This document shows positions 1 through 64,000 of a DNA stretch of 64,000 nt, in pieces (positions within the stretch are counted from its first letter, which is position 1; the number at the start of each line of letters is the position of its first letter). The translations under genes were made by a program, and so were the position numbers. The stretch comes from Alphaproteobacteria bacterium (GTDB lineage: Bacteria; Pseudomonadota; Alphaproteobacteria; SHVV01), in assembly GCA_965261735.1 (NCBI GenBank), contig OZ253470.1:3168001-3232000 (forward strand), in the 5' to 3' direction. Below the pieces are notes generated by a model. That model saw only the letters and a list, made by a program, of their open reading frames with translations, was not told the DNA's origin and ran no database searches.

Positions 1-474
1 GCGGTTGCGGCACGTCTCCAGAGTCGGGTCGCGTAGCGCCGAGGTCGCGTTCTTGTACGAATTGCCAAAGCCCTCGGTGGAACGCTCGGGCGGTAGGAAC
101 ATGCGGCGCGCGGCGTTGATGACCATCTTGTCGACCTTGTCGGGACGGTCGAAGTAAACGAGCGCGGCGATGGTGCCGCCGTGCGAGTGGCCGCACACGT
201 GGAAGCGGTCGACACCGAGCTGGTCGATGAGCTTGACGATGTGCTCGGTCATCTTGGGATGAGGCGCGCCGCCGTCGAGGCCGGCAAAGCCGGTGAAGCC
301 GTGGCCGATCATGTCGGGCGCGTAGACCGTGAAGTGCTCGGCCAACGCGTCGATGTTGCGGGTCCAGCTGTCGGCCGAGATGCCCAGCCCATGGATGAGA
401 ACGAGCGTCGGCCCCGAGCCTTCGTAGAAGTAGCGGGTGCGGATGCCGTCGACGTCGGTAAAGGCCACGCGCAT
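1..474 (-). CDS. alpha/beta hydrolase (3' end runs off the window)
   Basis: Manual translation from ATG at 474: MRVAFTDVDGIRTRYFYEGSGPTLVLIHGLG...VYAPDMIGHGFT...GHSHGG. It has the HG oxyanion motif and the GxSxG nucleophile elbow. Not in the ORF track because it is open to the window edge. Confidence 0.85.
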   Translation of the reverse strand, partial: MRVAFTDVDGIRTRYFYEGSGPTLVLIHGLGISADSWTRNIDALAEHFTVYAPDMIGHGFTGFAGLDGGAPHPKMTEHIVKLIDQLGVDRFHVCGHSHGGTIAALVYFDRPDKVDKMVINAARRMFLPPERSTEGFGNSYKNATSALRDPTLETCRNR

Positions 475-500
475 GGCGGGTCCCCTTGTTGAGGAGTTGG

Positions 501-1592
501 CTAGAGGCTGTAGAGTTCGGCCGCGTTGGTGGCGACAATGCGGGCCTGGTCGGCCTCCGGCATGCCCTCGAAGATTTGCGCCACCGCGCTATGCGCATTG
601 AGGCCGATGGAGCGTACGTGGGGGTAGTCCGAACCCCAGAGGATCCGGCTCACGCCGACGTGCGGAATGGTCTCGCGCGCGAGTGGATCGTCAATAATTC
701 CCTGCCAGATGCGGGTGCGCAGGTAGTCGCTGGCCTTGAGGTCGAGCTGCGGCAGCGGCATGCGCTCGGCGAAAGCCGTCTGCATCTGGTCGAGGCGCCA
801 CATGAAGTGCGGAATCCATGACAGCTCGAACTCGCTGCACACGATCTTGAGGCGCGGGAACCGGTCGAGGATCTTGCCGAAGATGAACTCGTTGGCGAGC
901 ACGTCGGCGATCTCGAAGAACGCGAACAGCATGGTGCGAGGTGATTCCTCGTGCTCCTCGGCGGTGTGGAAGCCGAAGGGCGAGGGCGTGCGGCCGGCCA
1001 GCGAGTGCAGCGTAAGCGGGATATCAAGCTCCTCGGCGCGCGCCCAGAACGGGTCGTAGACCGAGTCGCGGTAAGGCGGGCAGCCCTCGGGTGCAAGGGT
1101 GTTGATGATGGCCCCGCGGAACCCCATCTTGCTGATCCGCTCGAGCTCGCCTATCGCCCAGTCGACGTCATCCATCGGTACCATGCCGATACCGACGAGC
1201 CGCTTCGGATCGTAGGACGCGAACTCGCCGAGCCAATCGTTGAAGACTCCGGCGGCCGCGCGCAACACCTCACCGGGGTGGGAGCGGAACAGGATCAGGC
1301 CCAGCGTGGGGTAGAGGAGCTCCGACTCGACATCGGCCTCCTCCTGGAAGCGCACGCGGCGATCGGGCATGAAGCCCGCTTCGCGCGATCCCGGGCCGGC
1401 CTCGGCTTCGGGGTCGCCAAGCCGTAAGACCTCGCGACCGGAAAAGAAGAAATGGCCGTCCCGGCCGCGGTAAGAATCGAGGCCGCGGGGCGTTTGATCG
1501 CCGAATCTGTCGCCCAACGCCCGAGCCCAGAGGTCTAACGGTTCGTTGACGTGCGAATCGGCTGAGATCACCCTGTCAAACGCACTGGTCAT
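501..1592 (-). CDS. amidohydrolase family protein (amidohydro_2 type)
   Basis: ISADSH metal motif, PLTLH, ILWGSDYPH. Confidence 0.85.
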   Translation of the reverse strand: MTSAFDRVISADSHVNEPLDLWARALGDRFGDQTPRGLDSYRGRDGHFFFSGREVLRLGDPEAEAGPGSREAGFMPDRRVRFQEEADVESELLYPTLGLILFRSHPGEVLRAAAGVFNDWLGEFASYDPKRLVGIGMVPMDDVDWAIGELERISKMGFRGAIINTLAPEGCPPYRDSVYDPFWARAEELDIPLTLHSLAGRTPSPFGFHTAEEHEESPRTMLFAFFEIADVLANEFIFGKILDRFPRLKIVCSEFELSWIPHFMWRLDQMQTAFAERMPLPQLDLKASDYLRTRIWQGIIDDPLARETIPHVGVSRILWGSDYPHVRSIGLNAHSAVAQIFEGMPEADQARIVATNAAELYSL

Positions 1593-1722
1593 GGCCCCTC
1601 ATTGCGTGGTGCGCGGATGCGCGGGTCAATGGATAGGCGGATCGCGCGCTTCGCGACGCGCGCGCCGGAGTGAACTAGCCACCCCGGCGCGCGCTTCGCG
1701 AAGGCACGTTTCGGACCGCCGG

Positions 1723-2880
1723 TTAACTGCCCGTTCGGGGCCAGTTGTGCGTGACACCGCCCTCGCCGATCTGAATCAGAACGGCACTGGGCCGGTCGAC
1801 ATCACCGACCGCGCTCCACGTGACCGTGCCGCTGATGGCCTCGTAGTCCTTGACCCGTAAGAAGGCGTCGCGGATCGACTTGCGGCTCAGGTCGGTCGCC
1901 GTGTTGAGGACGTGCGCGACGATGTGCGTCGCGTCGTAATAGGCGGTGACGATGTTGTCGGGCGCCGCATCCATCTTGCCCGACATTTCGCGCCACAGCT
2001 TGACCCAGTTCTGGACTATCGGTCGCGGGTCGTCGGCGGCATAGAGCGCGTAGCCGATGGCCCCCTTGGCGTGGCCCTTGGACAGCTTCCAGAAGTCGAC
2101 GTTGCTGGTGACCGTGTCCGAGACCGCCTGGGCATCGACGCCGCGATCGCGGAGCTGCAACAGGAACGTCCCGGCGTCGCCGGCCTGATGGGTGAGCACG
2201 ACGGCTTCAGGCTTGGCCGCCCGGATTGCCGCCACCTGCGAGGCGAAGTTGGTTTCCTTGCCCCTGAACGAGGTCTCGGAGACGATCTCGAGCCCCTGTT
2301 CGGCGAGTACCTTTCTCAAGACGAGGTTGTTGTTGACGGCGTACTCGTCGTCCTGGGTGTGCGAGATGGCGAACCGGCTAATGCCGAGCACCTTGTGCAC
2401 CTTGGCGATCATCGAGGGGTAGACCTTGCTCGCGATCGGTTGGTAGCGAAAGGTCCACTCGCCGAAGTCCTTGTGCGGCCAGTTTCCGGCGGAACTCGGG
2501 TTGAACACCGTAATACCGCACTTGTTGGTGTCCTCGTAAATGGCGAGCGTGCTCTTGGTGGCGCCGATGCCGTAAATCAACGGCACGTTGGGGTCGTTGC
2601 ACAGGCGGCGGAACTCGCTGATCCACTGGGCGGTATCCGGAAACCGCGTGTCGATCTTGTAGAACTCCAGCGGGCGGCCCTTGACGCCACCGGCCTTGTT
2701 GATCTCCTCGACCGCCGGCACGAGCCCGAGGTTCCACGCGCGCTCGCCGTACTCGATGTACGGGCCGCTGAAGGTATAGGCGAACGGCAGCCTGAGCGGC
2801 TCCTTCGACTGCGCCGACGCGGTCCCCGTCGCTACGACGGCCAGCGCTACCGCGGCCGCAACTGTTGATAACACCCTCAT
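1723..2880 (-). CDS. ABC transporter substrate-binding protein, branched-chain amino acid (LivJ-like) family
   Basis: Signal peptide MRVLSTVAAAVALAVVATGTASA; EEINKAGGVKGRPLE; NFASQVAAIRAAKPEAV. Start moved to ATG 2880. Confidence 0.85.
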   Translation of the reverse strand: MRVLSTVAAAVALAVVATGTASAQSKEPLRLPFAYTFSGPYIEYGERAWNLGLVPAVEEINKAGGVKGRPLEFYKIDTRFPDTAQWISEFRRLCNDPNVPLIYGIGATKSTLAIYEDTNKCGITVFNPSSAGNWPHKDFGEWTFRYQPIASKVYPSMIAKVHKVLGISRFAISHTQDDEYAVNNNLVLRKVLAEQGLEIVSETSFRGKETNFASQVAAIRAAKPEAVVLTHQAGDAGTFLLQLRDRGVDAQAVSDTVTSNVDFWKLSKGHAKGAIGYALYAADDPRPIVQNWVKLWREMSGKMDAAPDNIVTAYYDATHIVAHVLNTATDLSRKSIRDAFLRVKDYEAISGTVTWSAVGDVDRPSAVLIQIGEGGVTHNWPRTGS

Positions 2881-3058
2881 TGGGTTCCTCCCTGGTTCAT
2901 TCGATTGTTGGCGTCCCGCAACATAGCATGGCGCCGGCGCGTCGCCAACCATCGCTGGTGCTTGCACGGCTTTGGACCAAGGCCTCTGGACCACCGTATT
3001 GTCGGACCCCTGAAGTGGGGAGGCTCCGCGTACGTGCCGGGCTCGCCGCGGCAGCAAT

Positions 3059-3228
3059 TTGTTCACAGCATCCCGGCAGTGAGTATTAACGAAGTAGCTA
3101 GTTAACGAATCTCACAAAATGTTGATCGATTTTCTGTGGATAACTCCGTGGATTACTCTGTGGATAAAATTGTAGACCCTTGACCGATATAAAACCGTCC
3201 GTTAAGGACACGTTAACGCGACGTTTAC
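3059..3228. promoter_or_regulatory. cluster of DnaA boxes, CtrA boxes and a GANTC site
   Basis: TGTGGATAA at 3135-3143 and 3159-3167 (perfect DnaA boxes); CGTGGATTA 3147-3155; TTGTTCACA 3059-3067; TTAA-N7-TTAA 3202-3216 with an overlapping TTAA-N7-TTTA; GAATC 3107-3111. Confidence 0.65.
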
Positions 3229-3242
3229 CGAACCCCGCTACT

Positions 3243-3960
3243 AGGGTCCGGACTCACTACAGCCACCAGATGACGGCGGCGGCAAGGGCGATTGCGGCGA
3301 TGAAGTTTTTGATGTTGCGGTCGAAGCGAGTGGCTATACGGCGCCAGTCCTTGAGGCGGCAAAACATGCGCTCGATGATGTTGCGCTGCCTGTAGACGGT
3401 CTTGTCATAATGGTATTGGACCTTGCGGTTCTTGCGCGGTGGGATGACGGCCGTGGTTCCGCGTTCTGCCAGCCAGTCGCGCAGGGCTTTGCTGTCATAG
3501 CCCTTTGTCGGCGACGAGTTCGGCGGCGGGCGGCATGGCTTCGATACAGCGCTGGGCGACCTTGCAATCATGGACGTTTCCTGGCGTCAGGAGCAGGACG
3601 AGGGGCCTGCCTTTCGCATCGCAGACAGCGTGGAGCTTGGTGTTGCGGCCCCCCTTGGTGCGGCCGATGCCATGGGCCAAGGCCCCCCTTTTCCGCCGCC
3701 GGCGCAGCGATGAACCTTGATGCAGGTTGAATCGATGAACAGCCGGTCGGGGACGTCTTCGCCGCCCGCCCGCGCGCTGAATATCCGTTCCCAGATGCCG
3801 CGCTCCGCCCAGCGTACAAAGCGGTTGTAGAGCGTCTTCTTCGGTCCGTAGACCTCACGCGGACAGTCGGCCCAGCGCCCGCCATTCCTCAGGGCATGGA
3901 CGATCCCGCTCAGCACCCGGCGATCGTCAACGCGCGCCATGCCGCGCGTATCCGTCGGCG
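3243..3960 (-). mobile_element. IS5-family element, 5'-truncated and frameshifted
   Basis: OrfA PTDTRGMARVDDRRVLSGIVHAL...LFIDST; OrfB GRTKGGRNTKLH...LVADKG/YDS...RNIIERMFCRLKDWRRIATRFD. One end is CTAGGGTCCGGACTCA at 3241; the other end and the N-terminus are missing. Confidence 0.85.
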
Positions 3961-4014
3961 CCGCGGACCGGATCCCGATCATTGTGCGGTATCGGCGGCG
4001 ATCCGGGTCGGAGA

Positions 4015-4944
4015 TTAACCCGGCGCCGGAGTGCGGGCATGGAGGCCGGCGGCTCGAACGGCGGCGCGGCACGCGAGAAACAGAGGCATCAACGCTAGGC
4101 CGGAAAGGTCGGCTTGGCCCTCGAGATAAGCATTGAGCACGATATTGGCGTGGCCTTCGAGCTGACGATGCCACAGGTCCATGAGCAGGAACGCGAGGTC
4201 GTAGAGCACGTCGATACAAGCGATACGCTCGTTGAACTCGATGGCATCGAACAGGGTCGGCCGCCCCTCCCACAGGAAGATGTTGCGCAGGTGGAGGTCG
4301 CCGTGGCACAGGCGCACGAAGCCAGCTCGACGCCGCGACTCCAAGAGCGCGGCGTTAGCGGCCACGGCGGCGCGTGATGCCCCGGTGAGCCGGTCGACGC
4401 GATCGCGCGAGAAGACGCGCCCGGCAAAAGCCTCGAGCTGGCGGGCATCGCCGTCCACGACCTCCCTCATCGCGTCGGCGCCGCCGCAGTCGTGGCGGCG
4501 CTCTGCGGTGGCGTGGAAAGCCACGATGACGCGGGCGAGTTCGTGCGTCAGGGGTCCGCGGAGCGCGCCACGGAGGGCGAGGCGGTCGAGCAGGGTCTCC
4601 TCGTCGAACCGGTTCATTTCAACGATCCAGTCGACCGGCTCGCCCTCGCCGCCGAGCACCAGCCCATCGCCGGCCGCGCGCGCTATCGGCATTGCGCGGC
4701 GGTAGATGCCCGGCGCGGTCTCGCTGTTACGCACGATTTCGGCGGCGCAGGCGGTACGCCTCTTGTCGAGCGTCGAGAAGTCCATGTAGTCGAAGAGCAC
4801 AGCGCGCTTGAGCTTGTAGGCGCGATCGCCGACGAGAAACACGACGGCGCCGTGGGTATCGATCCGCTTTACGGGCCCGACGCTGCCATGTGTGGCCGGG
4901 TCCGACAGGAACGCGATGACCGCGCTCTGATCCTCTGTGATCAT
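4015..4944 (-). pseudogene. aminoglycoside-phosphotransferase-like/AAA kinase bifunctional protein, C-terminal kinase domain missing
   Basis: RAYKLKRAV.FDYMDFSTL, CHGDLHLRNI, FDAIEFN. It ends just after RAAVRA, where homologues continue into a P-loop domain, and abuts the truncated IS5. Confidence 0.7.
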
Positions 4945-5010
4945 CGCCGTCTCCCGACTGGGCGACCGCCCGAGTGGGCGCGCGGGCGCGCGGACCGGTG
5001 GCGTCAGCGA

Positions 5011-5955
5011 TTACGAGAACTCGGCCCGTTCCTCGTCCACGCCCTCTGGGTCCTGATGGATAATGACGTCGGTGTTGGGAAACGCCTCGCGGATCTCTAC
5101 CTCCACCTCGTCGGAGATCTCATGCGCCCGCTTCAGCGAGATGCTGCCGTCGAGCTCGAGGTGAAGCTGGATGAAGGAGTGAATGCCGGCCGAGCGGGTG
5201 CGCATGTCGTGGACGTCTCGGACGTGGGGGTGGCGGAGCGCCAAGTCGCGGATCCGCGCCCGCCTCTCCAGCGGAAACTCGCGGTCGAGCAAGATGTCGA
5301 AGGAGCCGCCAACGATCCGCCAGGCGCTGTACAGAATGTAAAAGGCGACGCCGATCGCGAACAGCGGGTCGAAATAGTGGAGGTCGAACACGGTGGCCAA
5401 CACCAGAGCGGCAATCACGCTGAGATTCATCAGCAGATCGGAGGTGTAGTGGAGCGAATCGGCCGAAATTGCGACCGAGCCGGTACGCCGCACGACAAAC
5501 CTCTGTAACTGGACGAGGGCGAAGGTCAGGGCAATCGAGAACACCATGACGGCGATACCGGCGGGCCCGTTCTCTACCGGCGCAGGCGCGAGCAAACGCC
5601 CTACGGCGTTGATCAGCAGGAAGACGACCGAGCCCGCGATCAGCAGGGCCTGGCCCAGGCCGGCCAAGGGCTCCGCCTTACCGTGGCCGAAGCGATGCTC
5701 GCGGTCGGCCGGCACGAGCGCATGACGGATGGCGAAGAGCGTCACCACGGAGGCCACCAGATCGAGCAGCGAATCGATCGTTGAACTCAGCATCGCTACG
5801 GAGTCGGTGTGTAGCCATGCAACGATCTTGACCGCGGCGAGCACCGCGGCAACGCTGACCGAGGCATACGTGGCGAGCCGTAGGAGGCGACCCGTCGCCG
5901 GGTCGTGGCCGCTTTGCTGCCGCACCGTCATGTTATCGGACTCGCGGACCGGCAT
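5011..5955 (-). CDS. fieF: cation diffusion facilitator transporter (FieF-like)
   Basis: SSTIDSLLD, PADREHRFGHGKAE, ADSLHYTSD, IIHQDP. Confidence 0.85.
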   Translation of the reverse strand: MPVRESDNMTVRQQSGHDPATGRLLRLATYASVSVAAVLAAVKIVAWLHTDSVAMLSSTIDSLLDLVASVVTLFAIRHALVPADREHRFGHGKAEPLAGLGQALLIAGSVVFLLINAVGRLLAPAPVENGPAGIAVMVFSIALTFALVQLQRFVVRRTGSVAISADSLHYTSDLLMNLSVIAALVLATVFDLHYFDPLFAIGVAFYILYSAWRIVGGSFDILLDREFPLERRARIRDLALRHPHVRDVHDMRTRSAGIHSFIQLHLELDGSISLKRAHEISDEVEVEIREAFPNTDVIIHQDPEGVDEERAEFS

Positions 5956-5970
5956 CGCGGCGCCTCCGGT

Positions 5971-6603
5971 TCACGGCGAAAGGAGTACCGATGACCAGCC
6001 TGAGTCGGCGCGCGTGTAGAGCAGACGGTCGTGGAGCCGAGACGGGCGCTCCTGCCAAAACTCGATGTGCTCCGGAACCAGCCGGTAACCGGACCAGAAC
6101 GGCGGCCTCGGAAGCTCTGTCGCCGCGAACTTCTCCGCGTAGCCGTCGAACGCGCGCTCGAGCTCGGCGCGCTCCGATAGCGGCTCCGACTGCTTCGAGG
6201 CCCACGCACCGATGCGGGCATCCAGCGGCCGGGTCGCGAAGTAGGCGTCGGCTTCCGCCTCGCTCACGAGGCTCACCACGCCCTCGATGCGAACCTGCCT
6301 GTTGAGGCTCTTCCAGTGCAGGCACAGGGCCGCTCGAGGATCGCCCTGCAGCTCACGGCCCTTGCGGCTTTCGAGATTGGTGTAGAAGACGAAACCGCCG
6401 CCATCCACCGCCTTGAGCAGAACCATCCTGACCGAAGGCGCGCCGTCGGGCGCCGCCGTTGCCAGCGCCATTGCGTGGGGCAGGCCAGGTTCCGCGGCGC
6501 ACGCCTCGTCGAACCACCTGGCGAAGGTCGTGAGCGGGTCGGCGTCCCCGGCGATGGCCGGGCCGCTCCACCCTCGCGGCGTATCGGACCCCACGTCATT
6601 CAC
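5971..6603 (-). CDS. pdxH: pyridoxamine 5'-phosphate oxidase
   Basis: [36 protein letters not shown]. Confidence 0.95.
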
Positions 6604-6791
6604 CCTCGTCGCCTCCGCTCAAGGTACAGTCTCGATAAGCCGTACGTGAGAGGCCCGACGCGAAAATGCCGCGGCCGCATTGCCCGGGCGGGTCTGGTGA
6701 GCCCCACCATCCGTTACTATATAAATGACTTTTGATAGTCGCGCCAAAGTGTCAAAATAAGCAAAACTGGGCTTTCGAAGAGGTGAGTAGG

Positions 6792-7268
6792 ATGAACGGT
6801 ATCAAGTTTGCCGGCCTCGGGGCGATTTTCTTGCTCTTGGCTGCGTGCACCACGGATGCGGGGCCCAAACAGCAGTTGGGCACCATCCTTGGCGGAGTGG
6901 GTGGCGCGGTTGCCGGTGCCCAGTTAGGCTCCGGCAAGGGTCGCCTTGCCGCGACCGCCGTGGGCGCGGTTCTCGGGGCGTTCTTGGGCAACGAGGTCGG
7001 GAAGTCGCTTGATCGCGCCGACCGCATCGCCATGGGGCAGACCATGCAGTCGAGCCTCGAAACGGCGCCCTCGGGGACCACCAGCCGGTGGCACAACCCG
7101 GACACAGGGAATTCGGGGACATTCACGCCGCGGCCGAGCCGCACGACCAGCAGCGGTCAGTATTGCCGCGAGTTTCAGCAGACGGTGACGGTCGGCGGCA
7201 ACAGCGAAGAGGCCTACGGCACGGCCTGTCGCCAAGCGGATGGCAGCTGGCAGATCGTTAGCGGCTAG
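6792..7268 (+). CDS. 17-kDa surface antigen-type glycine-zipper lipoprotein
   Basis: Lipobox LLAAC; glycine zipper GGVGGAVAGAQLG; WHNPDTGNSG, YCREFQQTV, YGTACRQADGSWQIV. Confidence 0.9.
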   Translation: MNGIKFAGLGAIFLLLAACTTDAGPKQQLGTILGGVGGAVAGAQLGSGKGRLAATAVGAVLGAFLGNEVGKSLDRADRIAMGQTMQSSLETAPSGTTSRWHNPDTGNSGTFTPRPSRTTSSGQYCREFQQTVTVGGNSEEAYGTACRQADGSWQIVSG

Positions 7269-7323
7269 GCCTCCGGGCGCACGGGTCGGCACCGAATAGG
7301 AAGGCAATGCGGGGGTAGAGGCG

Positions 7324-8791
7324 ATGACATGGGGGCGGTCCGCCGAGCGGGCGGCACGCGGGGTGCGTGCCGCGGGCGCTCTGTTGTGCGTGTTGGCGCT
7401 GCTGCACGGCAGCACCGTCGCAGCCGAAATCGATGGCCCATTCAAGTCCGGCATAGACGCGTACCAGAGCGGCGACTATGTGGCGGCGTTCAAGGCCTGG
7501 CTGCCACTGGCGCACAGCGGCGACCCCGCCGCTCAACGCAATCTCGGCCACCTCTACCGCATGGGCCTAGGGGCCGGGCAGGACTTCAGCAAGGCCGTGG
7601 AGTGGTACCGGCGTGCCGCCGAATCAGGCTTGGCGCGCGCCCAGGCCAATCTGGGAAACGCCTACCTGCGGGGTCAGGGGGTGGCGCGGAACTATAGGAA
7701 GGCAAAGACTTGGTTCGAGCGTGCCGCCGCCCAGGGCCACACGATCTCCCAGTACAACTTGGCCCTCATGTACGAGAGCGGCCTCGGGATGGTCGCCGAC
7801 GACGCCGAAGCGCTGAAATGGTTCTACCTTGCATCGAAGGGTGGCCACGGCAAGGCTCTGAGAAAGCTGGCTCAACTGATATCGCAGAATGCGCCCGCGG
7901 AGCTCGCGAGCCTGATCGTTGGCGATGCGCGTACGACCGAGGTCGCCGCGGCCAGCGCCGCAGTGCCGGGCGCCGCCTCGGCAGCCGCCCGCACCGCATC
8001 GGCGACACCAGGCGATCACGCGGCGCTGGCCGAGACCGCCCCGAACAACCGCGGCTAAGCCGGCAGCCGGCGAGTCGGCGGTCCCAGCCGCGGCGACGGT
8101 GGCTGTCCTCGCGGCGCCACCAAAGACTCTGGGGCCCGGTGGCCGAGCCGATCGAGCACCCCGCGTTGGAGCCCGCGTGCAGGCATCCCCCTTCTTCGGC
8201 GCCGCCGAATATAGCGACGCGGACGAGCGAGGCCGGCAGTTCCATGCGACCTACGTTCTGGCATCGGCGGCAGCGGGCGCGCCGGCCGATGGTGGCAGCA
8301 ACACCGGCACGAGCACCGAATCGAGGAGTTGGTGGGCAAAGCTCTTCTTTCCCGACGGCGGCGGCAGCGCGGCAACAGCCGCGGCCCGTGATGGCGCGAC
8401 GGCGTCATCAGGCGCGCAGGAGCGGAAACAGGACGTGCACCCGCAGGTGGCGCAAGGACCGAGCGTTGCCGTACCCGTGGTACCGGAGTCGGCCATTCTC
8501 GATGCCGGCCTCATGGCCTATCGCGCACGCGACTACCGCACGGCGATGGCCAACTGGCTCAACCTCGCCGAGTCGGGCAACCACTACGCCCAGTTCTTTA
8601 TCGGCGGCCTCTACGCCGATGGTGCCGGGGTGCCGCGGGACATCGTGCGCGCTGCCGTATGGTGGACCCTGGCCGGCAATCAGGGCCACGACAAGGCGTT
8701 GGAGTTCCTCGCCACGCTCAAGCCGGAACTCACGGCGGAAGAAACGGTCGCCACCAACCTGTTGGTCAGGTCCTGGACCATCGCTGAATAG
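7324..8791 (+). pseudogene. Sel1-repeat protein split by a frameshift near 8044
   Basis: Sel1 repeats in ORF 7324-8058; the low-complexity linker and a further Sel1 repeat (AQFFIGGLYADGAGVPRD) continue in the +1 frame to 8791. Confidence 0.7.
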
Positions 8792-8912
8792 GCGCGGCGT
8801 CCGAGCACGGCGGCGGCGCGTCAACGCCGCGTTAACCATTTGCGTTTATAGGTTAGGTCGCGAGGCAGACGCCCGCCCGCCACGCCCCGCGCCCAACCCG
8901 CCCGAGGTGACG

Positions 8913-9818
8913 ATGAAAGACCTCTACGAAGTCCTCGGTGTTACAAGGAGCGCCAGCCAGGCGGAGATCAAGCACGCCTATCGCAAGCTCGCGAAGGAGC
9001 TTCATCCCGACCTCAACCCCGGCCAAACCACTGTCGCCGACCTCTTCAAGGAGGTCGCGGCCGCGTACACGATGCTTAACGACGCCGAGCGCCGGGCACA
9101 GTACGATCGCGGCCGGATACGTGGTACCGGTACGCGGCGCCGCCCCGGCGCCGAGCCCGCGACGGCGGGCCGCAGGTTCGGTTTCGAGCCCTTCGCGTTT
9201 GGCGCCGCCGCGGCCGAGGACCTATTCAGCGGCCTCTTCTCCGGCCTGGGGCCGACGAGGAAGGCCAGTTTCAAAGCCCAGGGCGCCGACCACAGCTATA
9301 AGCTGCGCGTGAGCTTCATCGATGCGGCGCTTGGCGCCAAGCGCCGGCTCGTGCTGCGTAACGGCCGCGCGGTCGAGGTCGCCATCCCCGCCGGAATCCG
9401 GGATGGCCAGTCGATCCGCCTCAAGGACCGGGGTGATCCGGGATTTGGCGGCGCGGCACCGGGTGATGCGCTGGTTCGCGTGAGCACCGAGCCCCATCCT
9501 TACTTCGGTCGTGAGGGCAACGACATACGGCTCGAAGTACCGGTGACTCTCAGGGAGGCAGTACTGAGAGCGCGAATTCGCGTGCCCACCGTCGCCGGGC
9601 CAGTGTCCATGCGGGTCCCGAAGGGCTCGAACACGGCCCGTGTGCTCCGTCTCCAGGGTAAAGGCATCAAGGATGCGGCGACGGGTGCCCTCGGCGACCA
9701 ATACGTGATGCTCAAGGTCGTCCTCCCCGACAAGACGGACACCGAGCTGGCGCGCCTGATGGCGCAATGGACGCCCCAGGACCCGCGCGGCGTGCGCCGC
9801 GGGCTCTGGCCCCTCTAG
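8913..9818 (+). CDS. DnaJ-class chaperone (CbpA-like, no zinc finger)
   Basis: MKDLYEVLGV...AYRKLAKELHPD J-domain, followed by a DnaJ C-terminal domain. Confidence 0.9.
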   Translation: MKDLYEVLGVTRSASQAEIKHAYRKLAKELHPDLNPGQTTVADLFKEVAAAYTMLNDAERRAQYDRGRIRGTGTRRRPGAEPATAGRRFGFEPFAFGAAAAEDLFSGLFSGLGPTRKASFKAQGADHSYKLRVSFIDAALGAKRRLVLRNGRAVEVAIPAGIRDGQSIRLKDRGDPGFGGAAPGDALVRVSTEPHPYFGREGNDIRLEVPVTLREAVLRARIRVPTVAGPVSMRVPKGSNTARVLRLQGKGIKDAATGALGDQYVMLKVVLPDKTDTELARLMAQWTPQDPRGVRRGLWPL

Positions 9819-9866
9819 GCACCAACACCTCCAAGCCCACAACGGCCCGTGCGGCGCGGTAGTGGG

Positions 9867-10748
9867 TCAGTTTGAATTTATTTTCTGGTAGGGACCGCGA
9901 GGGCCGAGATTCGGGGCCGCTTCGTCGACCAACCGCACGATGTCCTCGATATCCCAGAGCCGATCCGTAACGCCAGCGGCCATCGCCGGGCTGATCTTGT
10001 TCAGGCTCTTATGCTGGCGGCAAAAGTTGTAGTACATGAAGTGCAGCGCCACGCTGTGCGCGTGGTTCGCGATCTTCTTGCTGAATGCATTGGTCGACCG
10101 AGTGAAACGGCGGATCGACATCCGCATGGTCAGGTTGTTGCGCTCGACGTAGCTCGTAGAGACATGGGCGGGGTCCGGCTTGCCCTCGACGCTGCGCTTC
10201 CGCGCCCCGATGCAGGTCGGCGGGCTGTAGCGTTTCTCGCCGTCCTTCGCTTTGCCGTAGATTTTGACGAGCTGGGCATAGTCGACATCGCCGCCGAAAG
10301 CGCCCTCTACGGCTTCCAGATAAGGCTTGTGGCCATCGCTGGTCAGTTGGACCCGATTCTCCAGCCGAGACCGCAGATCGTCCATGAAGTCGATGGCGGT
10401 TTCACCCGAACGATCACCGATCCTCCACGACGGAACTAGCTTGGTGTCGGCGCAGATCGCGGTCCATGTCCAGACATCGCCAGCTTCCACCGGGGCGGAC
10501 TTGGCGCGGGCGACGTTCTTTTCCTTCGCGTAGATGAAGGACCAGATTTCGTCGACTTGTATACGTTCGCACGGCAGATCGCGCAGCGCCTTGTCCTGAT
10601 GGTCGGCGCACGCCTGGCCGGCATCAATCAGGAGCTTGGTGACCGTGTTCTTCGAAACGTCCGCAGTGCGTGCAGTCGCCCGGATGCTTTGGCCTTCGAC
10701 GAGGCACCGGACGATCAGCTTGCGGGTCTTGGGGTCTAGCCTGTTCAT
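9867..10748 (-). CDS. IS1-family transposase (HTH + DDE)
   Basis: IQVDEIWSFI, QLTSDG, STSYVERNNLTMR, FTR.TNAFSKK. Confidence 0.9.
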   Translation of the reverse strand: MNRLDPKTRKLIVRCLVEGQSIRATARTADVSKNTVTKLLIDAGQACADHQDKALRDLPCERIQVDEIWSFIYAKEKNVARAKSAPVEAGDVWTWTAICADTKLVPSWRIGDRSGETAIDFMDDLRSRLENRVQLTSDGHKPYLEAVEGAFGGDVDYAQLVKIYGKAKDGEKRYSPPTCIGARKRSVEGKPDPAHVSTSYVERNNLTMRMSIRRFTRSTNAFSKKIANHAHSVALHFMYYNFCRQHKSLNKISPAMAAGVTDRLWDIEDIVRLVDEAAPNLGPRGPYQKINSN

Positions 10749-10754
10749 GACCAT

Positions 10755-10783
10755 AATATACGTGCGCTAACGGTCAGTTTCAA
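10755..10783 (-). promoter_or_regulatory. sigma70-like promoter for the transposase, probably leaderless
   Basis: Minus strand reads TTGAAA-17 nt-TATATT, then 6 nt to ATG 10748, with no Shine-Dalgarno. Confidence 0.5.
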
Positions 10784-10834
10784 GACATTTCAACCAGTGT
10801 GTGTGAAACACATACATGGGAAAGGGCGGTCGGA

Positions 10835-11060
10835 TCGGGGTTGCTCGAATTCCCGAACATCTGTATATGATGAACCCGCGACGCTGAAGACGTCGCGGGT
10901 TCTAACCAATCCCGATGCAGGGGCAAGATAGAGCGGGGTTTAAAAAGATGGGTCCGACATTTTAGAACCCGCCCGAAGCCGGTCTCAACCGGCTTCGGGC
11001 ACCCCGCCTGCGGAGGTGGCATGACGTGCCACCTCCGCAGGCCTCCTTCTACCAGAAGCA
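10835..11060. ncRNA. putative structured RNA or leader inside the IS1 element
   Basis: Perfect stems at 10872-10902 (12 bp), 10971-11000 (13 bp) and 11006-11042 (16 bp); enclosing stem 10835-10844/10907-10916; imperfect stem 10932-10972. Confidence 0.45.
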
Positions 11061-11073
11061 GGGGGCGGCGACA

Positions 11074-11628
11074 ATGGTCGACAAATCAAACGCGTACGAT
11101 CTTGTGATTGCTGACCTGAAGCGTCAGCGCTCAGAGATAGACGCCATGATTGCCAAATTGGAGGCCATGGCTGGCGAACAGGTAATTCCACCTACTGATG
11201 CGCCTGATGCTCCGCCGAGCGAAGGCGATCCGGGTGGTCGGTCAGATCCCGAGAACAATCCGTATTTGGGTATGCGTGTAGCGGACGCTACGGTCTTGTT
11301 GTTGAAGAAGACGCGGAGGGCGATGGGTCCTTCGGAGATCGTGCAACATCTTGAGGCCGGCGGCCTTTTACTGAGCGGCAGCAACAGGCCGGGTACGATC
11401 ACGACGATCCTCAGTCGCCGTCAGGGGAAAAATGGCGATCTGGTGCGGCCGAGACGCGGCCAGTGGGGCCTGAAAGAATGGTACCCTGGACGGAACTTCG
11501 GAAAGACCGACGGAGCCGACAAGAACAACTCCAACGACGAGGACGCCACCTCGAAGGCTAGCGTGACCACCGAGCCCGAACAGCCTTCCGAGCCGCGTCA
11601 GAGCGCTCCGCCGCCGTCAGACGACTAG
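11074..11628 (+). CDS. passenger protein: N-terminal coiled coil plus winged-helix (HARE-HTH-like) domain
   Basis: YDLVIADLKRQRSEIDAMIAKLE; ATVLLLKKTRRAMGPSEIVQHLEAGG...TILSRR...LVRPRRGQWGLKEW. Confidence 0.7.
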   Translation: MVDKSNAYDLVIADLKRQRSEIDAMIAKLEAMAGEQVIPPTDAPDAPPSEGDPGGRSDPENNPYLGMRVADATVLLLKKTRRAMGPSEIVQHLEAGGLLLSGSNRPGTITTILSRRQGKNGDLVRPRRGQWGLKEWYPGRNFGKTDGADKNNSNDEDATSKASVTTEPEQPSEPRQSAPPPSDD

Positions 11629-11797
11629 CCCTCGCGCGGCCACCGACTTGGCCACCCTTGCGGCCCCTCTCGACTGCGGAGGGGTCTTTCTCTTGGGGGC
11701 CTGTGCCTGTGTCTGTCTCTTCGACCTCGCCCGTCGCCAAGTCCACGATGTGCTTGGCGAGCTGGTTGGTGTCGCGGGGCCTCTTGCGCTTCGACAT
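11558..11797 (-). CDS. small basic passenger protein with KGG-like motif
   Basis: MSKRKRPRDTNQLAKHIVDLATGE...AVERGRKGGQVGGRARASRLTAAERSDAARKAVRARW; reads inward from the right terminal repeat. Confidence 0.7.
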   Translation of the reverse strand: MSKRKRPRDTNQLAKHIVDLATGEVEETDTGTGPQEKDPSAVERGRKGGQVGGRARASRLTAAERSDAARKAVRARWSR

Positions 11798-11961
11798 CCC
11801 ATGAATATGGCACGCCTCGGCCCGAACGGCTAGGGTTCGGCCAACGGTCCGACATTTCACACTGACCCACTACCTGCGGCGCGGGCGCCGTTTGACGCCT
11901 GTCCGGGTTGGTGTACGATGCCGACGCGCCGAGGCGCCGTCATTCACCGTTGAGGCTACCC

Positions 11962-12774
11962 ATGGCCGCTTCCGCCCCCCTGATGGCCGGCAAGAAGGGG
12001 CTGATCATGGGCATCGCCAATGACCGCTCGCTCGCCTGGGGTATCGCCCGCACGGTTGCCGCGCACGGCGCCGAACTCGCGCTCACCTACCAGGGCGAGG
12101 CCCTCGGTCGCCGCGTCCTGCCGCTCGCGGAAGAGGTCGGCGCCCGCCCTGTGATTCCGTGCGACGTCGCTGACGAGGCGAGCCTCGATGCGGTCTTCAG
12201 CAGCCTCTCGGAGGCGTGGGGGTCGCTCGATTTCGTGGTCCACGCCATCGCCTACTCGGACAAGGAGCAGCTCAAGTCGCGCTATTGCGACACCACGGCC
12301 GATAATTTCGCCACGACCCTGGAGATCTCCTGCTACTCGTTTACCGCCGTGTGCCAGAGGGCGGCACCACTGATGCAGGACGGTGGCAGCCTGCTGACGC
12401 TGACCTATTTCGGCGCCGAGAAGGTGGTTCCGCACTACAACGTCATGGGTGTCGCCAAGGCCGCGCTCGAAGCCAGCGTCCGCTATCTCGCCGTCGATCT
12501 CGGCGAGCGGGGCATTCGGGTCAACGCGATCTCCGCCGGGCCGATCAAGACTCTCGCTGCTTCCGGCATCGGCGATTTCCGCTACATCCTCAAGTGGAAC
12601 GAGTACAACGCACCGCTCAAGCGCAACGTCACCATCGACGAGGTCGGCGGCGCCGCGCTCTATCTCATGAGCGATCTTGGGCGCGGCGTGACCGGCGAGA
12701 TCCATCACGTCGATTCGGGCTACCACATCGTCGGTATGAAGGCGGTCGACGCCCCCGACATCGCCACCGTTTAG
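11962..12774 (+). CDS. fabI: enoyl-ACP reductase
   Basis: GLIMGIANDRSLAWGIA, YNVMGVAKAALE, SAGPIKTLAASGI. Confidence 0.95.
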   Translation: MAASAPLMAGKKGLIMGIANDRSLAWGIARTVAAHGAELALTYQGEALGRRVLPLAEEVGARPVIPCDVADEASLDAVFSSLSEAWGSLDFVVHAIAYSDKEQLKSRYCDTTADNFATTLEISCYSFTAVCQRAAPLMQDGGSLLTLTYFGAEKVVPHYNVMGVAKAALEASVRYLAVDLGERGIRVNAISAGPIKTLAASGIGDFRYILKWNEYNAPLKRNVTIDEVGGAALYLMSDLGRGVTGEIHHVDSGYHIVGMKAVDAPDIATV

Positions 12775-12801
12775 GCGAGACGCCGGCAGGCCTCAGCCAC
12801 G

Positions 12802-13872
12802 ATGTCGGACAACAGCTTCGGCACCCTGTTCCGCGTCACCACCTGGGGCGAAAGCCACGGGCCGGCGATCGGCTGCGTCGTCGACGGCACGCCGCCCGGC
12901 ATCGCGCTCGCCGAACCCGACATCCAGAAGTGGCTCGACCGCCGCCGCCCCGGCGCTTCGCGCTTCACCAGCCAGCGCCGCGAGCCCGACACCGTGCGCA
13001 TCGAGGCCGGCGTCTTCGAGGGCCACACCACCGGCATGCCGATCAGCCTCCTGATCGACAACGTCGATTCGCGCACCGGAGACTATACCGACATCAAGGA
13101 CAGCTACCGGCCCGGCCATGCCGACTACACCTACCAGGTTAAATACGGTATCCGCGACTACCGCGGCTCGGGCCGCGCCTCGGCGCGCGAGACGGCGATG
13201 CGCGTCGCCGCCGGCGCCGTCGCGCGCAAGGTTCTCGGCGAGGGGGTCACGATCCGGGGCGCCCTCGTCCAGATCGGGACCCAAAGCATCGAGCGTGCGC
13301 GCTGGGACTGGGACGCGGTCGAGCAAAACCCCTTCTGGTGCCCCGACGCCGAGACCGCCGCCGCCTGGGAGGGTTACCTCGACGGGATTCGCAAAGAGGG
13401 ATCGTCGGTGGGCGCGGTCATCGAGGTAGTGGCGAGCGGCGTACCCGCGGGCCTCGGCGCGCCCGTCTACGGCAAGCTCGATGCCGACCTCGCCGCCGCG
13501 CTGATGAGCATCAACGCGGTCAAGGGCGTGGAGATCGGCGAGGGGTTCGGCGCCGCAGCGCTGACCGGCGCCGCCAACGCCGATGAAATGCGCATGGCGG
13601 ACGGCCAGGTCACCTTCCTCGCCAATCATGCCGGCGGCGTCCTCGGCGGTATCTCGACCGGCCAGGACGTCGTCTGCCGTTTCGCCGTCAAGCCGACCTC
13701 GTCGATCCCGACGCCGCTCAGGACCGTCGATGTCCACGGCAACGAGATCGAGATCAAGACCACCGGCCGCCACGACCCCTGCGTCGGCATTCGCGCGGTG
13801 CCGGTGGGCGAGGCCATGCTCGCTTGCGTCCTCGCCGACCACACCTTGCGCCAGCGCGCGCTCGGGGTGTGA
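12802..13872 (+). CDS. aroC: chorismate synthase
   Basis: [28 protein letters not shown]. Confidence 0.97.
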
Positions 13873-13907
13873 GCGCCTTCAGCGCGGCCGCGCCTCTCCA
13901 ACCGGCC

Positions 13908-15281
13908 CTACGCCCCGCGTGCCCTGTCGTTTGCCGCCCGTGCGCCATCCGCATCGCCGAGCGCCTCGCACGCCTGCGCCGTGCGCCGCCAGCTGCGCGG
14001 CGCCTGGGGCTTGAGCGCCGTGCGCTCGGCGAGCAGTGCACGGGCGAGCGTAGGGCGGCCGGCCCGGAGCGCAGCCTCGATCAGCATTTCGGCGAAGACG
14101 TCGCGCTGGGCGTGACTGCCGCCTACTCGCACGATCTCGTAGCGAATCGATAGTAAGCTATCGATGCACGCATCAAAAGCTCCGCGCCCGTACGCGAGAA
14201 CCGCCCCGCACAGGGGTAGCGCGACCTCGGACCACAGCTCGGCATCGGCGCGCGGCCCGCCCGCGACGGCGCGCATGGAGTCCAGCATCTCGGCGCACGC
14301 CGCTTCGCGCCCCTCTGCCGCCAACGCCATGATGAAATGGGCGTCGGCGAAGGCGAGAACGTGATCGTGGCCGCGGGCTTCCGCCGTGTCCGCGAGCTCA
14401 GCCCAGCGCTCGCCCACGTCGATCCCGTCGTGCTCGAGCCGCCACAGCATCGAGACCGCATTGCTGACGTCGAGATAATCGTCCGAGGGCTCGGTCCGCA
14501 CGCGGGAATCGTACAGCAACAGTACCTCGTCGACCTCGCCGAGCTCGAGGTGGAACAGGGAGCGGTGCCACCACAGATGGTAGGCGAAGCTGTTGCAGCC
14601 CGACCAGCTCCCCTCCAGCCCGGCAATCCAGTCGACCCCCTCGCGCGCGCGTCCGTGCATCTCCATGACGTGCGCTACCGCATGGACGGCCCAGGGATCG
14701 GCCGCATTGAGCGCCACGGCGCGCCGCCCGACCTCCTCCGCGGCGGCGTAGTCGCCTGCCTCCTCGAGCCCGAACGCATAGGCGCCGAGCACGAAGCCGT
14801 AGCCCGGCACATCCTCGTCCCAGGCCGGGAGGACGCGGGCGATCGAATCGCGCATGTTGCGGGCATCGCCGCGGTAGAAATGGGCGAATCCAGCGAGCCT
14901 GAGCGCGAGCATGTCGCGCGGGTGATCTAGCAGGATGGCCTCCCAGGCCTCGCCCGCGGCGGCGAGGCCGCGCTCGCACCACGCTGCGAGGGCGGTGACG
15001 TGCTGGCGCTCGCGCTCGGTCGCCCCGTGGGCCGCCGCGGACTGGGCGGCGGCCAAGCTCTGCGCCGCGCGCGAATCGAGCGCCGGATTGCAGAAGAGCT
15101 GGAAGAAGTAGCCCTTGAGGCAATGGCCGAGAACGAGCTCGGGATCGGCCGCCAGCGTCTCCTTCAGGCGCGCGCCGGTATCGCGCGCGAAGCCAAGATA
15201 GGCGGTGATCGTCTCGTCGTAGTGGCGCACGGCCGCCTCGCTGGCGGCAGTGGTCTCCAGGCCGCGCTGATCACTGTGCAT
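13908..15281 (-). CDS. TPR protein (TTC38-like)
   Basis: AFGLEEAG, DPWAVHAVAHVMEM, HLWWH, VGGSHAQRDVF. Confidence 0.85.
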   Translation of the reverse strand: MHSDQRGLETTAASEAAVRHYDETITAYLGFARDTGARLKETLAADPELVLGHCLKGYFFQLFCNPALDSRAAQSLAAAQSAAAHGATERERQHVTALAAWCERGLAAAGEAWEAILLDHPRDMLALRLAGFAHFYRGDARNMRDSIARVLPAWDEDVPGYGFVLGAYAFGLEEAGDYAAAEEVGRRAVALNAADPWAVHAVAHVMEMHGRAREGVDWIAGLEGSWSGCNSFAYHLWWHRSLFHLELGEVDEVLLLYDSRVRTEPSDDYLDVSNAVSMLWRLEHDGIDVGERWAELADTAEARGHDHVLAFADAHFIMALAAEGREAACAEMLDSMRAVAGGPRADAELWSEVALPLCGAVLAYGRGAFDACIDSLLSIRYEIVRVGGSHAQRDVFAEMLIEAALRAGRPTLARALLAERTALKPQAPRSWRRTAQACEALGDADGARAANDRARGA

Positions 15282-15399
15282 TGCCTGCCCTCCTCCACCC
15301 CAACCTAGTCCTCCCGGTATTGCATCGGCAACGGCCGTACGCTTGTCTCGACACGGCCCAGACCCTACTGTCGGGCGGTCGGCGGCTCGGACAATCCCA

Positions 15400-16596
15400 A
15401 TGGACCATCGCCTCAGCAATGCGCAAGAGGACCTGAAGGCGCGGGCGCGGGCGCTCGCCGAGGGTGATATCGCGGCGCGCGCGGCCGAGGTCGACCGCAG
15501 CGAGGCATACCCCTGGGGCAACGTCGCGGCGCTCGGCGGTGCCGGCTTTCTCGGCATGACCATCCCCGAGGACTACGGCGGGCAGGGCCTCTCCTACCTC
15601 GACGCCGTCCTCGTCATCGAGGAGATGGCCAAGGCCTGCGGCGTCACCGCGCGCATCGTCGTGGAGGCCAACATGGGCGCGATCGGCGCCATCATGGCTT
15701 ACGGCAGCGAGGAGCAGAAGCGGCTCGCCGCGGACCTCGTGCTCGGCGGCGACAAGCCGGCGATCTGCATCACTGAACCCGACGCCGGCAGTGCCGCCAC
15801 CGACATGACGACGCGCGCCGACCGACGCGGCGACCGCTACATGCTCAACGGCCGCAAGCACTGGATCACCGGCGGCGGCGTCTCACGGCTCCACCTCGTG
15901 TTCGCACGCGTCTACGACGAGGCCGGCGCCGAGCTCGGCATCGGCGGCTTCATCGCCCTGCGCGACGAAGACACCGGCCTCGTAATCGGCCACCGCGAGC
16001 CGGCGATGGGATTGCGCGGCCTGCCGGAGACCGAAATCCTGTTCCAGGACATGGAGCTTCCGGCGGCGCGGCTTGTCGTGCCGCCGCGCGGACTCGCCCG
16101 GGGCTTCGCCGACCTGATGCGGGCCTATAACGGCCAGCGGGTGGGCGCGGCCACGGTGGCGCTCGGCATCGCCGAGGGTGCGTTCCGGCTCGCGCTCGCC
16201 TACGCCCAGCAGCGCGAGCAGTTCGGCCGCCCGATCGCCGAGTTCCAGGGTCTGCAATGGATGCTGGCAGACATGTCGACAAAGTTGGCGGCCGCGCGCG
16301 CGCTCATCCACAAGGCGGCCACCGGCGGGGATGCGGGCTTTCCGGACGTGCTCGAGGCGGCACAGGCCAAGATCTTCGCCTCCGAACGCGCGATCGAGGT
16401 GACCAACGACGCGCTCCAGATCTTCGGCGCCGCCGGCTATTCGCGGGCGCGCCCGCTCGAGCGCATGGTGCGCGATGCGCGCATGTTCACCATCGGCGGC
16501 GGCACGGCGCAGGTCCTGCGTAACCTCGTCGCCTCGCGCCTGTTAGGCCGCAGCCTGCCGCAGACGCGCGAGGGTTATGTGGGGGCGCAGCCATGA
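15400..16596 (+). CDS. acdA: acyl-CoA dehydrogenase-fold protein, 3-sulfinopropanoyl-CoA desulfinase-like
   Basis: YPWGNV, IEEMAKAC, GDKPAICITEP, WITGGGVSRLHL, AYNGQRVGA, RDARMFTIGGGTAQ and C-terminal LPQTREGY match my recollection of the Advenella AcdA subfamily. Confidence 0.75.
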   Translation: MDHRLSNAQEDLKARARALAEGDIAARAAEVDRSEAYPWGNVAALGGAGFLGMTIPEDYGGQGLSYLDAVLVIEEMAKACGVTARIVVEANMGAIGAIMAYGSEEQKRLAADLVLGGDKPAICITEPDAGSAATDMTTRADRRGDRYMLNGRKHWITGGGVSRLHLVFARVYDEAGAELGIGGFIALRDEDTGLVIGHREPAMGLRGLPETEILFQDMELPAARLVVPPRGLARGFADLMRAYNGQRVGAATVALGIAEGAFRLALAYAQQREQFGRPIAEFQGLQWMLADMSTKLAAARALIHKAATGGDAGFPDVLEAAQAKIFASERAIEVTNDALQIFGAAGYSRARPLERMVRDARMFTIGGGTAQVLRNLVASRLLGRSLPQTREGYVGAQP

Positions 16597-16916
16597 AGCC
16601 TGGATCCGATGCGGACGGCGGGGCGCGGACGGTGCATTGGCTCGACCACGTCCGCGCCTATCACGTCCTGCTCGTCTGCCTCGCCCTGGGGCTCGCGGTC
16701 AACCTACTTCGCTACGGCGCCGCCTTCATCGACTTCGTGCTCGGCGCGGCCGGTATCGGCGCCGGCGTTTTTGCCATTTCGGGGGCTGTCGCGGGAGCCC
16801 TCTACTATTTCCGCCGCGAGCCGCCCGTGCGCCGCCGCACCATCATGTTTCTATGGCTCGCCGCCACCGCCGTGCTCGCGTTCGCGAGCCTTTACGCCCT
16901 GCCCCCGGTCGGCTAA
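16593..16916 (+). CDS. small hypothetical membrane protein
   Basis: Three hydrophobic segments; start overlaps the acdA stop (ATGA). Confidence 0.6.
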   Translation: MKPGSDADGGARTVHWLDHVRAYHVLLVCLALGLAVNLLRYGAAFIDFVLGAAGIGAGVFAISGAVAGALYYFRREPPVRRRTIMFLWLAATAVLAFASLYALPPVG

Positions 16917-16945
16917 GGACGCCAGCGCGACAGCGCCGTGGAAGC

Positions 16946-19084
16946 TCAGGGTCGGATTTCGATCTCGCGGCTTACGCGGGCCACCGTCTTGGCGCCGCCG
17001 GCCACGGTGCGCTCGATCCAGTACTCCGCGCGGTAGGTGCCGATAGGCCAGGCGCCGCCCTTTCGCCTCTTGCCGGAATAGGACATCCACTGGGCCTTGT
17101 GGCGGTCCACCTTGCTCAGCCGCGACTCGAGAACGACCCGCCCCGCGGGACCCACGATCCTGAACACCTCGACGTCACCGGCATGGATGCCATAGACCAG
17201 CGCCCACAGAATCAGGGCCGGAGCGTCCGCGGCCAGGGCCGCCGTGCGGTAGCGGCCGGCCAAGACCCCTTTCAACTTCGGCGCCGTATCGGTGAGGCCC
17301 GCGGCGAGGACTCCGGTTTCGACATAGGCCAAACCCTCCGCCGCCGCCTCACTCCACATCGGCGCCGCAGTCGAGCCACAAGCGGTCGCGGCCAGCGCGC
17401 CCGCGAAGGGGTCGATCACGGCCTTGTCGCGGCGTACCTCGAAATGCACGTGGGGGAAGGTCGCCTGGCCCGACTGGCCAATCAGCCCGAGCCGCTGGCC
17501 CTTGTCGACGCGCTGCCCGCGCCGGACCGCGACGCTGTCGCGACGGAGATGACAGTACTGGCTCACCCAGCCACCGCCGTGGTCGATCAGGACCCCATTG
17601 CCACATTCGCGTCCCTCGACCGCCGGGTCGCCGCGGCCCGATACGCCGTCGTCCGACATACCATCACGCACGCCGCGAACGGCCCCCGGCGCGGCGGCGG
17701 CGACGGCGATGCCCTTGCGCATGGTGAGGAGATCGGGAACCCGGATGTCGGTTCCCTTGTGGCCGTCGTAGGTCAGGAGCCCACAGGCGTGATCGCGCGC
17801 AACCGGCCCGGGCTCCCGGTCGACGTAGTTCTGGACGAAGCACACGCGCTCCATCTCGCAATCGACAGGTAGATCGATCCTTGCCTATCCGGTTTACACC
17901 CACACCCACTAGGGCTAGAATGGGCGCAACCCGGATATAGGGGAGCGCGCCATGGATGTTCTCGACCGCGCCGATCTCCCATTCCCGCATTCGCTACCCG
18001 AGTTCCAGCGACTTTTCCCCGATGATGCGGCCTGCGCCGCCTACCTGGAGAAAGCCCACTGGGGAGACGGCTTTGCCTGCCCGCACTGCGGCACGGCGGG
18101 AGAGCCGTTCCACTTTGAAAACCGCCCTGGCGTCCTGCGCTGCCGCAAGTGCCGCCAGAACACCGGGCTGACGGTGGGAACAGTGATGGAGCGTAGCCAC
18201 ACTCCGCTGAACGTCTGGTTCTGGGCCGCTTATCTGGTCGCCAGTCAGACGCCCGGCATGTCCGCCGTGCAGTTTCAGCGGTAACTTGGTCTTTCGCGCT
18301 ACGAGACGGCCTTTCAAATTCTCCACAAGCTCCGCTCGGGCATGGTGCGGCCCAACCAAGACAGGATCGGTGGACAGCCCAAGAACCATGTTGAGGTGGA
18401 CGAAACCTGGGTTGGCGGGCGAACGCGTGGGGAAGGCCGTGGTGTTCACCACAAGGTTCCCGTCTCCTGTGCCATCGAGGTGCGTCATCGAAAGCCGGGC
18501 ACCAAGCTCGACAACCGGAAAGACGGACGCTATGCCGGACGCGTTCGGCTCGCCGTCGTGCTCGACCGTAGCGCCGAGTCGCTCTGTGGGTTCGTCGAGA
18601 GCACCGTCGCGCCGCGATCGCTGATCGTTACTGACGATTGGAGCGGCTATGCTGGCCTCGGTAAGCGCGGCTATGAGCACTTCGCTGTTGCCGAGTGTGG
18701 TGATCCAGAGGTTGCCGAGCAATACCTGCCGATCATCCATCTGGTTTTCGCCAACTTGAAGACGTGGCTGATCGGTATCCACCACGGCGTTAGCCACCAG
18801 CACCTACAAGCCTACCTCAACGAGTTCACCTTCCGCTTCAACAGGCGGTTCTACCCGTTCAACGCCTTCCGCTCATTGCTCGGCATCGCGGGCGACACCT
18901 CTGCTCCAACCTATGCCGAGCTTTACTCGGGAGAGTGGCGGCACCCTACATGTAGCGGTCATGGGCGTTAACCGGATAGGCAAGCTTCGAAGCGCGGGCC
19001 CGGCTCGGCCGCGACGGCCGAGCCGAAGAGGAGGGCAGCGAGCGAACCCGCGAGGAGGGGCGCCCGGATGGCCATGGGTGTCAT
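16946..19084 (-). pseudogene. M23-family metallopeptidase interrupted by IS1595
   Basis: Catalytic part 16946-17879 (DLPVDC...TYDGHKGTD, YCHL, FPHVHF). The signal peptide MTPMAIRAPLLAGSLAALLFGSAVAAEPGPRF lies at 19084-18985, on the far side of the IS. Confidence 0.8.
17880..18984 (+). mobile_element. IS1595-family element; transposase 17952-18971 has a nonsense codon at 18282-18284
   Basis: Inverted repeats CTTGCCTATCCGGTTTACACCCA / TGGGCGTTAACCGGATAGGCAAG; zinc ribbon CPHC...CRKC; VEVDETWVGG, IVTDDW, YLNEFTFRFNRR; TAA within QFQR*LGL. Confidence 0.9.
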
Positions 19085-19095
19085 TCCTCGCCCGC

Positions 19096-19851
19096 TCACC
19101 GGGCTCTTTGTTTGAACTCAGCCGCGATCAGGAACTCCCGGTTGCCGTCCGCGCCGGTGATCGGGCTTTCGGTAAGTCCAAGGACGCGCCAGCCCGGCTG
19201 CGCCGCGAGCCAGGCCTCGATGCGCCGGCAGACCTCCGTTTGCAGCGCCTCTTCACGCACGACGCCGCCCCGGCCTACACGCCCCCGCCCGACCTCGAAC
19301 TGCGGCTTGATGAGGGCCACGAGCCGGGCCCCCGGCGCCGCCAATCCCAGCGCCGCCGGCAGTGCGAGCTCGAGGCCGATGAAGCTCACGTCGCACACGA
19401 TCAGGCCGACGGGCTCGGGCACTTGGCGCAGCGTCAGGTGCCGGGCGTTGGTCCGCTCCAGCAGGACGACGCGGCCATCTTGGCGCAGCTTCCACGCGAG
19501 CTGGCCGCGGCCGACGTCGACCGCGTAGACGCGGGCCGCGCCACGGTCGAGGAGTACATCGGTGAAACCGCCCGTCGAGGCGCCGATATCGAGCGCGATG
19601 AGCCCGGCCGCATCGATAGCGAAGTGATCGAGCGCATGGGCGAGCTTGACGCCGCCGCGGCTGACCCACGGGTGGTCGAGCGATTTCACCTCGAGCGGCG
19701 CGTCGGCCGCGAGCGGCAAGCCAGCCTTGTCGAGCCGGCGCGTGCCGCTGTAGACCTTGCCAGCCATGACGAGCGCGCAGGCGCGGGCGCGGCTTGGCGC
19801 CATACCGCGCTCGACCAGAATCACATCGAGGCGCTGCTTGGCGATCGACAT
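19096..19851 (-). CDS. tlyA: TlyA-family rRNA methyltransferase
   Basis: WVSRGGVKL, DIGASTGGFTD, DVSFI, LIKPQFE, SPITGADGNREF. Confidence 0.93.
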   Translation of the reverse strand: MSIAKQRLDVILVERGMAPSRARACALVMAGKVYSGTRRLDKAGLPLAADAPLEVKSLDHPWVSRGGVKLAHALDHFAIDAAGLIALDIGASTGGFTDVLLDRGAARVYAVDVGRGQLAWKLRQDGRVVLLERTNARHLTLRQVPEPVGLIVCDVSFIGLELALPAALGLAAPGARLVALIKPQFEVGRGRVGRGGVVREEALQTEVCRRIEAWLAAQPGWRVLGLTESPITGADGNREFLIAAEFKQRAR

Positions 19852-19971
19852 GTCGGCGTCCCTTGCCCTCGACGCGCGCCCTACCGCGCCACAGGGGCGG
19901 CGGCATCGCGAGTCCATACACCGTCGTCGGAGGGTATCTGGTCGCGCGCGGGCCCGCCCGGCGCCATCGCT

Positions 19972-21894
19972 TCAGGCCCTGGCGGGCTCCTGTGCCGCGC
20001 CCTGGCCGAGCGCCTCGAGCGCCACACGAACGATATGCGCTGCGTTGAGACCGGCGACGTCATACATCTTCGCCGGCGAGTCATGATCAATGAAGAAGTC
20101 GGGCAGCGTCATCGGGCGGATCTTGAGGCCGGCATCGAGCAACCCCGCGCTCGCGAGATAATGCAGCACGTGGGCGGCAAAGCCCCCGATCGCCGCCTCC
20201 TCTACCGTGATCAACGTCTCGTGCTCGACGGCAAGCCGGCGGATCAGGGCCTCGTCGAGCGGCTTGGCGAAACGGGCGTCGGCGACCGTGATGGAAAAGC
20301 CGCGCCCGGCAAGCTCATCCGCCGCCTTCAGGCATTCGCCGAGCCTCGCGCCGAACGATAGCAGCGCTATCGTCGTGCCCTCGCGAAGGATGCGGCCGCG
20401 GCCGATCTCGAGCGGCGTGCCGCGCACCGGGCGCGCGACGCCGGTGCCCTCCCCGCGCGGGTAACGGACCGCCGAGGGGCGGTCATCGATCGCCGCTTGC
20501 GTCGCCACCATGTGCATGAGCTCCGCCTCGTCGGCGGCGGCCATCACCACGAAGCCTGGCAGCGTGGCGAGATAGGTCACGTCGTAGGAGCCCGCGTGGG
20601 TTGGCCCGTCGGCGCCGACCAGGCCCGCGCGGTCGATAGCAAAGCGCACGGGCAGGCGCTGGATCGCGACGTCATGCACGATCTGGTCATAGGCGCGCTG
20701 CAGGAAGGTCGAATAAATGGCGGCGAACGGCTTGTAGCCCTGGGTTGCGAGGCCGGCCGCGAACGTGACGCCATGCTGCTCCGCAATGCCGACGTCGAAG
20801 CAGCGCGTCGGAAAGCGTTCCTCGAAGAGATTGAGCCCCGTGCCCGAGGGCATGGCCGCGGTCAACGCAACGATCTTGTCGTCGGCCTCGGCCTCGGCGA
20901 TCAGGGCCTCGGCGAACACCGTCGTGTAGCCCGGTGCCGCCGCCTTTGACTTGGCCTGCGTGCCGGTGACCACGTCGAACTTGCTGACACCGTGATACTT
21001 GTCGGCCGAGGCCTCGGCCGGTGCGTAGCCATGGCCCTTCTCGGTCACCACGTGAACGAGGATGGCGCCCGACCCCTTCGCGTCGCGCACGTTCTTAAGC
21101 ACGGGGAGCAGGTGCTGGAAGTTGTGCCCGTCGATGGGACCCACGTAGTAGAAGCCGAGCTCCTCGAACAGCGTGCCGCCGGTGGCGAGGCCGCGCGCGT
21201 ACTCCTCGGCGCGGCGCGCCGTGCGCTCGATGCGGCTCGGCATCTTTTTGGCCAGCTGCTTGGCGATCTGGCGCAATCCACGATAGCTGCGCGAGGAAAT
21301 GAGCCGCGATAGATAGGCGCTCATGGCCCCCACCGGACGCGCGATCGACATGTCGTTGTCGTTCAGAATGACGATCAGGCGACTCGCCATCGATCCGGCG
21401 TTGTTCATCGCCTCGTAGGCCATGCCGGCGGTCATCGCACCGTCGCCGATGACGCACACGACATTGTGGTCCTCGCCCGCGAGGTCGCGCGCCACCGCCA
21501 TGCCGAGCCCGGCGGAGATCGAAGTCGAGCTATGGGCGGCGCCGAAGGCATCGTAGACACTCTCGGCCCGCTTGGTGAACCCGGAGAGGCCGCCGCCCTG
21601 GCGCAGCGTACGAATGCGGTCGCGCCGGCCGGTCAGGATCTTGTGCGGGTAGGTCTGGTGGCCGACGTCCCAGACGAGCTTGTCGCGCGGGGTATCGAAG
21701 ATGTAGTGCAACGCCACCGTGAGCTCGACGACACCGAGGCCGGCGCCGAGATGGCCGCCGGTGATCGAGACCGCATCGACGGTCTCCTGGCGCAGCTCGT
21801 CGGCCAATATTTGAAGCTGATCGGGCGCGAGCGCTCTCAGGTCGGCAGGGGCGCTCACGGTATCGAGCAACGGTGTTTTACTAGCAACGGCCAC
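19972..21894 (-). CDS. dxs: 1-deoxy-D-xylulose-5-phosphate synthase
   Basis: [58 protein letters not shown]. Confidence 0.97.
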
Positions 21895-21928
21895 GAGGGG
21901 ACTCCCTTTTTCGCTCAACCGGCGCCGC

Positions 21929-22816
21929 TCAACGCCGACGCTTAATAACAAATGTCGCTACGGCCCGCAAATTGTCGGCCTTGTCGGCGAACGGTTCGAG
22001 ATGCTCCGCTGCCTGGCCAGCCAGAAGTCGCGCCTGCTGGCGCGCCCGGTCCGCACCCAGGAGCGACACGAAGGTCGCCTTCCCGCGGGCCGCGTCCTTG
22101 CGCACTTCCTTGCCCGTCGCGCCCGCGCTGCCCTCGGCATCGAGCAGATCGTCGATGATCTGAAAGGCGAGCCCGAGGTCGTGGGCGTAGGCGTGCAGCG
22201 CGTGGCGCAGCTGCGCTGCCGCGTGCCCGAGGATCGCGCCCGATTCGCACGAAAAGGCGATCAGCTCGCCGGTCTTGAGCCGCTGCAGGCGGGTCACCGT
22301 GCCGATATCGAGCCCCGCGTTCTCGGCGACGAGGTCCATCATCTGGCCGCCGACCATGCCGTGATACCCGGCCGCCGCGGCTAGCGCGCGAACGAGCTCG
22401 CAGCGAACCTCGGGGTCTCCCGCGGTGTCGGGCGAGGTCAACACCTCGAACGCGAGCGTCAGCAGCGCATCGCCGGCAAGGATGGCCGTCGCCTCGTCGA
22501 AGCGGACATGGGTTGCGGGCTGGCCGCGTCGGAGGTCGTCGTCATCCATGCACGGCAGGTCGTCGTGGACGAGCGAATAAGTGTGCACGAGCTCGACGGC
22601 GGCGGCGACGCGAAGGGCCGACTCAACCGAGACCTCGAACAGCCGCGCGCTTTCCATGACCAGAAAGGGCCGTAGCCGCTTGGCCGGCGCCAGCGCCGCA
22701 TAACGCATCGCCTCGGCGACGCGGGCCTCGGGCCCCTCGGGCACCGCAAGAAGCCCGTCGAGCGTGCGCTCGACATCCTCCGCGCCGCCGCGCATGGCCG
22801 CATCGAACGGGCTCAC
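21929..22816 (-). CDS. ispA: farnesyl diphosphate synthase
   Basis: [35 protein letters not shown]; lies between xseB and dxs. Confidence 0.92.
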
Positions 22817-22826
22817 ACCGCGCCCG

Positions 22827-23096
22827 TCAGCCGAGGTCGGCGGGTTTGCTCGACACCGCGCCCTCCGCACCGAGAATGATCTGATCCACCCTCTCCTTGG
22901 CGGCGCGGAGCTTGGCCTCGCAATGCTGTTTCAACTGGGTGCCGCGCGTGTACATGTCGATCGAATTCTCGAGGTCGACCTGCCCGGCCTCGAGCCGGCG
23001 CACGATCTCCTCGAGCTCGCTCAGGGCGGCTTCGAAGCTCAGCTCCTGAATGTCATCGGGGATTATCGGTGTCTCGGGGGGTGCGGCGTCGGTCAT
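22827..23096 (-). CDS. xseB: exodeoxyribonuclease VII small subunit
   Basis: LSFEAALSELEEIVRRLEAGQVDLENSI. Confidence 0.95.
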   Translation of the reverse strand: MTDAAPPETPIIPDDIQELSFEAALSELEEIVRRLEAGQVDLENSIDMYTRGTQLKQHCEAKLRAAKERVDQIILGAEGAVSSKPADLG

Positions 23097-23168
23097 TGGG
23101 GCTCCTCGGCGCTCCTTGAGTCTAAGCGGAGCGAGCCCGTCGCGGCAAGCGAGCGCCGGGCGCGCCAC

Positions 23169-24095
23169 CTAGGCCGCCATCAGCGCGGCCACATGGGCGG
23201 CGGCGCACCGCCCGAGCGCGGCCATGTCGTAGCCGCCCTCGAGCGTCGCGACCACGCGCCCCCGACCATGACGCTGGGCAACGCCGCATAGTTCTTCGGT
23301 CACCCAGGCGTAGTCGGCGTCAGCCAGCCGGAGCCCGCCGAGGGGATCGTCGGCGTGGGCGTCGAAGCCCGCCGATATGAGCAGGAAGTCGGGTGCGAAG
23401 CGGTCGAGCGCCGGCAGGATGCGCTCGCGCATCGCGCCGCGAAACTCGGCCGAGCCGGCGCCCGCCGCCAGCGGGACGTTGACGAGGTTGCCGAGGCCGA
23501 TTTCGTCGGCGCCACCGGTGCCGGGGTAGAACGGCCACTGATGGGTCGAGGCAAAGAACAGCTCGGGATCGGCGGCGAACGTCGCCTGTGTGCCATTGCC
23601 GTGATGAACATCGAAATCGACCACAGCAACCCTGCGGCACCCGCCTCGCTCGCGCGCAAAGAGCGCGCCGATGGCGACGTTGTTGAACAGGCAGAAGCCC
23701 ATGGCGCGGCCTTGCTCGGCGTGGTGCCCGGGCGGGCGTACCGCGCAGAACGCGTTCGCCGCCTCGCCAGCGATCACCGCCTCGACGGCCGCAATAAGGG
23801 CGCCGGCCGCCCTAAGCGCCGCCTCGCCCGAGCCCGGGGAGAGCGCCGTGTCGGGGTCGAGGAAGGCGCGCCCGTTGTTGGGGACCGCCGCGAGGACCGC
23901 ATCGACATAGTCGCGATCGTGAACGCGCGCGATGTCCTCGAGCGCGGCCAGAGGAGCTTCGCGCCGCGCCAGATCCGCGAACCCGGGCCCCGATAGCGCA
24001 TCGAGCACCGCGCTCACGCGGGCCGGAGTCTCCGGATGATTCGAGCCCGGCCGATGGTCGAGACAAGCCGGGTGCGTGTAGAGCAGCGTCGCCAC
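23169..24095 (-). CDS. histone deacetylase family protein
   Basis: HPE, RPPGHHA, GFCLFNN, DFDVHHGNGTQ, SAGFDAH, LEGGY. Confidence 0.93.
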   Translation of the reverse strand: MATLLYTHPACLDHRPGSNHPETPARVSAVLDALSGPGFADLARREAPLAALEDIARVHDRDYVDAVLAAVPNNGRAFLDPDTALSPGSGEAALRAAGALIAAVEAVIAGEAANAFCAVRPPGHHAEQGRAMGFCLFNNVAIGALFARERGGCRRVAVVDFDVHHGNGTQATFAADPELFFASTHQWPFYPGTGGADEIGLGNLVNVPLAAGAGSAEFRGAMRERILPALDRFAPDFLLISAGFDAHADDPLGGLRLADADYAWVTEELCGVAQRHGRGRVVATLEGGYDMAALGRCAAAHVAALMAA

Positions 24096-24217
24096 GATTG
24101 CCCCGCGGGTGACGGCAAAGTGATGGCGTACTCTCCCGTGGCCATTAGGAAAATGCTAGCCTTTGTTGTCCGACGATGGGTTTGAGAGGCCGACGTGTTG
24201 CGAGGTTTGCGGCGACG

Positions 24218-25306
24218 ATGAGGGTCTGGTCGCAGTTTGCCGTGGTCGCCGTGCTAGCGCTCGCGGGTGGGACCGCGTGGTACTACGCGGGCCCGGGAGC
24301 GGATGACAGTCAGGCAACGCGAGGGCCCGGCGCGGGGCGCGGACGCGCGGTTACCGTCGAGGTCGTCCCGGCGCGGCGCGGCACCGTCACACTCTCCGTC
24401 GAGGCGGTGGGCACCGCACGTGCCAACGAGGCGGTAACGATTACGCCCAAAATGGCCGCGATCGTCGAACGTATCGGCTTTACCGAGGGACAGTGGGTGG
24501 TTGCGGGCGACGTGCTCGTTGAGCTCGACGCCAACGAGCTCAAAGCCAACCTCGAGGAGAAGCGCGCGGTCCGCGACGAGGCCCGCAAGCTCTACGACCG
24601 CGCACGCTCCCTGCTCAAGAACCGCAATGTCTCGCAGTCGCGGGTGGACACGCTCTTCGCCGCACTCCAGGCGACCGAGGCGCGTGTCCGCGCCGACGAG
24701 GCGCGGCTCGGCGAATACGTCATTCGCGCGCCTTTCGCCGGTCGCCTCGGGCTGCGGCGCGTGAGCGTCGGCGCGCTCGTCACCCCGGGCACCATGATCA
24801 CCACGCTCGATGATACCTCGCGCATCAAGGTCGACTTCCGCGTCCCCGCGACCGCGCTCGCTCACGTGCGACCCGGCCTCGCCATCGAGGCGCGGAGCGC
24901 CTCGTATCCCGACCGCGCCTTCGCCGGCGAGGTCGTCACCATCGATTCGCGCATCGACCCGGTGACACGGGCGATCGAGCTCAGGGCGCACTTTGCCAAC
25001 GCCGACGGCCGGCTCAAGCCGGGCATGTTCCTGATCGCGGCTCTGTCCTTGGCGACGCGCGACGACGCGGTGCTGATCCCCGAGGAGGGCGTGGTCGCGA
25101 GCGGCAACGATCATTTCGTGTTCACGGTCGTCGACGGAAAGGCTGTGAAGAAGAGCGTCACGCTCGGCCAACGCCTCGAGGGCGAGGTCGAAGTGCTGGC
25201 CGGCCTCATTGCCGGCGATACGGTCGTTCGCGGCGGCATCCAGAAGGTGCGGGACGGCGTCGCGGTCAACCCCGCCGGGGGCAACCAGGCGGCCGGCGCC
25301 GGCTAG
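24218..25306 (+). CDS. RND efflux periplasmic adaptor subunit
   Basis: N-terminal anchor, IRAPFAG, LKPGMF; directly upstream of an RND permease. Confidence 0.9.
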   Translation: MRVWSQFAVVAVLALAGGTAWYYAGPGADDSQATRGPGAGRGRAVTVEVVPARRGTVTLSVEAVGTARANEAVTITPKMAAIVERIGFTEGQWVVAGDVLVELDANELKANLEEKRAVRDEARKLYDRARSLLKNRNVSQSRVDTLFAALQATEARVRADEARLGEYVIRAPFAGRLGLRRVSVGALVTPGTMITTLDDTSRIKVDFRVPATALAHVRPGLAIEARSASYPDRAFAGEVVTIDSRIDPVTRAIELRAHFANADGRLKPGMFLIAALSLATRDDAVLIPEEGVVASGNDHFVFTVVDGKAVKKSVTLGQRLEGEVEVLAGLIAGDTVVRGGIQKVRDGVAVNPAGGNQAAGAG

Positions 25307-25344
25307 TTCCTGGTTGCAAGGGAAGAAAGTGACTCATTATTGGT

Positions 25345-25441
25345 CCCCCTCCCCCTACCCCCTCCCACCAGGGGAGGGGAATGGTGCGATGTCCCAGTTC
25401 TTGGCCCTCCCCCTTGATGGGGGAGGGTCGGGTGGGGGTGA
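25345..25441. repeat. inverted pair of alphaproteobacterial REP-like palindromes
   Basis: CCCCCTCCCCCTACCCCCTCCCACCAGGGGAGGGGA and CCCTCCCCCTTGATGGGGGAGGGTCGGGTGGGGGTGA. Confidence 0.6.
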
Positions 25442-25477
25442 CGCGCGGACTTACGCAAGCAAGTACTAGCGCGGCCC

Positions 25478-28343
25478 ATGGTCCTCTCCGACGTCTCGAT
25501 CAAGCGTCCCGTCCTGGCGACGGTGATGAGCGCCGTGCTCGTGATTTTCGGCGCCTTCGCTTACGACAAGCTGCCGGTGCGCGAATACCCCGATATCGAC
25601 GCCCCCATCGTATCCGTCAGCACCGCCTATCGCGGTGCCTCGGCGCAGATCATCGAGACCCAAGTCACGCAGATTATCGAGGAGGCGGTCGCCGGCATCG
25701 AGGGCATCAGGCGCATCCGTTCGACCAGCCGCGAGGAATCCTCGAGCATCAGCATCGAATTTCGGCTCTCGCGCAACATCGAGAGCGCGTCCAACGACGT
25801 TCGCGATCGTGTCGCGCGATCGGTGCGACGGCTACCGAGCGCGGCCGATGCGCCGCGCATCGCCAAGGTCGAAGCCGATGCACGTCCCGTCATCTGGCTG
25901 ACCCTGTCGAGCGATCGGGTGAGCCCGTTGGAACTCAGCGACTACGCCAACCGGTTCCTTGTCGACTCGTTCTCGACCGCGCCCGGCGTCGCCTCGGTGC
26001 GCCTCTACGGCGAGCGCCGCTACGCGATGCGCGTGTGGCTCACCAAGGCGGCCTTGGCCGCCCGCGGCCTCACGGTTCAGGACGTCGAGGCCGCCATCCG
26101 CCGGCAAAACGTGGAGTTGCCCTCGGGCCGTATCGAATCGCGCGAGCGCGAGTTCGCGGTGCGTACCGCTTCGGCCCTCGAGACGCCCGAGGAGTTCGCC
26201 GCCATCGTCGTCAAGCGCGAGGGCGACTACCTGGTCCGCCTCGGCGAGGTCGCCCGCATCGAGCTTGCGGCCGCCGACGAGCGCAGCGAGTTTCGCACCA
26301 ACGGCCAGGGCACGGTCGGCATCGGCGTCATCAAGCAATCCAAGTCCAACACCCTCGAGGTCGCCAACGGACCCTGCTGGCGCTGGTTCTCGTCATCGGC
26401 CTCGTCGTCGACGACGCTATCGTGGTCGTCGAGAACGTCCACCGCCACATCGAGCAAGGACTACCGCCGCTGCTCGCGAGCCTGCGCGGCGCCCGCCAGA
26501 TCGGCTTTGCGGTCATCGCCACCACGCTCACGCTCGTCGCTGTGTTCGTGCCCATCTCATTCATGGAGGGCAACGCCGGCCGGCTGTTCCGCGAGTTCGG
26601 GGTATCGGTCGCCGTGGCGGTCTTGTTCTCGGCCTTCGTCGCGTTGTCGCTGACGCCGATGATGTGCTCGAAGCTGCTGCGCGAGGCCAGTGGCGAGGGG
26701 GCGCTGCATCGCTTCACCGAGCCCGCCTTTGAGGGCCTGCATCGGCTCTACCGGTTTCTCCTCGTGCGCGCCCTCGGTGCACCGATCGTCATCGTGGCAG
26801 CGACGCTGGCGATATCGGGCACCGCCTACGTGCTGTTCGCGGCGCTACCCCAGGAGCTCGCGCCGACCGAGGATCGCGGCGTCATCTTCATCCCTGTGTC
26901 GGCCCCGGAGGGCTCGAGCCTCGCCTATACGCGCCGCCAGGTCGCGCGCATCGAGGCCGAACTCCAGCCGCTGCTCGACGAGGGCGTGGCGCGCAGCGTC
27001 CTTAGCATTGTCGCGCCCGGTTTCGGCCGGCCCGGCAACGTGGGTTTCGCGTTCATGATCGTGCGCCTCAAGGATTGGAAGGAGCGCGAGATCGCCCAGC
27101 AGGAGAGGAGGTCACCCGGCGCATCTTCCCCAAGCTGCTGGCGGTGCCCGGCGTCCGCGCCTTCGCGGTCAATCCGGCGAGCCTCGGGCAGCGTGGCTCT
27201 TCCTCGCCGGTGCAGCTCATTCTTGGCGGTCCGAGCTACCCGATCCTGAACTCCTGGGCCGAGCGCCTGACCGCGCGCGGGCGCGAGACCCCCCGTCTCC
27301 TTAACGTCAACGCGAGCTACGACGAGACCCGGCCCGAGCTCCGGGTCACAATCGACCGCAATCGCGCGGCCGACCTCGGGGTTTCGATCGAGGGCCTGGG
27401 ACAGACACTAGAGACGATGTTGGGCTCGCGCCGCGTCACCACCTTCGAGCGCGACGGTGAGCAATATGACGTGATCCTGCGTGCGCGGCCCGAGGACCGG
27501 GCAACCCCGGACGACATCTCCAACATCTATGTGCGCTCGACCACCAGCGGCCGGCTCATCCCGCTCGCCAACCTGGTCTCGTTTCGCGAGGCGGCCAGTG
27601 CGCGCGAACTCACCCGCGTCGACCGGCTGCGCGCGGTCACGGTCTCGGCCTCGCTCGGACCCGGCGCCACGCTCGCGGAGGCGCTCGCCGATATCGAGCG
27701 CATCGCGGCCGACGAGCTGCCGCCCGAGGCGCGCCTCTCCTACGGTGGCCAGTCGCGCGAGTTCCGGGAGTCGAGCTCGCTGCTCTACTTCACCTTCGGC
27801 CTCGCGCTGGTGATCGTGTTTCTCGTCCTCGCCGCCCAGTTCGAGAGCTTCATCCATCCACTCGTCATCATGCTGTCGGTGCCGCTGGCGCTGACCGGCG
27901 CGCTCGGTGCCATGCGCCTTACGGGCCTTAGCATCAACGTGTACACCCAGATCGGCATGATCATGCTGATCGGGTTGGTCGCCAAGAACGGCATCCTCAT
28001 CGTCGAGTTCGCGAACCAGCTGCGCGACGCGGGCCAGGACATCCGCTCCGCTGTCGAGGATGCGGCAGTCACGCGCCTGAGGCCGATTCTCATGACCACC
28101 ATCGCGACCGCGCTCGGCGCGCTGCCGCTGGCGCTGTCGTCGGGCGCCGGCGCCGAGTCGCGCCAAGCCCTCGGCATCGTCATCATCGGCGGCGTGAGCT
28201 TCGCGACGATCCTGTCTCTGTTCGTGGTGCCGGTGCTCTACTTCCTGCTCGCCCGCTTCACCCGGCCCACCGGCTATATCGCGCGCAGCCTCTCGGCGCT
28301 CGAGAGTACCCACCGCCAACCCGCCGCCCATCCGGCGGAGTGA
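25478..28343 (+). pseudogene. RND permease (AcrB family) with an internal deletion near 26370 and a frameshift near 27105
   Basis: Three frames carry consecutive parts: SIKRPV.AT...EVAN | TLLALVLVIGLVVDDAIVVVEN...QQE | EVT...GLVAKNGILIVEFA, RLRPILMT. The segment normally between the first two parts is absent. Confidence 0.85.
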
Positions 28344-28362
28344 GCAGGGTCGTCCATTCCGC

Positions 28363-28920
28363 TTAGGGGGTTCCGCGAATAAGCGCGTTCGACGGCACGC
28401 TGTTGTCGATCGCTTTGCGGGCGCTCTCGACGCCGGCGACCGGCAGGCCGTCGGGATCGAGCAAGCCGAGCTGGACGAGGACGGAAGCCTGGTCCCAGTA
28501 GATGTGCTCGTGCGCGAGCTTGCCGTCACGAAAGCGCACGACCACCACCACCGCGACCTCGACCCGCTTTCCGGTCGGCGCGACGCCGGGGAGCATCCAA
28601 TCCAGCTCGGTGTCGTGCGTGAATTTGAACAGCATCTCATCGACCAATTGATTGTCACCGACGGTGCGCGAGATTTGGATCGACTCCCGGTCGGTCGGCA
28701 TCTTCGGTATGAAATGCTCGGAATAGAATTCGCGGAGCTGCTGGTGGCCGACGCCCCCAGTTAAGACGGGAATGTGGTTGACGTACGCATCCGCGACCAT
28801 CGTCCGAAGGGTATCCTCGGTATCACGAGTCTCGAACTCATACTTGATGTGCTCGTCCCAGAGTTCGACCAGGGCCTGCTGCGCGGGCGTGAGATTCTCG
28901 TCTCCCGTGGTATAGGTCAC
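28363..28920 (-). CDS. SnoaL/ester cyclase-like protein
   Basis: LWDEHIKYEF.TRD...YVNHIPVLTGG...SRTVG...DWMLPGVAPTG...HEHIYWDQASVL; GTG start. Confidence 0.8.
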   Translation of the reverse strand: MTYTTGDENLTPAQQALVELWDEHIKYEFETRDTEDTLRTMVADAYVNHIPVLTGGVGHQQLREFYSEHFIPKMPTDRESIQISRTVGDNQLVDEMLFKFTHDTELDWMLPGVAPTGKRVEVAVVVVVRFRDGKLAHEHIYWDQASVLVQLGLLDPDGLPVAGVESARKAIDNSVPSNALIRGTP

Positions 28921-28940
28921 GTGGTTTCTCCCCTGGGCGG

Positions 28941-30632
28941 CTAGCCTCCCGCGCTCTCGCGCTTGGCTCGCTCCTCGGCCTTGAGCTCCTTCTTCGAGAG
29001 CTTGCCGACCATGGTCTTGGGGAGCGTATCGCGGAACTCGATGTAGCGTGGCAGCTCGTGGCGCCCGAGCTTGTCGCCCAAGAATTCGCTGAGCTCCTCG
29101 GCCGTCAGCGTGTGCTCGGCCTTGAGCTTGACGAAGGCTTTGACGCTCTCGCCCTGATAGTCGTCGGCAACGCCGATGACGGTCACCTCCTCGACCGCCG
29201 GGTGGCGGTAGATCGCCTCCTCGACGTTGCGCGGATAGACGTTGAAGCCACCGACCAGAATCAGGTCCTTCATGCGGTCGATGATGAAAGTGTAGCCGTC
29301 CTCGTCGGTGTAGCCGACGTCGCCGGTGCGCAGCCGACCCTCGACCATGGTCTCGGCGGTCGCATCCGGGCGCCCCCAATAGCCGGCCATGACCTGCGGA
29401 CCCGAGATGCAGATCTCACCCGTCTCGCCCTGCGCCAGCACGTTGAGCGGGTCCTCCTTGTCCGTAACAGTGATGGTAGTGCCGGGAACCGGGAGCCCAA
29501 TCGAACCTTCCTTGTTGAGGCCGAACATGGGATTGCAGCAGGCCACCGGCGCGCTTTCGGTGAGCCCGTAACCTTCGAACAGCTGGCACCCCGACAGGTT
29601 TTCGAAGCGCTGCTTGATCTCGAGCGGCAGCGGCGCACCGCCCGATATACACGCCTTGATCGAGGTCAGGTCGTACTTGGCGAGATCGGGGTGGTTGAGG
29701 ATAGCGGCGAACATGGTTGGTACGCCCGGCATCAGGGTCGGCTTCTTGCGCGAGATGTCCTTCATCACCGGCTCGAGCTCGAAGCGCGGATGCATGATGA
29801 TCTCGGCGCCGATGGAGATCGACAGGTTCATGACCGAGGTCATGGCAAAGACGTGGAAGAACGGCAGCACACCCATCATGCGCTCGCGGCCGGGCTCGAC
29901 GGTGGTGAACCACAGCTTGGCCTGTATGGCGTTGGCGTAAAGGTTGGCGTGGCTGAGCATGGCGCCCTTGGCGACGCCGGTCGTGCCTCCGGTGTATTGC
30001 AGCACCGCGACGTCCTTGTTCGGATCTATTTCGACCGGCCGGAAGGCGCCCTCGTTGGCGAGCAGCTCGCGGAACGAGACGTGCTCGCGGTCGTTGGGCA
30101 CGGTCGCGATGTCGCCGCGCTTGACCAGCGGGAAGAGCCAGTTCTTGGGGAACGGGAGCGCCTCCTGCAGGGTACCGACCACGAGCTTGTCGACGCGGCT
30201 CTTCTTCAGCATCGAGGCCATCTTGGGGTAGAGCGCCTGCAGGCTCAGCGTGACCATGATGTCGGTCTGCGAGTCCTCGATCTGGTGGAGGAGTTCCTCC
30301 TCGTCGTAGAGCGGGCTGTAGTTCACCACCGTACCGCCGGCCTTGAGGATGCCGTAATAGGCGACGATGTATTGCGGGCAGTTGGGCAGAAACAGCCCGA
30401 CCTTGATCCCCTTGTCGACGCCGAGTCCCTGAAAGCCCGCCGCGGCACGGCCGACCTGCCCCGCGATCTCGGTATAGGTGTACTTGCAGCCCAGGAAGTC
30501 GACGAATGCGTTGTTGGGAAACTGGGCGACCGTATCGTCGAGCAGCGCATCGAGCCTCTTGGTCGGGATCTCCTGATCCCAACGCACCTCGTTGGGGTAA
30601 CTCTTGAGCCACGGGTGATCTGTCACGGCCAT
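28941..30632 (-). CDS. long-chain fatty acid--CoA ligase
   Basis: YTGGTTGVAKG, EGYGLTE, TGDVG, PKTMVGK. Confidence 0.93.
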   Translation of the reverse strand: MAVTDHPWLKSYPNEVRWDQEIPTKRLDALLDDTVAQFPNNAFVDFLGCKYTYTEIAGQVGRAAAGFQGLGVDKGIKVGLFLPNCPQYIVAYYGILKAGGTVVNYSPLYDEEELLHQIEDSQTDIMVTLSLQALYPKMASMLKKSRVDKLVVGTLQEALPFPKNWLFPLVKRGDIATVPNDREHVSFRELLANEGAFRPVEIDPNKDVAVLQYTGGTTGVAKGAMLSHANLYANAIQAKLWFTTVEPGRERMMGVLPFFHVFAMTSVMNLSISIGAEIIMHPRFELEPVMKDISRKKPTLMPGVPTMFAAILNHPDLAKYDLTSIKACISGGAPLPLEIKQRFENLSGCQLFEGYGLTESAPVACCNPMFGLNKEGSIGLPVPGTTITVTDKEDPLNVLAQGETGEICISGPQVMAGYWGRPDATAETMVEGRLRTGDVGYTDEDGYTFIIDRMKDLILVGGFNVYPRNVEEAIYRHPAVEEVTVIGVADDYQGESVKAFVKLKAEHTLTAEELSEFLGDKLGRHELPRYIEFRDTLPKTMVGKLSKKELKAEERAKRESAGG

Positions 30633-30765
30633 ACCCCCTCACCTCACCGGGTGCCGCATCGGCGCGGCACCGCTCGCGGGCAAATGCTACCCCCAATCGG
30701 GCGTGGGCGCCACGGCACCGCGGCGTGCGAGGGTCGGGGCGCGTCGCCGGCGTGGCGCCGCGCCC

Positions 30766-32565
<1,800 letters not shown>

Positions 32566-32671
32566 GGCGCTCCAACTATGGCATTGCTCGCGGGATCAGG
32601 CCAAGCAGCGCGATGCGGCGGCCCGCGACCGCGAGCCGCGCAAATTCACCTGGCGCAAACGACCCTGTAGA

Positions 32672-33496
32672 ATGATCGCTGGATGTCGCCCACATGACTC
32701 GCGAGGCGCAGGCGCGGTGGTAGAGAGCAGCAACGACGTAGCCGGCAACACGCTGCCGAGCTGGACATCAACGGTAACCGCAAACCGCCAGAGCCACTAC
32801 CATCGCTGCTGCGGCATCGATTCAAGCCTCTACGGCGAGCATGCCGACGTCACGATCCTCGGTGCCGACTGCATGCGGGCCTTGACCGCCGGCCGGATCC
32901 CGGTTGACGGACTGGTCACTCGGGCGCAGCACCTCGTGCTACATACGCCGGTTCAGGTCGGCGAGACGCTCGACGCCACGGGGCGGGTCGCCACAGTCGA
33001 GGGCGGGGCCGAGGGCGCTGTGACGACGTGCGTGTTCGAGTTCCGGCGCGGCGAGGAAGCCGCGGTCACCATGGAGATCAGCCTGTTGCGCCCAGACCCT
33101 AGCGCGGGCCGCGACGAGGCTGGCGCGGGCGCTGGGCGCAGCAGCGCACCCGCGGAGTTTCAGCTGGTCGCGCGCAAGCTGTTGACACCGGGGATGGTGG
33201 CGGAGTACGCGAGCGAGGCCGGCAATCGCATCCACCGCGACCCGGCGTTTGCCGCACGCTTCGGCTACCGCGCCCCGCTCGTCAGCAGCCACATGGTGCT
33301 GAGCTATCTCGTCGAGGCGCTGCGCGCCACGAGCGTCCCGGAAAGCCTCGACCTCGAGGCGGTTTTTCTACGTCCTTTGTACTGGGACGACGGGTTCGAC
33401 CTCCTGGCACGCTCGGGTCCCGGCGGAACACCCGTTGCCTTTCAATGCGTCAATCCACGACACGTGCTCGTCATCGAGGCGGCGACCAAGGCCTGA
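32672..33496 (+). CDS. MaoC-like double hot-dog fold protein
   Basis: GNRIHRDPAFAARFGYRAPLV, FLRPLYWD; start uncertain. Confidence 0.65.
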   Translation: MIAGCRPHDSRGAGAVVESSNDVAGNTLPSWTSTVTANRQSHYHRCCGIDSSLYGEHADVTILGADCMRALTAGRIPVDGLVTRAQHLVLHTPVQVGETLDATGRVATVEGGAEGAVTTCVFEFRRGEEAAVTMEISLLRPDPSAGRDEAGAGAGRSSAPAEFQLVARKLLTPGMVAEYASEAGNRIHRDPAFAARFGYRAPLVSSHMVLSYLVEALRATSVPESLDLEAVFLRPLYWDDGFDLLARSGPGGTPVAFQCVNPRHVLVIEAATKA

Positions 33497-33523
33497 TCGC
33501 CGAGGCCGCATCGAACGTTCACC

Positions 33524-33538
33524 TTAAGCCGCCCTTAA
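33524..33538. promoter_or_regulatory. CtrA-box consensus
   Basis: TTAA-GCCGCCC-TTAA, about 50 bp upstream of ORF 33587. Confidence 0.45.
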
Positions 33539-33586
33539 TCTCCCGCTGCTAGGGTCGCCCCTTACGCGTGACGACCGGGCGGTACC

Positions 33587-33853
33587 ATGCTGAAAGCCGA
33601 GGAAAGCATCGAGTTCATCCTCTCCCGCGTAGAGACGCTGGGAGAGGGTGCGACACCCCACGAGCGCGCCGCCTACCGCGCACTCATCAACCTGACCCAA
33701 CGCTGGGCCGAACCGACCGACCGCTACATCGACAACGATCTGGAGATGGCGGAGCGCATTGGCCAAGACCTCGCCGACCTGCAGCGCCACTTGACCGACC
33801 TCCAGCACTCGTACATGCGCGCGCTGTTCGGCGACGACGCCAAGGCTGCCTGA
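33587..33853 (+). CDS. small helical hypothetical protein
   Basis: 88 aa, typical codon usage, fills an intergenic gap. Confidence 0.65.
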   Translation: MLKAEESIEFILSRVETLGEGATPHERAAYRALINLTQRWAEPTDRYIDNDLEMAERIGQDLADLQRHLTDLQHSYMRALFGDDAKAA

Positions 33854-33950
33854 GCCAGCCTGAGCCAACCCGACAAGTGCCGCGCCACGACGCCGGCGTT
33901 CGGCTAGACTGCAGCGCCTGATCGCCGCCGCCCTCGCCCGTGCGCCGCCC

Positions 33951-34916
33951 GTGCCCAGCACCTTGATCGTTCCGCCGAACGCGGCCAACATTGCCGCCGC
34001 CGCCGCACATTTGCGGGGCGGTGAACTCGTCGCCTTTCCGACGGAAACTGTTTACGGGCTTGGGGGCGACGCAACCAACGAGCGCGCCGTCGCGGCGATC
34101 TACCGGGCCAAGGGGCGGCCCTCGCGCAACCCGCTGATCGTACACGTCGCCGACGCCGCCGCGGCGCGCCGTGTCGCCCGCTTCGACAGCCGCGCCCGCC
34201 GGCTCGCCGAGGCCTTCTGGCCCGGTCCGCTGACGCTGGTGCTACCGCGCAGCGAGCCCTGCGCGGTCGTCCCGCGGGTGAGCGCCGGCCTCGCGACCAT
34301 AGCCGTGCGCGTGCCGAGCCTCGCGCTCGCGCGTGACCTACTCGAAGCGTCGGCAATTCCGGTGGCGGCGCCGAGCGCCAACCCATCGGGCCGCGTCTCC
34401 GCCACGACCGCCCAGCATGTCGCGGAGGCCTTTGGCGACTCGGTGGCGATGATCCTCGACGGCGGGCCCTGCCCGCTCGGCATCGAATCGACCGTGGTCG
34501 GCCTCGCCGGCGATGATCCCTTGTTGTTGCGGCCGGGCGCTGTTTCCGGTGGCGCGATCGAGGCGGTGATCGGCCCGCTCAGGGCACCGCCCGCCGCCGA
34601 GCCTAACACCGGCTTGGCCGCGCCGGGCATGCTCGACCGCCACTACGCGCCGCGGCTGCCGCTCCGCCTCGGGGCCCTTGATGCCGCGGGCGACGAGGGC
34701 CTCCTGTCGTTCGGCGACCATGCGATCACCGGCGTCGCGGCGGAACGCAACCTGAGCCCCGCGGGCGACCTCGACGAGGCAGCCGCCAACCTGTTCCGCA
34801 TGCTGCGCGAGCTCGACCGGCCCGACCATCGCGCTATCGCGGTGACACCGATCCCCGACCACGGCGTCGGCGTGGCCATCAACGATCGCCTGCGCCGCGC
34901 CGCCGGCGGTCGATGA
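33951..34916 (+). CDS. sua5: L-threonylcarbamoyladenylate synthase (Sua5)
   Basis: VAFPTETVYGLG, KGRP..NPLIVH, AAPSAN.SG, APGML.RHYAP. Confidence 0.95.
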   Translation: MPSTLIVPPNAANIAAAAAHLRGGELVAFPTETVYGLGGDATNERAVAAIYRAKGRPSRNPLIVHVADAAAARRVARFDSRARRLAEAFWPGPLTLVLPRSEPCAVVPRVSAGLATIAVRVPSLALARDLLEASAIPVAAPSANPSGRVSATTAQHVAEAFGDSVAMILDGGPCPLGIESTVVGLAGDDPLLLRPGAVSGGAIEAVIGPLRAPPAAEPNTGLAAPGMLDRHYAPRLPLRLGALDAAGDEGLLSFGDHAITGVAAERNLSPAGDLDEAAANLFRMLRELDRPDHRAIAVTPIPDHGVGVAINDRLRRAAGGR

Positions 34917-34960
34917 GGCGCCTTGCCGGCGCCTGCGGCTCGCGCTACATCGAGGACGAC

Positions 34961-36382
34961 ATGACGGGCACGGTGGCGCCAGAGACACTCGAGCGCATTA
35001 AGGCGGTGGTCGGCCCCCGCGGCTGGATTGGCGATCCGGCGGGGATCGCGCCTTATCTCGAGGAGCAGCGCGGGCGCTACGATGGCGCTACGCCTCTCGT
35101 CGTGCGCCCCGCGAGCACCGCCGAGGTCGCGTCGGTCGTTCGCGTTTGCGCCGAGACCGGCACGCCCATCGTGCCGCAGGGTGGCAATACGGGGCTGTGC
35201 GGCGGTGCCGTGGCGGGCGTCGCGGCGAGCGAGATCCTGCTCAATCTCGGGCGCCTCAACGCCATCCGGTCCGTCGACCCGTTGGGCGATACGCTCACCG
35301 CCGAGGCCGGCTGCATTCTCGCCGACGTCCAGGCCGCGGCCGCGGCGGTCGGCAGGCTGTTCCCGCTCAGCCTGGCGGCCCAGGGGACGAGCCATATCGG
35401 CGGCAACCTGTCGACCAACGCCGGCGGCACGCAGGTGCTGCGGTACGGCACCGCGCGCGCGCTCGTTCTCGGCCTCGAGGTGGTTTTGCCCGACGGCCGC
35501 GTCTGGGGCGGGCTCCGCGGCTTGCGCAAGGACAACACGGGCTACGACCTCAAGCAGCTCTTTATCGGCGCCGAGGGCACGCTCGGCATCATTACGGCGG
35601 CGGTCCTCAAGCTCTTCGCCACGCCCCGCGAGTCGGTCACCGCGCTGATCGCGGTGCGCGATCCGGCGACGGGCCTCGAGCTGCTCCAGCGCGTCCGTGC
35701 CGCGCTCGGCGAGATCGTCAGTGCCTGGGAATTGCTGCCGCGGATCGGATTCGACTTCACGCTCGCGCATATCCCCGAGGTCGTGGACCCTCTGGACGAG
35801 CCGAGCCCGTGGTACGTGCTCGCGGAACTGGCCTCGGGGAGCGCCGGCGGTGGGGCGCGCCGTGGGCTCGAGGCCGTGCTCGGCGAGGCGCTCGACGAGC
35901 GCCTCGCCGCCGACGCCGTGATCGCGGCGAGCGAGGCCCAAGCCAACGCCCTGTGGCGGCCGCGCGAGAGCTTACCCGAGGCGGAGAAGCGCGAGGGCGG
36001 CGGCCTCAAGCATGACGTCTCGGTGCCGCTCGGCCAGGTCGCCGCCTTCATCGATCGTGCGGACGAGGCGGTACGGCGCGAGGTCGAGGGTGTGCGCGTC
36101 GTCGCCTTCGGCCACCTCGGCGATGGCAACATCCACTTCAACCTGAGCCCGCCGCCGGGCAGTGACGCGACAGCACTGGCGCGACACGGCGGCCGGCTCA
36201 CACGCATCATCCATGACATCGCGGTTTCGCTCGGCGGCAGTATCAGCGCCGAGCATGGTGTCGGCCTGCTCAAGCGCGAGGAGATCCGCCGCTACAAGCC
36301 GGCCGTCGAGATCGACCTGATGCGCACACTTAAATCGGCGCTCGATCCGCACAACATCATGAACCCCGGCAAGGTCGTGTGA
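34961..36382 (+). CDS. FAD-linked oxidase (D-2-hydroxyacid dehydrogenase family)
   Basis: PQGGNTGL, IGGNLSTNAGG, KDNTGYDL, FGHLGDGNIH, SAEHG, NPGKV. Confidence 0.92.
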   Translation: MTGTVAPETLERIKAVVGPRGWIGDPAGIAPYLEEQRGRYDGATPLVVRPASTAEVASVVRVCAETGTPIVPQGGNTGLCGGAVAGVAASEILLNLGRLNAIRSVDPLGDTLTAEAGCILADVQAAAAAVGRLFPLSLAAQGTSHIGGNLSTNAGGTQVLRYGTARALVLGLEVVLPDGRVWGGLRGLRKDNTGYDLKQLFIGAEGTLGIITAAVLKLFATPRESVTALIAVRDPATGLELLQRVRAALGEIVSAWELLPRIGFDFTLAHIPEVVDPLDEPSPWYVLAELASGSAGGGARRGLEAVLGEALDERLAADAVIAASEAQANALWRPRESLPEAEKREGGGLKHDVSVPLGQVAAFIDRADEAVRREVEGVRVVAFGHLGDGNIHFNLSPPPGSDATALARHGGRLTRIIHDIAVSLGGSISAEHGVGLLKREEIRRYKPAVEIDLMRTLKSALDPHNIMNPGKVV

Positions 36383-36479
36383 TCGCGCCGGCGACCGCGG
36401 CGCACCGGTATTGAAGTATGCTAACGCGATGCGGCGCGGCCAACTCATGGCTGTCGGCGGCGAGAGAGACGCGGAAGTG

Positions 36480-36758
36480 ATGACCGGACCTTCCCCCCCG
36501 TCCGACGATATCGAGACCTCGCGGAATCGCTCCAGCGAATTGTTCCTGCTCGAGCTCGCGGCGTCGAGGCCGAGCTTCGAGCTCGCCGAACCACCGAAGG
36601 CGGCGCTGTCGCATTTGTGGAAATGGGACGACTACTATCCGCTGCTGGTGCGCGCGGCGGCGCAGGTGGACGTCGACGTGGCCTTCCGGCGCAAGCTCGG
36701 TCTCTACCGCGAACACGGTCGCTCCACGGACGGCGGTATTATCGCCATCGAAGAGTGA
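36480..36758 (+). pseudogene. possible N-terminal remnant of a gentisate-dioxygenase-like cupin
   Basis: EPPKAALSHLWKWDDYYPLLVRAA...RR resembles the N-terminus of that family; no cupin domain follows. Confidence 0.35.
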
Positions 36759-38002
36759 GCCCGCGGGGCGCAGACGAGGCGGAGGCGGCCGGCACGACGC
36801 GCTGGGTGACGGTCTGCGTCGTCGTGCTCGCCGCGGTCGCGGCGACCATGCAGATCGGCAAGGCGCCGCCGGCGCTGCCGGCGATTCGGGCCGATCTCGG
36901 TCTCGGTATGGTTGCCGCGGGCTGGGCGGTTTCGCTGATTACCCTGATCGGCGCGCTCATCGGCGTCGCGACCGGGATCCTTGCCGACCGCCTTGGCCAC
37001 CGCCGCGTCGTCGCCGGTGGGCTCGCCTGTCTGGTGCTCGGTAGCGTAGCGGGCAGCATGGCCGATTCGTCGGACGCGCTGCTCATGACACGCTTTTTCG
37101 AAGGTATCGGCTATGTGGCGGTCGTCGTGGCCGGTACGCCGCTCATCGTGCTCGCGAGCGCGCCTCGCCATCGTCCCTTGACGCTCGGCGTGTGGAGCGC
37201 CTATTTCCCGGCCGGCGTCGGCCTCATGATGGCGCTGTCACCCGCTTTCCTGGAGACGATCGGTTGGCGCGGCCTGTGGCTCGCCAACGCAACCATGTTG
37301 GCGGTGCTCGTACCGGCCTTCCTGATCGCCGCGCCCGCAGACCGCACCGCACCGCCGTTCGCGCCAGCCGGTCCCGGCTGGCGCGACGCCCGCGTTGCCG
37401 CGCTGCACCCCGGGCCGTGGCTGCTCGCGACCATGTTCTTCCTCGCCGCGCTGTCCCTGTTCGCCGTCATGACCTGGCTACCGACCTTTCTCGTCGATGG
37501 CCTCGGCCGCTCGCCGGGCGCGGCCGCGCTGTTGTCGGCCCTGTTCGTGGCCCTGTTCGTTCCCGCCAACATCCTTGGGGGCTGGCTCCTGCGCTGGCGC
37601 GTCAAGTCGTGGCACGTCTTTCTTGTCGGATCGCTGGCCATGGCCGTGCTGCCGATCGGGGTGTTCGCGGCGGATGTGTCCGATACGGCCAAGGTCGCCT
37701 ATGCGGTCACCTTTGCCTTCACCGCCGGACTCCTGCCCGGTGCGATCTTCGCGGCCCTGCCGATCCACACCGCCGCGCCTCGCCACGCCGGAATTGCGGC
37801 CGGCGTGGTGGCCCAGGGATCGAACCTCGGCAATCTGCTCGGTCCGCCCCTCCTCGCCGCCGTGGTCGCGCGCCTCGGCGGCTGGGAGCGCTCCGACGCC
37901 CTGTTCCTTATCGTCGGCGGGCTCGGCGTGGTCACCGCCCTCGCGGTCCGGCGTGCCGAGCTGCGGCTGATACAACCCGCGCCCAACCAACGACAGGAGT
38001 AG
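36755..38002 (+). CDS. MFS transporter (CynX-like)
   Basis: About 12 hydrophobic segments; GILADRLGHRR motif. Confidence 0.88.
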   Translation: MSPRGADEAEAAGTTRWVTVCVVVLAAVAATMQIGKAPPALPAIRADLGLGMVAAGWAVSLITLIGALIGVATGILADRLGHRRVVAGGLACLVLGSVAGSMADSSDALLMTRFFEGIGYVAVVVAGTPLIVLASAPRHRPLTLGVWSAYFPAGVGLMMALSPAFLETIGWRGLWLANATMLAVLVPAFLIAAPADRTAPPFAPAGPGWRDARVAALHPGPWLLATMFFLAALSLFAVMTWLPTFLVDGLGRSPGAAALLSALFVALFVPANILGGWLLRWRVKSWHVFLVGSLAMAVLPIGVFAADVSDTAKVAYAVTFAFTAGLLPGAIFAALPIHTAAPRHAGIAAGVVAQGSNLGNLLGPPLLAAVVARLGGWERSDALFLIVGGLGVVTALAVRRAELRLIQPAPNQRQE

Positions 38003-38004
38003 CC

Positions 38005-38670
38005 ATGAGCGTACGCACGCTGGCGTTGACGGACGCCCTGTACGACTATTTGATCGCGACTTCGCTGCGCGAGCCAGACATCCTGCGGCGGCTACGCGAC
38101 GAGACGGCGCCGATGCCGGTCGCCGGCCTCCAGATCGCGCCGGAGCAGGGCCAGTTCATGGCCCTCTTGGTCGAGTTGATGGGGGTCCGCCGCTACCTCG
38201 AGATCGGGACGTTCACGGGCTACAGCGCGCTTCGGATAGCGCTGGCGATGCCGCCTGAGGGCCGGATCGTCGCCTGCGACATCAATGAGGAGTGGACCGG
38301 TATCGCCCGCCGCTATTGGCGCGAGGCCGGCGTCGACGATCGCATCGACCTGCGCCTGGGGCCGGCGCGCGACACGCTTACCGCCCTCATCGCCGAGGGC
38401 TCCTCGGGGACCTTCGATTTCGCCTTTATCGACGCGGATCGGCCCAACCTCGACGCTTACTTCGAGGCGGCGCTCAGCCTCGTTCGCAGCGGCGGCGTCG
38501 TCGCCGTCGACAACGCCTTCCGCAGGGGCCGTGTCGCGGATCCGTCCGACACCGAAGACGATACCCTGTTCATCCGGGCCCTCGGCACCAAGCTCCACCA
38601 TGACGAGCGGATTACGCTCAGCCTCGTTCCCATCGGCGACGGCCTCACGCTCGCGCGCAAGCGCAACTGA
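38005..38670 (+). CDS. SAM-dependent O-methyltransferase (caffeoyl-CoA OMT-like)
   Basis: QIAPEQGQFM, LEIGTFTGYS, FDFAFIDAD, VDN, VPIGDGLTLARK. Confidence 0.92.
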   Translation: MSVRTLALTDALYDYLIATSLREPDILRRLRDETAPMPVAGLQIAPEQGQFMALLVELMGVRRYLEIGTFTGYSALRIALAMPPEGRIVACDINEEWTGIARRYWREAGVDDRIDLRLGPARDTLTALIAEGSSGTFDFAFIDADRPNLDAYFEAALSLVRSGGVVAVDNAFRRGRVADPSDTEDDTLFIRALGTKLHHDERITLSLVPIGDGLTLARKRN

Positions 38671-38901
38671 AGAGAGCCGAACCGTCGCAAGGCCGTAGCG
38701 TTGGTTGGTTGAACCTAACGAATCGGGCGTAAACGAAAGGTCGACGGAACAAGGTAAGAGAACTCCTGGTTTTCGCGGCGCCGATTCGGGTCCAGGGTAT
38801 TCACAACCGACAGTATTTCTCACGGTGCGAAAGCCCGGTAGGGTTGTATGCGGCCGAGCGCTACGGCTCGAAACTTCTCGGCAGGTAGCGGGAGAGCGAA
38901 A

Positions 38902-40419
38902 ATGACGGAAACAAGCGCTGACGAGAGGCCGCACGTGCCGGACCCGGGCCGGCCGAACAGCGGTCGGTACGGTCTCGGCCGCCCGCAGGCGGCTGCACCG
39001 ATCGCTCCAGCCGAGCACGACGCGGGCCCGGCCGGCCCGGGTCCGAACGCGCGCGAAACGGAAAACGAGCGACGCTTTCGCGATTTCGCGGAGAGCAGTG
39101 CCGACTGCCTGTGGGAGTGCGATCTAGATCAACAGCTTACCTATCTGTCCGGGTTTCCAGGGCAGGACGGTTCGGCCGGCGCTATAGGGAGCACGCTCGG
39201 CGGCCTGCTCACGGGCCTTGGCGCCGACGCGGCGATCGCCGATACACTCGCCACCTACATGGCATACGGCGAGGCCTTCCGCGATGTAGAATTCGAGCAA
39301 AGCAAGGACGATTACTCCGGCAATTGGGTGGCTTGGGCACGGATTTCCGGCAAACCAGTCCTCGACGACGAGGGCGGACCGATCGCGTACCGCGGTGCCA
39401 TCCTGGACATCACCGAGCAAAAGCGCGGCGAACAGGCGCTGCGCGATAGCTAGGTCCGGGCGGCGCGCGCGCACTCCCAGCTGGTCGACGCCATCGAGAG
39501 CATATCCGATGGCTTCGCGCTCTATGACGCCGACGACCGTCTCGTGCTGAGCAACACGACGTACCGCGAGTTGCTACCGGTGGTGAAGACCGCGCAACCC
39601 GGCAGATCGTTCGAGGAGCTCCTGCGTGCTGGGGTCACCAGCGGCAACTTGCCCGAAGGGATCGGCGACGAAGAGGCATGGGTACAGAACCGTCTCGCTC
39701 AGCACCGCCATCCCTCCGATCCGACGGTGCAAGAATATAGCAACGCCCTATGCCTGCGGATCGCGGAGCGGCGCACCCAGGACGCGGGCACGGTCGTCGT
39801 CCTGACCGACATCACGGAGTTGATCCACGGCGAGCGCGAGCTCGCCGAAAAGCCGAAGCTGCTGCACGCCACGCTCCACAACATGAGCCAGGGCCTTGCG
39901 GTGTTCGACCGGGATCTGCGCCTCCTCGCCTGGAACAATCGCATGCTGGAGCTGCTGGATCTGGCTCCCGACCTCGTGCACCCCGGTCGTTCCTTCGCCG
40001 GCATCATGGATGCGATCACAACCGAAGGTTGCGGCGACGCGTTAGCCGCCATCGAGCACGCCGTCATGCGCACGCGCGGCGCGCCCACCCACGAGATCAA
40101 GCGCTCAAACGGGACCGTGATCGAGATGCATACCGGCCCCATGCCCGACGGCGGAACCGTCGCTACCTACACCGACATTACGCCCGCCAAGAAGCGCGAG
40201 GCCACGCTGCGGCGCCAGGCCTTGATCTTCGATCGCATGTTCGACGGCGTCGTGGTCGCCAACCTCGAAGGGGAGGTGCTCGACTGGAGCCGCGGCGCGG
40301 AGAAGCTGTTTGGCTACTCGAGGGAAGAGGTGATCGGCCGGCCGCTCCACATGCTGCGCTCCGAAGAGAAGGAGAGCCTAGCGGTACAGGGCCGCTGCAC
40401 CCGCCAGGGCCTCTCTTAA
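38902..40419 (+). pseudogene. multi-PAS sensor, internal TAG at 39451-39453, truncated near 40380
   Basis: Successive PAS domains in one frame across the stop (RFRDFAES, DAIESISDGF, NMSQGLAVFD, WSRGAEKLFGYS); no output domain. Confidence 0.8.
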
Positions 40420-40724
40420 CCCACTGATACACTGATATATTTTTCCACCCTCTGGGAGTTCCGGTAGCGCTCGAATTTGCTCTCCGTCAGCACTCCGGAA
40501 GCGGATGAATTCCAACTGCCGCGTACCCCTGCGCGCGCATGTCGCTCGAATCCGACAGTGCCCGGGTTTTTGAAATTCGGAAATCATACGGCCCCACCGG
40601 ACGTATTGGTTACGCCGAGCCGTGGAATCGTCCGGCCGGCGACTGAGGCCGGCGCGTGCAACCAAGCGCACTCCCCCCTCGGGAGCAGGCGCGCCAGCGG
40701 GCAGCGCTGATCATCGCCCGCGTC

Positions 40725-41117
40725 AAGACACTGACGCTGTCTCCGGAGGCACTAAAGGTGCTGGCGGACCTGCCGCGCGCTGCGGACAATCCCTGGGTGA
40801 TCGCCAGCCAAAGGCCGGGCAAGCGTCTGTCCAACATCAGCACGCAATGGCACCGCGTGAGAAAACGAGCCGGGCTTGAGGACGTTCGGCTTCACGACCT
40901 CAGACACAGCTGGGCTTCCCGCGCGCTGACGCTCGGCGAGAGCCTGCCCATCATCGGCCGGCTTCTCGGGCATTCTCAGGTGGAGACAACGGCCAGGTAC
41001 GCCCATCTGGCGCACGACTCGATGCACGAGGCTGCGGCCCTGATTGCCGCCAGCATCGGGGCCGATCTCCTGAGCTCCGAAGCCGGGAGCGGCACCGATC
41101 GACCCACACCGCCATGA
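40725..41117 (+). pseudogene. tyrosine integrase C-terminal fragment
   Basis: RLHDLRHSWAS...LLGHSQVETTARYAH. Confidence 0.85.
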
Positions 41118-41299
41118 CGCCTTCGATGCTGCGATCATTCCAGCGGGGCCAAGCTCCATGCGGGACAGCGCATCGCCACGTGAGCAGACCAGCCGGACTT
41201 CCGGATTCGACAACACATCCGACGGCGGACGTCACGTCCAGCGACTCTTACGCTCGGCGTGACATTGTATTCCTCCGGCCGACGTAGTATGTTTTTGCC

Positions 41300-41587
41300 G
41301 TGATCCGCTCGTGGCGCAACGCGGCCAGTCGTAGGGTCTGGGAAGGAGAGACGCCGAACCGGTTTCGCAGCCTGGACGTCGCGGCCGCCACCGACTTGCT
41401 GCTTGCGCTCAATGCCGCCGACACGCTCCGCGACCTGAGCCCGCTCAAGAGCGTCGGGTTGCACAAGCTCAAGGGGCCGCGCGCAAGTCAATGGGCGATG
41501 ACGGTGAACGGGCCTTGGCGGATTTGCTTCGAGTTTCGGGCAGGTGACGCCTACGAAGTCGAGATTGTCGACTACCACAGGGGATGA
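41300..41587 (+). CDS. higB: HigB-type (RelE/ParE superfamily) toxin
   Basis: LHKLKG...WAMTVNGPWRICFEF...VEIVDYH. Confidence 0.9.
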   Translation: MIRSWRNAASRRVWEGETPNRFRSLDVAAATDLLLALNAADTLRDLSPLKSVGLHKLKGPRASQWAMTVNGPWRICFEFRAGDAYEVEIVDYHRG

Positions 41588-41880
41588 AGGCCATGACCCC
41601 GATTTCACACCCCGGCAGTCTGCTGAAGCGCGAACTCGAGGCGAGGGGTCTGAGCGCCAACAGGCTCGCGCTGGACATCGGCGTTCCGTCCGGCCGCGTG
41701 ACGGACATTCTGAACGGCCGCCGGTCGATCACCGCCGACACGGCGGTGCGTCTCGGCCTCTATTTTGGCAACGGCGCGCTATTCTGGATCGGTCTCCAGA
41801 GCCAGTACGACATCGCTCGGGTCGAACGGGAGCGCGGAGCCGAGATCGCTGAACGCGTGCGACCCGCCGACGCCGCGTAA
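41584..41880 (+). CDS. higA: HigA antitoxin (XRE HTH)
   Basis: HPGSLLK.EL...ILNGRRSITADTAVRL..YFG...FWIGLQSQYD. Confidence 0.92.
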   Translation: MKAMTPISHPGSLLKRELEARGLSANRLALDIGVPSGRVTDILNGRRSITADTAVRLGLYFGNGALFWIGLQSQYDIARVERERGAEIAERVRPADAA

Positions 41881-42726
41881 TCTGTCCCGTACCGGGACGC
41901 ATCAGCTCAAATCTTCCACACACCTCTTCAGGAGAGCCGCGTCCGTTGTCAAGTAATGCCTTGCGCTCGTTCTTACCGCGCACAGGCCTCCCGTCCGGCC
42001 TAGGCGCCGAGGCAGCGTCTTCGAGTTCGCTATGCTCGAGTTCCGCGTCTGTCCGGTCGTGAAATCGCCGGTCGAGGTCGACGAATCCGATCACGGGCAT
42101 CGGAGCGGTCCGTCATGCGGTGACCTTGTCAATGGGCCAGAATGAACACGGAGTTGGTGTCGCTGCCGCCGGGGCAGCCACGAAGTGTGGATTGGCATGC
42201 TGTGGGGCTCCAATGAAGCCAACGACTACTTCCTGGAATCGCATGGCATTACCACGCCGGACGAATTCGTGAAGCTCGTGTACAGCGAAGAGGAACGCAA
42301 GCCGATCCCTTGGCAGCTTCCGAATAGGCCGATTCGCGGCCCGGATCACCATGAGATCGGGATTCCAGATGACCTCCCGTGTCATTCCACCCTCCCCGCT
42401 GACATCGTTTCCGCCTGTTCGAGCACTGTCCGCGCCGCCTTTTCCTGACCGCGACTGGTTTCCTGGATCCGTCGGCAAGCGTATCCCATTTGCACCGGCG
42501 AAAGCGAAGCTGGGCCTCGATTGACCGAATGTCCGGGCGCCGCTCCGGCGTAGGCCGGGAAAATCGACAAATCAACAGGAGGGGTCTGTCTGGATGATCG
42601 AAATTATGGACAAATGGCCTTCCAAACACAGGAAAACCGAAAATCAGGCCATCGGTTGGCTGCGGAGAAAACTCTGTTCGCTCGACGGTGGTACGGGGGT
42701 AGAATTTCTGCAAACTTGGAGGTCAT

Positions 42727-45354
42727 TTGGGAACTGTCGGTTTCAAGACCCTGATCTACGTCCCGGCTCTTTGCCTCCTCTTTGTCGCGGCGGGTTGTGG
42801 TGGCGGAGGGGGTGGTTCTTCGTCAAGCCAGCCACAAGCGACGCCCCAGTCACCGTCGCAGCCACCAGCACCGCCTCCGCAGCAGCAGCCACCGCCGCCG
42901 CCACCAGCACCGCCTCCGGAGCCGCCACCGCCGCCGCCACCAGCACCGCCTCCGCCGCAGCCACCACCAGCACCGCCTCCGCCTCCGCCACCACCAGCAC
43001 CGCCTCCGCCGCCGCCGCCACCAGCACCGCCTCCGCCGCCGCCGCCGCCGCCACCAGCACCGCTGCCAAACTGCATTCAAACCGTCGATTTCGGTTGCAT
43101 TTCGCCGCAGGAGTACCGGGACAAGCGCGACACGATCGAGCAGGATCACGTCGGCCAGGAGGACTTCAAGAACCAGTGGGGATTGACGGCGATCCGGGCG
43201 GACCGGGCCTATGCGCAACTCGAGCTGGAGCACGGTGCCGGCACGGGGCCCGGCAGCGGCCAGACCGTCGGTCTGATCGACACCGGAATCGACACCGGGC
43301 ACGATGTCTTCGCCGGCAAGACCGTGAGCGAGCACTTCTTTTCCGGCGCAACCGACGAGACCGGCGATCGGAATTCCCACGGCACGGCGGTCGCGAGTGT
43401 CATTGTTGGGCGGCCATCTGACGCATTCACCGCCTCGGTGACGGCGGGGCGCGGCGTCGCCCGGGGCGCCGATGTCGCGATGTTCGCCATCCGGGCCGGT
43501 TCAAGCAGCGGCGACTATGTTCCCATATCGCTTGCCGGTCTCAACGGCGGAGACAATCAATGGGCGTCCCGGCTGAATCATGTGATCAACTGGTCGAGCG
43601 GCGGCCGATCAATCGACTTCGTGAACATGAGCGTGGGCTACAATGGGATTATCGATCAATACAGTGCACAGGATTTGCGAGACAATTTCGGCGATACGAT
43701 TGCCGCACTCGCGCAGATGGGCGCGAGCGAAAAGACGGTCTTCGTCTGGGCCGCGGGCAACGCCCACGGAGATCCCTGCGACCCGGCCGACTTTCCGACC
43801 AACCCCGATATCTGCGTGGAAGTAAGCGGGAACAGGCAAGTCGACGCCAGGTCGGCCGATATCCTGGCGGGCTTGCCGGCACGCATCTCCGAGCTGCGCG
43901 GGCATTCGATCGCCGTCGTGGCCGTGGCCCCGGACAGTGACGACGACGGCGATTACGAGATCGCTTCCTTCTCCAACCGCTGCGGGATCGCCGCCGACTG
44001 GTGCCTTGCGGCTCCCGGCGTGCGGGTCCGGGCAGCGTATTTCGGGCCCGACCCCAACGACAGCAGCCCCGGCGCGCGGGGCGCCTACAACGCCAATGGA
44101 ACATCGTTCGCCGCACCCATGGTGACTGGCGGGCTCGTCGTGATGAAGCACTACTTCCGCGACCAGCTTTCCAACACGGCGCTGGTGGCGCGGCTGCTGG
44201 CGACGGCCAACAAACAAGGCATCTATGCCGACCGCGCGATCCTCGGCCAGGGCCTGATGGACCTGGGCGCCGCGACGACGCCGGTCGGCGTCACCAGCGT
44301 CGCGCTCGGCGATCGGGTAGACGGCCGCCCCGGCGACAATCTGGCCGGCACCCGCTTCGCACTCGGCGACCCGCTCGGCGACGGGCTGACGCAATCGCTC
44401 GCCGGGCTGGAGATTGTCGCCTTCGACTCCATGGGTGCGCCTTTCTGGTTCCATCTTGACGATTTCGCCGGCGCCGCGCCCGGCCCCCCGGCAGCCGCGC
44501 GGCTGCGCGCGAGGCTGCGGTCCCTCATGGCGCCGCTGCGGGCGTTCGGGGAGCCCGGCGTCCTGCAGCCCGGCTTCACTTCGCTTACGGCCAATAATCC
44601 GGCCGCCGGCCAGGCCTTGCTGAGCCTGGGAGTTTTCGAAGCGCCGTCGCTTGGCACCGACGGAGGCCATCTCTCGCTCGCCGGACAGGCCCTGGTTCTG
44701 GGCACGGGGGACCGGGACGGTTTGAGCATTGCCGCATTCTCCACCGAAGGGATAGGCGGGCGGGCGCCGGCAACGGGCGCCGCTTTGTCGTGGCGGCCAT
44801 CTAAGGCACCTGTCACTCTGCGGAGCGGCATGGTCGCCGAGCGCGAGACCATGCTCGGCAGCACCGCCGCCGGCGCCTTTGGCCGGATCTCGGCGAATTC
44901 CGCCTTCGCGGGCATTGAGGGCCACGCGCGGATCGGATCGTGGCGGCTCGGCGCCGGCGCCGAACTCGGCACAGTTAGATCGGCGGTGCGAGGCGGGATC
45001 CTCGCCGGAGTCTCTCCCCTGACCACCAGCGCATTCACCCTCCGAGCGGAGAAGAAGTCGGCGGACGAGGACAGTCTGCTGTTCTCTATCTCGCAGTCGC
45101 TCCGCGTGGAAGCCGGGCGCGCCAGGCTGTCGGTTCCGGTCGGGCGCACAAAGGACGGGCAGGTATTGCGCAGCTCCGTCAGCGCCGACCTGGAGCCCAC
45201 GGGCCGGCAGATCGACCTCACTGCGCAGTGGCGCCGGTCTCTGGGGGACGGAAGCGAGCTGCGTCTGGGCGGCGCCTGGACATCGCAACCCGGCCACGAC
45301 GCCTCCGCCGACCCCGGTTTCAGCCTCCTCGCCGGCTGGCGCCATAGCTTTTGA
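42727..45354 (+). CDS. lipidated S8 (subtilisin) serine protease, autotransporter-like
   Basis: Lipobox VAAGC followed by G6/S4; Pro-rich linker; triad motifs IDTG, HGTAVAS, GTSFAAP; beta-rich C-terminus ending WRHSF; TTG start after GGAGG. Confidence 0.88.
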   Translation: MGTVGFKTLIYVPALCLLFVAAGCGGGGGGSSSSQPQATPQSPSQPPAPPPQQQPPPPPPAPPPEPPPPPPPAPPPPQPPPAPPPPPPPPAPPPPPPPPAPPPPPPPPPPAPLPNCIQTVDFGCISPQEYRDKRDTIEQDHVGQEDFKNQWGLTAIRADRAYAQLELEHGAGTGPGSGQTVGLIDTGIDTGHDVFAGKTVSEHFFSGATDETGDRNSHGTAVASVIVGRPSDAFTASVTAGRGVARGADVAMFAIRAGSSSGDYVPISLAGLNGGDNQWASRLNHVINWSSGGRSIDFVNMSVGYNGIIDQYSAQDLRDNFGDTIAALAQMGASEKTVFVWAAGNAHGDPCDPADFPTNPDICVEVSGNRQVDARSADILAGLPARISELRGHSIAVVAVAPDSDDDGDYEIASFSNRCGIAADWCLAAPGVRVRAAYFGPDPNDSSPGARGAYNANGTSFAAPMVTGGLVVMKHYFRDQLSNTALVARLLATANKQGIYADRAILGQGLMDLGAATTPVGVTSVALGDRVDGRPGDNLAGTRFALGDPLGDGLTQSLAGLEIVAFDSMGAPFWFHLDDFAGAAPGPPAAARLRARLRSLMAPLRAFGEPGVLQPGFTSLTANNPAAGQALLSLGVFEAPSLGTDGGHLSLAGQALVLGTGDRDGLSIAAFSTEGIGGRAPATGAALSWRPSKAPVTLRSGMVAERETMLGSTAAGAFGRISANSAFAGIEGHARIGSWRLGAGAELGTVRSAVRGGILAGVSPLTTSAFTLRAEKKSADEDSLLFSISQSLRVEAGRARLSVPVGRTKDGQVLRSSVSADLEPTGRQIDLTAQWRRSLGDGSELRLGGAWTSQPGHDASADPGFSLLAGWRHSF
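42862..43068 (+). repeat. proline-coding tandem repeat of variable unit length
   Basis: Recurrent CCACCAGCACCGCCTCCG core separated by (CCG)n, encoding PPAPPP... Confidence 0.9.
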
Positions 45355-45421
45355 GACAGGACGGTTGCGTCCGGCCTCGACCGCCCCGACCGGGCATCGC
45401 GGCAGCGTCGGGACGGGGCGC

Positions 45422-45700
45422 GCCAACCTTTCGATCGCGACCGACGAAAGTTATCTCGATAAAAACTCGGGCGACAAGGTGGACCGCACCGAGTGGCACC
45501 GCATCGTCACCTTCCAGGGCGGCCTGGTGGAGATGATGGAGAAGCACGCGAAGAAGGGCCGCCTGGTCTACGTCTCGGGCAAGCTGCAGACCCGCAAGTG
45601 GCGCAAGGACGGCGAGGACAGCGACCGGTTCTCGACCGAGATCCTGCTGGTCCCCGGCGGCAGGGTGCAATTTCTCGATAAGCCGAACAGCAACGGCGCG
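45422..45700 (+). pseudogene. ssb: single-stranded DNA-binding protein fragment, both ends lost
   Basis: ANLSIATDES...RTEWHRIVTF...KKGRLVYVSGKLQTRKW...STEI. Confidence 0.85.
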
Positions 45701-45863
45701 TCGGCCTGGACATGCGCTGTGGTCTGGTTGCCAACGACGTCGACGTCGCCGTCCAAGTGTTGCCGGTTTGTCGGTTCTCGACCAGCCGACCGGTAGAGAA
45801 GCGCCACCTCCCTGCTTCGCTTGCGTTGCCAGGAAACCGACACGGATATTGGATCACGACATT

Positions 45864-45901
45864 ATGTCGCCGCATGCCCATAATGTCGCCGCACGCCCAT
45901 A
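45864..45901 (+). repeat. 19-bp tandem direct repeat, two copies
   Basis: ATGTCGCCGCATGCCCATA / ATGTCGCCGCACGCCCATA. Confidence 0.8.
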
Positions 45902-46283
45902 ACCTGTTGACATCCTTTTTGAAGTTGGCGCTTGCATTCGCTGGGAGGCCTGTGTTTGAGTGTGGCCCACCTGAGCCTTCGGGAACAGGGATATAAGAGG
46001 AATGAGAAATTCGTCGGGCTGGGAGCGCCAAGCTTGGTAGCTCCGCGTCTGGGTCCGAAGCTGGATCACAGTGGGACCACTCGGAAGGATCACTCAGAAT
46101 CCGAGTTTGCTTTATCGGTGAAGTGGCCCACGCGGCAACATCATTTTCCTGTATCGACACAGTGGAGATCGTTCGATAAGCTAGTGGACGTACGGTTGAC
46201 GCTGTACTAAGTTTGACATCATATTGAAGTGTAATGAGGGCCTCGTCTCGGGGCCACTTCTGCGCAAAAGGAGAGCCTCGAAG

Positions 46284-48143
46284 ATGGTTACACAGAAAAA
46301 CTTGATCACGCTGTGCTTCGCGACCGTGTTCGCGCTCGGACTCGCGGCGTGCAGCAGCAGCGACGACGGCAGCACGGCCGACGCGCCGACAGGGACCACC
46401 CCGACAGGGACCACCCCGACCACCCCGCCCGCGGCCTCGCCCGTGGAAGTCATGATGGCCCTGACATTGGGGGCGGCGGAGCAAATGGCGCTCCGGGCGG
46501 TGCTGGGAAAGACCGGCGATTCGGACATGTTGCAGATCGCGGCGGGCGAGTCCGAGACCCGGGCGGGTGTGCCGTTCTCCTGCGAGAGCGCCTATCCCTG
46601 CACGGTCACCCTCACCAACAATCTCGGCGTGATCCTGGCCTCGGTGATGACCTACAAGCTGCCGGACGCCGACGACCCGATGGTCACGGCGATGATCCCC
46701 CTGCCGATGGACCCGCTCCACCCGCGCTATACGCTGAATGCGTCGAATGCGGCGAGTGTCCAAGCCATCATCGACGTGGCGTTTGAGGCAGAGGTCACTT
46801 CCGGCACGCCGCCCACACCCGAAGGTGCCCGCGACAATGCGAGCACCACGATAGGCGGTCTGGATATTGCCGGCTTCGGCGTCCACGACATGAGCAAGAC
46901 GACGCTGACCAGCTCTTTTGACCCGAATGTGGCGGACCATATGCCTGTGGACGGCGAAACTGCGGCAATGGGCGGCTCCACGCTGGCGGTTTCGGACAAC
47001 CCGAAAACCGAAACAATCGACGAAAGCACCGTTGTCACGCTGCACGCGGACAAGACCGCCCTGCCGGGTTGGGCTCACAGCAAGGTGCTCTTCGCCGACT
47101 GGGGTGACAGCCAGACGCCGGACAGAGACGGCGGCTACGAGACGGCAGCGCTGCTCTACTCGAGCCATGAAGGGCCTACGCCCCAACCGCTCGACGACAA
47201 GCTGGCGGCCAAGCTCGCCAACCGCGGGGCGTGGTTCATGTTCACCGCCATGCAAGACTTCGATATGGACGGTACTGCGAACCAGAACGTGATCGCGGTG
47301 GCGGCGTCGGGCGACACTGTTGCTGATCAACGGAAGGGCATGATGGTGACTGTCGAGGCACCGCAGCTCTCGACGCTGGCTACCACGCTACAGGGTATGA
47401 GTCGGCACAAAGGGACCTATTTCGGCGCGCCGGTTACCCTCAAGTGCGGCGGCATGGATTGCACCGTAGCCAGGGCAGAAACCCAGGACACGGCGTTCAC
47501 GGTCACCGGTGGCGCATGGCAGATCCTGCCCGACGCCGGAGCGATGATCATGGTTCCCGATCAGGACTACATGGTCTTCGGCGCATGGCTGACCGTGCCG
47601 GATGACATGTCTGGCGAGCACCGGATCGGCGTGTTCCATGACGGCATGCAGAACTACGGGGACGTCGACGAGGCGCTGACGGGCAAGGCCAAGTACGAGG
47701 GCGGCGCGGCTGGCGTCTATCGTGACCGGACTGCCTCCGGGATGTTCACGGCCCGCGCCGTGCTGGAAGCCAATTTTGGCACCGACATGCTGTCGGGCCG
47801 GATCGACAACTTCGCGAACAGCGCCGGCGTCTACTTGGGTACAGACACAGCCCGCTCCCCCAACGATCCGGCAACGGGCGGGGAGAACGATTGGGTCGTG
47901 ACCCTGATGAGCAGCGCAATCGGCACCGGCGGAGTAGTTGCCGATAACACCATGGTCTCCGGCTCTGCCGATGGCGTGGAATGGGCCAGCGGCCAGTGGG
48001 AGGCCACGTTCTACGGGCCGCCCCTCGACGCGGGAGCCCCGACGGAGCCCAGCGGCGTGGCCGGACAGTTCCGGGCGACGTCCGCAATGCGCGGCGTCGT
48101 AGGTGCGTTCGGCGCGCAATATCAGGCGCCCGCGGCCAACTGA
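46284..48143 (+). CDS. surface lipoprotein 1 with C-terminal TbpB-like beta-barrel (putative Slam cargo)
   Basis: Lipobox LAAC; barrel motifs AKYEGGAAG, FTARAVLEANFG, WEATFYG, GVAGQF, VGAFGA. Confidence 0.8.
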   Translation: MVTQKNLITLCFATVFALGLAACSSSDDGSTADAPTGTTPTGTTPTTPPAASPVEVMMALTLGAAEQMALRAVLGKTGDSDMLQIAAGESETRAGVPFSCESAYPCTVTLTNNLGVILASVMTYKLPDADDPMVTAMIPLPMDPLHPRYTLNASNAASVQAIIDVAFEAEVTSGTPPTPEGARDNASTTIGGLDIAGFGVHDMSKTTLTSSFDPNVADHMPVDGETAAMGGSTLAVSDNPKTETIDESTVVTLHADKTALPGWAHSKVLFADWGDSQTPDRDGGYETAALLYSSHEGPTPQPLDDKLAAKLANRGAWFMFTAMQDFDMDGTANQNVIAVAASGDTVADQRKGMMVTVEAPQLSTLATTLQGMSRHKGTYFGAPVTLKCGGMDCTVARAETQDTAFTVTGGAWQILPDAGAMIMVPDQDYMVFGAWLTVPDDMSGEHRIGVFHDGMQNYGDVDEALTGKAKYEGGAAGVYRDRTASGMFTARAVLEANFGTDMLSGRIDNFANSAGVYLGTDTARSPNDPATGGENDWVVTLMSSAIGTGGVVADNTMVSGSADGVEWASGQWEATFYGPPLDAGAPTEPSGVAGQFRATSAMRGVVGAFGAQYQAPAAN

Positions 48144-48168
48144 CCCGGTAACGTGGGTCCAACGATCT

Positions 48169-48197
48169 GGGGCGGCCCTCGGGCCGCCCCTATTTTT
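48169..48197 (+). terminator. intrinsic terminator
   Basis: GGGGCGGCCC-TC-GGGCCGCCCC-TATTTTT. Confidence 0.8.
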
Positions 48198-48221
48198 CCC
48201 GACCCGGTTCCAGGCCGTCCA

Positions 48222-48370
48222 ATGAAGTCCTTTCCGCATCGGCGCCTGTTTCGCAAGGGCACGATGGCGGTCGACTCCGCAATGCGGACTCCCGACGAGG
48301 ACGAGCGCGAGGCGAAGCTCGACGAAGCCATAGCCGCCTTCCACGCCATCCTGATCCAGCGCCCCGAGCC
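48222..48370 (+). pseudogene. Slam N-terminal remnant
   Basis: LFRKGTMAVDSAMRTPDEDEREAKLDEAIAAFHAILIQRP aligns with LFKDGMVAVEQATRQSDEARRDALLDKAIAVFHKMLVAQP of the 50126 Slam. Confidence 0.75.
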
Positions 48371-48430
48371 ACGCGCCGGCGCACCCGGCGCGAAGATCGA
48401 ATACGCATCTGGCGAGAATGGAGGAATACG

Positions 48431-50041
48431 ATGAAGAGCAAACTGATAATGGCGGCGGTGATCGTCGGATCGTTCGCGCTCGCCGGCTGCAGCGGCGGCG
48501 GCGGCAACGACACGGCGGAGATGATGTCGACCGATCCGGCGCCGCCGACCGAAGAAGAGGAGCGGATCGCCGAGCTCGAAGAGGACCTCGAAGACGCCCA
48601 GGAAGAGGCCGACGAAGCAAACCGGCTGCGCCAGGCGGCCGAGGCGGATGCCCGGCAAGCGGAGGCGGATCGCCAGCGGCTCGAGGGCGAGGCCGAGGCG
48701 CGCCGGAGGGCGGATGCCGCGGCCGACACCCGGAGGGTGATCGTGGGGCTGAACGCCGGCAACGATGGCGAACTTACCCTGGTCGTCGATCTCCCTAACC
48801 TCAAACATGGCGCGCCGGCGCCCGTAACCGCGCCGACCGGGCCATTCACGACGACGACGAGCAGATCGGGACAATGGTCGAAGACGGCGCACACCGCCAG
48901 CACCGGTGATATGCGTGACATGGTGGAAGTCTACTCCGATGTGGAAGCGCCGACGTCCGTTCCGTTCAAGGACAGTATCTACAATGACGACAATGCCGTT
49001 GTGAATGCGGAGGGCATGGTGCTTCCAGGCGGATTCGAATTGGAAACCGCAAACCGAGATGACGTTGCGTCGGGCTCGTTTGATCGCACGAGCGCGCTAG
49101 CCAAGTCTTTCGATATGATGGATCGTGGGGAACACACGACTGCGCAGCAAAGGACCGAAGCGATCAATTTAGCGCAGACCGCTTTGGATAACGATCCAAC
49201 TAACGCTGACAGAAGAGAAGAGCTTGAGACTGCCAGGGCATCGAGGGTCCGCGACACGGATCGCCATCCTTACCGCTGGACCGCCGAAGCGGGGGGCCGC
49301 CTGGGCGGTGCGTCAGGCACATTCCGGTGCGGCACTATGAATTCTGTGGCGGACACCTCGTGCACCGTACAGAACACCGGCGGCGGCTTTCTCTTTGTCG
49401 GGCCGTGGCGTTTCGTTCCGTCAAGCGGCACAGTTGGCGTCAGGGTTGAAGATTCCGAGCACATGTGGTTCGGGTGGTGGGCTCGGCAGACTGTGGAGCA
49501 TGAAGATCCGGCCCATCCAACCGACGACTGGGCGTTCGAGATGGGCCATGGCGGGAATGCTGCGACGACCTTTATCGGGGCCACCGGCACGGCGACCTAT
49601 CAAGGCCAGGCTGCCGGGCGGTACGCGGTCTTCGAGCCAGCCACGGGAGAGTCCAGCCATGGCAGCTTCACCGCCTCCGCGCGCCTGGAGGCCAACTTCG
49701 GCACCGCCACGGATTGGGGTACTGTCTCCGGGACGATCACGGGGTTCAGCAACGATCCGGACTGGTCACTGGCCCTGAAGCAGGCGGACATCGACCCCTC
49801 TGGCGGGACCGTCGGGCTGGGTTCCACAGCTGACGCGGATGGCGTCACCTGGTCGATCGACGGCGTTCCCGACGATAGCGGACAGTGGGAGGCGGGCTTC
49901 TACTCGAATCTGCCAACAGGTACGACCGGGCTCGCACAGGTTCAGCCGCACGGGATCGCCGGCACGTTCGAGGCCCAGTATGACGGTTCCGGGGTAGGCC
50001 CGACGGCCGCGATGATCGGAGCCTTCGGGGCGCACAGGTAG
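48431..50041 (+). CDS. surface lipoprotein 2 with coiled-coil stalk and TbpB-like barrel (putative Slam cargo)
   Basis: Lipobox LAGC then SGGGG; charged coiled coil; ATYQGQAAG, FTASARLEANFG, WEAGFY, GIAGTF, IGAFGA. Confidence 0.8.
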   Translation: MKSKLIMAAVIVGSFALAGCSGGGGNDTAEMMSTDPAPPTEEEERIAELEEDLEDAQEEADEANRLRQAAEADARQAEADRQRLEGEAEARRRADAAADTRRVIVGLNAGNDGELTLVVDLPNLKHGAPAPVTAPTGPFTTTTSRSGQWSKTAHTASTGDMRDMVEVYSDVEAPTSVPFKDSIYNDDNAVVNAEGMVLPGGFELETANRDDVASGSFDRTSALAKSFDMMDRGEHTTAQQRTEAINLAQTALDNDPTNADRREELETARASRVRDTDRHPYRWTAEAGGRLGGASGTFRCGTMNSVADTSCTVQNTGGGFLFVGPWRFVPSSGTVGVRVEDSEHMWFGWWARQTVEHEDPAHPTDDWAFEMGHGGNAATTFIGATGTATYQGQAAGRYAVFEPATGESSHGSFTASARLEANFGTATDWGTVSGTITGFSNDPDWSLALKQADIDPSGGTVGLGSTADADGVTWSIDGVPDDSGQWEAGFYSNLPTGTTGLAQVQPHGIAGTFEAQYDGSGVGPTAAMIGAFGAHR

Positions 50042-50070
50042 TAGCTCATAGCAGCGAGCCGAGTATCACC

Positions 50071-50107
50071 GGGGCGGCGGCGAGAGCCGCTGCCCCTTCT
50101 CTTTCTT
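50071..50107 (+). terminator. terminator-like hairpin between cargo and Slam
   Basis: GGGGCGGCGGC-GAGA-GCCGCTGCCCC-TTCTCTTTCTT. Confidence 0.7.
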
Positions 50108-50125
50108 CGCCGAAACGCATTCCGC

Positions 50126-51442
50126 ATGAACAAAATCCACGCTGCACCGGTCGTGGGCAAAATTCGTCCACTTGCCCCGGGACTGTTCCTTGCCCTGATC
50201 CTTCTGTTCGCCCCTCCGGCCGCCGCACAGGACATGCGCGCGCTGTTCAAGGACGGCATGGTCGCCGTCGAGCAGGCGACCCGGCAGTCCGACGAAGCCC
50301 GCCGCGACGCGCTGCTCGACAAGGCGATCGCCGTCTTCCACAAGATGCTGGTGGCGCAACCCGGGCTGGTCCGCGTCCGCCTCGAGCTCGCCCGCGCGTT
50401 CTTCCTCAAGGGCGAGGACAAGCTGGCGACGCGGCATTTCGAGCAGGTGCTGGCCGGCAATCCGCCCGCCGGGGTGGCGCTCAACGTCAACCGGTTCCTC
50501 AACCTGATGCGCGCGCGCAAGCGCTGGAGCCTGAACCTCGGCATGGCGCTCGCCCCCGACACCAATATCGGCGCCGGCTCGGACGAACGGATCATCTATA
50601 TCGACGTCGGGGGCCAGCTATTGCCCTTCCGCCGCGACGCCGACGAGCTCACCACCTCCGGCATCGGCGTCTCCGCCTGGCTGGGCGGGGAGTACCAGTA
50701 CCCGCTGGGCGAACTCGGAGCGGGGTCCGGGGCAAGCCCCTGGCGGTTGCGCGCCGGCGGCAATCTGTCGCGCAGGGAATACCGGGAGAGCCAGTTCGAC
50801 CAGATGACGCTGACCGGCCATGTCGGGCCGCGCTGGCTGATCGGCCGGACCAGCGAGGCGAGCCTGCTGCTGAGCGGGCTGCATCACTGGACCGGATCGG
50901 GGATCGAGCAGCCCTCGCATCACGATATCGGCTTCCGCGTCGAGGGACGCCACCGGATGGGCCCGCGGACGACGCTGAACGCGCGGCTGTCGTGGCACCG
51001 CCGGAAATACGTCGAGCAGGAGGGTCGCGACGGGCCGATCGCCGATATCTCGGTGGGCGCGGGCTGGCTGGCGTCGCAGACGCTGCGCATCGACGCGAGC
51101 CTCGGCTGGGGGCGCGAGCGGACCGAGACGGAGCGCTGGCGCAACTCACGCCGCTCGGTGCGGCTCGGCGCGACGGCGGTGCTGCCCTGGGGCTTCACCG
51201 TCGGCGGCTCGGGCGCGCTGCGCTGGACCGCGTATGAGGGCAACTGGGCCCCCTTCGTGCCGGACGGCGGGGAGCGCAGCGACCTGACCCGCACCATCCG
51301 CCTGTTCGCGCATAACCGGGCGCTGACCCTCGAAGGGTTCAGCCCGCAGATCTCGGTGACCCAGGAACAGCGCACCACCAACGCCCAGCTCCACGACTAC
51401 GAGCGCATCTCCGGCGAGCTCCGCTTCGTCCGCCTGTTCTGA
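50126..51442 (+). CDS. Slam / DUF560 surface lipoprotein assembly modifier (type XI secretion)
   Basis: Signal peptide; TPR RVRLELARAFF; barrel beginning W.....LAPDTNI; C-terminal SN-type motif TNAQLHDY.R and terminal F. Confidence 0.85.
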   Translation: MNKIHAAPVVGKIRPLAPGLFLALILLFAPPAAAQDMRALFKDGMVAVEQATRQSDEARRDALLDKAIAVFHKMLVAQPGLVRVRLELARAFFLKGEDKLATRHFEQVLAGNPPAGVALNVNRFLNLMRARKRWSLNLGMALAPDTNIGAGSDERIIYIDVGGQLLPFRRDADELTTSGIGVSAWLGGEYQYPLGELGAGSGASPWRLRAGGNLSRREYRESQFDQMTLTGHVGPRWLIGRTSEASLLLSGLHHWTGSGIEQPSHHDIGFRVEGRHRMGPRTTLNARLSWHRRKYVEQEGRDGPIADISVGAGWLASQTLRIDASLGWGRERTETERWRNSRRSVRLGATAVLPWGFTVGGSGALRWTAYEGNWAPFVPDGGERSDLTRTIRLFAHNRALTLEGFSPQISVTQEQRTTNAQLHDYERISGELRFVRLF

Positions 51443-51459
51443 GGGGGGGGTCCGACGAT

Positions 51460-51482
51460 GCGCCCCGGATCGAGTCCGGGGC
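51460..51482. repeat. REP-like palindrome
   Basis: GCCCCGGA-TCGAG-TCCGGGGC. Confidence 0.45.
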
Positions 51483-51569
51483 TACTCGGGATAAGGGGGG
51501 CGGGCGTTCCTCGGGGCAGGCTCCGCGGCGCATTGAAGGGCTTGCGGCGTGCCGGGTCCCCAACTCGAA

Positions 51570-52126
51570 GGCATACGCATTCTGGGCAAGGGCCGGCGCG
51601 ATCGCGAACTGCCGCTGTGGAAGGAAACGAAGGCTGTTCTCAATGAGTGGCTCGACGTCCGGCCGCCGGTCAACAACCGCTACCTCTTCCTCAACGCACG
51701 GGGACGGGTGATGAGCCCGGACGGCTTCGCGTACATCCTCAGCCAGCATGTCGCCAGGGCTATGCTGGCGGTTCCATCGCTCAAGACCAAGCGGGTAACC
51801 CCGCATGTAATCCGTCACTCGACCGCAATGACGATCCTGCATGCCACCGGGGACGTCCGGAAGGTCTCGATCTGGCTCGGCCACGCAGACCTCAAGACCA
51901 CCGAAGTGTACCTCCATGCCAGCCCGGCCGAGAAACTGGAAATCCTTGCGGTCAACGCGCCGCCATCGATCCGGCCCGGGGCCTTCCCTGGTGCAAAGGA
52001 CAGTCTGATGAGCATCCTCGGCGGCAAGTGACGACACAGGATTAATGCCGAGTGAATCTGTCGAAAATCCGCGTAGATCCGCAGATTCCTGGAGGTCACT
52101 CGGCATTAAACACTTCTCGGCATTAC
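51570..52126 (+). mobile_element. RIT-type element remnant 1: integrase C-terminus plus terminal repeats
   Basis: ILGKGRRDRELPLW...TPHVIRHS...WLGHADLKTTEVY; inverted repeat TTAATGCCGAGTGA 52042-52055 / 52096-52109; third copy CTCGGCATTA 52116-52125. Confidence 0.75.
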
Positions 52127-52276
52127 CGTAAAGGATGCCGGCCGACTTGGCCTTCGCGCATCTTGCGCGCTCTGCCTTGCGCCGCTTTTCGCCGCAGTGC
52201 CGGCACAAGGTGCGGTCGGGCGCGGGCCTCGCCTTCCCGCACCTCGGACAAAGCCCGCTGGTAATGCGGTCGGCGG
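52127..52276 (-). pseudogene. fragment of a CxxC zinc-ribbon protein
   Basis: GLCPRCGKARPAPDRTLCRHCGEKRR, cut by the IS3 on one side and the RIT end on the other. Confidence 0.5.
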
Positions 52277-52333
52277 TGTCCGTCGTCAAAACATTTGGGA
52301 CTGTTGAGTCTGTTTCATAAGGGAGGATCTGGC

Positions 52334-53329
52334 TCATCTTGGATTGATGTAAGCCGCTTGTTGTTGATGGTTCAAGCGGCGGTGTTGGATAGTCAGTTTC
52401 TTGATCCTGTTCCTCCTTTCAATGATGGCGGTATCGCGCCCGAAGTAGGCATCGGCGGGGGTTACATTCGCGAGGCTCTCGTGGTAGCGGCGGTTGTTGT
52501 AGTGATCGACGAAAGCGCCGATCTGGTTTTCGAGATCGCCTGGTAGATAATAGTTTTCCAGCAGGATCCAGTTCTTCAGCGTTTGATGCCAGCGCTCGAT
52601 CTTGCCCTGGGTTTGCGGGTGATACGGTGCGCCCCGAACGTGATCCATACCGTGGTCCTCGAGCCATTCCGCGAGATCACCGGAGATATAGGACGAGCCG
52701 TTGTCGCTGAGCAGCCTCGGCTTGTGGACGACATTGGCGCGGTTGCAGCCTGAGGCTTCTAGCGCCAACTTCAGTGTTGCCGTCACATCGTCCGCCGTCA
52801 TGTTGGTGCAGAGCTTCCAAGCAATGATGTAGCGGGAATAGTCGTCCAGGATGGTCGACAGGTAAAACCAGCCCCAGCCGATGACCTTGAGATAGGTGAA
52901 GTCGGTCTGCCACAGCTGGTTCGGCGCCGTGGTCTTGTCGCGGAACTCATCGGCTGCCTTGATGACCACGAAAGCGGGGCTGGTGATCAGGTCGTGGGCC
53001 TTGAGAAGCCGGCAAACCGAGGCTTCCGAGACAAAATAGCCCCTGGTGTCCGTAAACCTGACGGCCAGTTCCCGGGGCGACAGTTGCGTCTCCTCCAGGG
53101 CAAGATCGATGATCTGCCCCCGGACATCATCCGGGATACGGTTCCACACCCGGCCTGGGCTGCTGTTGCGATCCTCAAGACCGGCGTCGCCAAAGGCCAG
53201 AAAGCGATCGTACCAGCGATAAAAGGTGGTCTTCGGAATGCCCAGCTTGTCCAAAGTGGACCCGACGCCCAGGTGGGACTGCTCGACCAGGCGAATGATC
53301 TCCAGCTTCTCGGATGCGGGATACCTCAT
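52334..53329 (-). CDS. IS3-family transposase OrfB
   Basis: DDE motifs WQTDFT, SDNG, QGKIERW. Confidence 0.9.
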   Translation of the reverse strand: MRYPASEKLEIIRLVEQSHLGVGSTLDKLGIPKTTFYRWYDRFLAFGDAGLEDRNSSPGRVWNRIPDDVRGQIIDLALEETQLSPRELAVRFTDTRGYFVSEASVCRLLKAHDLITSPAFVVIKAADEFRDKTTAPNQLWQTDFTYLKVIGWGWFYLSTILDDYSRYIIAWKLCTNMTADDVTATLKLALEASGCNRANVVHKPRLLSDNGSSYISGDLAEWLEDHGMDHVRGAPYHPQTQGKIERWHQTLKNWILLENYYLPGDLENQIGAFVDHYNNRRYHESLANVTPADAYFGRDTAIIERRNRIKKLTIQHRRLNHQQQAAYINPR

Positions 53330-53610
53330 TCCTCGTCTCCCCCATCCGCGATCATGCTTTTTTTGAAAAGCCGGTTCTCCAGCGAAAGTTCGGCGACCAA
53401 CTCCTTCAAGTCGCGCATCTCCTGGCGCAGAACTTTAACCTCGCCCGAGGTCGCTTGGCGCCCGGTGTCGCCGGCGAGCCGCTTCTTGCCCGCTTCCAAA
53501 AACTCTTTCGACCAGCTGTAATACAGACCCTCGGCGATGCCCTCGCGGCGGCACAAGGCGGCGATGCTCTCCTCGCCGCGCAGGCCCGACACCACAATCC
53601 GGATCTTCTC

Positions 53611-55004
53611 GGCTGTGTCTCGAAAGTGGTGGAAATTTGAGGATGGCGTAATCTCCGGGTGACAAGACAACCACCCAATCGGCGGCTAGCACCGCCAAGG
53701 AGATCACGCCATGAAGAACACTACCGAGACTTCCGCGCTTTCGCTACTGGCCAATGACGCCGGCTATGATCCGATCGAGGACCGGCTGCGGGAGAACATC
53801 AGATCCACGATCGAGGCCGTTTTTGAGGAGGAACTTGCGCAGTTTCTCGGGCGCTGCCGATACGGTCGAGAGGACGCGCTTCGGCAAGGGTATCGGAACG
53901 GGCACCGGGAGCGGCAACTGACGGGGACATTCGGGACCGAGAGGGTGAGCGTGCCGCGTGCGCGGATCGTTGAGGAAGACGGTCGGGCGTCGGAATGGCG
54001 TTCGCGGGCGCTGCCGCGCTACCAGCGGCTGACCAGAAAGGCCGAGGCGCTGATCGCTTCGGTGTATCTGTCCGGAACCAACACGCGGCGGGTGAAACGC
54101 GCGCTGTTCGGGCTCTTCCGGGGTGCTGTGAGCAAGGACGTTGTGAGCCGGGCGTGGCGCAAGGTGAAGGTCGATTGGGACGCCTGGTGCAGCCGTGGCC
54201 TCGCGGATGAGGATATCGTTCGGCTGATCCTTGACGGCACTGTGATCAAGACCCGACTGGACCGCAAGGCCACCAACATCTCGGTTCTCGCGGCTATAGG
54301 GGTGCGCCGGGATGGCCAGAAGGTCTTGCTTTCGATCGGGAATATGGGCGGAGAAAGCCAGGCGGCGTGGCGCCAGTTCCTCGACGACCTTGATGCGCGT
54401 GGACTGAAACGGCCCGGGTTTGTCATCGTCGATGGCGCGCCGGGACTGGAGGCGGCTCTGTCGGCGCTTTGGGGCGATGACCTTCCCGTTCAACGCTGCA
54501 CCGTGCACAAGCACCGCAACCTTCTGGGTCATGCTCCCAAACACATGCATGACGAGCTGAGCGAAGATTACCGCGATATGATCTATGCCGACACTGCCTC
54601 CGAGGTGGAAACCCGCCGCAAGGCGTTTGTCCGCAAGTGGCGGCTGAAATGCAGGGCCGTCGCGGACAGCCTCGCAGAAGCGGGCGACAAGCTCTTTACC
54701 TTCACGCGCCTGTCCAAGAGCCAATGGAAATCAGCCCGAACGACCAACGCCATTGAGCGTCTCAACGAGGAGTTCAAGCGCCGGATCAAAACACAGACCG
54801 TGCTGCCGTGTCCCGAAACAGTGCCGATGCTCCTCTGGGCACTCCTCGCTTCCGGCCAAATCCAGATGCGCAAAGTCGATGGATGGGAAACCCTCGATCA
54901 GCTAATCGCCGACGAAACCCTTGACCGCGCAGCCTGACCGCCGCAAAACTCAACCCGCTCGGAGAGGCGCCAAAACCAATTTCCACCACTTTCGAGACAC
55001 AACC
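53611..55004 (+). mobile_element. IS256-family element
   Basis: Inverted repeat GG(C/T)TGTGTCTCGAAAGTGGTGGAAATT; 8-bp target duplication ATCTTCTC at 53603-53610 and 55005-55012. Confidence 0.95.
53711..54937 (+). CDS. IS256-family transposase
   Basis: YRNGHRER, LILDG, VDGAPGL, QRCTVH, TTNAIERLN. Confidence 0.95.
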   Translation: MKNTTETSALSLLANDAGYDPIEDRLRENIRSTIEAVFEEELAQFLGRCRYGREDALRQGYRNGHRERQLTGTFGTERVSVPRARIVEEDGRASEWRSRALPRYQRLTRKAEALIASVYLSGTNTRRVKRALFGLFRGAVSKDVVSRAWRKVKVDWDAWCSRGLADEDIVRLILDGTVIKTRLDRKATNISVLAAIGVRRDGQKVLLSIGNMGGESQAAWRQFLDDLDARGLKRPGFVIVDGAPGLEAALSALWGDDLPVQRCTVHKHRNLLGHAPKHMHDELSEDYRDMIYADTASEVETRRKAFVRKWRLKCRAVADSLAEAGDKLFTFTRLSKSQWKSARTTNAIERLNEEFKRRIKTQTVLPCPETVPMLLWALLASGQIQMRKVDGWETLDQLIADETLDRAA

Positions 55005-55189
55005 ATCTTCTCCTCAGCCGAATACTGCTTGCGTGTCTTGCGGCGAATATCCCGAACAGCTCTCTCCGCCGGGTCGTTCTTGCTCATTGATTTCTGTCTC
55101 ATCTTCGTTCCCTTCGGTCACTACGATGAGCCAGAAATCCTCCGTTATGCAATTACCTCAATTTGTCCCAAAGGCGCTGACGTCAGACA

Positions 55190-55672
55190 AGCTGGTCGAC
55201 GGCCGTGCCGCAGGTGACGCTGTCTTCCTCGACAGGCGCCGACAACCGTTCACCCGGTTCGGCGTCTACTAGGTCGTCGAGCGCTGCGCGGCCCAAGTGC
55301 CGGCGTTGGCCGGGAGAAAAATAACGCCCCATGTGCTGAGGCATACGACCGCCTGCCACCTGGTGTTCGCCGGCGTGGACATCAACACTGTGCGTGCGTG
55401 GCTCGGGCATTCCTCCATCGATACCACCAACATCTATGCCGAAATCAACCTCAAGATGAAAGCCGAGGCGATGGCACTGTGCGATGTCGCGGAACCCGCC
55501 CCGGGGCGCCCCTGGAAGGAGGACAAAGACTTGATGGCGTTCCTGAACTCCTATTGAGCACACCAGATTATGTTGCGGCGATCCGAACTCCTTCTCCAGC
55601 AAACTCAAGGAACCGGCGGTAGCTCATCGAAGGATCCGTCAGCGCCGCAACATATGACCCCAGACAGCATAA
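55190..55672 (+). mobile_element. RIT-type element remnant 2: integrase C-terminus with internal TAG plus terminal repeats
   Basis: FTRFGVY*VVERC...TPHVLRHT...DINTVRAWLGH.SIDTTNIYAE; inverted repeat TATGTTGCGGCG 55569-55580 / 55643-55654; CAGCATAA 55665-55672. Confidence 0.75.
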
Positions 55673-55674
55673 GA

Positions 55675-55950
55675 TCCCCAATACTGAATGCCGGAGCCGG
55701 CGATCTTCACGCCGGTGCAGACGATGATCTCGTCCCGCTCGGGCCGCATCCGCTGCACGGCCCCGAGCGACATGACCTGGCGCGGTTGCTTGCGGGTCTT
55801 CGACTTGCCCTTGCCGGGCCAACGGACGATCTCGCCGTCGAACGTCGACTTGTACCGCTCCACCACATAGCGGTTATCGTCGAGACCGCGCCTGAACATA
55901 TGGATAAGAAAGGTGCGCGCGTTGGCGCCGGGCGCCGTGACTGTCTGCAT
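55675..55950 (-). pseudogene. hypothetical ORF cut by the RIT end
   Basis: MQTVTAPGANARTF... follows GGAGG and runs into the RIT repeats. Confidence 0.35.
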
Positions 55951-56193
55951 GATGCCGCCTCCCCTGGGATCGGTAGTTGCGAGCGGCGGGGACGCTCTCC
56001 GGGCCATCCATCCGCCGCCCTGCTCCCGGCCAGCCTCGGCCTCTTCATGGCGCGCCGGCGTGAAAGTGGCTTGTGATGGGGACATGGCGCAACGCAGGCC
56101 AGCTGCCCTGGCGCCCAGAGTCGGCACGGGTCTGTAATATATTCGGAGATTCCGAGTATACTAGGGGCGCAAGGTGATTTTATATTTTGGGCC

Positions 56194-56697
56194 ATGTCAG
56201 AGTCAGCGCTCATATTCGACACTCACGAGGACATCCAGGAACTGGTGAAGTCCGGCATGCCGGAACCCCAGGCTGAAACCGTGGTGCGTCAGCGTGTCCG
56301 GCTGCTGGAACGCAACCTCGCCACCAAGGCTGATATCGCAGCAACCAACGCCGATATCGAGACGCTGCGGTTGGAGACCAAGGCTGATATTGCAGCAACC
56401 AACGCCAATATCGAGACGCTGCGGCAGGAGACCAAGGCCGATATCGCGGCAACCAACGCCAATATCGAGACGCTGCGGCAGGAGACCAAGGCCGATATCG
56501 CGGCAACCAACGCCAATATCGAGACGCTGCGGCAGGAGACCAAGGCCGATATCGCGGCAACCAACGCCAATATCGAGACGCTGCGGCAGGAGACCGAAAA
56601 GCTGATAGCTCTCGGCAAGAACGATATTATCAAGTGGGTTGTCGGCGCCAATCTCGGGGTCGCCGCCTTGATCGTGGCCGCAATCAAACTCCTCTAA
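56194..56697 (+). CDS. DUF1640/CCDC90-like membrane-anchored coiled-coil protein
   Basis: Head FDTH...ELVKSGMPEPQAE; neck LATKADI; repeat stalk; C-terminal TM IKWVVGANLGVAALIVAAIKLL. Confidence 0.8.
   Translation: MSESALIFDTHEDIQELVKSGMPEPQAETVVRQRVRLLERNLATKADIAATNADIETLRLETKADIAATNANIETLRQETKADIAATNANIETLRQETKADIAATNANIETLRQETKADIAATNANIETLRQETEKLIALGKNDIIKWVVGANLGVAALIVAAIKLL
56323..56592 (+). repeat. 54-bp tandem repeat, five copies
   Basis: Unit encodes TKADIAATNANIETLRQE; the last three copies are identical. Confidence 0.95.
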
Positions 56698-56716
56698 TCG
56701 CCGGCCTGGATCACGC

Positions 56717-56895
56717 TCAGTCAGCATCCAGCGTGGCGCCCGCGGGCAGTATGTCCGCGCCGATGCTGGCGGCGACCCTGACCGCCGATAGCTTGATGGA
56801 ATCGCGCGCGAGATGGGCGTAGCGGACCGTCGTCTGGATTTTGGTGTGCCCGAGCAGCTTCCCGATCATGCTCAGGCTCTCGCCGAGCGCCAGGG
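56717..56895 (-). pseudogene. tyrosine integrase extreme C-terminal fragment
   Basis: LALGESLSMIGKLLGHTKIQTTVRYAHLARDS; paralogous to the 40725 fragment. Confidence 0.8.
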
Positions 56896-57151
56896 TACCA
56901 CGATGAGGCCTCCAGACCCCAACACGACCTCCACAAGATATGGTTGAAAAACGCCTCGCGGGCGACCAAGCCAAACCGGTGCCGTCGACAGCGCCTCTGG
57001 CTGGATCGATGTCGAAACCACCCTGGGCGGGGCGCCACGACCGGCACACCAAACGCGCCCAGCCCAAAAAGAACATCCGGCTCCGGCCCCTCAGAAAGAC
57101 CGGAAGCGAATTCTCAATCAGTGAATCTACGCCGCGACCGGCGGGTTCGAG

Positions 57152-58738
57152 ATGACTGCCTCAGTCAAATTGGGGGCGTGCCCGCCGCAGACTCGCGCCT
57201 CTCTACACGGCACCACCAAATCTGGACCCGAACGGCCGCTGACGAATTCCGACGACAAACGCGCGCCCGGAGGCGGCGGCGGTTCGATGACCAGCATGAT
57301 GGACGGCAATGGTGGGCCCCCTGGAGAGCCGCCTGCGCCGGGCCCGGCGTGTGCCACATCGGCAACGTCTCAGGCTTGCGTGGACGACAAGAAGATGGTC
57401 ATGGACGAGGCCAAGAAGGCGCTCGACGCTGCGAAGGCCGACGAGAACTCGACCCAGAAGCAGATCGCGGACGCTCAGAAGGCGTATGACGACGCCAAGA
57501 TGGCGCACATGACCGCGATGGAGGGCCGGGCCACGTACCTCGCCATGCAGGCGCCGATGTACGACATGAAGGCCATGGCCAAGGCGATCATGACACCGGG
57601 CGATACTGATCCTGTTGTGATTGATGGCGGCATGCCGCCGATGGGCGACAAGGCTTATGCCAAGGCGACATGGCCGGTCGGCGACGTGGCCGGCTTCGCA
57701 GAGGCCGTTTATGAGGACGCTTCAGAGGGCACGGCCATCATCACCCACACCAACAAGCAGGCCGCGAAGGGAGTAACCTACAAGAAGCTGCTGATGCCCA
57801 ACACCGCTCCTAACGCCCCGGCCGGGTATATCTATATGACCCGCGCGGCCATGGGGATTGATGGCGATTCCTTAGCCGGTGTGCTCACGCTGTTGGAGAA
57901 CGTGCCGCCGACTGCGATGATCTCGTTCGCCCATGATGCCGGCATCGGCGCGGTGAGGACGTTCAGTGACGTTGATGCCACCACCGATGTGGATGAAAGC
58001 GTGGTGTCGATTATGGGCACCTTCCACGGTGTGCAGGGGACCTATGCATGCGGCACTGCGGGGGAACAAAACAATGCATGCATGGCAGGTACCGATGAGA
58101 AGGGTGAGCTTATCACGCTCAGTGCAGATTGGACCTTCACGCCAGCCAAGGGGGCGGAGGCCGGAATCATCGCCGGCGCACAGACGGACGTCGAATACCT
58201 CGACTTCGGCTATTGGGTGACCACTTCAGACGATCCGACATCGTATTCGGTGGGCATGTTCGCCAAGGGCATGGGAACAATGAGTACCGGCAATTTTGGT
58301 ATTCTCACCGGTGACCAGGACGCAGCAATCTCGGCAACCTACAAGGGCGGCGCCGCTGGTCTGTACGCGAAACGTGAGTACAGCGGCACCAGCGATGGTG
58401 ACTTGCTTGGCGCAGGCCGCTTCACGGCAACGGCAGAGCTGAAGGCCTACTTCGGCACCGGTGACCACACCGCCAACGACGACCAAAACACGATCAGCGG
58501 CATGATCAGCAGCTTCATGGATGACGGTTCGCCGATCGACGCCACATGGCGGGTGAAACTTGAGGCGCTCGACTTCGACACAGACAACGATGGCTCCTTC
58601 GGAGGAGGCACCGATGATTCATGGTCCGGTCAGTTCTTCGGTGGCAGCGCAACGGCGGCACCAACCGCTGTCACTGGCGAGTTCACGCACGATTTCGACA
58701 ATGGCGAAGTGATCGGCGCGTTCGGGGCGACCCGCTAG
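57152..58738 (+). CDS. surface lipoprotein-like protein 3 with TbpB-like barrel; signal peptide and lipobox missing
   Basis: GGGGGS linker without a preceding Cys; coiled coil; ATYKGGAAG, FTATAELKAYFG, WSGQFFG, AVTGEF, IGAFGA. Confidence 0.7.
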   Translation: MTASVKLGACPPQTRASLHGTTKSGPERPLTNSDDKRAPGGGGGSMTSMMDGNGGPPGEPPAPGPACATSATSQACVDDKKMVMDEAKKALDAAKADENSTQKQIADAQKAYDDAKMAHMTAMEGRATYLAMQAPMYDMKAMAKAIMTPGDTDPVVIDGGMPPMGDKAYAKATWPVGDVAGFAEAVYEDASEGTAIITHTNKQAAKGVTYKKLLMPNTAPNAPAGYIYMTRAAMGIDGDSLAGVLTLLENVPPTAMISFAHDAGIGAVRTFSDVDATTDVDESVVSIMGTFHGVQGTYACGTAGEQNNACMAGTDEKGELITLSADWTFTPAKGAEAGIIAGAQTDVEYLDFGYWVTTSDDPTSYSVGMFAKGMGTMSTGNFGILTGDQDAAISATYKGGAAGLYAKREYSGTSDGDLLGAGRFTATAELKAYFGTGDHTANDDQNTISGMISSFMDDGSPIDATWRVKLEALDFDTDNDGSFGGGTDDSWSGQFFGGSATAAPTAVTGEFTHDFDNGEVIGAFGATR

Positions 58739-58812
58739 GTGGTAGCAGCCTGACCGGACGGGGACGGGTTCCACCTGCAGGTACCCGGCCTCTCCGGCCC
58801 GGCGTTTCAGCG

Positions 58813-58847
58813 AAGGGGGTGGCAGAGATGTCATCCCCTTTTTCTTT
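58813..58847 (+). terminator. intrinsic terminator between cargo and Slam
   Basis: AAGGGGGTGGCA-GAGA-TGTCATCCCCTT-TTTCTTT. Confidence 0.75.
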
Positions 58848-58875
58848 GCATCCGATACCGCCGCACGGATTCATA

Positions 58876-60255
58876 ATGCCGTTCGTCCCGCTCTGCCGCC
58901 TGCTTGCGCTTTGCGCCTGCCTCATGCTTGCCGCCCCGGCCTGGAGCGCCGAGGAACTGTCTGCTCCGGCCTCATCCCCCCAAGTTGGCAGTGTGGCCGA
59001 CGCACGGGCGCTGATCGATGTCGGCCGGTTCATCGACGCGCTGGCGGTGCTGGGCCCGCTGCTCGAGGCGGATGCGATCGAGGCGAACGCGCTCTTCCTC
59101 TACGGCCTGGCAGCGACGGGAGCGTCGCAGAGGCCCGACGTTCCCGACGACGCACGCGAGGCGCTGCTGGACGAGGCCATCGCCGCCTTCCGCGCCATGC
59201 TGGTCAACGCGCCGGGTCTGGTGCGCGTACGGCTGGAGCTTGCGCGCGCCTTCTTTCTCAAGGGCGAGAACGATCTGGCGCGGCGCCACTTCGAGCTTGT
59301 TCTGGCGGGCGAGCCGCCTGCGGAAGTGGCTGCCAAGGTGCGGCGCTTTCTGAACGAGATCAGGGCGCGCAAGCGCTGGAGCTTCAGCGTGAGCTTCGCG
59401 CTTGCGCCGGACAGCAACATCGGCGGCACCTCGGACGAGCGGACCATCTACATCTTCAACCTGCCCTTCCAGAGGGATGCACAGGAGCTGACCACCTCGG
59501 GCGTGGGGGTCTCGGTGTGGGGCGGTGCGGAGTACCAGGTGCCCGTGAGCGACGGTCTGCGCCTCCGCGCCGGCGCGCAGGCGGCGCGGAGGGAGTATAA
59601 GCGCTCCCAGTTCGATCAGCTCTTCCTCGCGGGCCATATGGGGCCGCGCTGGCTTGTGGACCGCAACACGGAGCTGAGTATTCTTGCGAGCGCGCGGCAG
59701 CGCTGGCTCGGCACCGTACCCGATCATCGCGATCTCGGCACCCGTTTCGAGGCGGGGCACCGTGTGAGCCCGCAGGTGACGCTCTTCGCGCAGGCGTCCT
59801 GGCACGGGCGGCGCTACCGCACGCAGGCGCGGTCCCGTCTGGACGGGCCCGTCTGGGACGCGTCGCTGCGCGGGGCGTGGGTCGTCACGCCGACGGTGCG
59901 GGTGGAGCTCTCCGGCGGCTACACGCGGGATCGGCCGCGGCTTCGGTGCGAGCGGAACCGGAGCCGGTGGCTGGGTACGGGGGTGTCCGTGAACCTGCCT
60001 CTGGGCTTCACCGTGGGCGGCGGGGGCGAGGTGAGGTGGACGGACTACGAGTGGGGCTGGTTTCCCTTCGTGTCGGACGGCAGCGCGCGCGAGGACCGCA
60101 CCCTCAGCTTGCGGGCCTCGGTGCACAACCGGGCCTTCACGTTGCTGGGCTTCAGCCCGGAGCTGGTGGTGGTGCAGGAGGAGCGTGAGAGCAACGCGCA
60201 GCTGCATGGCTACGGGCGCACGCGGGGCGAGCTCCGCTTCGTGCAACAGTTCTGA
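58876..60255 (+). CDS. second Slam / DUF560 protein
   Basis: Signal peptide; PGLVRVRLELARAFFLKGE; LAPDSNI; ESNAQLHGY; terminal F; clear paralogue of 50126-51442. Confidence 0.85.
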   Translation: MPFVPLCRLLALCACLMLAAPAWSAEELSAPASSPQVGSVADARALIDVGRFIDALAVLGPLLEADAIEANALFLYGLAATGASQRPDVPDDAREALLDEAIAAFRAMLVNAPGLVRVRLELARAFFLKGENDLARRHFELVLAGEPPAEVAAKVRRFLNEIRARKRWSFSVSFALAPDSNIGGTSDERTIYIFNLPFQRDAQELTTSGVGVSVWGGAEYQVPVSDGLRLRAGAQAARREYKRSQFDQLFLAGHMGPRWLVDRNTELSILASARQRWLGTVPDHRDLGTRFEAGHRVSPQVTLFAQASWHGRRYRTQARSRLDGPVWDASLRGAWVVTPTVRVELSGGYTRDRPRLRCERNRSRWLGTGVSVNLPLGFTVGGGGEVRWTDYEWGWFPFVSDGSAREDRTLSLRASVHNRAFTLLGFSPELVVVQEERESNAQLHGYGRTRGELRFVQQF

Positions 60256-60351
60256 ACCGGCCGGAGAGGCGCGGCATGGGCGGGGAGCGCGTTGGCGAGA
60301 CGAGGGCGGTCCCGTCTGCGCCCTGCCGGCCGCTGTCAATCGGCGTTCAAT

Positions 60352-60610
60352 ATTGATGGAGTGGACGCCTCCTCCCGACGGCATCGCAGTGTGCCAAGGT
60401 GGTGGTGAGACCAACCCCCGGAGGAGGAGGTGTCCATGGAACAGGTCAACATCATCGGGATGGATCTGGCGAATCGCAGCTTTCAGCTTCACGGTGCTCG
60501 GTCGGACGGTTCGGTCGCGTTCCGCAGGAAGCTTAGTCGGGAGCTGACGGACTTCCTCGCCTCGCAGCCGCGCTACGTGATGGCGATGGAGGCCTGTGCG
60601 AGCGCTCAGG
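60352..60610 (+). mobile_element. IS110-family (IS1111-like) 5' remnant
   Basis: ATGGAGTGGACGC near the end; MEQVNIIGMDLANRSFQLHG...MAMEACASA from 60436, then truncated. Confidence 0.8.
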
Positions 60611-60714
60611 ATGCGCGAGCCGAGGTTGAACCTCGCCTACGGTCGCGGACCTATCGCCGAGAAGATTGTCGCAAACTGGGCTGAACGGAACGGTGTCGGA
60701 TCAGGGCTGCGATC

Positions 60715-62010
60715 GGGAGTATCCGGAATTTTGTGCTTTGGGCCATAGTGATGAAAAAGAAAGGAGCATCCTATGGCAATCGAGAAGGAACTATTGGACC
60801 AGCTGTTGGAGGGGCGTGATCCGGAAACGGTATTCACCCAGGACGGTCTGCTTGACGAGTTGAAGAAAGGGCTGTCGGAACGTGTCCTGAATGCGGAGCT
60901 CGACGCGCATCTCGATGCGGAAACGGCGGATGGAAAAACCAATCGCCATAACGGCCGATCGCAGAAGACGGTCCTCACGGGTACGTCGAAGGTGACGCTG
61001 GATATTCCACGTGACCGGGCCGGCACCTTCGATCCGCAGCTGATCGCTAAATACCAGCGCCGGTTCCCGGACTTCGACGAGAAGATCATCTCCATGTATG
61101 CCCGCGGCATGACGGTCCGCGAGATCCGCGGTCACCTTCAGGAGCTGTACGGTATAGAGGTCTCACCGGACCTGATCTCAACGGTCACCGATGCCGTTCT
61201 CGAGGAGGTGAGCGAATGGCAGAACCGGCCGCTGGATGCCTGCTACGCCATCGTTTTCTTCGACGCCATCCGGGTCAAGATCCGCGACGAGGGGTTCGTT
61301 CGCAACAAGGCGGTGTATATCGCCCTCGCCATTCTTCCCGATGGCACCAAGGAGATCCTCGGTCTGTGGATCGAGCAGACCGAAGGCGCCAAGTTCTGGC
61401 TGCGCGTCATGAATGAGCTCAAGAACCGGGGCGTGCAGGACATCCTGCTCGCCGTCGTCGATGGTCTCAAGGGCTTCCCCGAGGCGATCAACGCCACCTT
61501 CCCCGAGACTGTGGTTCAGACCTGTATCGTCCACCTGATCCGCCATTCCATGAATTTTGCGTCATGGAAGGATCGAAAACATGTGGCCAAGGCGCTCAGG
61601 GACGTATACCGGGCCAAGGACGCCGATGCCGGCCTGGCGGCGCTGGATGCCTTCGAGGCCGGCCCCTGGGGCGAGAAATATTCGGCCATCGCACAGAGCT
61701 GGCGGCGCAACTGGGAACACGTCTCGCCCTTCTTTGTCTTCCCCGAGGCGGTACGCAGGATTGTCTACACCACAAACGCCATCGAGTCGCTCAACGCCAA
61801 GATCCGGCGCGCTGTCCGCACCCGCGGCCACTTCCCCAGTGACGAGGCCGCCTCGAAGTTGTTATATCTCGTTCTCGATCATGCGGCCGAGGCGTGGAAA
61901 CGTCCGCCGCGGGAATGGTTCGAGGCCAAAACACAGTTCGCCGTCATCTTCGGCGAAAGGTTCGTCAATGTCTGACAAAACGGCCCGAGCACAAATCTTC
62001 TGACACTCCC
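60715..62010 (+). mobile_element. IS256-family element (second, distinct type)
   Basis: Ends GGGAGTATCCGGAATTTTGTGC / GCACAAATCTTCTGACACTCCC; 8-bp target duplication CTGCGATC at 60707-60714 and 62011-62018. Confidence 0.95.
60773..61975 (+). CDS. IS256-family transposase
   Basis: IPRDRAGTFDP, VFFDAIRVK, VDGLKGF, QTCIVH, YTTNAIESLN. Confidence 0.95.
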   Translation: MAIEKELLDQLLEGRDPETVFTQDGLLDELKKGLSERVLNAELDAHLDAETADGKTNRHNGRSQKTVLTGTSKVTLDIPRDRAGTFDPQLIAKYQRRFPDFDEKIISMYARGMTVREIRGHLQELYGIEVSPDLISTVTDAVLEEVSEWQNRPLDACYAIVFFDAIRVKIRDEGFVRNKAVYIALAILPDGTKEILGLWIEQTEGAKFWLRVMNELKNRGVQDILLAVVDGLKGFPEAINATFPETVVQTCIVHLIRHSMNFASWKDRKHVAKALRDVYRAKDADAGLAALDAFEAGPWGEKYSAIAQSWRRNWEHVSPFFVFPEAVRRIVYTTNAIESLNAKIRRAVRTRGHFPSDEAASKLLYLVLDHAAEAWKRPPREWFEAKTQFAVIFGERFVNV

Positions 62011-62052
62011 CTGCGATCGCACGGTGCGGATCGTTATCAACTCAGTATCCGG

Positions 62053-62400
62053 TCAACCTTTGAGAAGCCGGATCAACATATGGCGAACATGGTCCTGCCC
62101 GCCGAAGAACACCGCCAGAACCCGTACTGTCTGACGTGCGTCATCAATATCGAACCAATAGATCGCCCGGTCGATCGTCAGATGCCTCAGACCCGGCAGG
62201 ATATTGGCGTGGCTTTCGCCGCGATATGGGGCGGCCAGAATGCGTTCCGCAGTCTCTCGAACGTCCAGAACCCGCGCTTCGGCATGGTCAAGCGCCGCCT
62301 CCACACTCTCGCCGAAGCTCCGGTAGCTCTCGAAGAGATGGTCGAAGATCAGCTCGAAATCACGCTCGGCTTCGACCGAAAACTCAAGACGAAAGGCCAT
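62053..62400 (-). CDS. ParE/RelE-family toxin
   Basis: FSVEAERDFELIFDHL...PYRG...PGLRHL...VRVLAVFFGGQD. Confidence 0.85.
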   Translation of the reverse strand: MAFRLEFSVEAERDFELIFDHLFESYRSFGESVEAALDHAEARVLDVRETAERILAAPYRGESHANILPGLRHLTIDRAIYWFDIDDARQTVRVLAVFFGGQDHVRHMLIRLLKG

Positions 62401-62665
62401 GCGCGCGGCGCTTCGCGGCGATCAACTCGGCCAGCTGGCCGCCCATCCGCGCCGCGCTGACGAATTTGCCTTCCCGGCGCCGGGCCAGAACCTCACGCAG
62501 TGCCTCGCGTTCCAGTTCTTCGGCGTCCATCCGTCCACGAAGCAGGTCAATGCCCTGTTGCAACACGGCGCTGACGCTGGAATAGCGCCCGGCCTCCACC
62601 AGCGCCCTGGCAAAGGCGTGTTGCTCGTCCGTGAGCGAGACCGAAGACTTGATAGTCATAGGCAT
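62384..62665 (-). CDS. ParD-like ribbon-helix-helix antitoxin
   Basis: SSVSLTDEQHAFARALVEAGRYSSVSAVLQQG; overlaps the toxin start. Confidence 0.85.
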   Translation of the reverse strand: MPMTIKSSVSLTDEQHAFARALVEAGRYSSVSAVLQQGIDLLRGRMDAEELEREALREVLARRREGKFVSAARMGGQLAELIAAKRRAHGLSS

Positions 62666-62947
62666 TTCTCCTCAGCCTCAAGGTAATACCCGGTAGTACC
62701 GACGTCAACTTCGGTGCTCTCGGAGGCATGTGCGCTGTGGCGTTTTTCGAGCGCGAACGGCGAGCTGGATGCGGCCAGGAGCCCCGCGTGAGACGAGGCT
62801 AGCGCAATACGGTTTAAGCATTGCCGAGGTGCCCAGGCGGACCGAGACCGTGGAGCGGAAGGCGATTGCTTGGCCATCTCAAGCCGGCGCGGAGGTGGCG
62901 CTACCTGTACGCGAGCAGAGTCCGCGAGTCCGTGATTGGCCGGCGAC

Positions 62948-64000
62948 TTACATTCGCATGCTCATGTGCCGGCCCTTGCTCTGCTGCTTGCCGGCCTTGC
63001 GCTCGGCGCGCTGTTGCCGCAACTCCCGGAGCTTCTCCGGATCGTCGAGCAGACGGGCGACGCGCTCCTCGCGCATCCGGAGGCTCTCGCCCTCGCGTTG
63101 CCCTGCCAGGGTCGCCGCGAGGTGCCGGTCGTCGTCTTCAAGCACTTCGCGCACGCGCGAGAGCGCCGACCCGAGGCTCTCCTCCCGGAGCTCGAGGCAA
63201 TCGAGGTGGATACCGTAATTCCCCCGGTCGTCCATGAGTCCCTCGCAACGATCCACCGCAAAGTCGGTCACGTCCCGCCATGTGTCGTAGTCCTCATGGC
63301 CGGGAACCGCCACGCCCCGCTCGGCCGCCTTGGCCTCCAGCGCCTCGCGGCGGTCCATCTGGCTCGCCATGTATTCGCGGCAACTGTCGAAGTAGTTGCG
63401 GTTCGACACTGCCTTGCCGAGCTGAGCGAGCACGGCGCCTATCTCCGATTTGACGCCGCGATCCAGGAGCATGTCTTTGGAGACGGTGTCCATCTCCTTG
63501 TGCAGACGGTCGTAGCCATCCGTATAGATGACATGGACACCCTCCTCCGCGGCACGCTCCACCTGGCGGTTCCAATCCCGCTTCAGCACCTCCGAGCGCT
63601 CCAGGACCTCCCGCGCGAAGGTCGCGGTCCGCAGCCGATCGTGGTAGTCCTGACCGCCGACAAGGTAGCCGATGGCGCGGCCAAAGCGGGAGAGCGCCGC
63701 TCGTACAGGCACACCGCCGCTGGACATGGCCTGCGCCCGGTCAGGTGTGTCGCCGTCATCCGATGCGAACCGAGGACCGACCCAGTGGCGGTTTTGCAGG
63801 CGCCGCAGCTCGCGCGCCTCCCGTTCGGCCAGCTCCTTGTCATCATCCCGGATCACCCCGCGAAGCGCCGAGAGCGCCATTATCATGTGGGTCTTGGCTT
63901 CCACGATCCTGTCAAGATGGGCATCATATGTTTCTTTGCCGGAGAGGATGGCCTCGCCCGCCGCCGTCAGGCGCTCGGCCTCCTGCCGCCAGTCCGGGTA
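62948..64000 (-). CDS. C-terminal part of a large protein, probably a conjugative relaxase
   Basis: Frame is open to the window edge; repeated helical units; basic tail KQQSKGRHMSMRM typical of relaxase C-termini. No catalytic motif is visible in the window. Confidence 0.5.
   Translation of the reverse strand, partial: YPDWRQEAERLTAAGEAILSGKETYDAHLDRIVEAKTHMIMALSALRGVIRDDDKELAEREARELRRLQNRHWVGPRFASDDGDTPDRAQAMSSGGVPVRAALSRFGRAIGYLVGGQDYHDRLRTATFAREVLERSEVLKRDWNRQVERAAEEGVHVIYTDGYDRLHKEMDTVSKDMLLDRGVKSEIGAVLAQLGKAVSNRNYFDSCREYMASQMDRREALEAKAAERGVAVPGHEDYDTWRDVTDFAVDRCEGLMDDRGNYGIHLDCLELREESLGSALSRVREVLEDDDRHLAATLAGQREGESLRMREERVARLLDDPEKLRELRQQRAERKAGKQQSKGRHMSMRM

Follow-up and report, generated by a model that had tools for sequence, protein, structure and literature searches.

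The window (the whole stretch of 64,000 nucleotides analysed here) contains, at positions 9858-11874, a single-copy IS1-family insertion carrying passenger genes. Its left terminal inverted repeat (9858..9876, GGTAGTGGGTCAGTTTGAA) pairs with the right terminal repeat (11856-11874), the two 19-nt sequences matching at 18/19 positions (95% complementary), and the direct repeat TGCGGCGC is found on both flanks (9850-9857 and 11875-11882). In four DNA metagenome runs the element was present, and variants as well as the empty-site form were seen; the empty-site joint (9849->11875, with 10 shared letters) was recovered in 4/4 runs, in each by one contig with sides of 20-48 nt. Among sequencing runs searched for the element, no RNA run containing it was found. 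The element encodes an IS1-family transposase on the minus strand (9867..10754), a 184-aa passenger protein on the plus strand (11074..11628) and a 79-aa basic protein, orf3, on the minus strand (11558..11797), convergent with the passenger gene and overlapping it. Downstream of the passenger gene, plus-strand terminator-like sites lie solely at 11662-11686, where a hairpin has a T-rich tail. Among the relatives of this IS1 lineage the cargo differs and includes toxin-antitoxin genes, methylase-nuclease genes and ATPases.

The transposase scored 28.9 bits against Pfam DDE_Tnp_IS1 (PF03400; cut-off 24.1) and 65.6 bits against NCBIfam transpos_IS1, under the cut-off of 100, and its plasmid relatives carry the annotation 'IS1 family transposase'. 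Its likely start is the third codon (ATG 10748), and related transposases begin aligning at residue 3. The two-frame InsA/InsB' arrangement of classical IS1 was not found, the transposase being a single ORF of 295 aa; IS1 subgroups with a single-ORF transposase exist. The passenger protein matched Pfam PF05066 with 28 bits (cut-off 25.9). In its structural model a coiled helix at the N terminus is joined by a disordered linker to a HARE-HTH winged helix, and a fold search with the model returned weak winged-helix neighbours only, namely the delta subunit of RNA polymerase and the DNA-binding domain of Rok (E 3e-3). A search of plasmids and phages with the HARE protein gave no match, 400 other genomes of the same class gave one, and a metagenome scan yielded 11 loci, none with an identity above 42%. 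In most of 80 loci the orf3 gene precedes that of the transposase, of which it is a conserved partner in the lineage. Its protein has 265 homologues, of which the named ones are called 'hypothetical' and one 'histone H1', and it matched no family in Pfam or NCBIfam.

The block between the two divergent genes (10755-11073) comprises three parts: a transposase promoter, an opposite-facing promoter-like box and a leader of ~200 nt belonging to the HARE-HTH gene. On balance, we regard it as the region that controls the divergent genes of an IS1-family element with passenger genes. The box facing the passenger gene (10841..10869, plus strand; TTGCTC, a 17-nt spacer and TATATG) is weak, with 7/12 matches, and a stricter promoter scan missed it. 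In 7/9 leaders a TTGnnn/TAnnnn box was seen whose end lies at -2 to +6 nt relative to hairpin 1, and these promoter-like boxes match at 6-10 of 12 positions. The spacing of the window's box would put the RNA start inside the 5' arm of hairpin 1.

Three perfect stems of 12, 13 and 16 bp, described in the earlier note, were recovered by an inverted-repeat scan, all read here on the plus strand. Hairpin 1 (10872..10902; 12-bp stem 10872-10883/10891-10902, loop CTGAAGA) lies at the predicted transcript start. Its arms are wholly different between homologues and its loops are alike, reading CTGAAGA, CTGAAA, CTGCAA or CTAGAA in 5/9 leaders, and one locus (L096) has two hairpins with unlike arms and the same loop. 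Downstream lie a Shine-Dalgarno-like GCGGGGT (10933..10939), which in the fold can pair with ACCCCGC at 11001-11007, and a mini-ORF of five codons (10948..10965; ATG GGT CCG ACA TTT TAG, encoding MGPTF). These are followed by hairpin 2 (10971..11000; 13-bp stem 10971-10983/10988-11000, loop CTCA), hairpin 3 (11006..11042; 16-bp stem 11006-11021/11027-11042) and, within 11043..11065, a pyrimidine tract CTCCTTC that pairs in the fold with the passenger Shine-Dalgarno sequence AGGGGG (11060-11065). A terminator scan of both strands of 10755-11073 found no terminator-like site and no hairpin with a T/U tract. An 80-aa minus-strand ORF (10780-11022) was rejected as a gene: it is broken in the nearest homologue (L020, with an intergenic region 81% identical), and the spacer has no conserved long ORF.

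The order transposase, 300-480-bp spacer, HARE gene and orf3 recurs in 13 further loci, the HARE homologues there having 25-72% identity. The window, L020 and L086 served to build a covariance model, R1, which was searched with filters off. Full-length, same-strand matches were obtained directly upstream of a HARE/winged-helix gene in four further loci, namely L097 (45.8 bits, E 2e-14), L087 (21.7 bits), L036 (19.7 bits) and L096 (16.9 bits). In L097, 25-nt repeats bracket an IS1595-family transposase, the leader, the HARE gene and a methylase-Mrr gene, and the transposase gene is upstream of the leader on the leader's own strand. The leader also stands beside a HARE gene in a locus where no IS1 transposase is detectable. 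No match at E<=0.01 was found in 54 other loci, and relatives with other cargo showed no leader by R1, apart from weak matches in L023 and L014 (E about 1e-3). As judged from sequence comparison, the leader follows the passenger gene and not the transposase. Neither blastn nor the covariance model found a second copy in the 5.03-Mb genome, and the hairpins, which might have been repeats scattered over the chromosome, are thus unique in it and not a REP/MITE-type repeat. A known Rfam family for the block, a possibility raised earlier, was not found either: the best match of the window region in Rfam 15 had 21.6 bits against a threshold of 106, and the leaders of the 13 related loci gave no match. 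A ROSE_3 match (20.8 bits, threshold 43) was dismissed. The DNA pattern GGAGGTTNNGAAGATG occurs in at least 118 stretches of viral contigs and was judged unspecific because none of the 80 stretches examined encodes a HARE or IS1 protein.

The block folds far more stably than expected, with z-scores of -7.95 on the plus strand and -8.12 on the minus strand and 0/100 shuffles as stable. Of 80 related loci, only one, the HARE-bearing L020, shows at least two perfect hairpins within the 330 nt that precede the transposase gene, and 63/80 have none. Multiple hairpins are thus peculiar to the HARE version. Structural conservation was borne out by an alignment fitted to the model, in which 90.4% of cells pair compared with 70% in shuffles (0/500 as high) and 38/61 pairs change on both sides; slid controls were 39-48% paired. 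The alignment has 9 rows, the sequences are not independent, and two of the rows are antisense and partial, coming from palindromes of the window itself. Both sides have changed in 11/12 pairs of helix 1 and in 9/10 of helix 9 (hairpin 3), and pairing reaches 91% in helix 10, at the main ribosome-binding site, where compensatory changes and many G.U pairs occur. Helix 10 favours an RNA of passenger sense, since G.U pairs form only on that strand. The window and L020 alone differ by three compensatory pairs. At 10936/11004, in the pairing of the mini-ORF Shine-Dalgarno sequence, a G-C pair is changed to A-T in compensatory fashion, and hairpin 2 is kept in L020 with one compensatory pair, two G.T pairs and one mismatch. 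Two other tests gave no strand signal: by folding energy the passenger sense was more stable in 4/12 leaders only, and wobble counts in stems were 9 G.T vs 7 A.C. The three big stems, which are perfect palindromes, carry no such signal and might act at the DNA level.

The pairings proposed earlier to enclose or rearrange these hairpins fared less well. The enclosing stem is present in the minimum-energy fold, one base to the left and with one G.U pair, but its left arm has diverged in L020. The alternative pairing does extend over 11 nt (10895-10905 with 10962-10972), but L020 loses two of its pairs without compensation, and neither L020 nor L086 keeps the alternative pairings. The main ribosome-binding site of the window was not less accessible than those of shuffled leaders (16/40 as low or lower); the same held for L087 and L088, accessibility was mildly lower in other leaders, and the overall difference from shuffles was not significant. 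When a ribosome was simulated on the mini-ORF stop, the unpaired probability of the main site was unchanged in 6/8 leaders and rose in 2/8, and an Erm-type switch was therefore rejected, as opening was not consistent over the 8 leaders. The switchable leader suggested in the earlier note comes near to the favoured reading, in which the HARE-HTH gene has a 5' leader that is conserved and structured, but no simple switch was seen, the main site staying paired in most simulations.

The mini-ORF bears directly on the 12-mer from which a role in end recognition had been proposed. The exact recurrence is real: GGTCCGACATTT is found at 10951 and again at 11846-11857, where it adjoins the right terminal repeat. 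The copy at 10951 is, however, exactly codons 2-5 of the mini-ORF. An ATG ORF of exactly five codons with a Shine-Dalgarno sequence was present at -106 to -126 from the main ATG in 6/15 leaders, compared with 0/15 in antisense and a mean of 0.11 (maximum 1) in 300 shuffles, and 8/15 leaders have an upstream ORF of 12 codons or fewer. The mini-ORF is missing in the other 7/15 (the more distant HARE group, L096, L053 and L098). Its peptides vary (MGPTF, MGPPR, MRTPA, MRATP and MTAKS), whereas its length and start context (GAGGTT..GAAGATG) are kept despite the change of peptide. In L020 the leader reads GGGCCGACATTC, with two codon changes in the 12-mer, both synonymous.

Taken together, what is conserved is the order of the parts, the linkage of leader and passenger gene, and the mini-ORF, and the stems change by compensating substitutions. 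We therefore favour, as somewhat the better bet, the explanation that the hairpin-rich block is the control region and untranslated leader of the passenger gene and not an RNA guiding the element's ends. Positions ~10872-11073 would be transcribed rightwards as the 5' leader of HARE-HTH, from a start predicted at hairpin 1, and this RNA would carry in order the start hairpin, a Shine-Dalgarno sequence with a five-codon mini-ORF that is presumably translated, two stable hairpins and the pyrimidine tract. The tract would fold back on the ribosome-binding site of the passenger gene, and some factor may open the site so masked. Such a leader probably acts in cis, with the amount of HARE protein set via mRNA stability and translation initiation.

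The end-guiding RNA of the earlier note, in which the apical 12-mer matching the right subterminal sequence guides or regulates end recognition in trans, is in our judgement very improbable. An exact 12-mer is present, AACGGTC and GACATTTCA do occur as partial copies in the transposase promoter, and a match of 12 nt between the intergenic region and the element ends only was reached in 3/500 shuffles, a framing chosen post hoc. When the whole 2-kb element is considered, a direct repeat of at least 12 nt arises in 14.5% of 400 Markov simulations, and the significance of the 12-mer is doubtful. The expected covariation with the subterminal sequence is absent: in L020 the 12-mer is altered in the intergenic region, the synonymous changes are not mirrored at the right end, where the 12-mer is missing, and the subterminal sequence is unrelated; the sequence beside the right terminal repeat is not kept in relatives. 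The longest matches between leader and ends in L020, L086 and L093 lie in the transposase-promoter part and outside the mini-ORF. The proposal is also unsupported because the leader accompanies an IS1595-family element with different ends, as well as a HARE gene in the locus without a detectable IS1 transposase, and the enzyme here is a DDE transposase; enzymes of this class recognise element ends through the protein. Element-encoded guide RNAs are represented by the IS110 bridge RNA and the IS200/IS605 omega RNA. The block resembles these in being a structured non-coding stretch by a recombinase gene with a short segment identical to the element end, and differs in that the match does not covary with the homologue's end, the structure goes with the passenger gene from one IS family to another and the enzyme is of the DDE type. 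That the block has no function at all, being made of chance palindromes or a decayed repeat inserted in the spacer, is more improbable still. The element is single-copy and GC-rich DNA readily folds, but this reading sits poorly with a fold z-score of -8, with a block unrepeated elsewhere in the genome and with an order of parts conserved, through compensatory changes, among homologues of 25-72% protein identity.

Two further explanations place the function in the DNA or in transcription. The palindromes could work as double-stranded or extruded DNA, that is, as operators or structure-specific sites for the HTH of the transposase, a dimeric HARE protein or orf3 that control both divergent promoters, which we consider unlikely. 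Perfect stems without wobble bias would suit this, as would the position of hairpin 1 on the predicted transcription start in 7/9 leaders, which is typical of a repressor site, the coiled helix and winged helix of the HARE model, and the terminal-repeat-like site in the transposase promoter, which is plausibly protein-bound. The three palindromes of the element are, however, unrelated in sequence, their arms, at 12-16 bp, exceed the usual length of operator half-sites, and the mini-ORF and the G.U-rich helix belong to one RNA strand. Moreover, the arms of hairpin 1 differ among homologues while the loops are alike, which points to a folded hairpin whose loop is recognised. The hairpins might alternatively be barriers against read-through of transcription from orf3 into the transposase gene, or insulators between modules. 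These two genes do share a strand with the opposite-strand passenger gene between them, and three stable hairpins, equally stable on both strands, stand in a row along that path. We give this only a slim chance: no hairpin is followed by a T/U tract on either strand, most relatives (the 63/80 above, co-directional cargo included) do without a perfect hairpin upstream of the transposase gene, and L097 has the leader though its transposase gene is upstream on the same strand.

The favoured reading, a leader of the passenger gene, has parallels in known systems. In translational attenuation of erm and cat genes, the use of a ribosome-binding site enclosed in a stem-loop depends on a short upstream ORF. 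The same principle appears for mgtQ before mgtB of Salmonella (PMC8092293) and for upstream ribosome-binding sites of Sinorhizobium (PMC13285730). The present leader is like these in having a Shine-Dalgarno-led ORF of a few codons upstream of a main site that can pair with a pyrimidine tract, and in that the length and position of the ORF are conserved and its peptide sequence is not. Unlike in these systems, the mini-ORF stops ~100 nt short of the main start codon, two stable hairpins lying between them, no alternative pairing joins it to the main site (opening failed in 6/8 leaders), and the gene concerned is a passenger within an insertion sequence. With regard to that setting, terminal repeats and a target duplication bracket the transposase and the non-transposition genes, and the cargo varies, as in other passenger-gene insertion sequences. 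Such elements, termed 'tIS', occur in several IS families including IS1595, an IS1 relative (PMC7986276, which cites Siguier et al. 2009). In contrast with these, a small basic orf3 is conserved in the IS1 lineage studied here, at the end away from the transposase gene, and its HARE cargo brings its own long structured leader, common to an IS1595-family element.

In the favoured reading the proposed guide RNA of IS1 is thus replaced by a conserved mRNA leader, so far undescribed and containing a five-codon mini-ORF, which travels with an uncharacterized HARE-HTH gene between two insertion-sequence families. In the literature outside most subscription journals and ISfinder/TnPedia, we found no description of the leader or of the IS1 lineage. 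Nothing here is surprising in kind, and the mechanism of the leader is only proposed. The leader nevertheless offers a handle on the HARE-HTH family and, for GC-rich environmental bacteria, a compact natural case of a leader that contains a mini-ORF, and the IS1 lineage is exposed as a small cargo carrier with a conserved basic accessory protein. A more far-reaching reading, to which we assign little probability, is that HARE-HTH and its leader form a portable, self-contained RNA-protein module exchanged by IS1 and IS1595 elements, in which the winged helix would read the CUGAAGA-type loops of its own mRNA and the mini-ORF, strongly initiated, would report the state of the translation machinery. 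If so, a nucleoid-protein-like factor acting on the element or on foreign DNA would be gated after transcription, and an RNA-based control circuit would thereby be described for the first time in IS1-type elements.

The transposase-proximal part of the block (10755-10795) would be the transposase promoter. On the minus strand, a promoter-like site with 10/12 matches (10755..10783; TTGAAA, a 17-nt spacer and TATATT) is kept in L020, and the transposase mRNA may well be leaderless, as the -10 box stops 6 nt short of ATG 10748. Another minus-strand promoter-like site (10988-10959) was set aside, its -35 box being lost in the L020 alignment. The terminal-repeat-like sequence that the earlier note had seen in this promoter was verified: GGTCAGTTTCAAG at 10772, followed by GACATTTCAAC, forms an internal copy of the terminal-repeat core (10772..10795, plus strand) that overlaps the transposase -35 box and resembles the inner right end, with two common blocks of 9-10 nt and 8 extra nt between them. 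From its sequence and position, this copy is a probable operator of the transposase gene; the transposase must bind the terminal-repeat core at the ends and would therefore probably repress its own promoter. The suggestion of repeated operator sites agrees with this part of the block. IS1 regulates itself through InsA, which binds a terminal repeat overlapping the promoter, and the overlap of a terminal-repeat core copy with the -35 box here is alike. Unlike in classical IS1, the promoter and the predicted repeat-like site are internal, ~900 bp from the left end, and the single-ORF transposase lacks the InsA/InsB frameshift. A like site was found ~45 nt upstream of the transposase gene in 9/80 relatives, and within 16-99 nt in 12/80.

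We lean towards reading the spacer between the transposase and HARE-HTH passenger genes of the IS1-family element as a divergent control region, the larger part of which (part c, 10872-11073, plus strand) would be a cis-acting 5' leader of the passenger mRNA. The region is highly structured, as the earlier note had claimed: the three perfect stems of 12, 13 and 16 bp are present, and it folds far beyond its shuffles (z-scores of -7.95 and -8.12 on the two strands). It was looked for in the genome and is not a scattered repeat, and neither this region nor the leaders of 13 related loci matched any Rfam family. One order of parts recurs in the leader of the winged-helix gene of locus L036 and in those of HARE genes that share 37-72% identity with the window's. 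It opens with a perfect 10-14-bp hairpin (hairpin 1, 10872-10902 in the window); after a spacer come a Shine-Dalgarno site, an A-rich stretch and the ATG of a very short ORF, followed by a further hairpin or two (hairpins 2 and 3, 10971-11000 and 11006-11042) and finally by a pyrimidine tract whose sequence complements the main Shine-Dalgarno site.

The short ORF of the window has five codons (10948-10965; ATG GGT CCG ACA TTT TAG, MGPTF), from which that of L020, the nearest homologue, differs by two synonymous changes (GGT to GGG and TTT to TTC). Five-codon ORFs were found in six of 15 leaders (MGPTF twice, MGPPR, MRTPA, MRATP and MTAKS), compared with a mean of 0.11 and a maximum of 1 in 300 shuffles of the leaders, and two further leaders hold short ORFs of 6 and 11 codons. 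All eight lie 106-126 nt before the main ATG, and no such ORF was present on the antisense strands of the 15 leaders. Because the window and L020 are closely related, the independent lineages are fewer than the 15 rows counted. The seven leaders lacking the mini-ORF are those of L096, L053, L098 and a more distant HARE group (L089, L090, L091 and L093).

We built a covariance model on the window, L020 and L086. With filters off it matched the full leader, in the position and on the strand expected, in four more loci: L097 (45.8 bits, E 2e-14, E-values being rough after a shortened calibration), L087 (21.7 bits), L036 (19.7 bits) and L096 (16.9 bits); L085 and L088 scored merely 3-5 bits at the correct place. 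Two weak matches (L023 and L014) came from the first 40 sources, and with default filters no match at E<=0.01 was obtained in 54 other loci. In the alignment of nine matches, which was fitted to the model and includes two rows that are partial antisense matches of the window's own palindromes, 90.4% of cells pair, compared with 70% in shuffles (none of 500 as high) and 39-48% with sliding partners as a control. Both sides had changed at 38 of 61 pairs, including 11 of 12 in hairpin 1 and nine of ten in hairpin 3, and the helix over the main ribosome-binding site was 91% paired with many G.U pairs. Compensatory changes in hairpin 2, hairpin 3 and the GCGGGGT/ACCCCGC helix are already visible when the window is compared with L020 alone. 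The 11-nt alternative pairing proposed in the earlier note is present in the window, but alternative pairings were not kept in L020 or L086, and nor was the proposed enclosing stem.

That note had also raised a role in guiding end recognition. The 12-mer at 10951-10962 does recur exactly at 11846-11857, and the repeat-like GGTCAGTTTCAAG was found as described; with the spacer set against the ends, a framing chosen post hoc, 12 nt was reached in 3 of 500 shuffles. Across the whole element, an exact direct repeat of at least 12 nt arose in 14.5% of 400 Markov simulations. The 12-mer is exactly codons 2-5 of the mini-ORF, its predicted covariation with the subterminal sequence failed at the right end of L020, where that sequence is different, and the longest spacer-to-end matches of L020, L086 and L093 fall in the transposase-promoter part. 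Together with the presence of the leader in an IS1595-family element (L097), these results argue against end recognition. The passenger-sense fold was the more stable in just four of 12 leaders, and stem positions showed nine G.T against seven A.C, so that the big palindromes could act as DNA or on either strand.

Under the leader reading, hairpin 1 would cap the 5' end and confer stability, its loop perhaps being the part that is recognised; the mini-ORF would load ribosomes onto the long leader, and hairpins 2 and 3 with the pyrimidine tract would hold initiation at the main site low. The main ribosome-binding site was predicted to be mostly paired in seven of eight leaders (unpaired probability 0.11-0.27, compared with 0.22-0.36 in shuffled leaders), the window's own site being unremarkable against shuffles (16/40). 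Any particular switch is much less probable than the leader itself. When the mini-ORF was blocked in silico as by a terminating ribosome, the main site stayed unfreed in six of eight leaders, and an erm-type switch is thus not supported. The nearest mechanistic relatives are leaders in which a uORF governs a sequestered ribosome-binding site (PMC8092293, PMC13285730); the window's leader has similar parts but did not pass the test for their switch.

The loops of hairpin 1 are alike in the window, L020, L086 and L097 (CTGAAGA, CTGAAA, CTAGAA), and L096 carries two hairpins (1270-1297 and about 1420-1440) with different stems and the loop CTGCAA in both, which hints that the loop is the recognised part. 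The leaders of the more distant group share a different conserved block, GGGAAATTACAGCGGGCTGG..CCAAGAGATGACC..TAGTAGTTAGGAACGGAGGCAC, with a covarying stem (L093:2308-2491, L091:843-1023, L089:693-872, L090:191-371) and no Rfam match, and an inverted repeat GTAATTTTCCC/GGGAAAATTAC around a TATAAT-like box. Three of these loci have a 470-nt spacer with a giant perfect palindrome of ~45-bp arms and a 60-70-nt loop (L089:390-890, L091:542-1060, L093:2005-2520), equal in place and unrelated in sequence; our guesses are an invertible segment or a palindrome that evolves fast.

The rest of the spacer is promoter-like. Part a (10755-10795, minus strand) holds the best such site of the element (TTGAAA, 17-nt spacer, TATATT; 10 of 12 positions), ending 6 nt ahead of the ATG at transposase codon 3, where the relatives' alignment begins; this distance would imply a leaderless transposase mRNA. 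The -10-like hexamers of orf3 (CATATT, 11797-11809) and the transposase gene (TATATT, 10748-10760) each end 6 nt before the ATG, which suggests that both mRNAs are leaderless; the motif preceding orf3 is conserved in nine aligned right ends. The -35 box of the transposase promoter overlaps GGTCAGTTTCAAG, which copies positions 8-19 of the repeat, and the neighbouring GACATTTCAAC is similar to the inner part of the right end. Among the best 80 of 268 transposase relatives, a GGTCAGTTTCAAG-type site precedes the transposase gene by ~45 nt in nine and by 16-99 nt in 12, regardless of cargo, and we read it as a putative transposase operator. Part b (10841-10869, plus strand) is a weak box (TTGCTC, 17-nt spacer, TATATG) that a stricter promoter scan of the element did not report; a TTGnnn/TAnnnn box ends -2 to +6 nt from hairpin 1 in seven of nine leaders. 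Inside the leader, a minus-strand site faces the transposase gene (10959-10988; TTGAGA, 18-nt spacer, TAAAAT, 10/12), and as we read the alignment, L020 does not conserve the -35 box of this site.

The element (9858-11874) ends in inverted repeats of 19 nt that agree at all but one position, has TGCGGCGC on both flanks and occurs once in the 5.03-Mb genome. Its minus-strand transposase is a single ORF of 295 aa with an IS1 DDE domain (Pfam, 28.9 bits, cut-off 24.1; 65.6 bits to NCBIfam transpos_IS1, under that family's cut-off). The plus-strand passenger gene (11074-11628) encodes a 184-aa HARE-HTH protein (PF05066, 28 bits), and minus-strand orf3 at the right end (11558-11797) a basic 79-aa protein without a Pfam or NCBIfam family, whose 265 homologues, where named, are 'hypothetical' and once 'histone H1'. 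Contigs of all four DNA metagenome runs joined 9849 to 11875 with 10 shared letters; the joint is read as an empty site, and the element thus as a discrete, polymorphic insertion. This is modest evidence, as each run contributed a single contig whose sides measure 20-48 nt. Among the sequencing runs listed as containing the element, none was of RNA. A second, distant IS1-type transposase gene segment lies elsewhere in the genome (locus L002, G000:C1:896649-897161; 67% identity over 510 nt).

The 268 related stretches came from a transposase scan of the genome collection. Most of the best 80 have an orf3 homologue on the transposase strand, upstream of the transposase gene and separated from it by a variable 0.3-2.8 kb, and the frame is fixed (L004-L083): right repeat, small basic orf3, variable cargo, transposase gene, left repeat. 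The 88 cargo ORFs scanned included Fic, HigB with HTH_3/M78, Gp49 with HTH_3, AbiEii-type and STAND ATPases, SDH proteases, methylase-HNH, MT-A70, SNase, NYN, P63C and Bro-N, with HARE-HTH in L020 and L046; this very diverse cargo often looks like toxin-antitoxin or defence genes. The lineage thus consists of insertion sequences carrying passenger genes, a known phenomenon ('tIS'; PMC7986276). The literature searched, with ISfinder/TnPedia and most subscription journals outside its reach, held no description of this lineage or leader. Among the transposase relatives, only L020 shares the window's intergenic sequence (81% identity).

Searching metagenomes with the HARE protein yielded 11 loci (29-42% identity). 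In most of them a spacer of 300-480 bp separates the HARE gene from a divergent IS1-type transposase gene, and orf3 is convergent, an order also found in L096, from one of 400 same-class genomes. In L097, from a viral-contig scan (1207-4851), 25-nt inverted repeats surround the IS1595-family transposase gene, HARE and a methylase-Mrr fusion gene, and the same structured leader is present with its five-codon ORF (MTAKS); the HARE-plus-leader cassette is therefore common to two IS families. The HARE gene of L085 sits among ordinary chromosomal genes, with neither an IS1 transposase gene nor orf3 detected within 5.2 kb. In the model of the passenger protein (mean pLDDT 72.7), a long helix at the N terminus is joined through a disordered linker to a C-terminal winged helix. 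The structural neighbours found for it are weak, with the Rok DNA-binding domain at the top and also the RNA polymerase delta subunit, and its language-model neighbours are unnamed HARE-HTH clusters. As a lead only, the modelled architecture and weak Rok match recall nucleoid-associated silencers. The HARE gene and orf3 overlap convergently at their 3' ends by 71 bp (11558-11628), and antisense interplay between them is possible; an overlap of ~68 bp is absent from L096 and L093 and present in L086 and L088.

Follow-up and report, generated by a model that had tools for sequence, protein, structure and literature searches.

The closest described counterparts of the locus considered here are the type 11 secretion systems of Neisseria, in which the DUF560 proteins Slam1 and Slam2 accompany lipoproteins such as TbpB, LbpB, fHbp and HpuA. 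An 8-stranded barrel is common to the predicted Slam-dependent lipoproteins, and several lipoproteins are found together in nine Slam clusters (PMC5449769). The Xenorhabdus pairs NilB/NilC and HrpB/HrpC were horizontally acquired and have a role in host association (PMC8406197, PMC12282271). Grossman et al. 2025, who analysed network clusters 1 and 3, described an effector-pedestal-barrel architecture of the cargos and a link to transposases (PMC12282271); Alphaproteobacteria, Rhodospirillales and tandem cassettes each have zero occurrences in the main text of that paper.

We read the region 46284..60255 of the window (the whole 64-kb stretch of DNA that was analysed) as a set of surface-lipoprotein cassettes of the Slam (type 11 secretion) kind, preserved to three different degrees, and give this reading a probability of about 80%. 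This is a known secretion system to which the window adds further members, and cargo-Slam units are very common among related uncultured bacteria. As in the Neisseria Slam systems, a DUF560 protein adjoins the gene of a lipoprotein with a handle and an 8-stranded barrel, an adjacency akin to that of hpuA and Slam2 (PMC5449769); cargo and DUF560 genes are likewise neighbours in the Xenorhabdus pairs, although their cargo families are different. An earlier note on this DNA had proposed three cassettes, and the positions hold, with cargo genes at 46284..48143, 48431..50041 and 57152..58738 and a Slam gene or Slam remnant downstream of each. As cassettes they only partly hold up: cargo 1 is without its Slam, cargo 3 is without a signal peptide and lipobox context, and the only whole unit in the window is cargo 2 with Slam 1. 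The alphaproteobacterial setting proposed earlier agrees with the labels of the relatives (Alphaproteobacteria, Rhodospirillales or Defluviicoccus), and this uncultured lineage is a host unlike those of the Neisseria systems.

Slam 1 (50126..51442, plus strand), directly downstream of cargo 2, encodes an outer-membrane protein of the DUF560 family, 438 aa long, in which a signal peptide precedes a short putative TPR region, while Slam 2 (58876..60255, plus strand), downstream of cargo 3, encodes one of 459 aa. Against the Pfam family SlipAM (PF04575, DUF560; cut-off 22 bits) the two proteins reach 50.2 and 66.9 bits, which bears out their earlier assignment to Slam/DUF560, and the match of Slam 2 spans profile positions 1-288 of 288. 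Between the two Slam proteins identity is 52%, and the N-terminal end of Slam 1 is some 40 residues shorter than that of Slam 2. The TPR_Slam family (PF24575) gives 21.7 and 22.4 bits against a cut-off of 35.2, and there are weak TPR_19 and TPR_16 matches in Slam 2. The Slam gene that should follow cargo 1 was correctly seen to be reduced to a remnant (48222..48434, plus strand), a 70-codon ORF with neither signal peptide nor barrel, whose stop overlaps the start of cargo 2 (ATGA); a 42-residue piece of it, residues 7-48, matches residues 38-79 of Slam 1 with 50% identity (E 6e-12).

Relatives of Slam 1 reach 97% identity, and several of them are annotated as ‘surface lipoprotein assembly modifier’. 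Its nearest Slams are found in the related loci L001, L007, L008 and L012, all of which have cargo-2-type genes. For Slam 2, the closest relative in the set of fetched loci comes from L061 (74%), a Slam whose alignment starts at residue 1 of the protein begun at 58876, and L061 also holds cargo-3-type genes. The presence of the nearest Slams in loci with matching cargo types suggests that cargo and Slam are inherited as units.

All three cargo genes lie on the plus strand. Cargo 1 (46284..48143) is a 619-aa lipoprotein with a signal peptide ending in ...LGLAAC and a C-terminal handle and 8-stranded barrel. Deletion of its Slam has left it an orphan, whereas in L059, L050, L041 and L021 its full-length homologues are immediately followed by a Slam gene. 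Cargo 2 (48431..50041) is a 536-aa lipoprotein (...FALAGC) composed of a 69-residue helix, a mixed beta/alpha domain, the handle and the 8-stranded barrel. Inspection of the sequences by eye finds the lipoprotein signal peptide with its lipobox in both. Cargo 3 (57152..58738), an ORF of 528 aa, carries the common C-terminal module but lacks a lipoprotein signal peptide: its N-terminus (MTASVKLGAC...) lacks a hydrophobic core, and none of the upstream frames holds a signal peptide. Three homologues in L061 have a full signal peptide and start with ...RAFLPIAALAAVALAVSACGGGGG, and the residues that precede the GGGGG of cargo 3 are unrelated to theirs. Compared with these homologues, cargo 3 is probably truncated at its 5′ end and not exported.

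The last ~240 residues of the three products align with one another at 29-39% protein identity. The C-terminal motifs reported earlier (Y.G.AAG, FTA.A.L.A.FG, GAFGA, the Cys pair, W..P and FG.W) are all found in the three-way alignment. A profile of this module finds cargos 1, 2 and 3 with E-values of 1.8e-52, 1.1e-90 and 1.7e-39, scores that are partly circular because all three proteins were rows of its source alignment (A2), and it finds no further scoring ORF of at least 100 aa in the 64-kb window. Support free of this circularity comes from the three-way alignment and from BLAST matches to the cargos of other loci. In agreement with the earlier observation that the N-terminal halves are unrelated, the N-terminal parts belong to three separate families (three of 24 clusters), and these domains match no known family, unlike those of the Neisseria cargos. 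The searches yielded no functional assignment for any of them, and the role in host interaction suggested in the earlier note is to be read as putative. The three-part layout resembles the cargo architectures of Grossman et al. 2025, which include alpha-helical N-terminal effectors (PMC12282271); the predicted 69-residue helical stalk of cargo 2 sets it apart from the Neisseria cargos.

The window cargos fall below every curated cut-off and have no Pfam match at E 0.01; with the NCBIfam family slam_lipo (NF041636, cut-off 80) cargo 2 scores 29.4 bits, cargo 1 scores 20.4 bits and cargo 3 gives nothing. Thus, of the profile searches proposed in the earlier note, the one for DUF560 succeeds above its cut-off and the one for TbpB_B_D (PF01298) does not, although precomputed annotation places PF01298 on 9 of 120 relatives of cargo 2, among the matches listed. 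Sequence similarity of the window cargos to solved Slam cargos is undetectable, and the module profile has no match by sequence among PDB chains (best E-value 0.26). The AlphaFold (AF2) models of cargos 1 and 2 (mean pLDDT 77.4 and 89.4) both have a C-terminal domain made of the final eight long strands according to their DSSP strings. Foldseek ranks HpuA, hemophilin, TbpB, fHbp, LbpB and NHBA as the top matches of cargo 1, and for cargo 2 fHbp comes first (about E 1e-5), followed by hemophilin, HpuA, HphA and the C-terminal domain of NHBA. Across the two cargos, E-values for fHbp, HpuA, hemophilin, TbpB, LbpB and NHBA range from 1e-5 to 1e-3 with modest TM-scores (0.17-0.24 query-normalised, 0.2-0.6 target-normalised), and all top PDB matches listed are known Slam-type lipoproteins or haemophores. 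The TbpB/fHbp-type barrel proposed earlier is therefore upheld by the models of cargos 1 and 2, which are predicted to end in a handle and an 8-stranded barrel of this kind, and extends to cargo 3 through sequence homology to the same handle-barrel module.

The gap between cargo and Slam contains a further recurrent feature. Hairpin 1 (48169..48190, plus strand), 3′ of the cargo 1 stop, has nine GC pairs followed by TATTTTT and is terminator-like; near-identical hairpins also trail the cargo-1-type genes of L041 and L050. Hairpin 2 (50071..50096, plus strand), 3′ of the cargo 2 stop, has 11 pairs (10 GC) and a T-rich tail, and it ends 30 nt from the start of Slam 1, which leaves scant space for a separate promoter. 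Hairpin 3 (58812..58841, plus strand) is weaker, with GC in 6 of its 13 pairs; the terminator scan lists it, and the stricter rule does not call it; the 100 nt past the cargo 3 stop have a folding z of -2.4. Over the whole 15.7-kb region the scan gives 12 sites against 10.1 expected, so that the count by itself is not significant and the recurrence is one of placement. Of the 53 cargo-Slam gaps in related loci, 23 contain a terminator-like hairpin, as against 0/51 stretches after Slam stops and 0/53 inside cargo genes, and a folding z below -2 (from shuffles that kept mononucleotide content only) is reached by 39/53 gaps against 5/51 and 4/53 of these controls. Upstream of cargo 1, a sigma-70-like promoter match (46196..46225, plus strand) is a consensus match only, with 9 of 12 hexamer positions; five such sites are seen in the region where 2.4 are expected.

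In ABC operons, internal terminators set the ratio of binding protein to transporter (PMC9045158). As there, a terminator-like hairpin in the window stands between the genes of an abundant extracytoplasmic component and of a membrane translocator, even if the systems differ and the terminator role here is putative. By this analogy, the cargo-Slam hairpin is most likely a partial terminator or a 3′-end stabiliser, which would lead to abundant cargo transcript and little Slam transcript. Such a conserved hairpin receives no mention in the passages of Grossman et al. 2025 considered here (PMC12282271).

The comparison set comprised 75 related loci with 76 checkable Slam genes. The pairing of cargo and Slam, for which a count in relatives had been suggested earlier, is frequent: for 53 of the 76 Slam ORFs the gene immediately upstream, in the same orientation, is a cargo, and 23 lack one by the module profile. 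The multi-cassette character that the earlier note emphasised is less distinctive, as multiple cargos or Slams per locus are ordinary in this clade. Covariation between cargo module and Slam is weak (Mantel r 0.146), and the cargo that belongs to the nearest Slam ranks in the top three for cargo proximity in 17 of 55 cases.

Nutrient-uptake Slam cargos of Neisseria are often parts of bipartite systems (TbpBA, LbpBA, HpuAB), and it could be argued that the window cargos are nutrient scavengers for metal, haem or a vitamin, comparable to TbpB, HpuA or hemophilin, and that a TonB-dependent receptor whose gene lies at another site in the genome takes over the bound ligand. Such a receptor is found in 120 of 185 published Slam-lipoprotein clusters (PMC5449769), and HpuA, hemophilin, HphA, TbpB and LbpB are among the best structural matches. 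These matches, however, fall in the common handle-barrel module and so carry no information on a ligand. The adjacent receptor of the bipartite systems has no counterpart in the 64-kb window, as had been noticed before, all ORFs above 600 aa being something else. It is equally absent from the 89 ORFs of at least 550 aa within 10 kb of the Slam genes of the 75 related loci (0/89), a size filter that would miss shorter or broken receptors; seven of these 89 large ORFs are TrwC relaxases. Moreover, the Fur-box and ICE-box motifs have no match in the window with up to three mismatches. The missing receptor partner thus separates both the window and the related loci from the Neisseria systems, and we hold a scavenging role to be unlikely.

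The setting of the cassettes is a decayed, IS-ridden integrative region. Between Slam 1 and cargo 3 lies a tyrosine-recombinase fragment with only the C-terminal part (51549..52031, plus strand; PF00589 E 2.5e-17, profile positions 56-170 of 172), followed by an IS3-family element on the minus strand (52334..53670; orfB 52334-53329, orfA 53326-53670; rve, HTH and HTH_Tnp_1 domains). The 5′ end of the latter is cut by the insertion of an IS256-family insertion sequence (53611..55004, plus strand; Transposase_mut E 9.8e-72) with 27-nt terminal inverted repeats (inverted repeat I2, 96% complementary), the left one of which lies within orfA. A second tyrosine-recombinase fragment follows at 55297..55557 (plus strand; PF00589 E 2.7e-12), and a probable one at 56717..57076 (minus strand; PF00589 weak, E 0.0085) abuts the 5′ end of cargo 3 and is 71% complementary over 147 nt to the integrase fragment 40926-41072. 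Beyond Slam 2, an IS256-family transposase (60773..61975, plus strand; Transposase_mut E 1.8e-142) is a copy distinct from 53711-54937. An SSB fragment also occurs among the mobile-element debris of the window. Co-occurrence with transposases and mobile islands is a likeness to the systems of Grossman et al. 2025 (PMC12282271). The mobile island proposed in the earlier note stands as far as the abundance of such debris goes, but the region is a patchwork of four integrase fragments and nested insertion sequences that is not evidently mobile.

This decay invites the view of the locus as a gene graveyard, where the remains of a dead mobile element include no cassette that still functions. One Slam is only a remnant, cargo 3 has no signal peptide, integrase fragments, nested insertion sequences and the SSB fragment lie around them, and an AcrB gene is split elsewhere in the window, so that pseudogenes do occur in this genome. 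Nevertheless, cargos 1 and 2 and the two Slam genes are complete when set against their homologues, the same proteins are kept in close relatives at 78-97% identity, and GC3 bias is strong (0.81 for cargo 1, 0.75 for cargo 2 and 0.91 for Slam 1; 0.83 for Slam 2, calculated over the extended ORF 58621-60255 and so with 255 nt that precede the preferred start), which makes a wholly dead locus rather improbable. Alternatively, silent or partial copies (such as cargo 3 and the orphan cargo 1) could donate segments to an expressed copy through the shared 3′ module, given that all three cargo genes have this module and one of them is without its start region, like a silent cassette. We consider such recombinational variation very improbable: the module is just 29-39% identical at the protein level, the longest DNA repeat between cargos is 46 nt at 72-76% identity, which is insufficient for homologous exchange, and other genomes hold complete orthologues of every cargo type, each accompanied by its own Slam. 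The same cargo-cargo values, together with 74% DNA identity over 243 nt between the Slams, lead us to reject the earlier idea of readily exchangeable units; judged from sequence, the units are diverged old paralogues or separate acquisitions and did not arise by recent duplication.

Outside the cassette region, the product of the gene at 42727..45354 (plus strand) is probably a lipoprotein, in which a poly-proline linker is combined with a subtilase (S8) domain (PF00082 E 1.4e-27) and a C-terminal domain of ~330 aa of no known family. The Neisseria protease NalP, a lipidated subtilase autotransporter, cuts LbpB and NHBA from the surface (PMC5472700). The window protein resembles it in its probable lipidation, its S8 domain and its long C-terminal domain, the last residue of which is aromatic, and also in its setting, since it adjoins Slam cargos and 5/75 related loci have a homologue in the same orientation no more than 10 kb from a Slam gene. 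Unlike NalP, it has no detected autotransporter beta-domain: its C-terminal 334 aa have no Pfam match even at E 10, and hhalign against a PF03797-bearing protein of L072 gives a probability of 0.7%. A cleavage role here is putative, and the product is a possible companion protease of the Slam cargos.

Turning to function under the reading as Slam cassettes, homology suggests that each cargo would be synthesised with a lipoprotein signal peptide and handed over to the cell surface by the neighbouring Slam barrel, which would recognise the shared C-terminal module of handle and 8-stranded barrel, while the variable N-terminal part would perform the cargo-specific task. The lipoprotein of cargo 1 is intact, while deletion has left a piece of just 42 residues of its own Slam, and its only route to the surface would be Slam 1 or another Slam, in trans. 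In cargo 3 a rearrangement has probably removed the signal peptide at the junction, leaving Slam 2 without a working neighbour cargo.

The tie between type 11 secretion and mobile elements is already published (PMC12282271). Taken jointly, the observations allow a wider reading, tentative and on balance doubtful, in which type 11 secretion has become a large, receptor-independent surface-coat system in an uncultured alphaproteobacterial lineage. If true, this system would have (i) many cargo-Slam cassettes per genome and thousands of cargo families behind one export module, (ii) conjugative or integrative elements as its spreading route, (iii) a conserved intergenic terminator that sets a high ratio of cargo to Slam and (iv) a co-located lipidated subtilase that sheds the cargos in the manner of NalP. 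The window would then be a snapshot of cassette turnover, with one cassette intact, one orphaned and one decapitated.

The Slam genes (DUF560 outer-membrane protein genes) and their putative surface-lipoprotein partners, here called cargos, lie on the plus strand at 62-69% GC, in a GC-rich window, and follow one another in the order cargo, hairpin, Slam. Cargo 1 (46284-48143), the gene of a 619-aa lipoprotein, is followed by a GC-rich hairpin with a T-run after its stem (48169-48190) and by a 70-codon ORF (48222-48434) whose stop codon overlaps the start of cargo 2 (48431-50041, a 536-aa lipoprotein gene). A second hairpin (50071-50096) stands between cargo 2 and Slam 1 (50126-51442, 438 aa), and 5.7 kb of mobile-element debris separate the latter from cargo 3 (57152-58738, a 528-aa ORF), a weaker hairpin (58812-58841) and Slam 2 (58876-60255, 459 aa), all on the same plus strand. 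An earlier note, made from the sequence alone, read this as three cargo-hairpin-Slam cassettes in a mobile, exchangeable repertoire; its observation of the locus and its family assignment are confirmed, since both Slams exceed the PF04575 cut-off and one C-terminal module is common to the three cargos.

Specifically, the HMM check that the note had proposed gives matches of both long downstream proteins to Pfam SlipAM/DUF560 (PF04575), at 50.2 bits for Slam 1 and 66.9 bits for Slam 2 against a curated cut-off of 22; both also match the Slam-specific TPR model of Pfam, below its cut-off. Identity between the two Slams is 52%. The scoring of 8,000 candidates gave 2,730 Slam relatives at E <=0.001, with 97% identity for the best; several of them, in MAGs labelled Defluviicoccus or Rhodospirillales, bear the name 'surface lipoprotein assembly modifier'. 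As the note had proposed, the short ORF at 48222-48434 is a Slam reduced to a remnant, because it has neither signal peptide nor barrel, and a 42-residue piece of it aligns with residues 38-79 of Slam 1 at 50% identity (E 6e-12).

The cargos can be aligned with one another over their last ~240 residues only, and the motifs listed in the note are present there in the three-way alignment. A profile of this module matches cargo 1 at E 1.8e-52, cargo 2 at 1.1e-90 and cargo 3 at 1.7e-39, scores that are partly circular because all three are rows of the alignment from which the profile was built (A2), and it matches no other ORF of at least 100 aa in the window; the independent basis for a module common to the three is the three-way alignment together with BLAST matches to C-terminal parts in the cargos of other loci. 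Curated family thresholds (Pfam, NCBIfam) are reached by none of the cargos: Pfam gives no match to the whole proteins at E 0.01, and the NCBIfam model 'Slam-dependent surface lipoprotein' (NF041636; cut-off 80) scores 29.4 bits on cargo 2 and 20.4 on cargo 1, with no match to cargo 3. PF01298 (TbpB_B_D) is precomputed on 9 of 120 cargo-2 relatives among the matches listed. A phmmer search of the PDB with cargo 2 returned chance-level matches only (best E 0.55), and a sequence link between the module and solved cargos was not retained, the best E of the module profile against the PDB (0.26) counting neither for nor against it.

AlphaFold models of cargo 2 (mean pLDDT 89.4, 81-sequence alignment) and cargo 1 (77.4, 36 sequences) both have, according to DSSP, eight long strands at the end of the chain with a beta-rich handle before them. 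In Foldseek searches of the PDB, all top matches listed for the two are known Slam-type lipoproteins or haemophores (fHbp, hemophilin, HpuA, HphA and the NHBA C-terminal domain for cargo 2; HpuA, hemophilin, TbpB, fHbp, LbpB and NHBA for cargo 1), with E-values of ~1e-5 to 1e-3 and TM-scores that are modest (0.2-0.6 on target) because the C-terminal half alone is common to query and target. The TbpB-type barrel that had been claimed for all three cargos is therefore borne out in part: the predicted structures of cargos 1 and 2 are clear fold evidence for a handle and an eight-stranded barrel, while cargo 3 is placed in the family by its homology to the module, and the Pfam searches did not add a match.

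The three units are less intact than the note had supposed. Cargos 1 and 2 have, by eye, ordinary lipoprotein signal peptides ending in LAAC and LAGC. The three homologues of cargo 3 in a related locus (L061) open with a complete signal peptide and lipobox, after which comes GGGGG; the residues before the GGGGG of cargo 3 are unrelated to theirs and non-hydrophobic, and no signal peptide was found in any upstream frame. This missing signal peptide, together with an integrase fragment on the opposite strand directly upstream, suggests that cargo 3 has probably been truncated at its 5' end at a rearrangement junction and is probably not exported. In four other loci (L059, L050, L041, L021) a gene of the cargo-1 type is immediately followed by a Slam of its own; the counterpart here is the remnant at 48222-48434, which makes cargo 1 an orphan. 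Of the three units, only cargo 2 with Slam 1 is thus whole; cargo 1 has no Slam of its own left, and the cargo beside Slam 2 is probably disabled.

The surroundings are those of a decayed integrative region. Up to ~40 kb the window contains housekeeping genes, including dxs, ispA, aroC and fabI; mobile or decayed features begin at 40.6 kb, where GC is lower (59-63%). They comprise four tyrosine-recombinase fragments (40656-41117, 51549-52031, 55297-55557 and, on the minus strand, 56717-57076), an SSB fragment, an IS256-family element with 27-nt inverted repeats that are 96% complementary (53611-55004), nested in and cutting the 5' end of an IS3-family element (52334-53670), and a further IS256-family transposase. 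No tRNA gene is present in the window, and hence no tRNA integration site was found. The mobile island of the earlier note accordingly stands as regards recombinase fragments and insertion sequences, but the region is decayed and not evidently an active element. Type 11 secretion genes are described elsewhere as co-occurring with transposases and mobile islands (PMC12282271).

Several other features were recorded along the way. Toxin-antitoxin pairs lie on either side of the Slam region, with a HigB-like toxin and HTH antitoxin (HigB/HigA) at 41300-41880 and a ParD-like antitoxin with a weak ParE-like toxin at 62053-62665. The gene at 56194-56697 encodes a 167-aa coiled-coil protein (Pfam CCDC90-like/DUF1640, E 1.9e-12) and contains five tandem 54-nt repeats (56323-56649), four of them 93-100% identical, which give 18-residue repeats in the protein. 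Outside the island, an AcrB-type efflux pump gene is split over 25478-26653 and 27075-28343 (profile positions 2-297 and 633-1020, the middle missing) and is a pseudogene, and an IS1-like transposase fragment at 9867-10754 (weak Pfam match, E 1.7e-6) lies among housekeeping genes, so that the insertion-sequence load is not limited to the island.

Different histories can be considered for such an arrangement. A composite transposon is rejected, as the two IS256-family transposases differ in length (408 vs 400 aa) and in sequence and the cassettes are not bounded by long direct repeats. Recent tandem duplication is rejected as well: at 52% identity to each other, both Slams have nearer relatives in other genomes (for Slam 1 the Slam of L001, at 77%; for Slam 2 that of L061, at 74%) and are therefore not recent duplicates. 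At the DNA level, identity amounts to 74% over 243 nt between the Slams and 72-76% over 46 nt among the cargo genes, which makes the cassettes less exchangeable than the note had held. The loci with the Slams nearest to Slam 1 (L001, L007, L008, L012) hold the cargo-2 type, and L061, with the Slam nearest to Slam 2, holds the cargo-3 type; from these matching types, cargo and Slam would tend to travel together. Strict co-evolution of the two is rejected, since their co-variation over 55 pairs is weak (Mantel r 0.146, reached in 0 of 999 permutations) and the cargo of the nearest Slam ranks in the top three by cargo similarity for 17 of the 55. Median identity is 33% for cargos and 58% for Slams, i.e. 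the cargos diverge faster.

A scan of one genome per species yielded 467 pattern matches, 410 of which encode a Slam relative, and the best 80 led to 75 loci, spread over 48 assemblies (counted by accession prefix), 16 of which supplied more than one locus each. The majority are MAGs under the labels Alphaproteobacteria, Rhodospirillales or Defluviicoccus; the few other labels (Acidobacteriota, Chloroflexota, Gammaproteobacteria, Binatia) may reflect binning error or gene transfer. The dxs protein of the window is 71% identical to that of one of these MAGs. The 75 loci contain 83 full Slam ORFs by profile; for 76 of these, at least 1.5 kb of upstream sequence is available, and 53 of the 76 are immediately preceded by a cargo in the same orientation. 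At least two cargo modules occur in 23 loci, at least two full Slams in 10 and Slam fragments in 11, counts that are slightly inflated by overlapping loci on contigs (L001/L002, L010/L013, L062/L064), with no cargo-Slam pair doubled; no Slam follows 27 of 83 checkable cargos. The locus is thus ordinary for its lineage. From 90 cargo ORFs, 89 N-terminal regions of at least 80 aa fall into 24 clusters, and those of the window's cargos belong to three different ones. Against 1.84 billion proteins, the module profile finds 5,084 representatives of 50% identity clusters at E <=0.001 (2,025 at E <=1e-30), and nearly all of the 150 matches listed are proteins of 300-1,600 aa that end in the module.

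Near the cargo-Slam pairs of twelve loci (L007, L008, L012, L013, L026, L032, L036, L039, L049, L051, L052, L065) there are further large proteins of another set, 588-1055 aa long and ending in a true Pfam TbpB_B_D domain; the module profile misses them, and the cargo counts per locus are therefore underestimates. Three tandem, near-identical lipoprotein genes of the cargo-3 type precede a single Slam in L061 (3801-9594), which is a case of one translocon with a recently amplified cargo. In four relatives (L009, L011, L014, L017) a cargo-Slam pair lies beside dxs, with 3-5 kb between dxs and the Slam gene, apparently at a conserved place in the chromosome; the dxs gene of the window (19972-21951) has no Slam beside it.

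Pfam was also run on 89 GC3-filtered ORFs of at least 550 aa near the Slams, with cargo and Slam matches left out and one ORF counted twice owing to two overlapping loci. Among them, 7 loci have TrwC relaxases and 1 has a TrwB coupling protein; 3 have IS66 transposases and 2 have other transposases or recombinases, and a further 13 proteins carry PF01298 above cut-off. No TonB-dependent receptor was present among these 89 ORFs, within 10 kb of the Slams of the 75 loci, and a motif search found no iron-regulator box in the window. Both results disfavour a role in metal piracy, and the textbook iron-piracy role probably does not apply to these Slams; a receptor for the cargos elsewhere in the genome is possible. 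A published survey reported 65 of 185 Slam clusters to be without a receptor and 9 to have several lipoproteins (PMC5449769). Large molybdopterin-binding subunits of xanthine-dehydrogenase or CoxL type occur within 10 kb of Slams in L001/L002, L016, L023, L028, L047 and L075.

Relaxase and subtilase genes recur near Slams in relatives. In the window, the product of the gene at 42727-45354, upstream of cargo 1, is probably a lipoprotein; it combines a poly-proline stretch of ~70 residues (12-nt DNA repeats at 42829-43068) with an S8 subtilase domain (E 1.4e-27) and an unclassified C-terminal domain of 330 aa whose last residues are GWRHSF. In 5 of the 75 loci (L067, L023, L019, L020, L006) a homologue is found on the same strand as a Slam and no more than 10 kb from it. 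In Neisseria, the lipidated subtilase autotransporter NalP is described as shedding LbpB and NHBA, two lipoproteins of the Slam type, from the cell surface (PMC5472700), and by analogy the S8 protein may be a NalP-like sheddase of the cargos. Its C-terminal domain has no Pfam match to the autotransporter family PF03797, and the protein is for that reason not classed as NalP-type; an autotransporter was likewise rejected on the hhalign comparison with the end of an ORF in L072 (probability 0.7%).

A terminator-like hairpin between the two genes recurs as a design feature of cargo-Slam pairs. Within 100 nt after the cargo stop of 53 related pairs, a stem of at least 6 pairs (at least 4 of them GC) with a T-run occurs in 23, compared with 0 of 51 stretches after the Slam stop and 0 of 53 in mid-cargo. 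Folding z-scores below -2, from shuffles that kept mononucleotide content only, were obtained for 39 of 53, 5 of 51 and 4 of 53 of these 100-nt stretches, respectively. Hairpin 1 is almost identical to those after cargo-1-type genes in L041 and L050. Hairpin 2 ends only 30 nt before the start of Slam 1, and Slam 1 is therefore most simply transcribed by read-through from cargo 2. The hairpin would then terminate transcription in part or stabilise the 3' end, so that cargo mRNA exceeds Slam mRNA, and internal terminators of ABC-importer operons are described as acting likewise on transcript ratio (PMC9045158). A literature search for DUF560/Slam with terminator or hairpin returned no DUF560 paper among its ten best matches, which is not proof of absence.

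As regards the cargos themselves, no search linked any of their N-terminal domains to a function: ESM Atlas searches with the N-terminal parts of cargos 1 and 2 gave no usable match bearing on function, and Foldseek searches with whole models are governed by the C-terminal module and hence uninformative on those parts. The cargo 2 model has a 69-residue helix right after the anchor, which would hold the remainder of the protein off the membrane. Host interaction, the role favoured in the earlier note, is a guess.

Slam systems, barrel-tagged cargos, multi-cargo loci and the link to mobile elements are already published and nothing in the window is categorically new, although systems of this kind seem undescribed in this lineage. 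What is added is scale (410 Slam stretches in species-representative genomes and 5,084 module clusters at 50% identity), and the recurrent hairpin, the receptor-free Slam surroundings and the relaxase and subtilase neighbours are worth pursuing. If the hairpin fixes the cargo-to-Slam ratio, it would provide a simple rule of use for reconstituting Slam-dependent display, and the module could serve as a search handle for the surface proteins of uncultured, symbiont-like bacteria.
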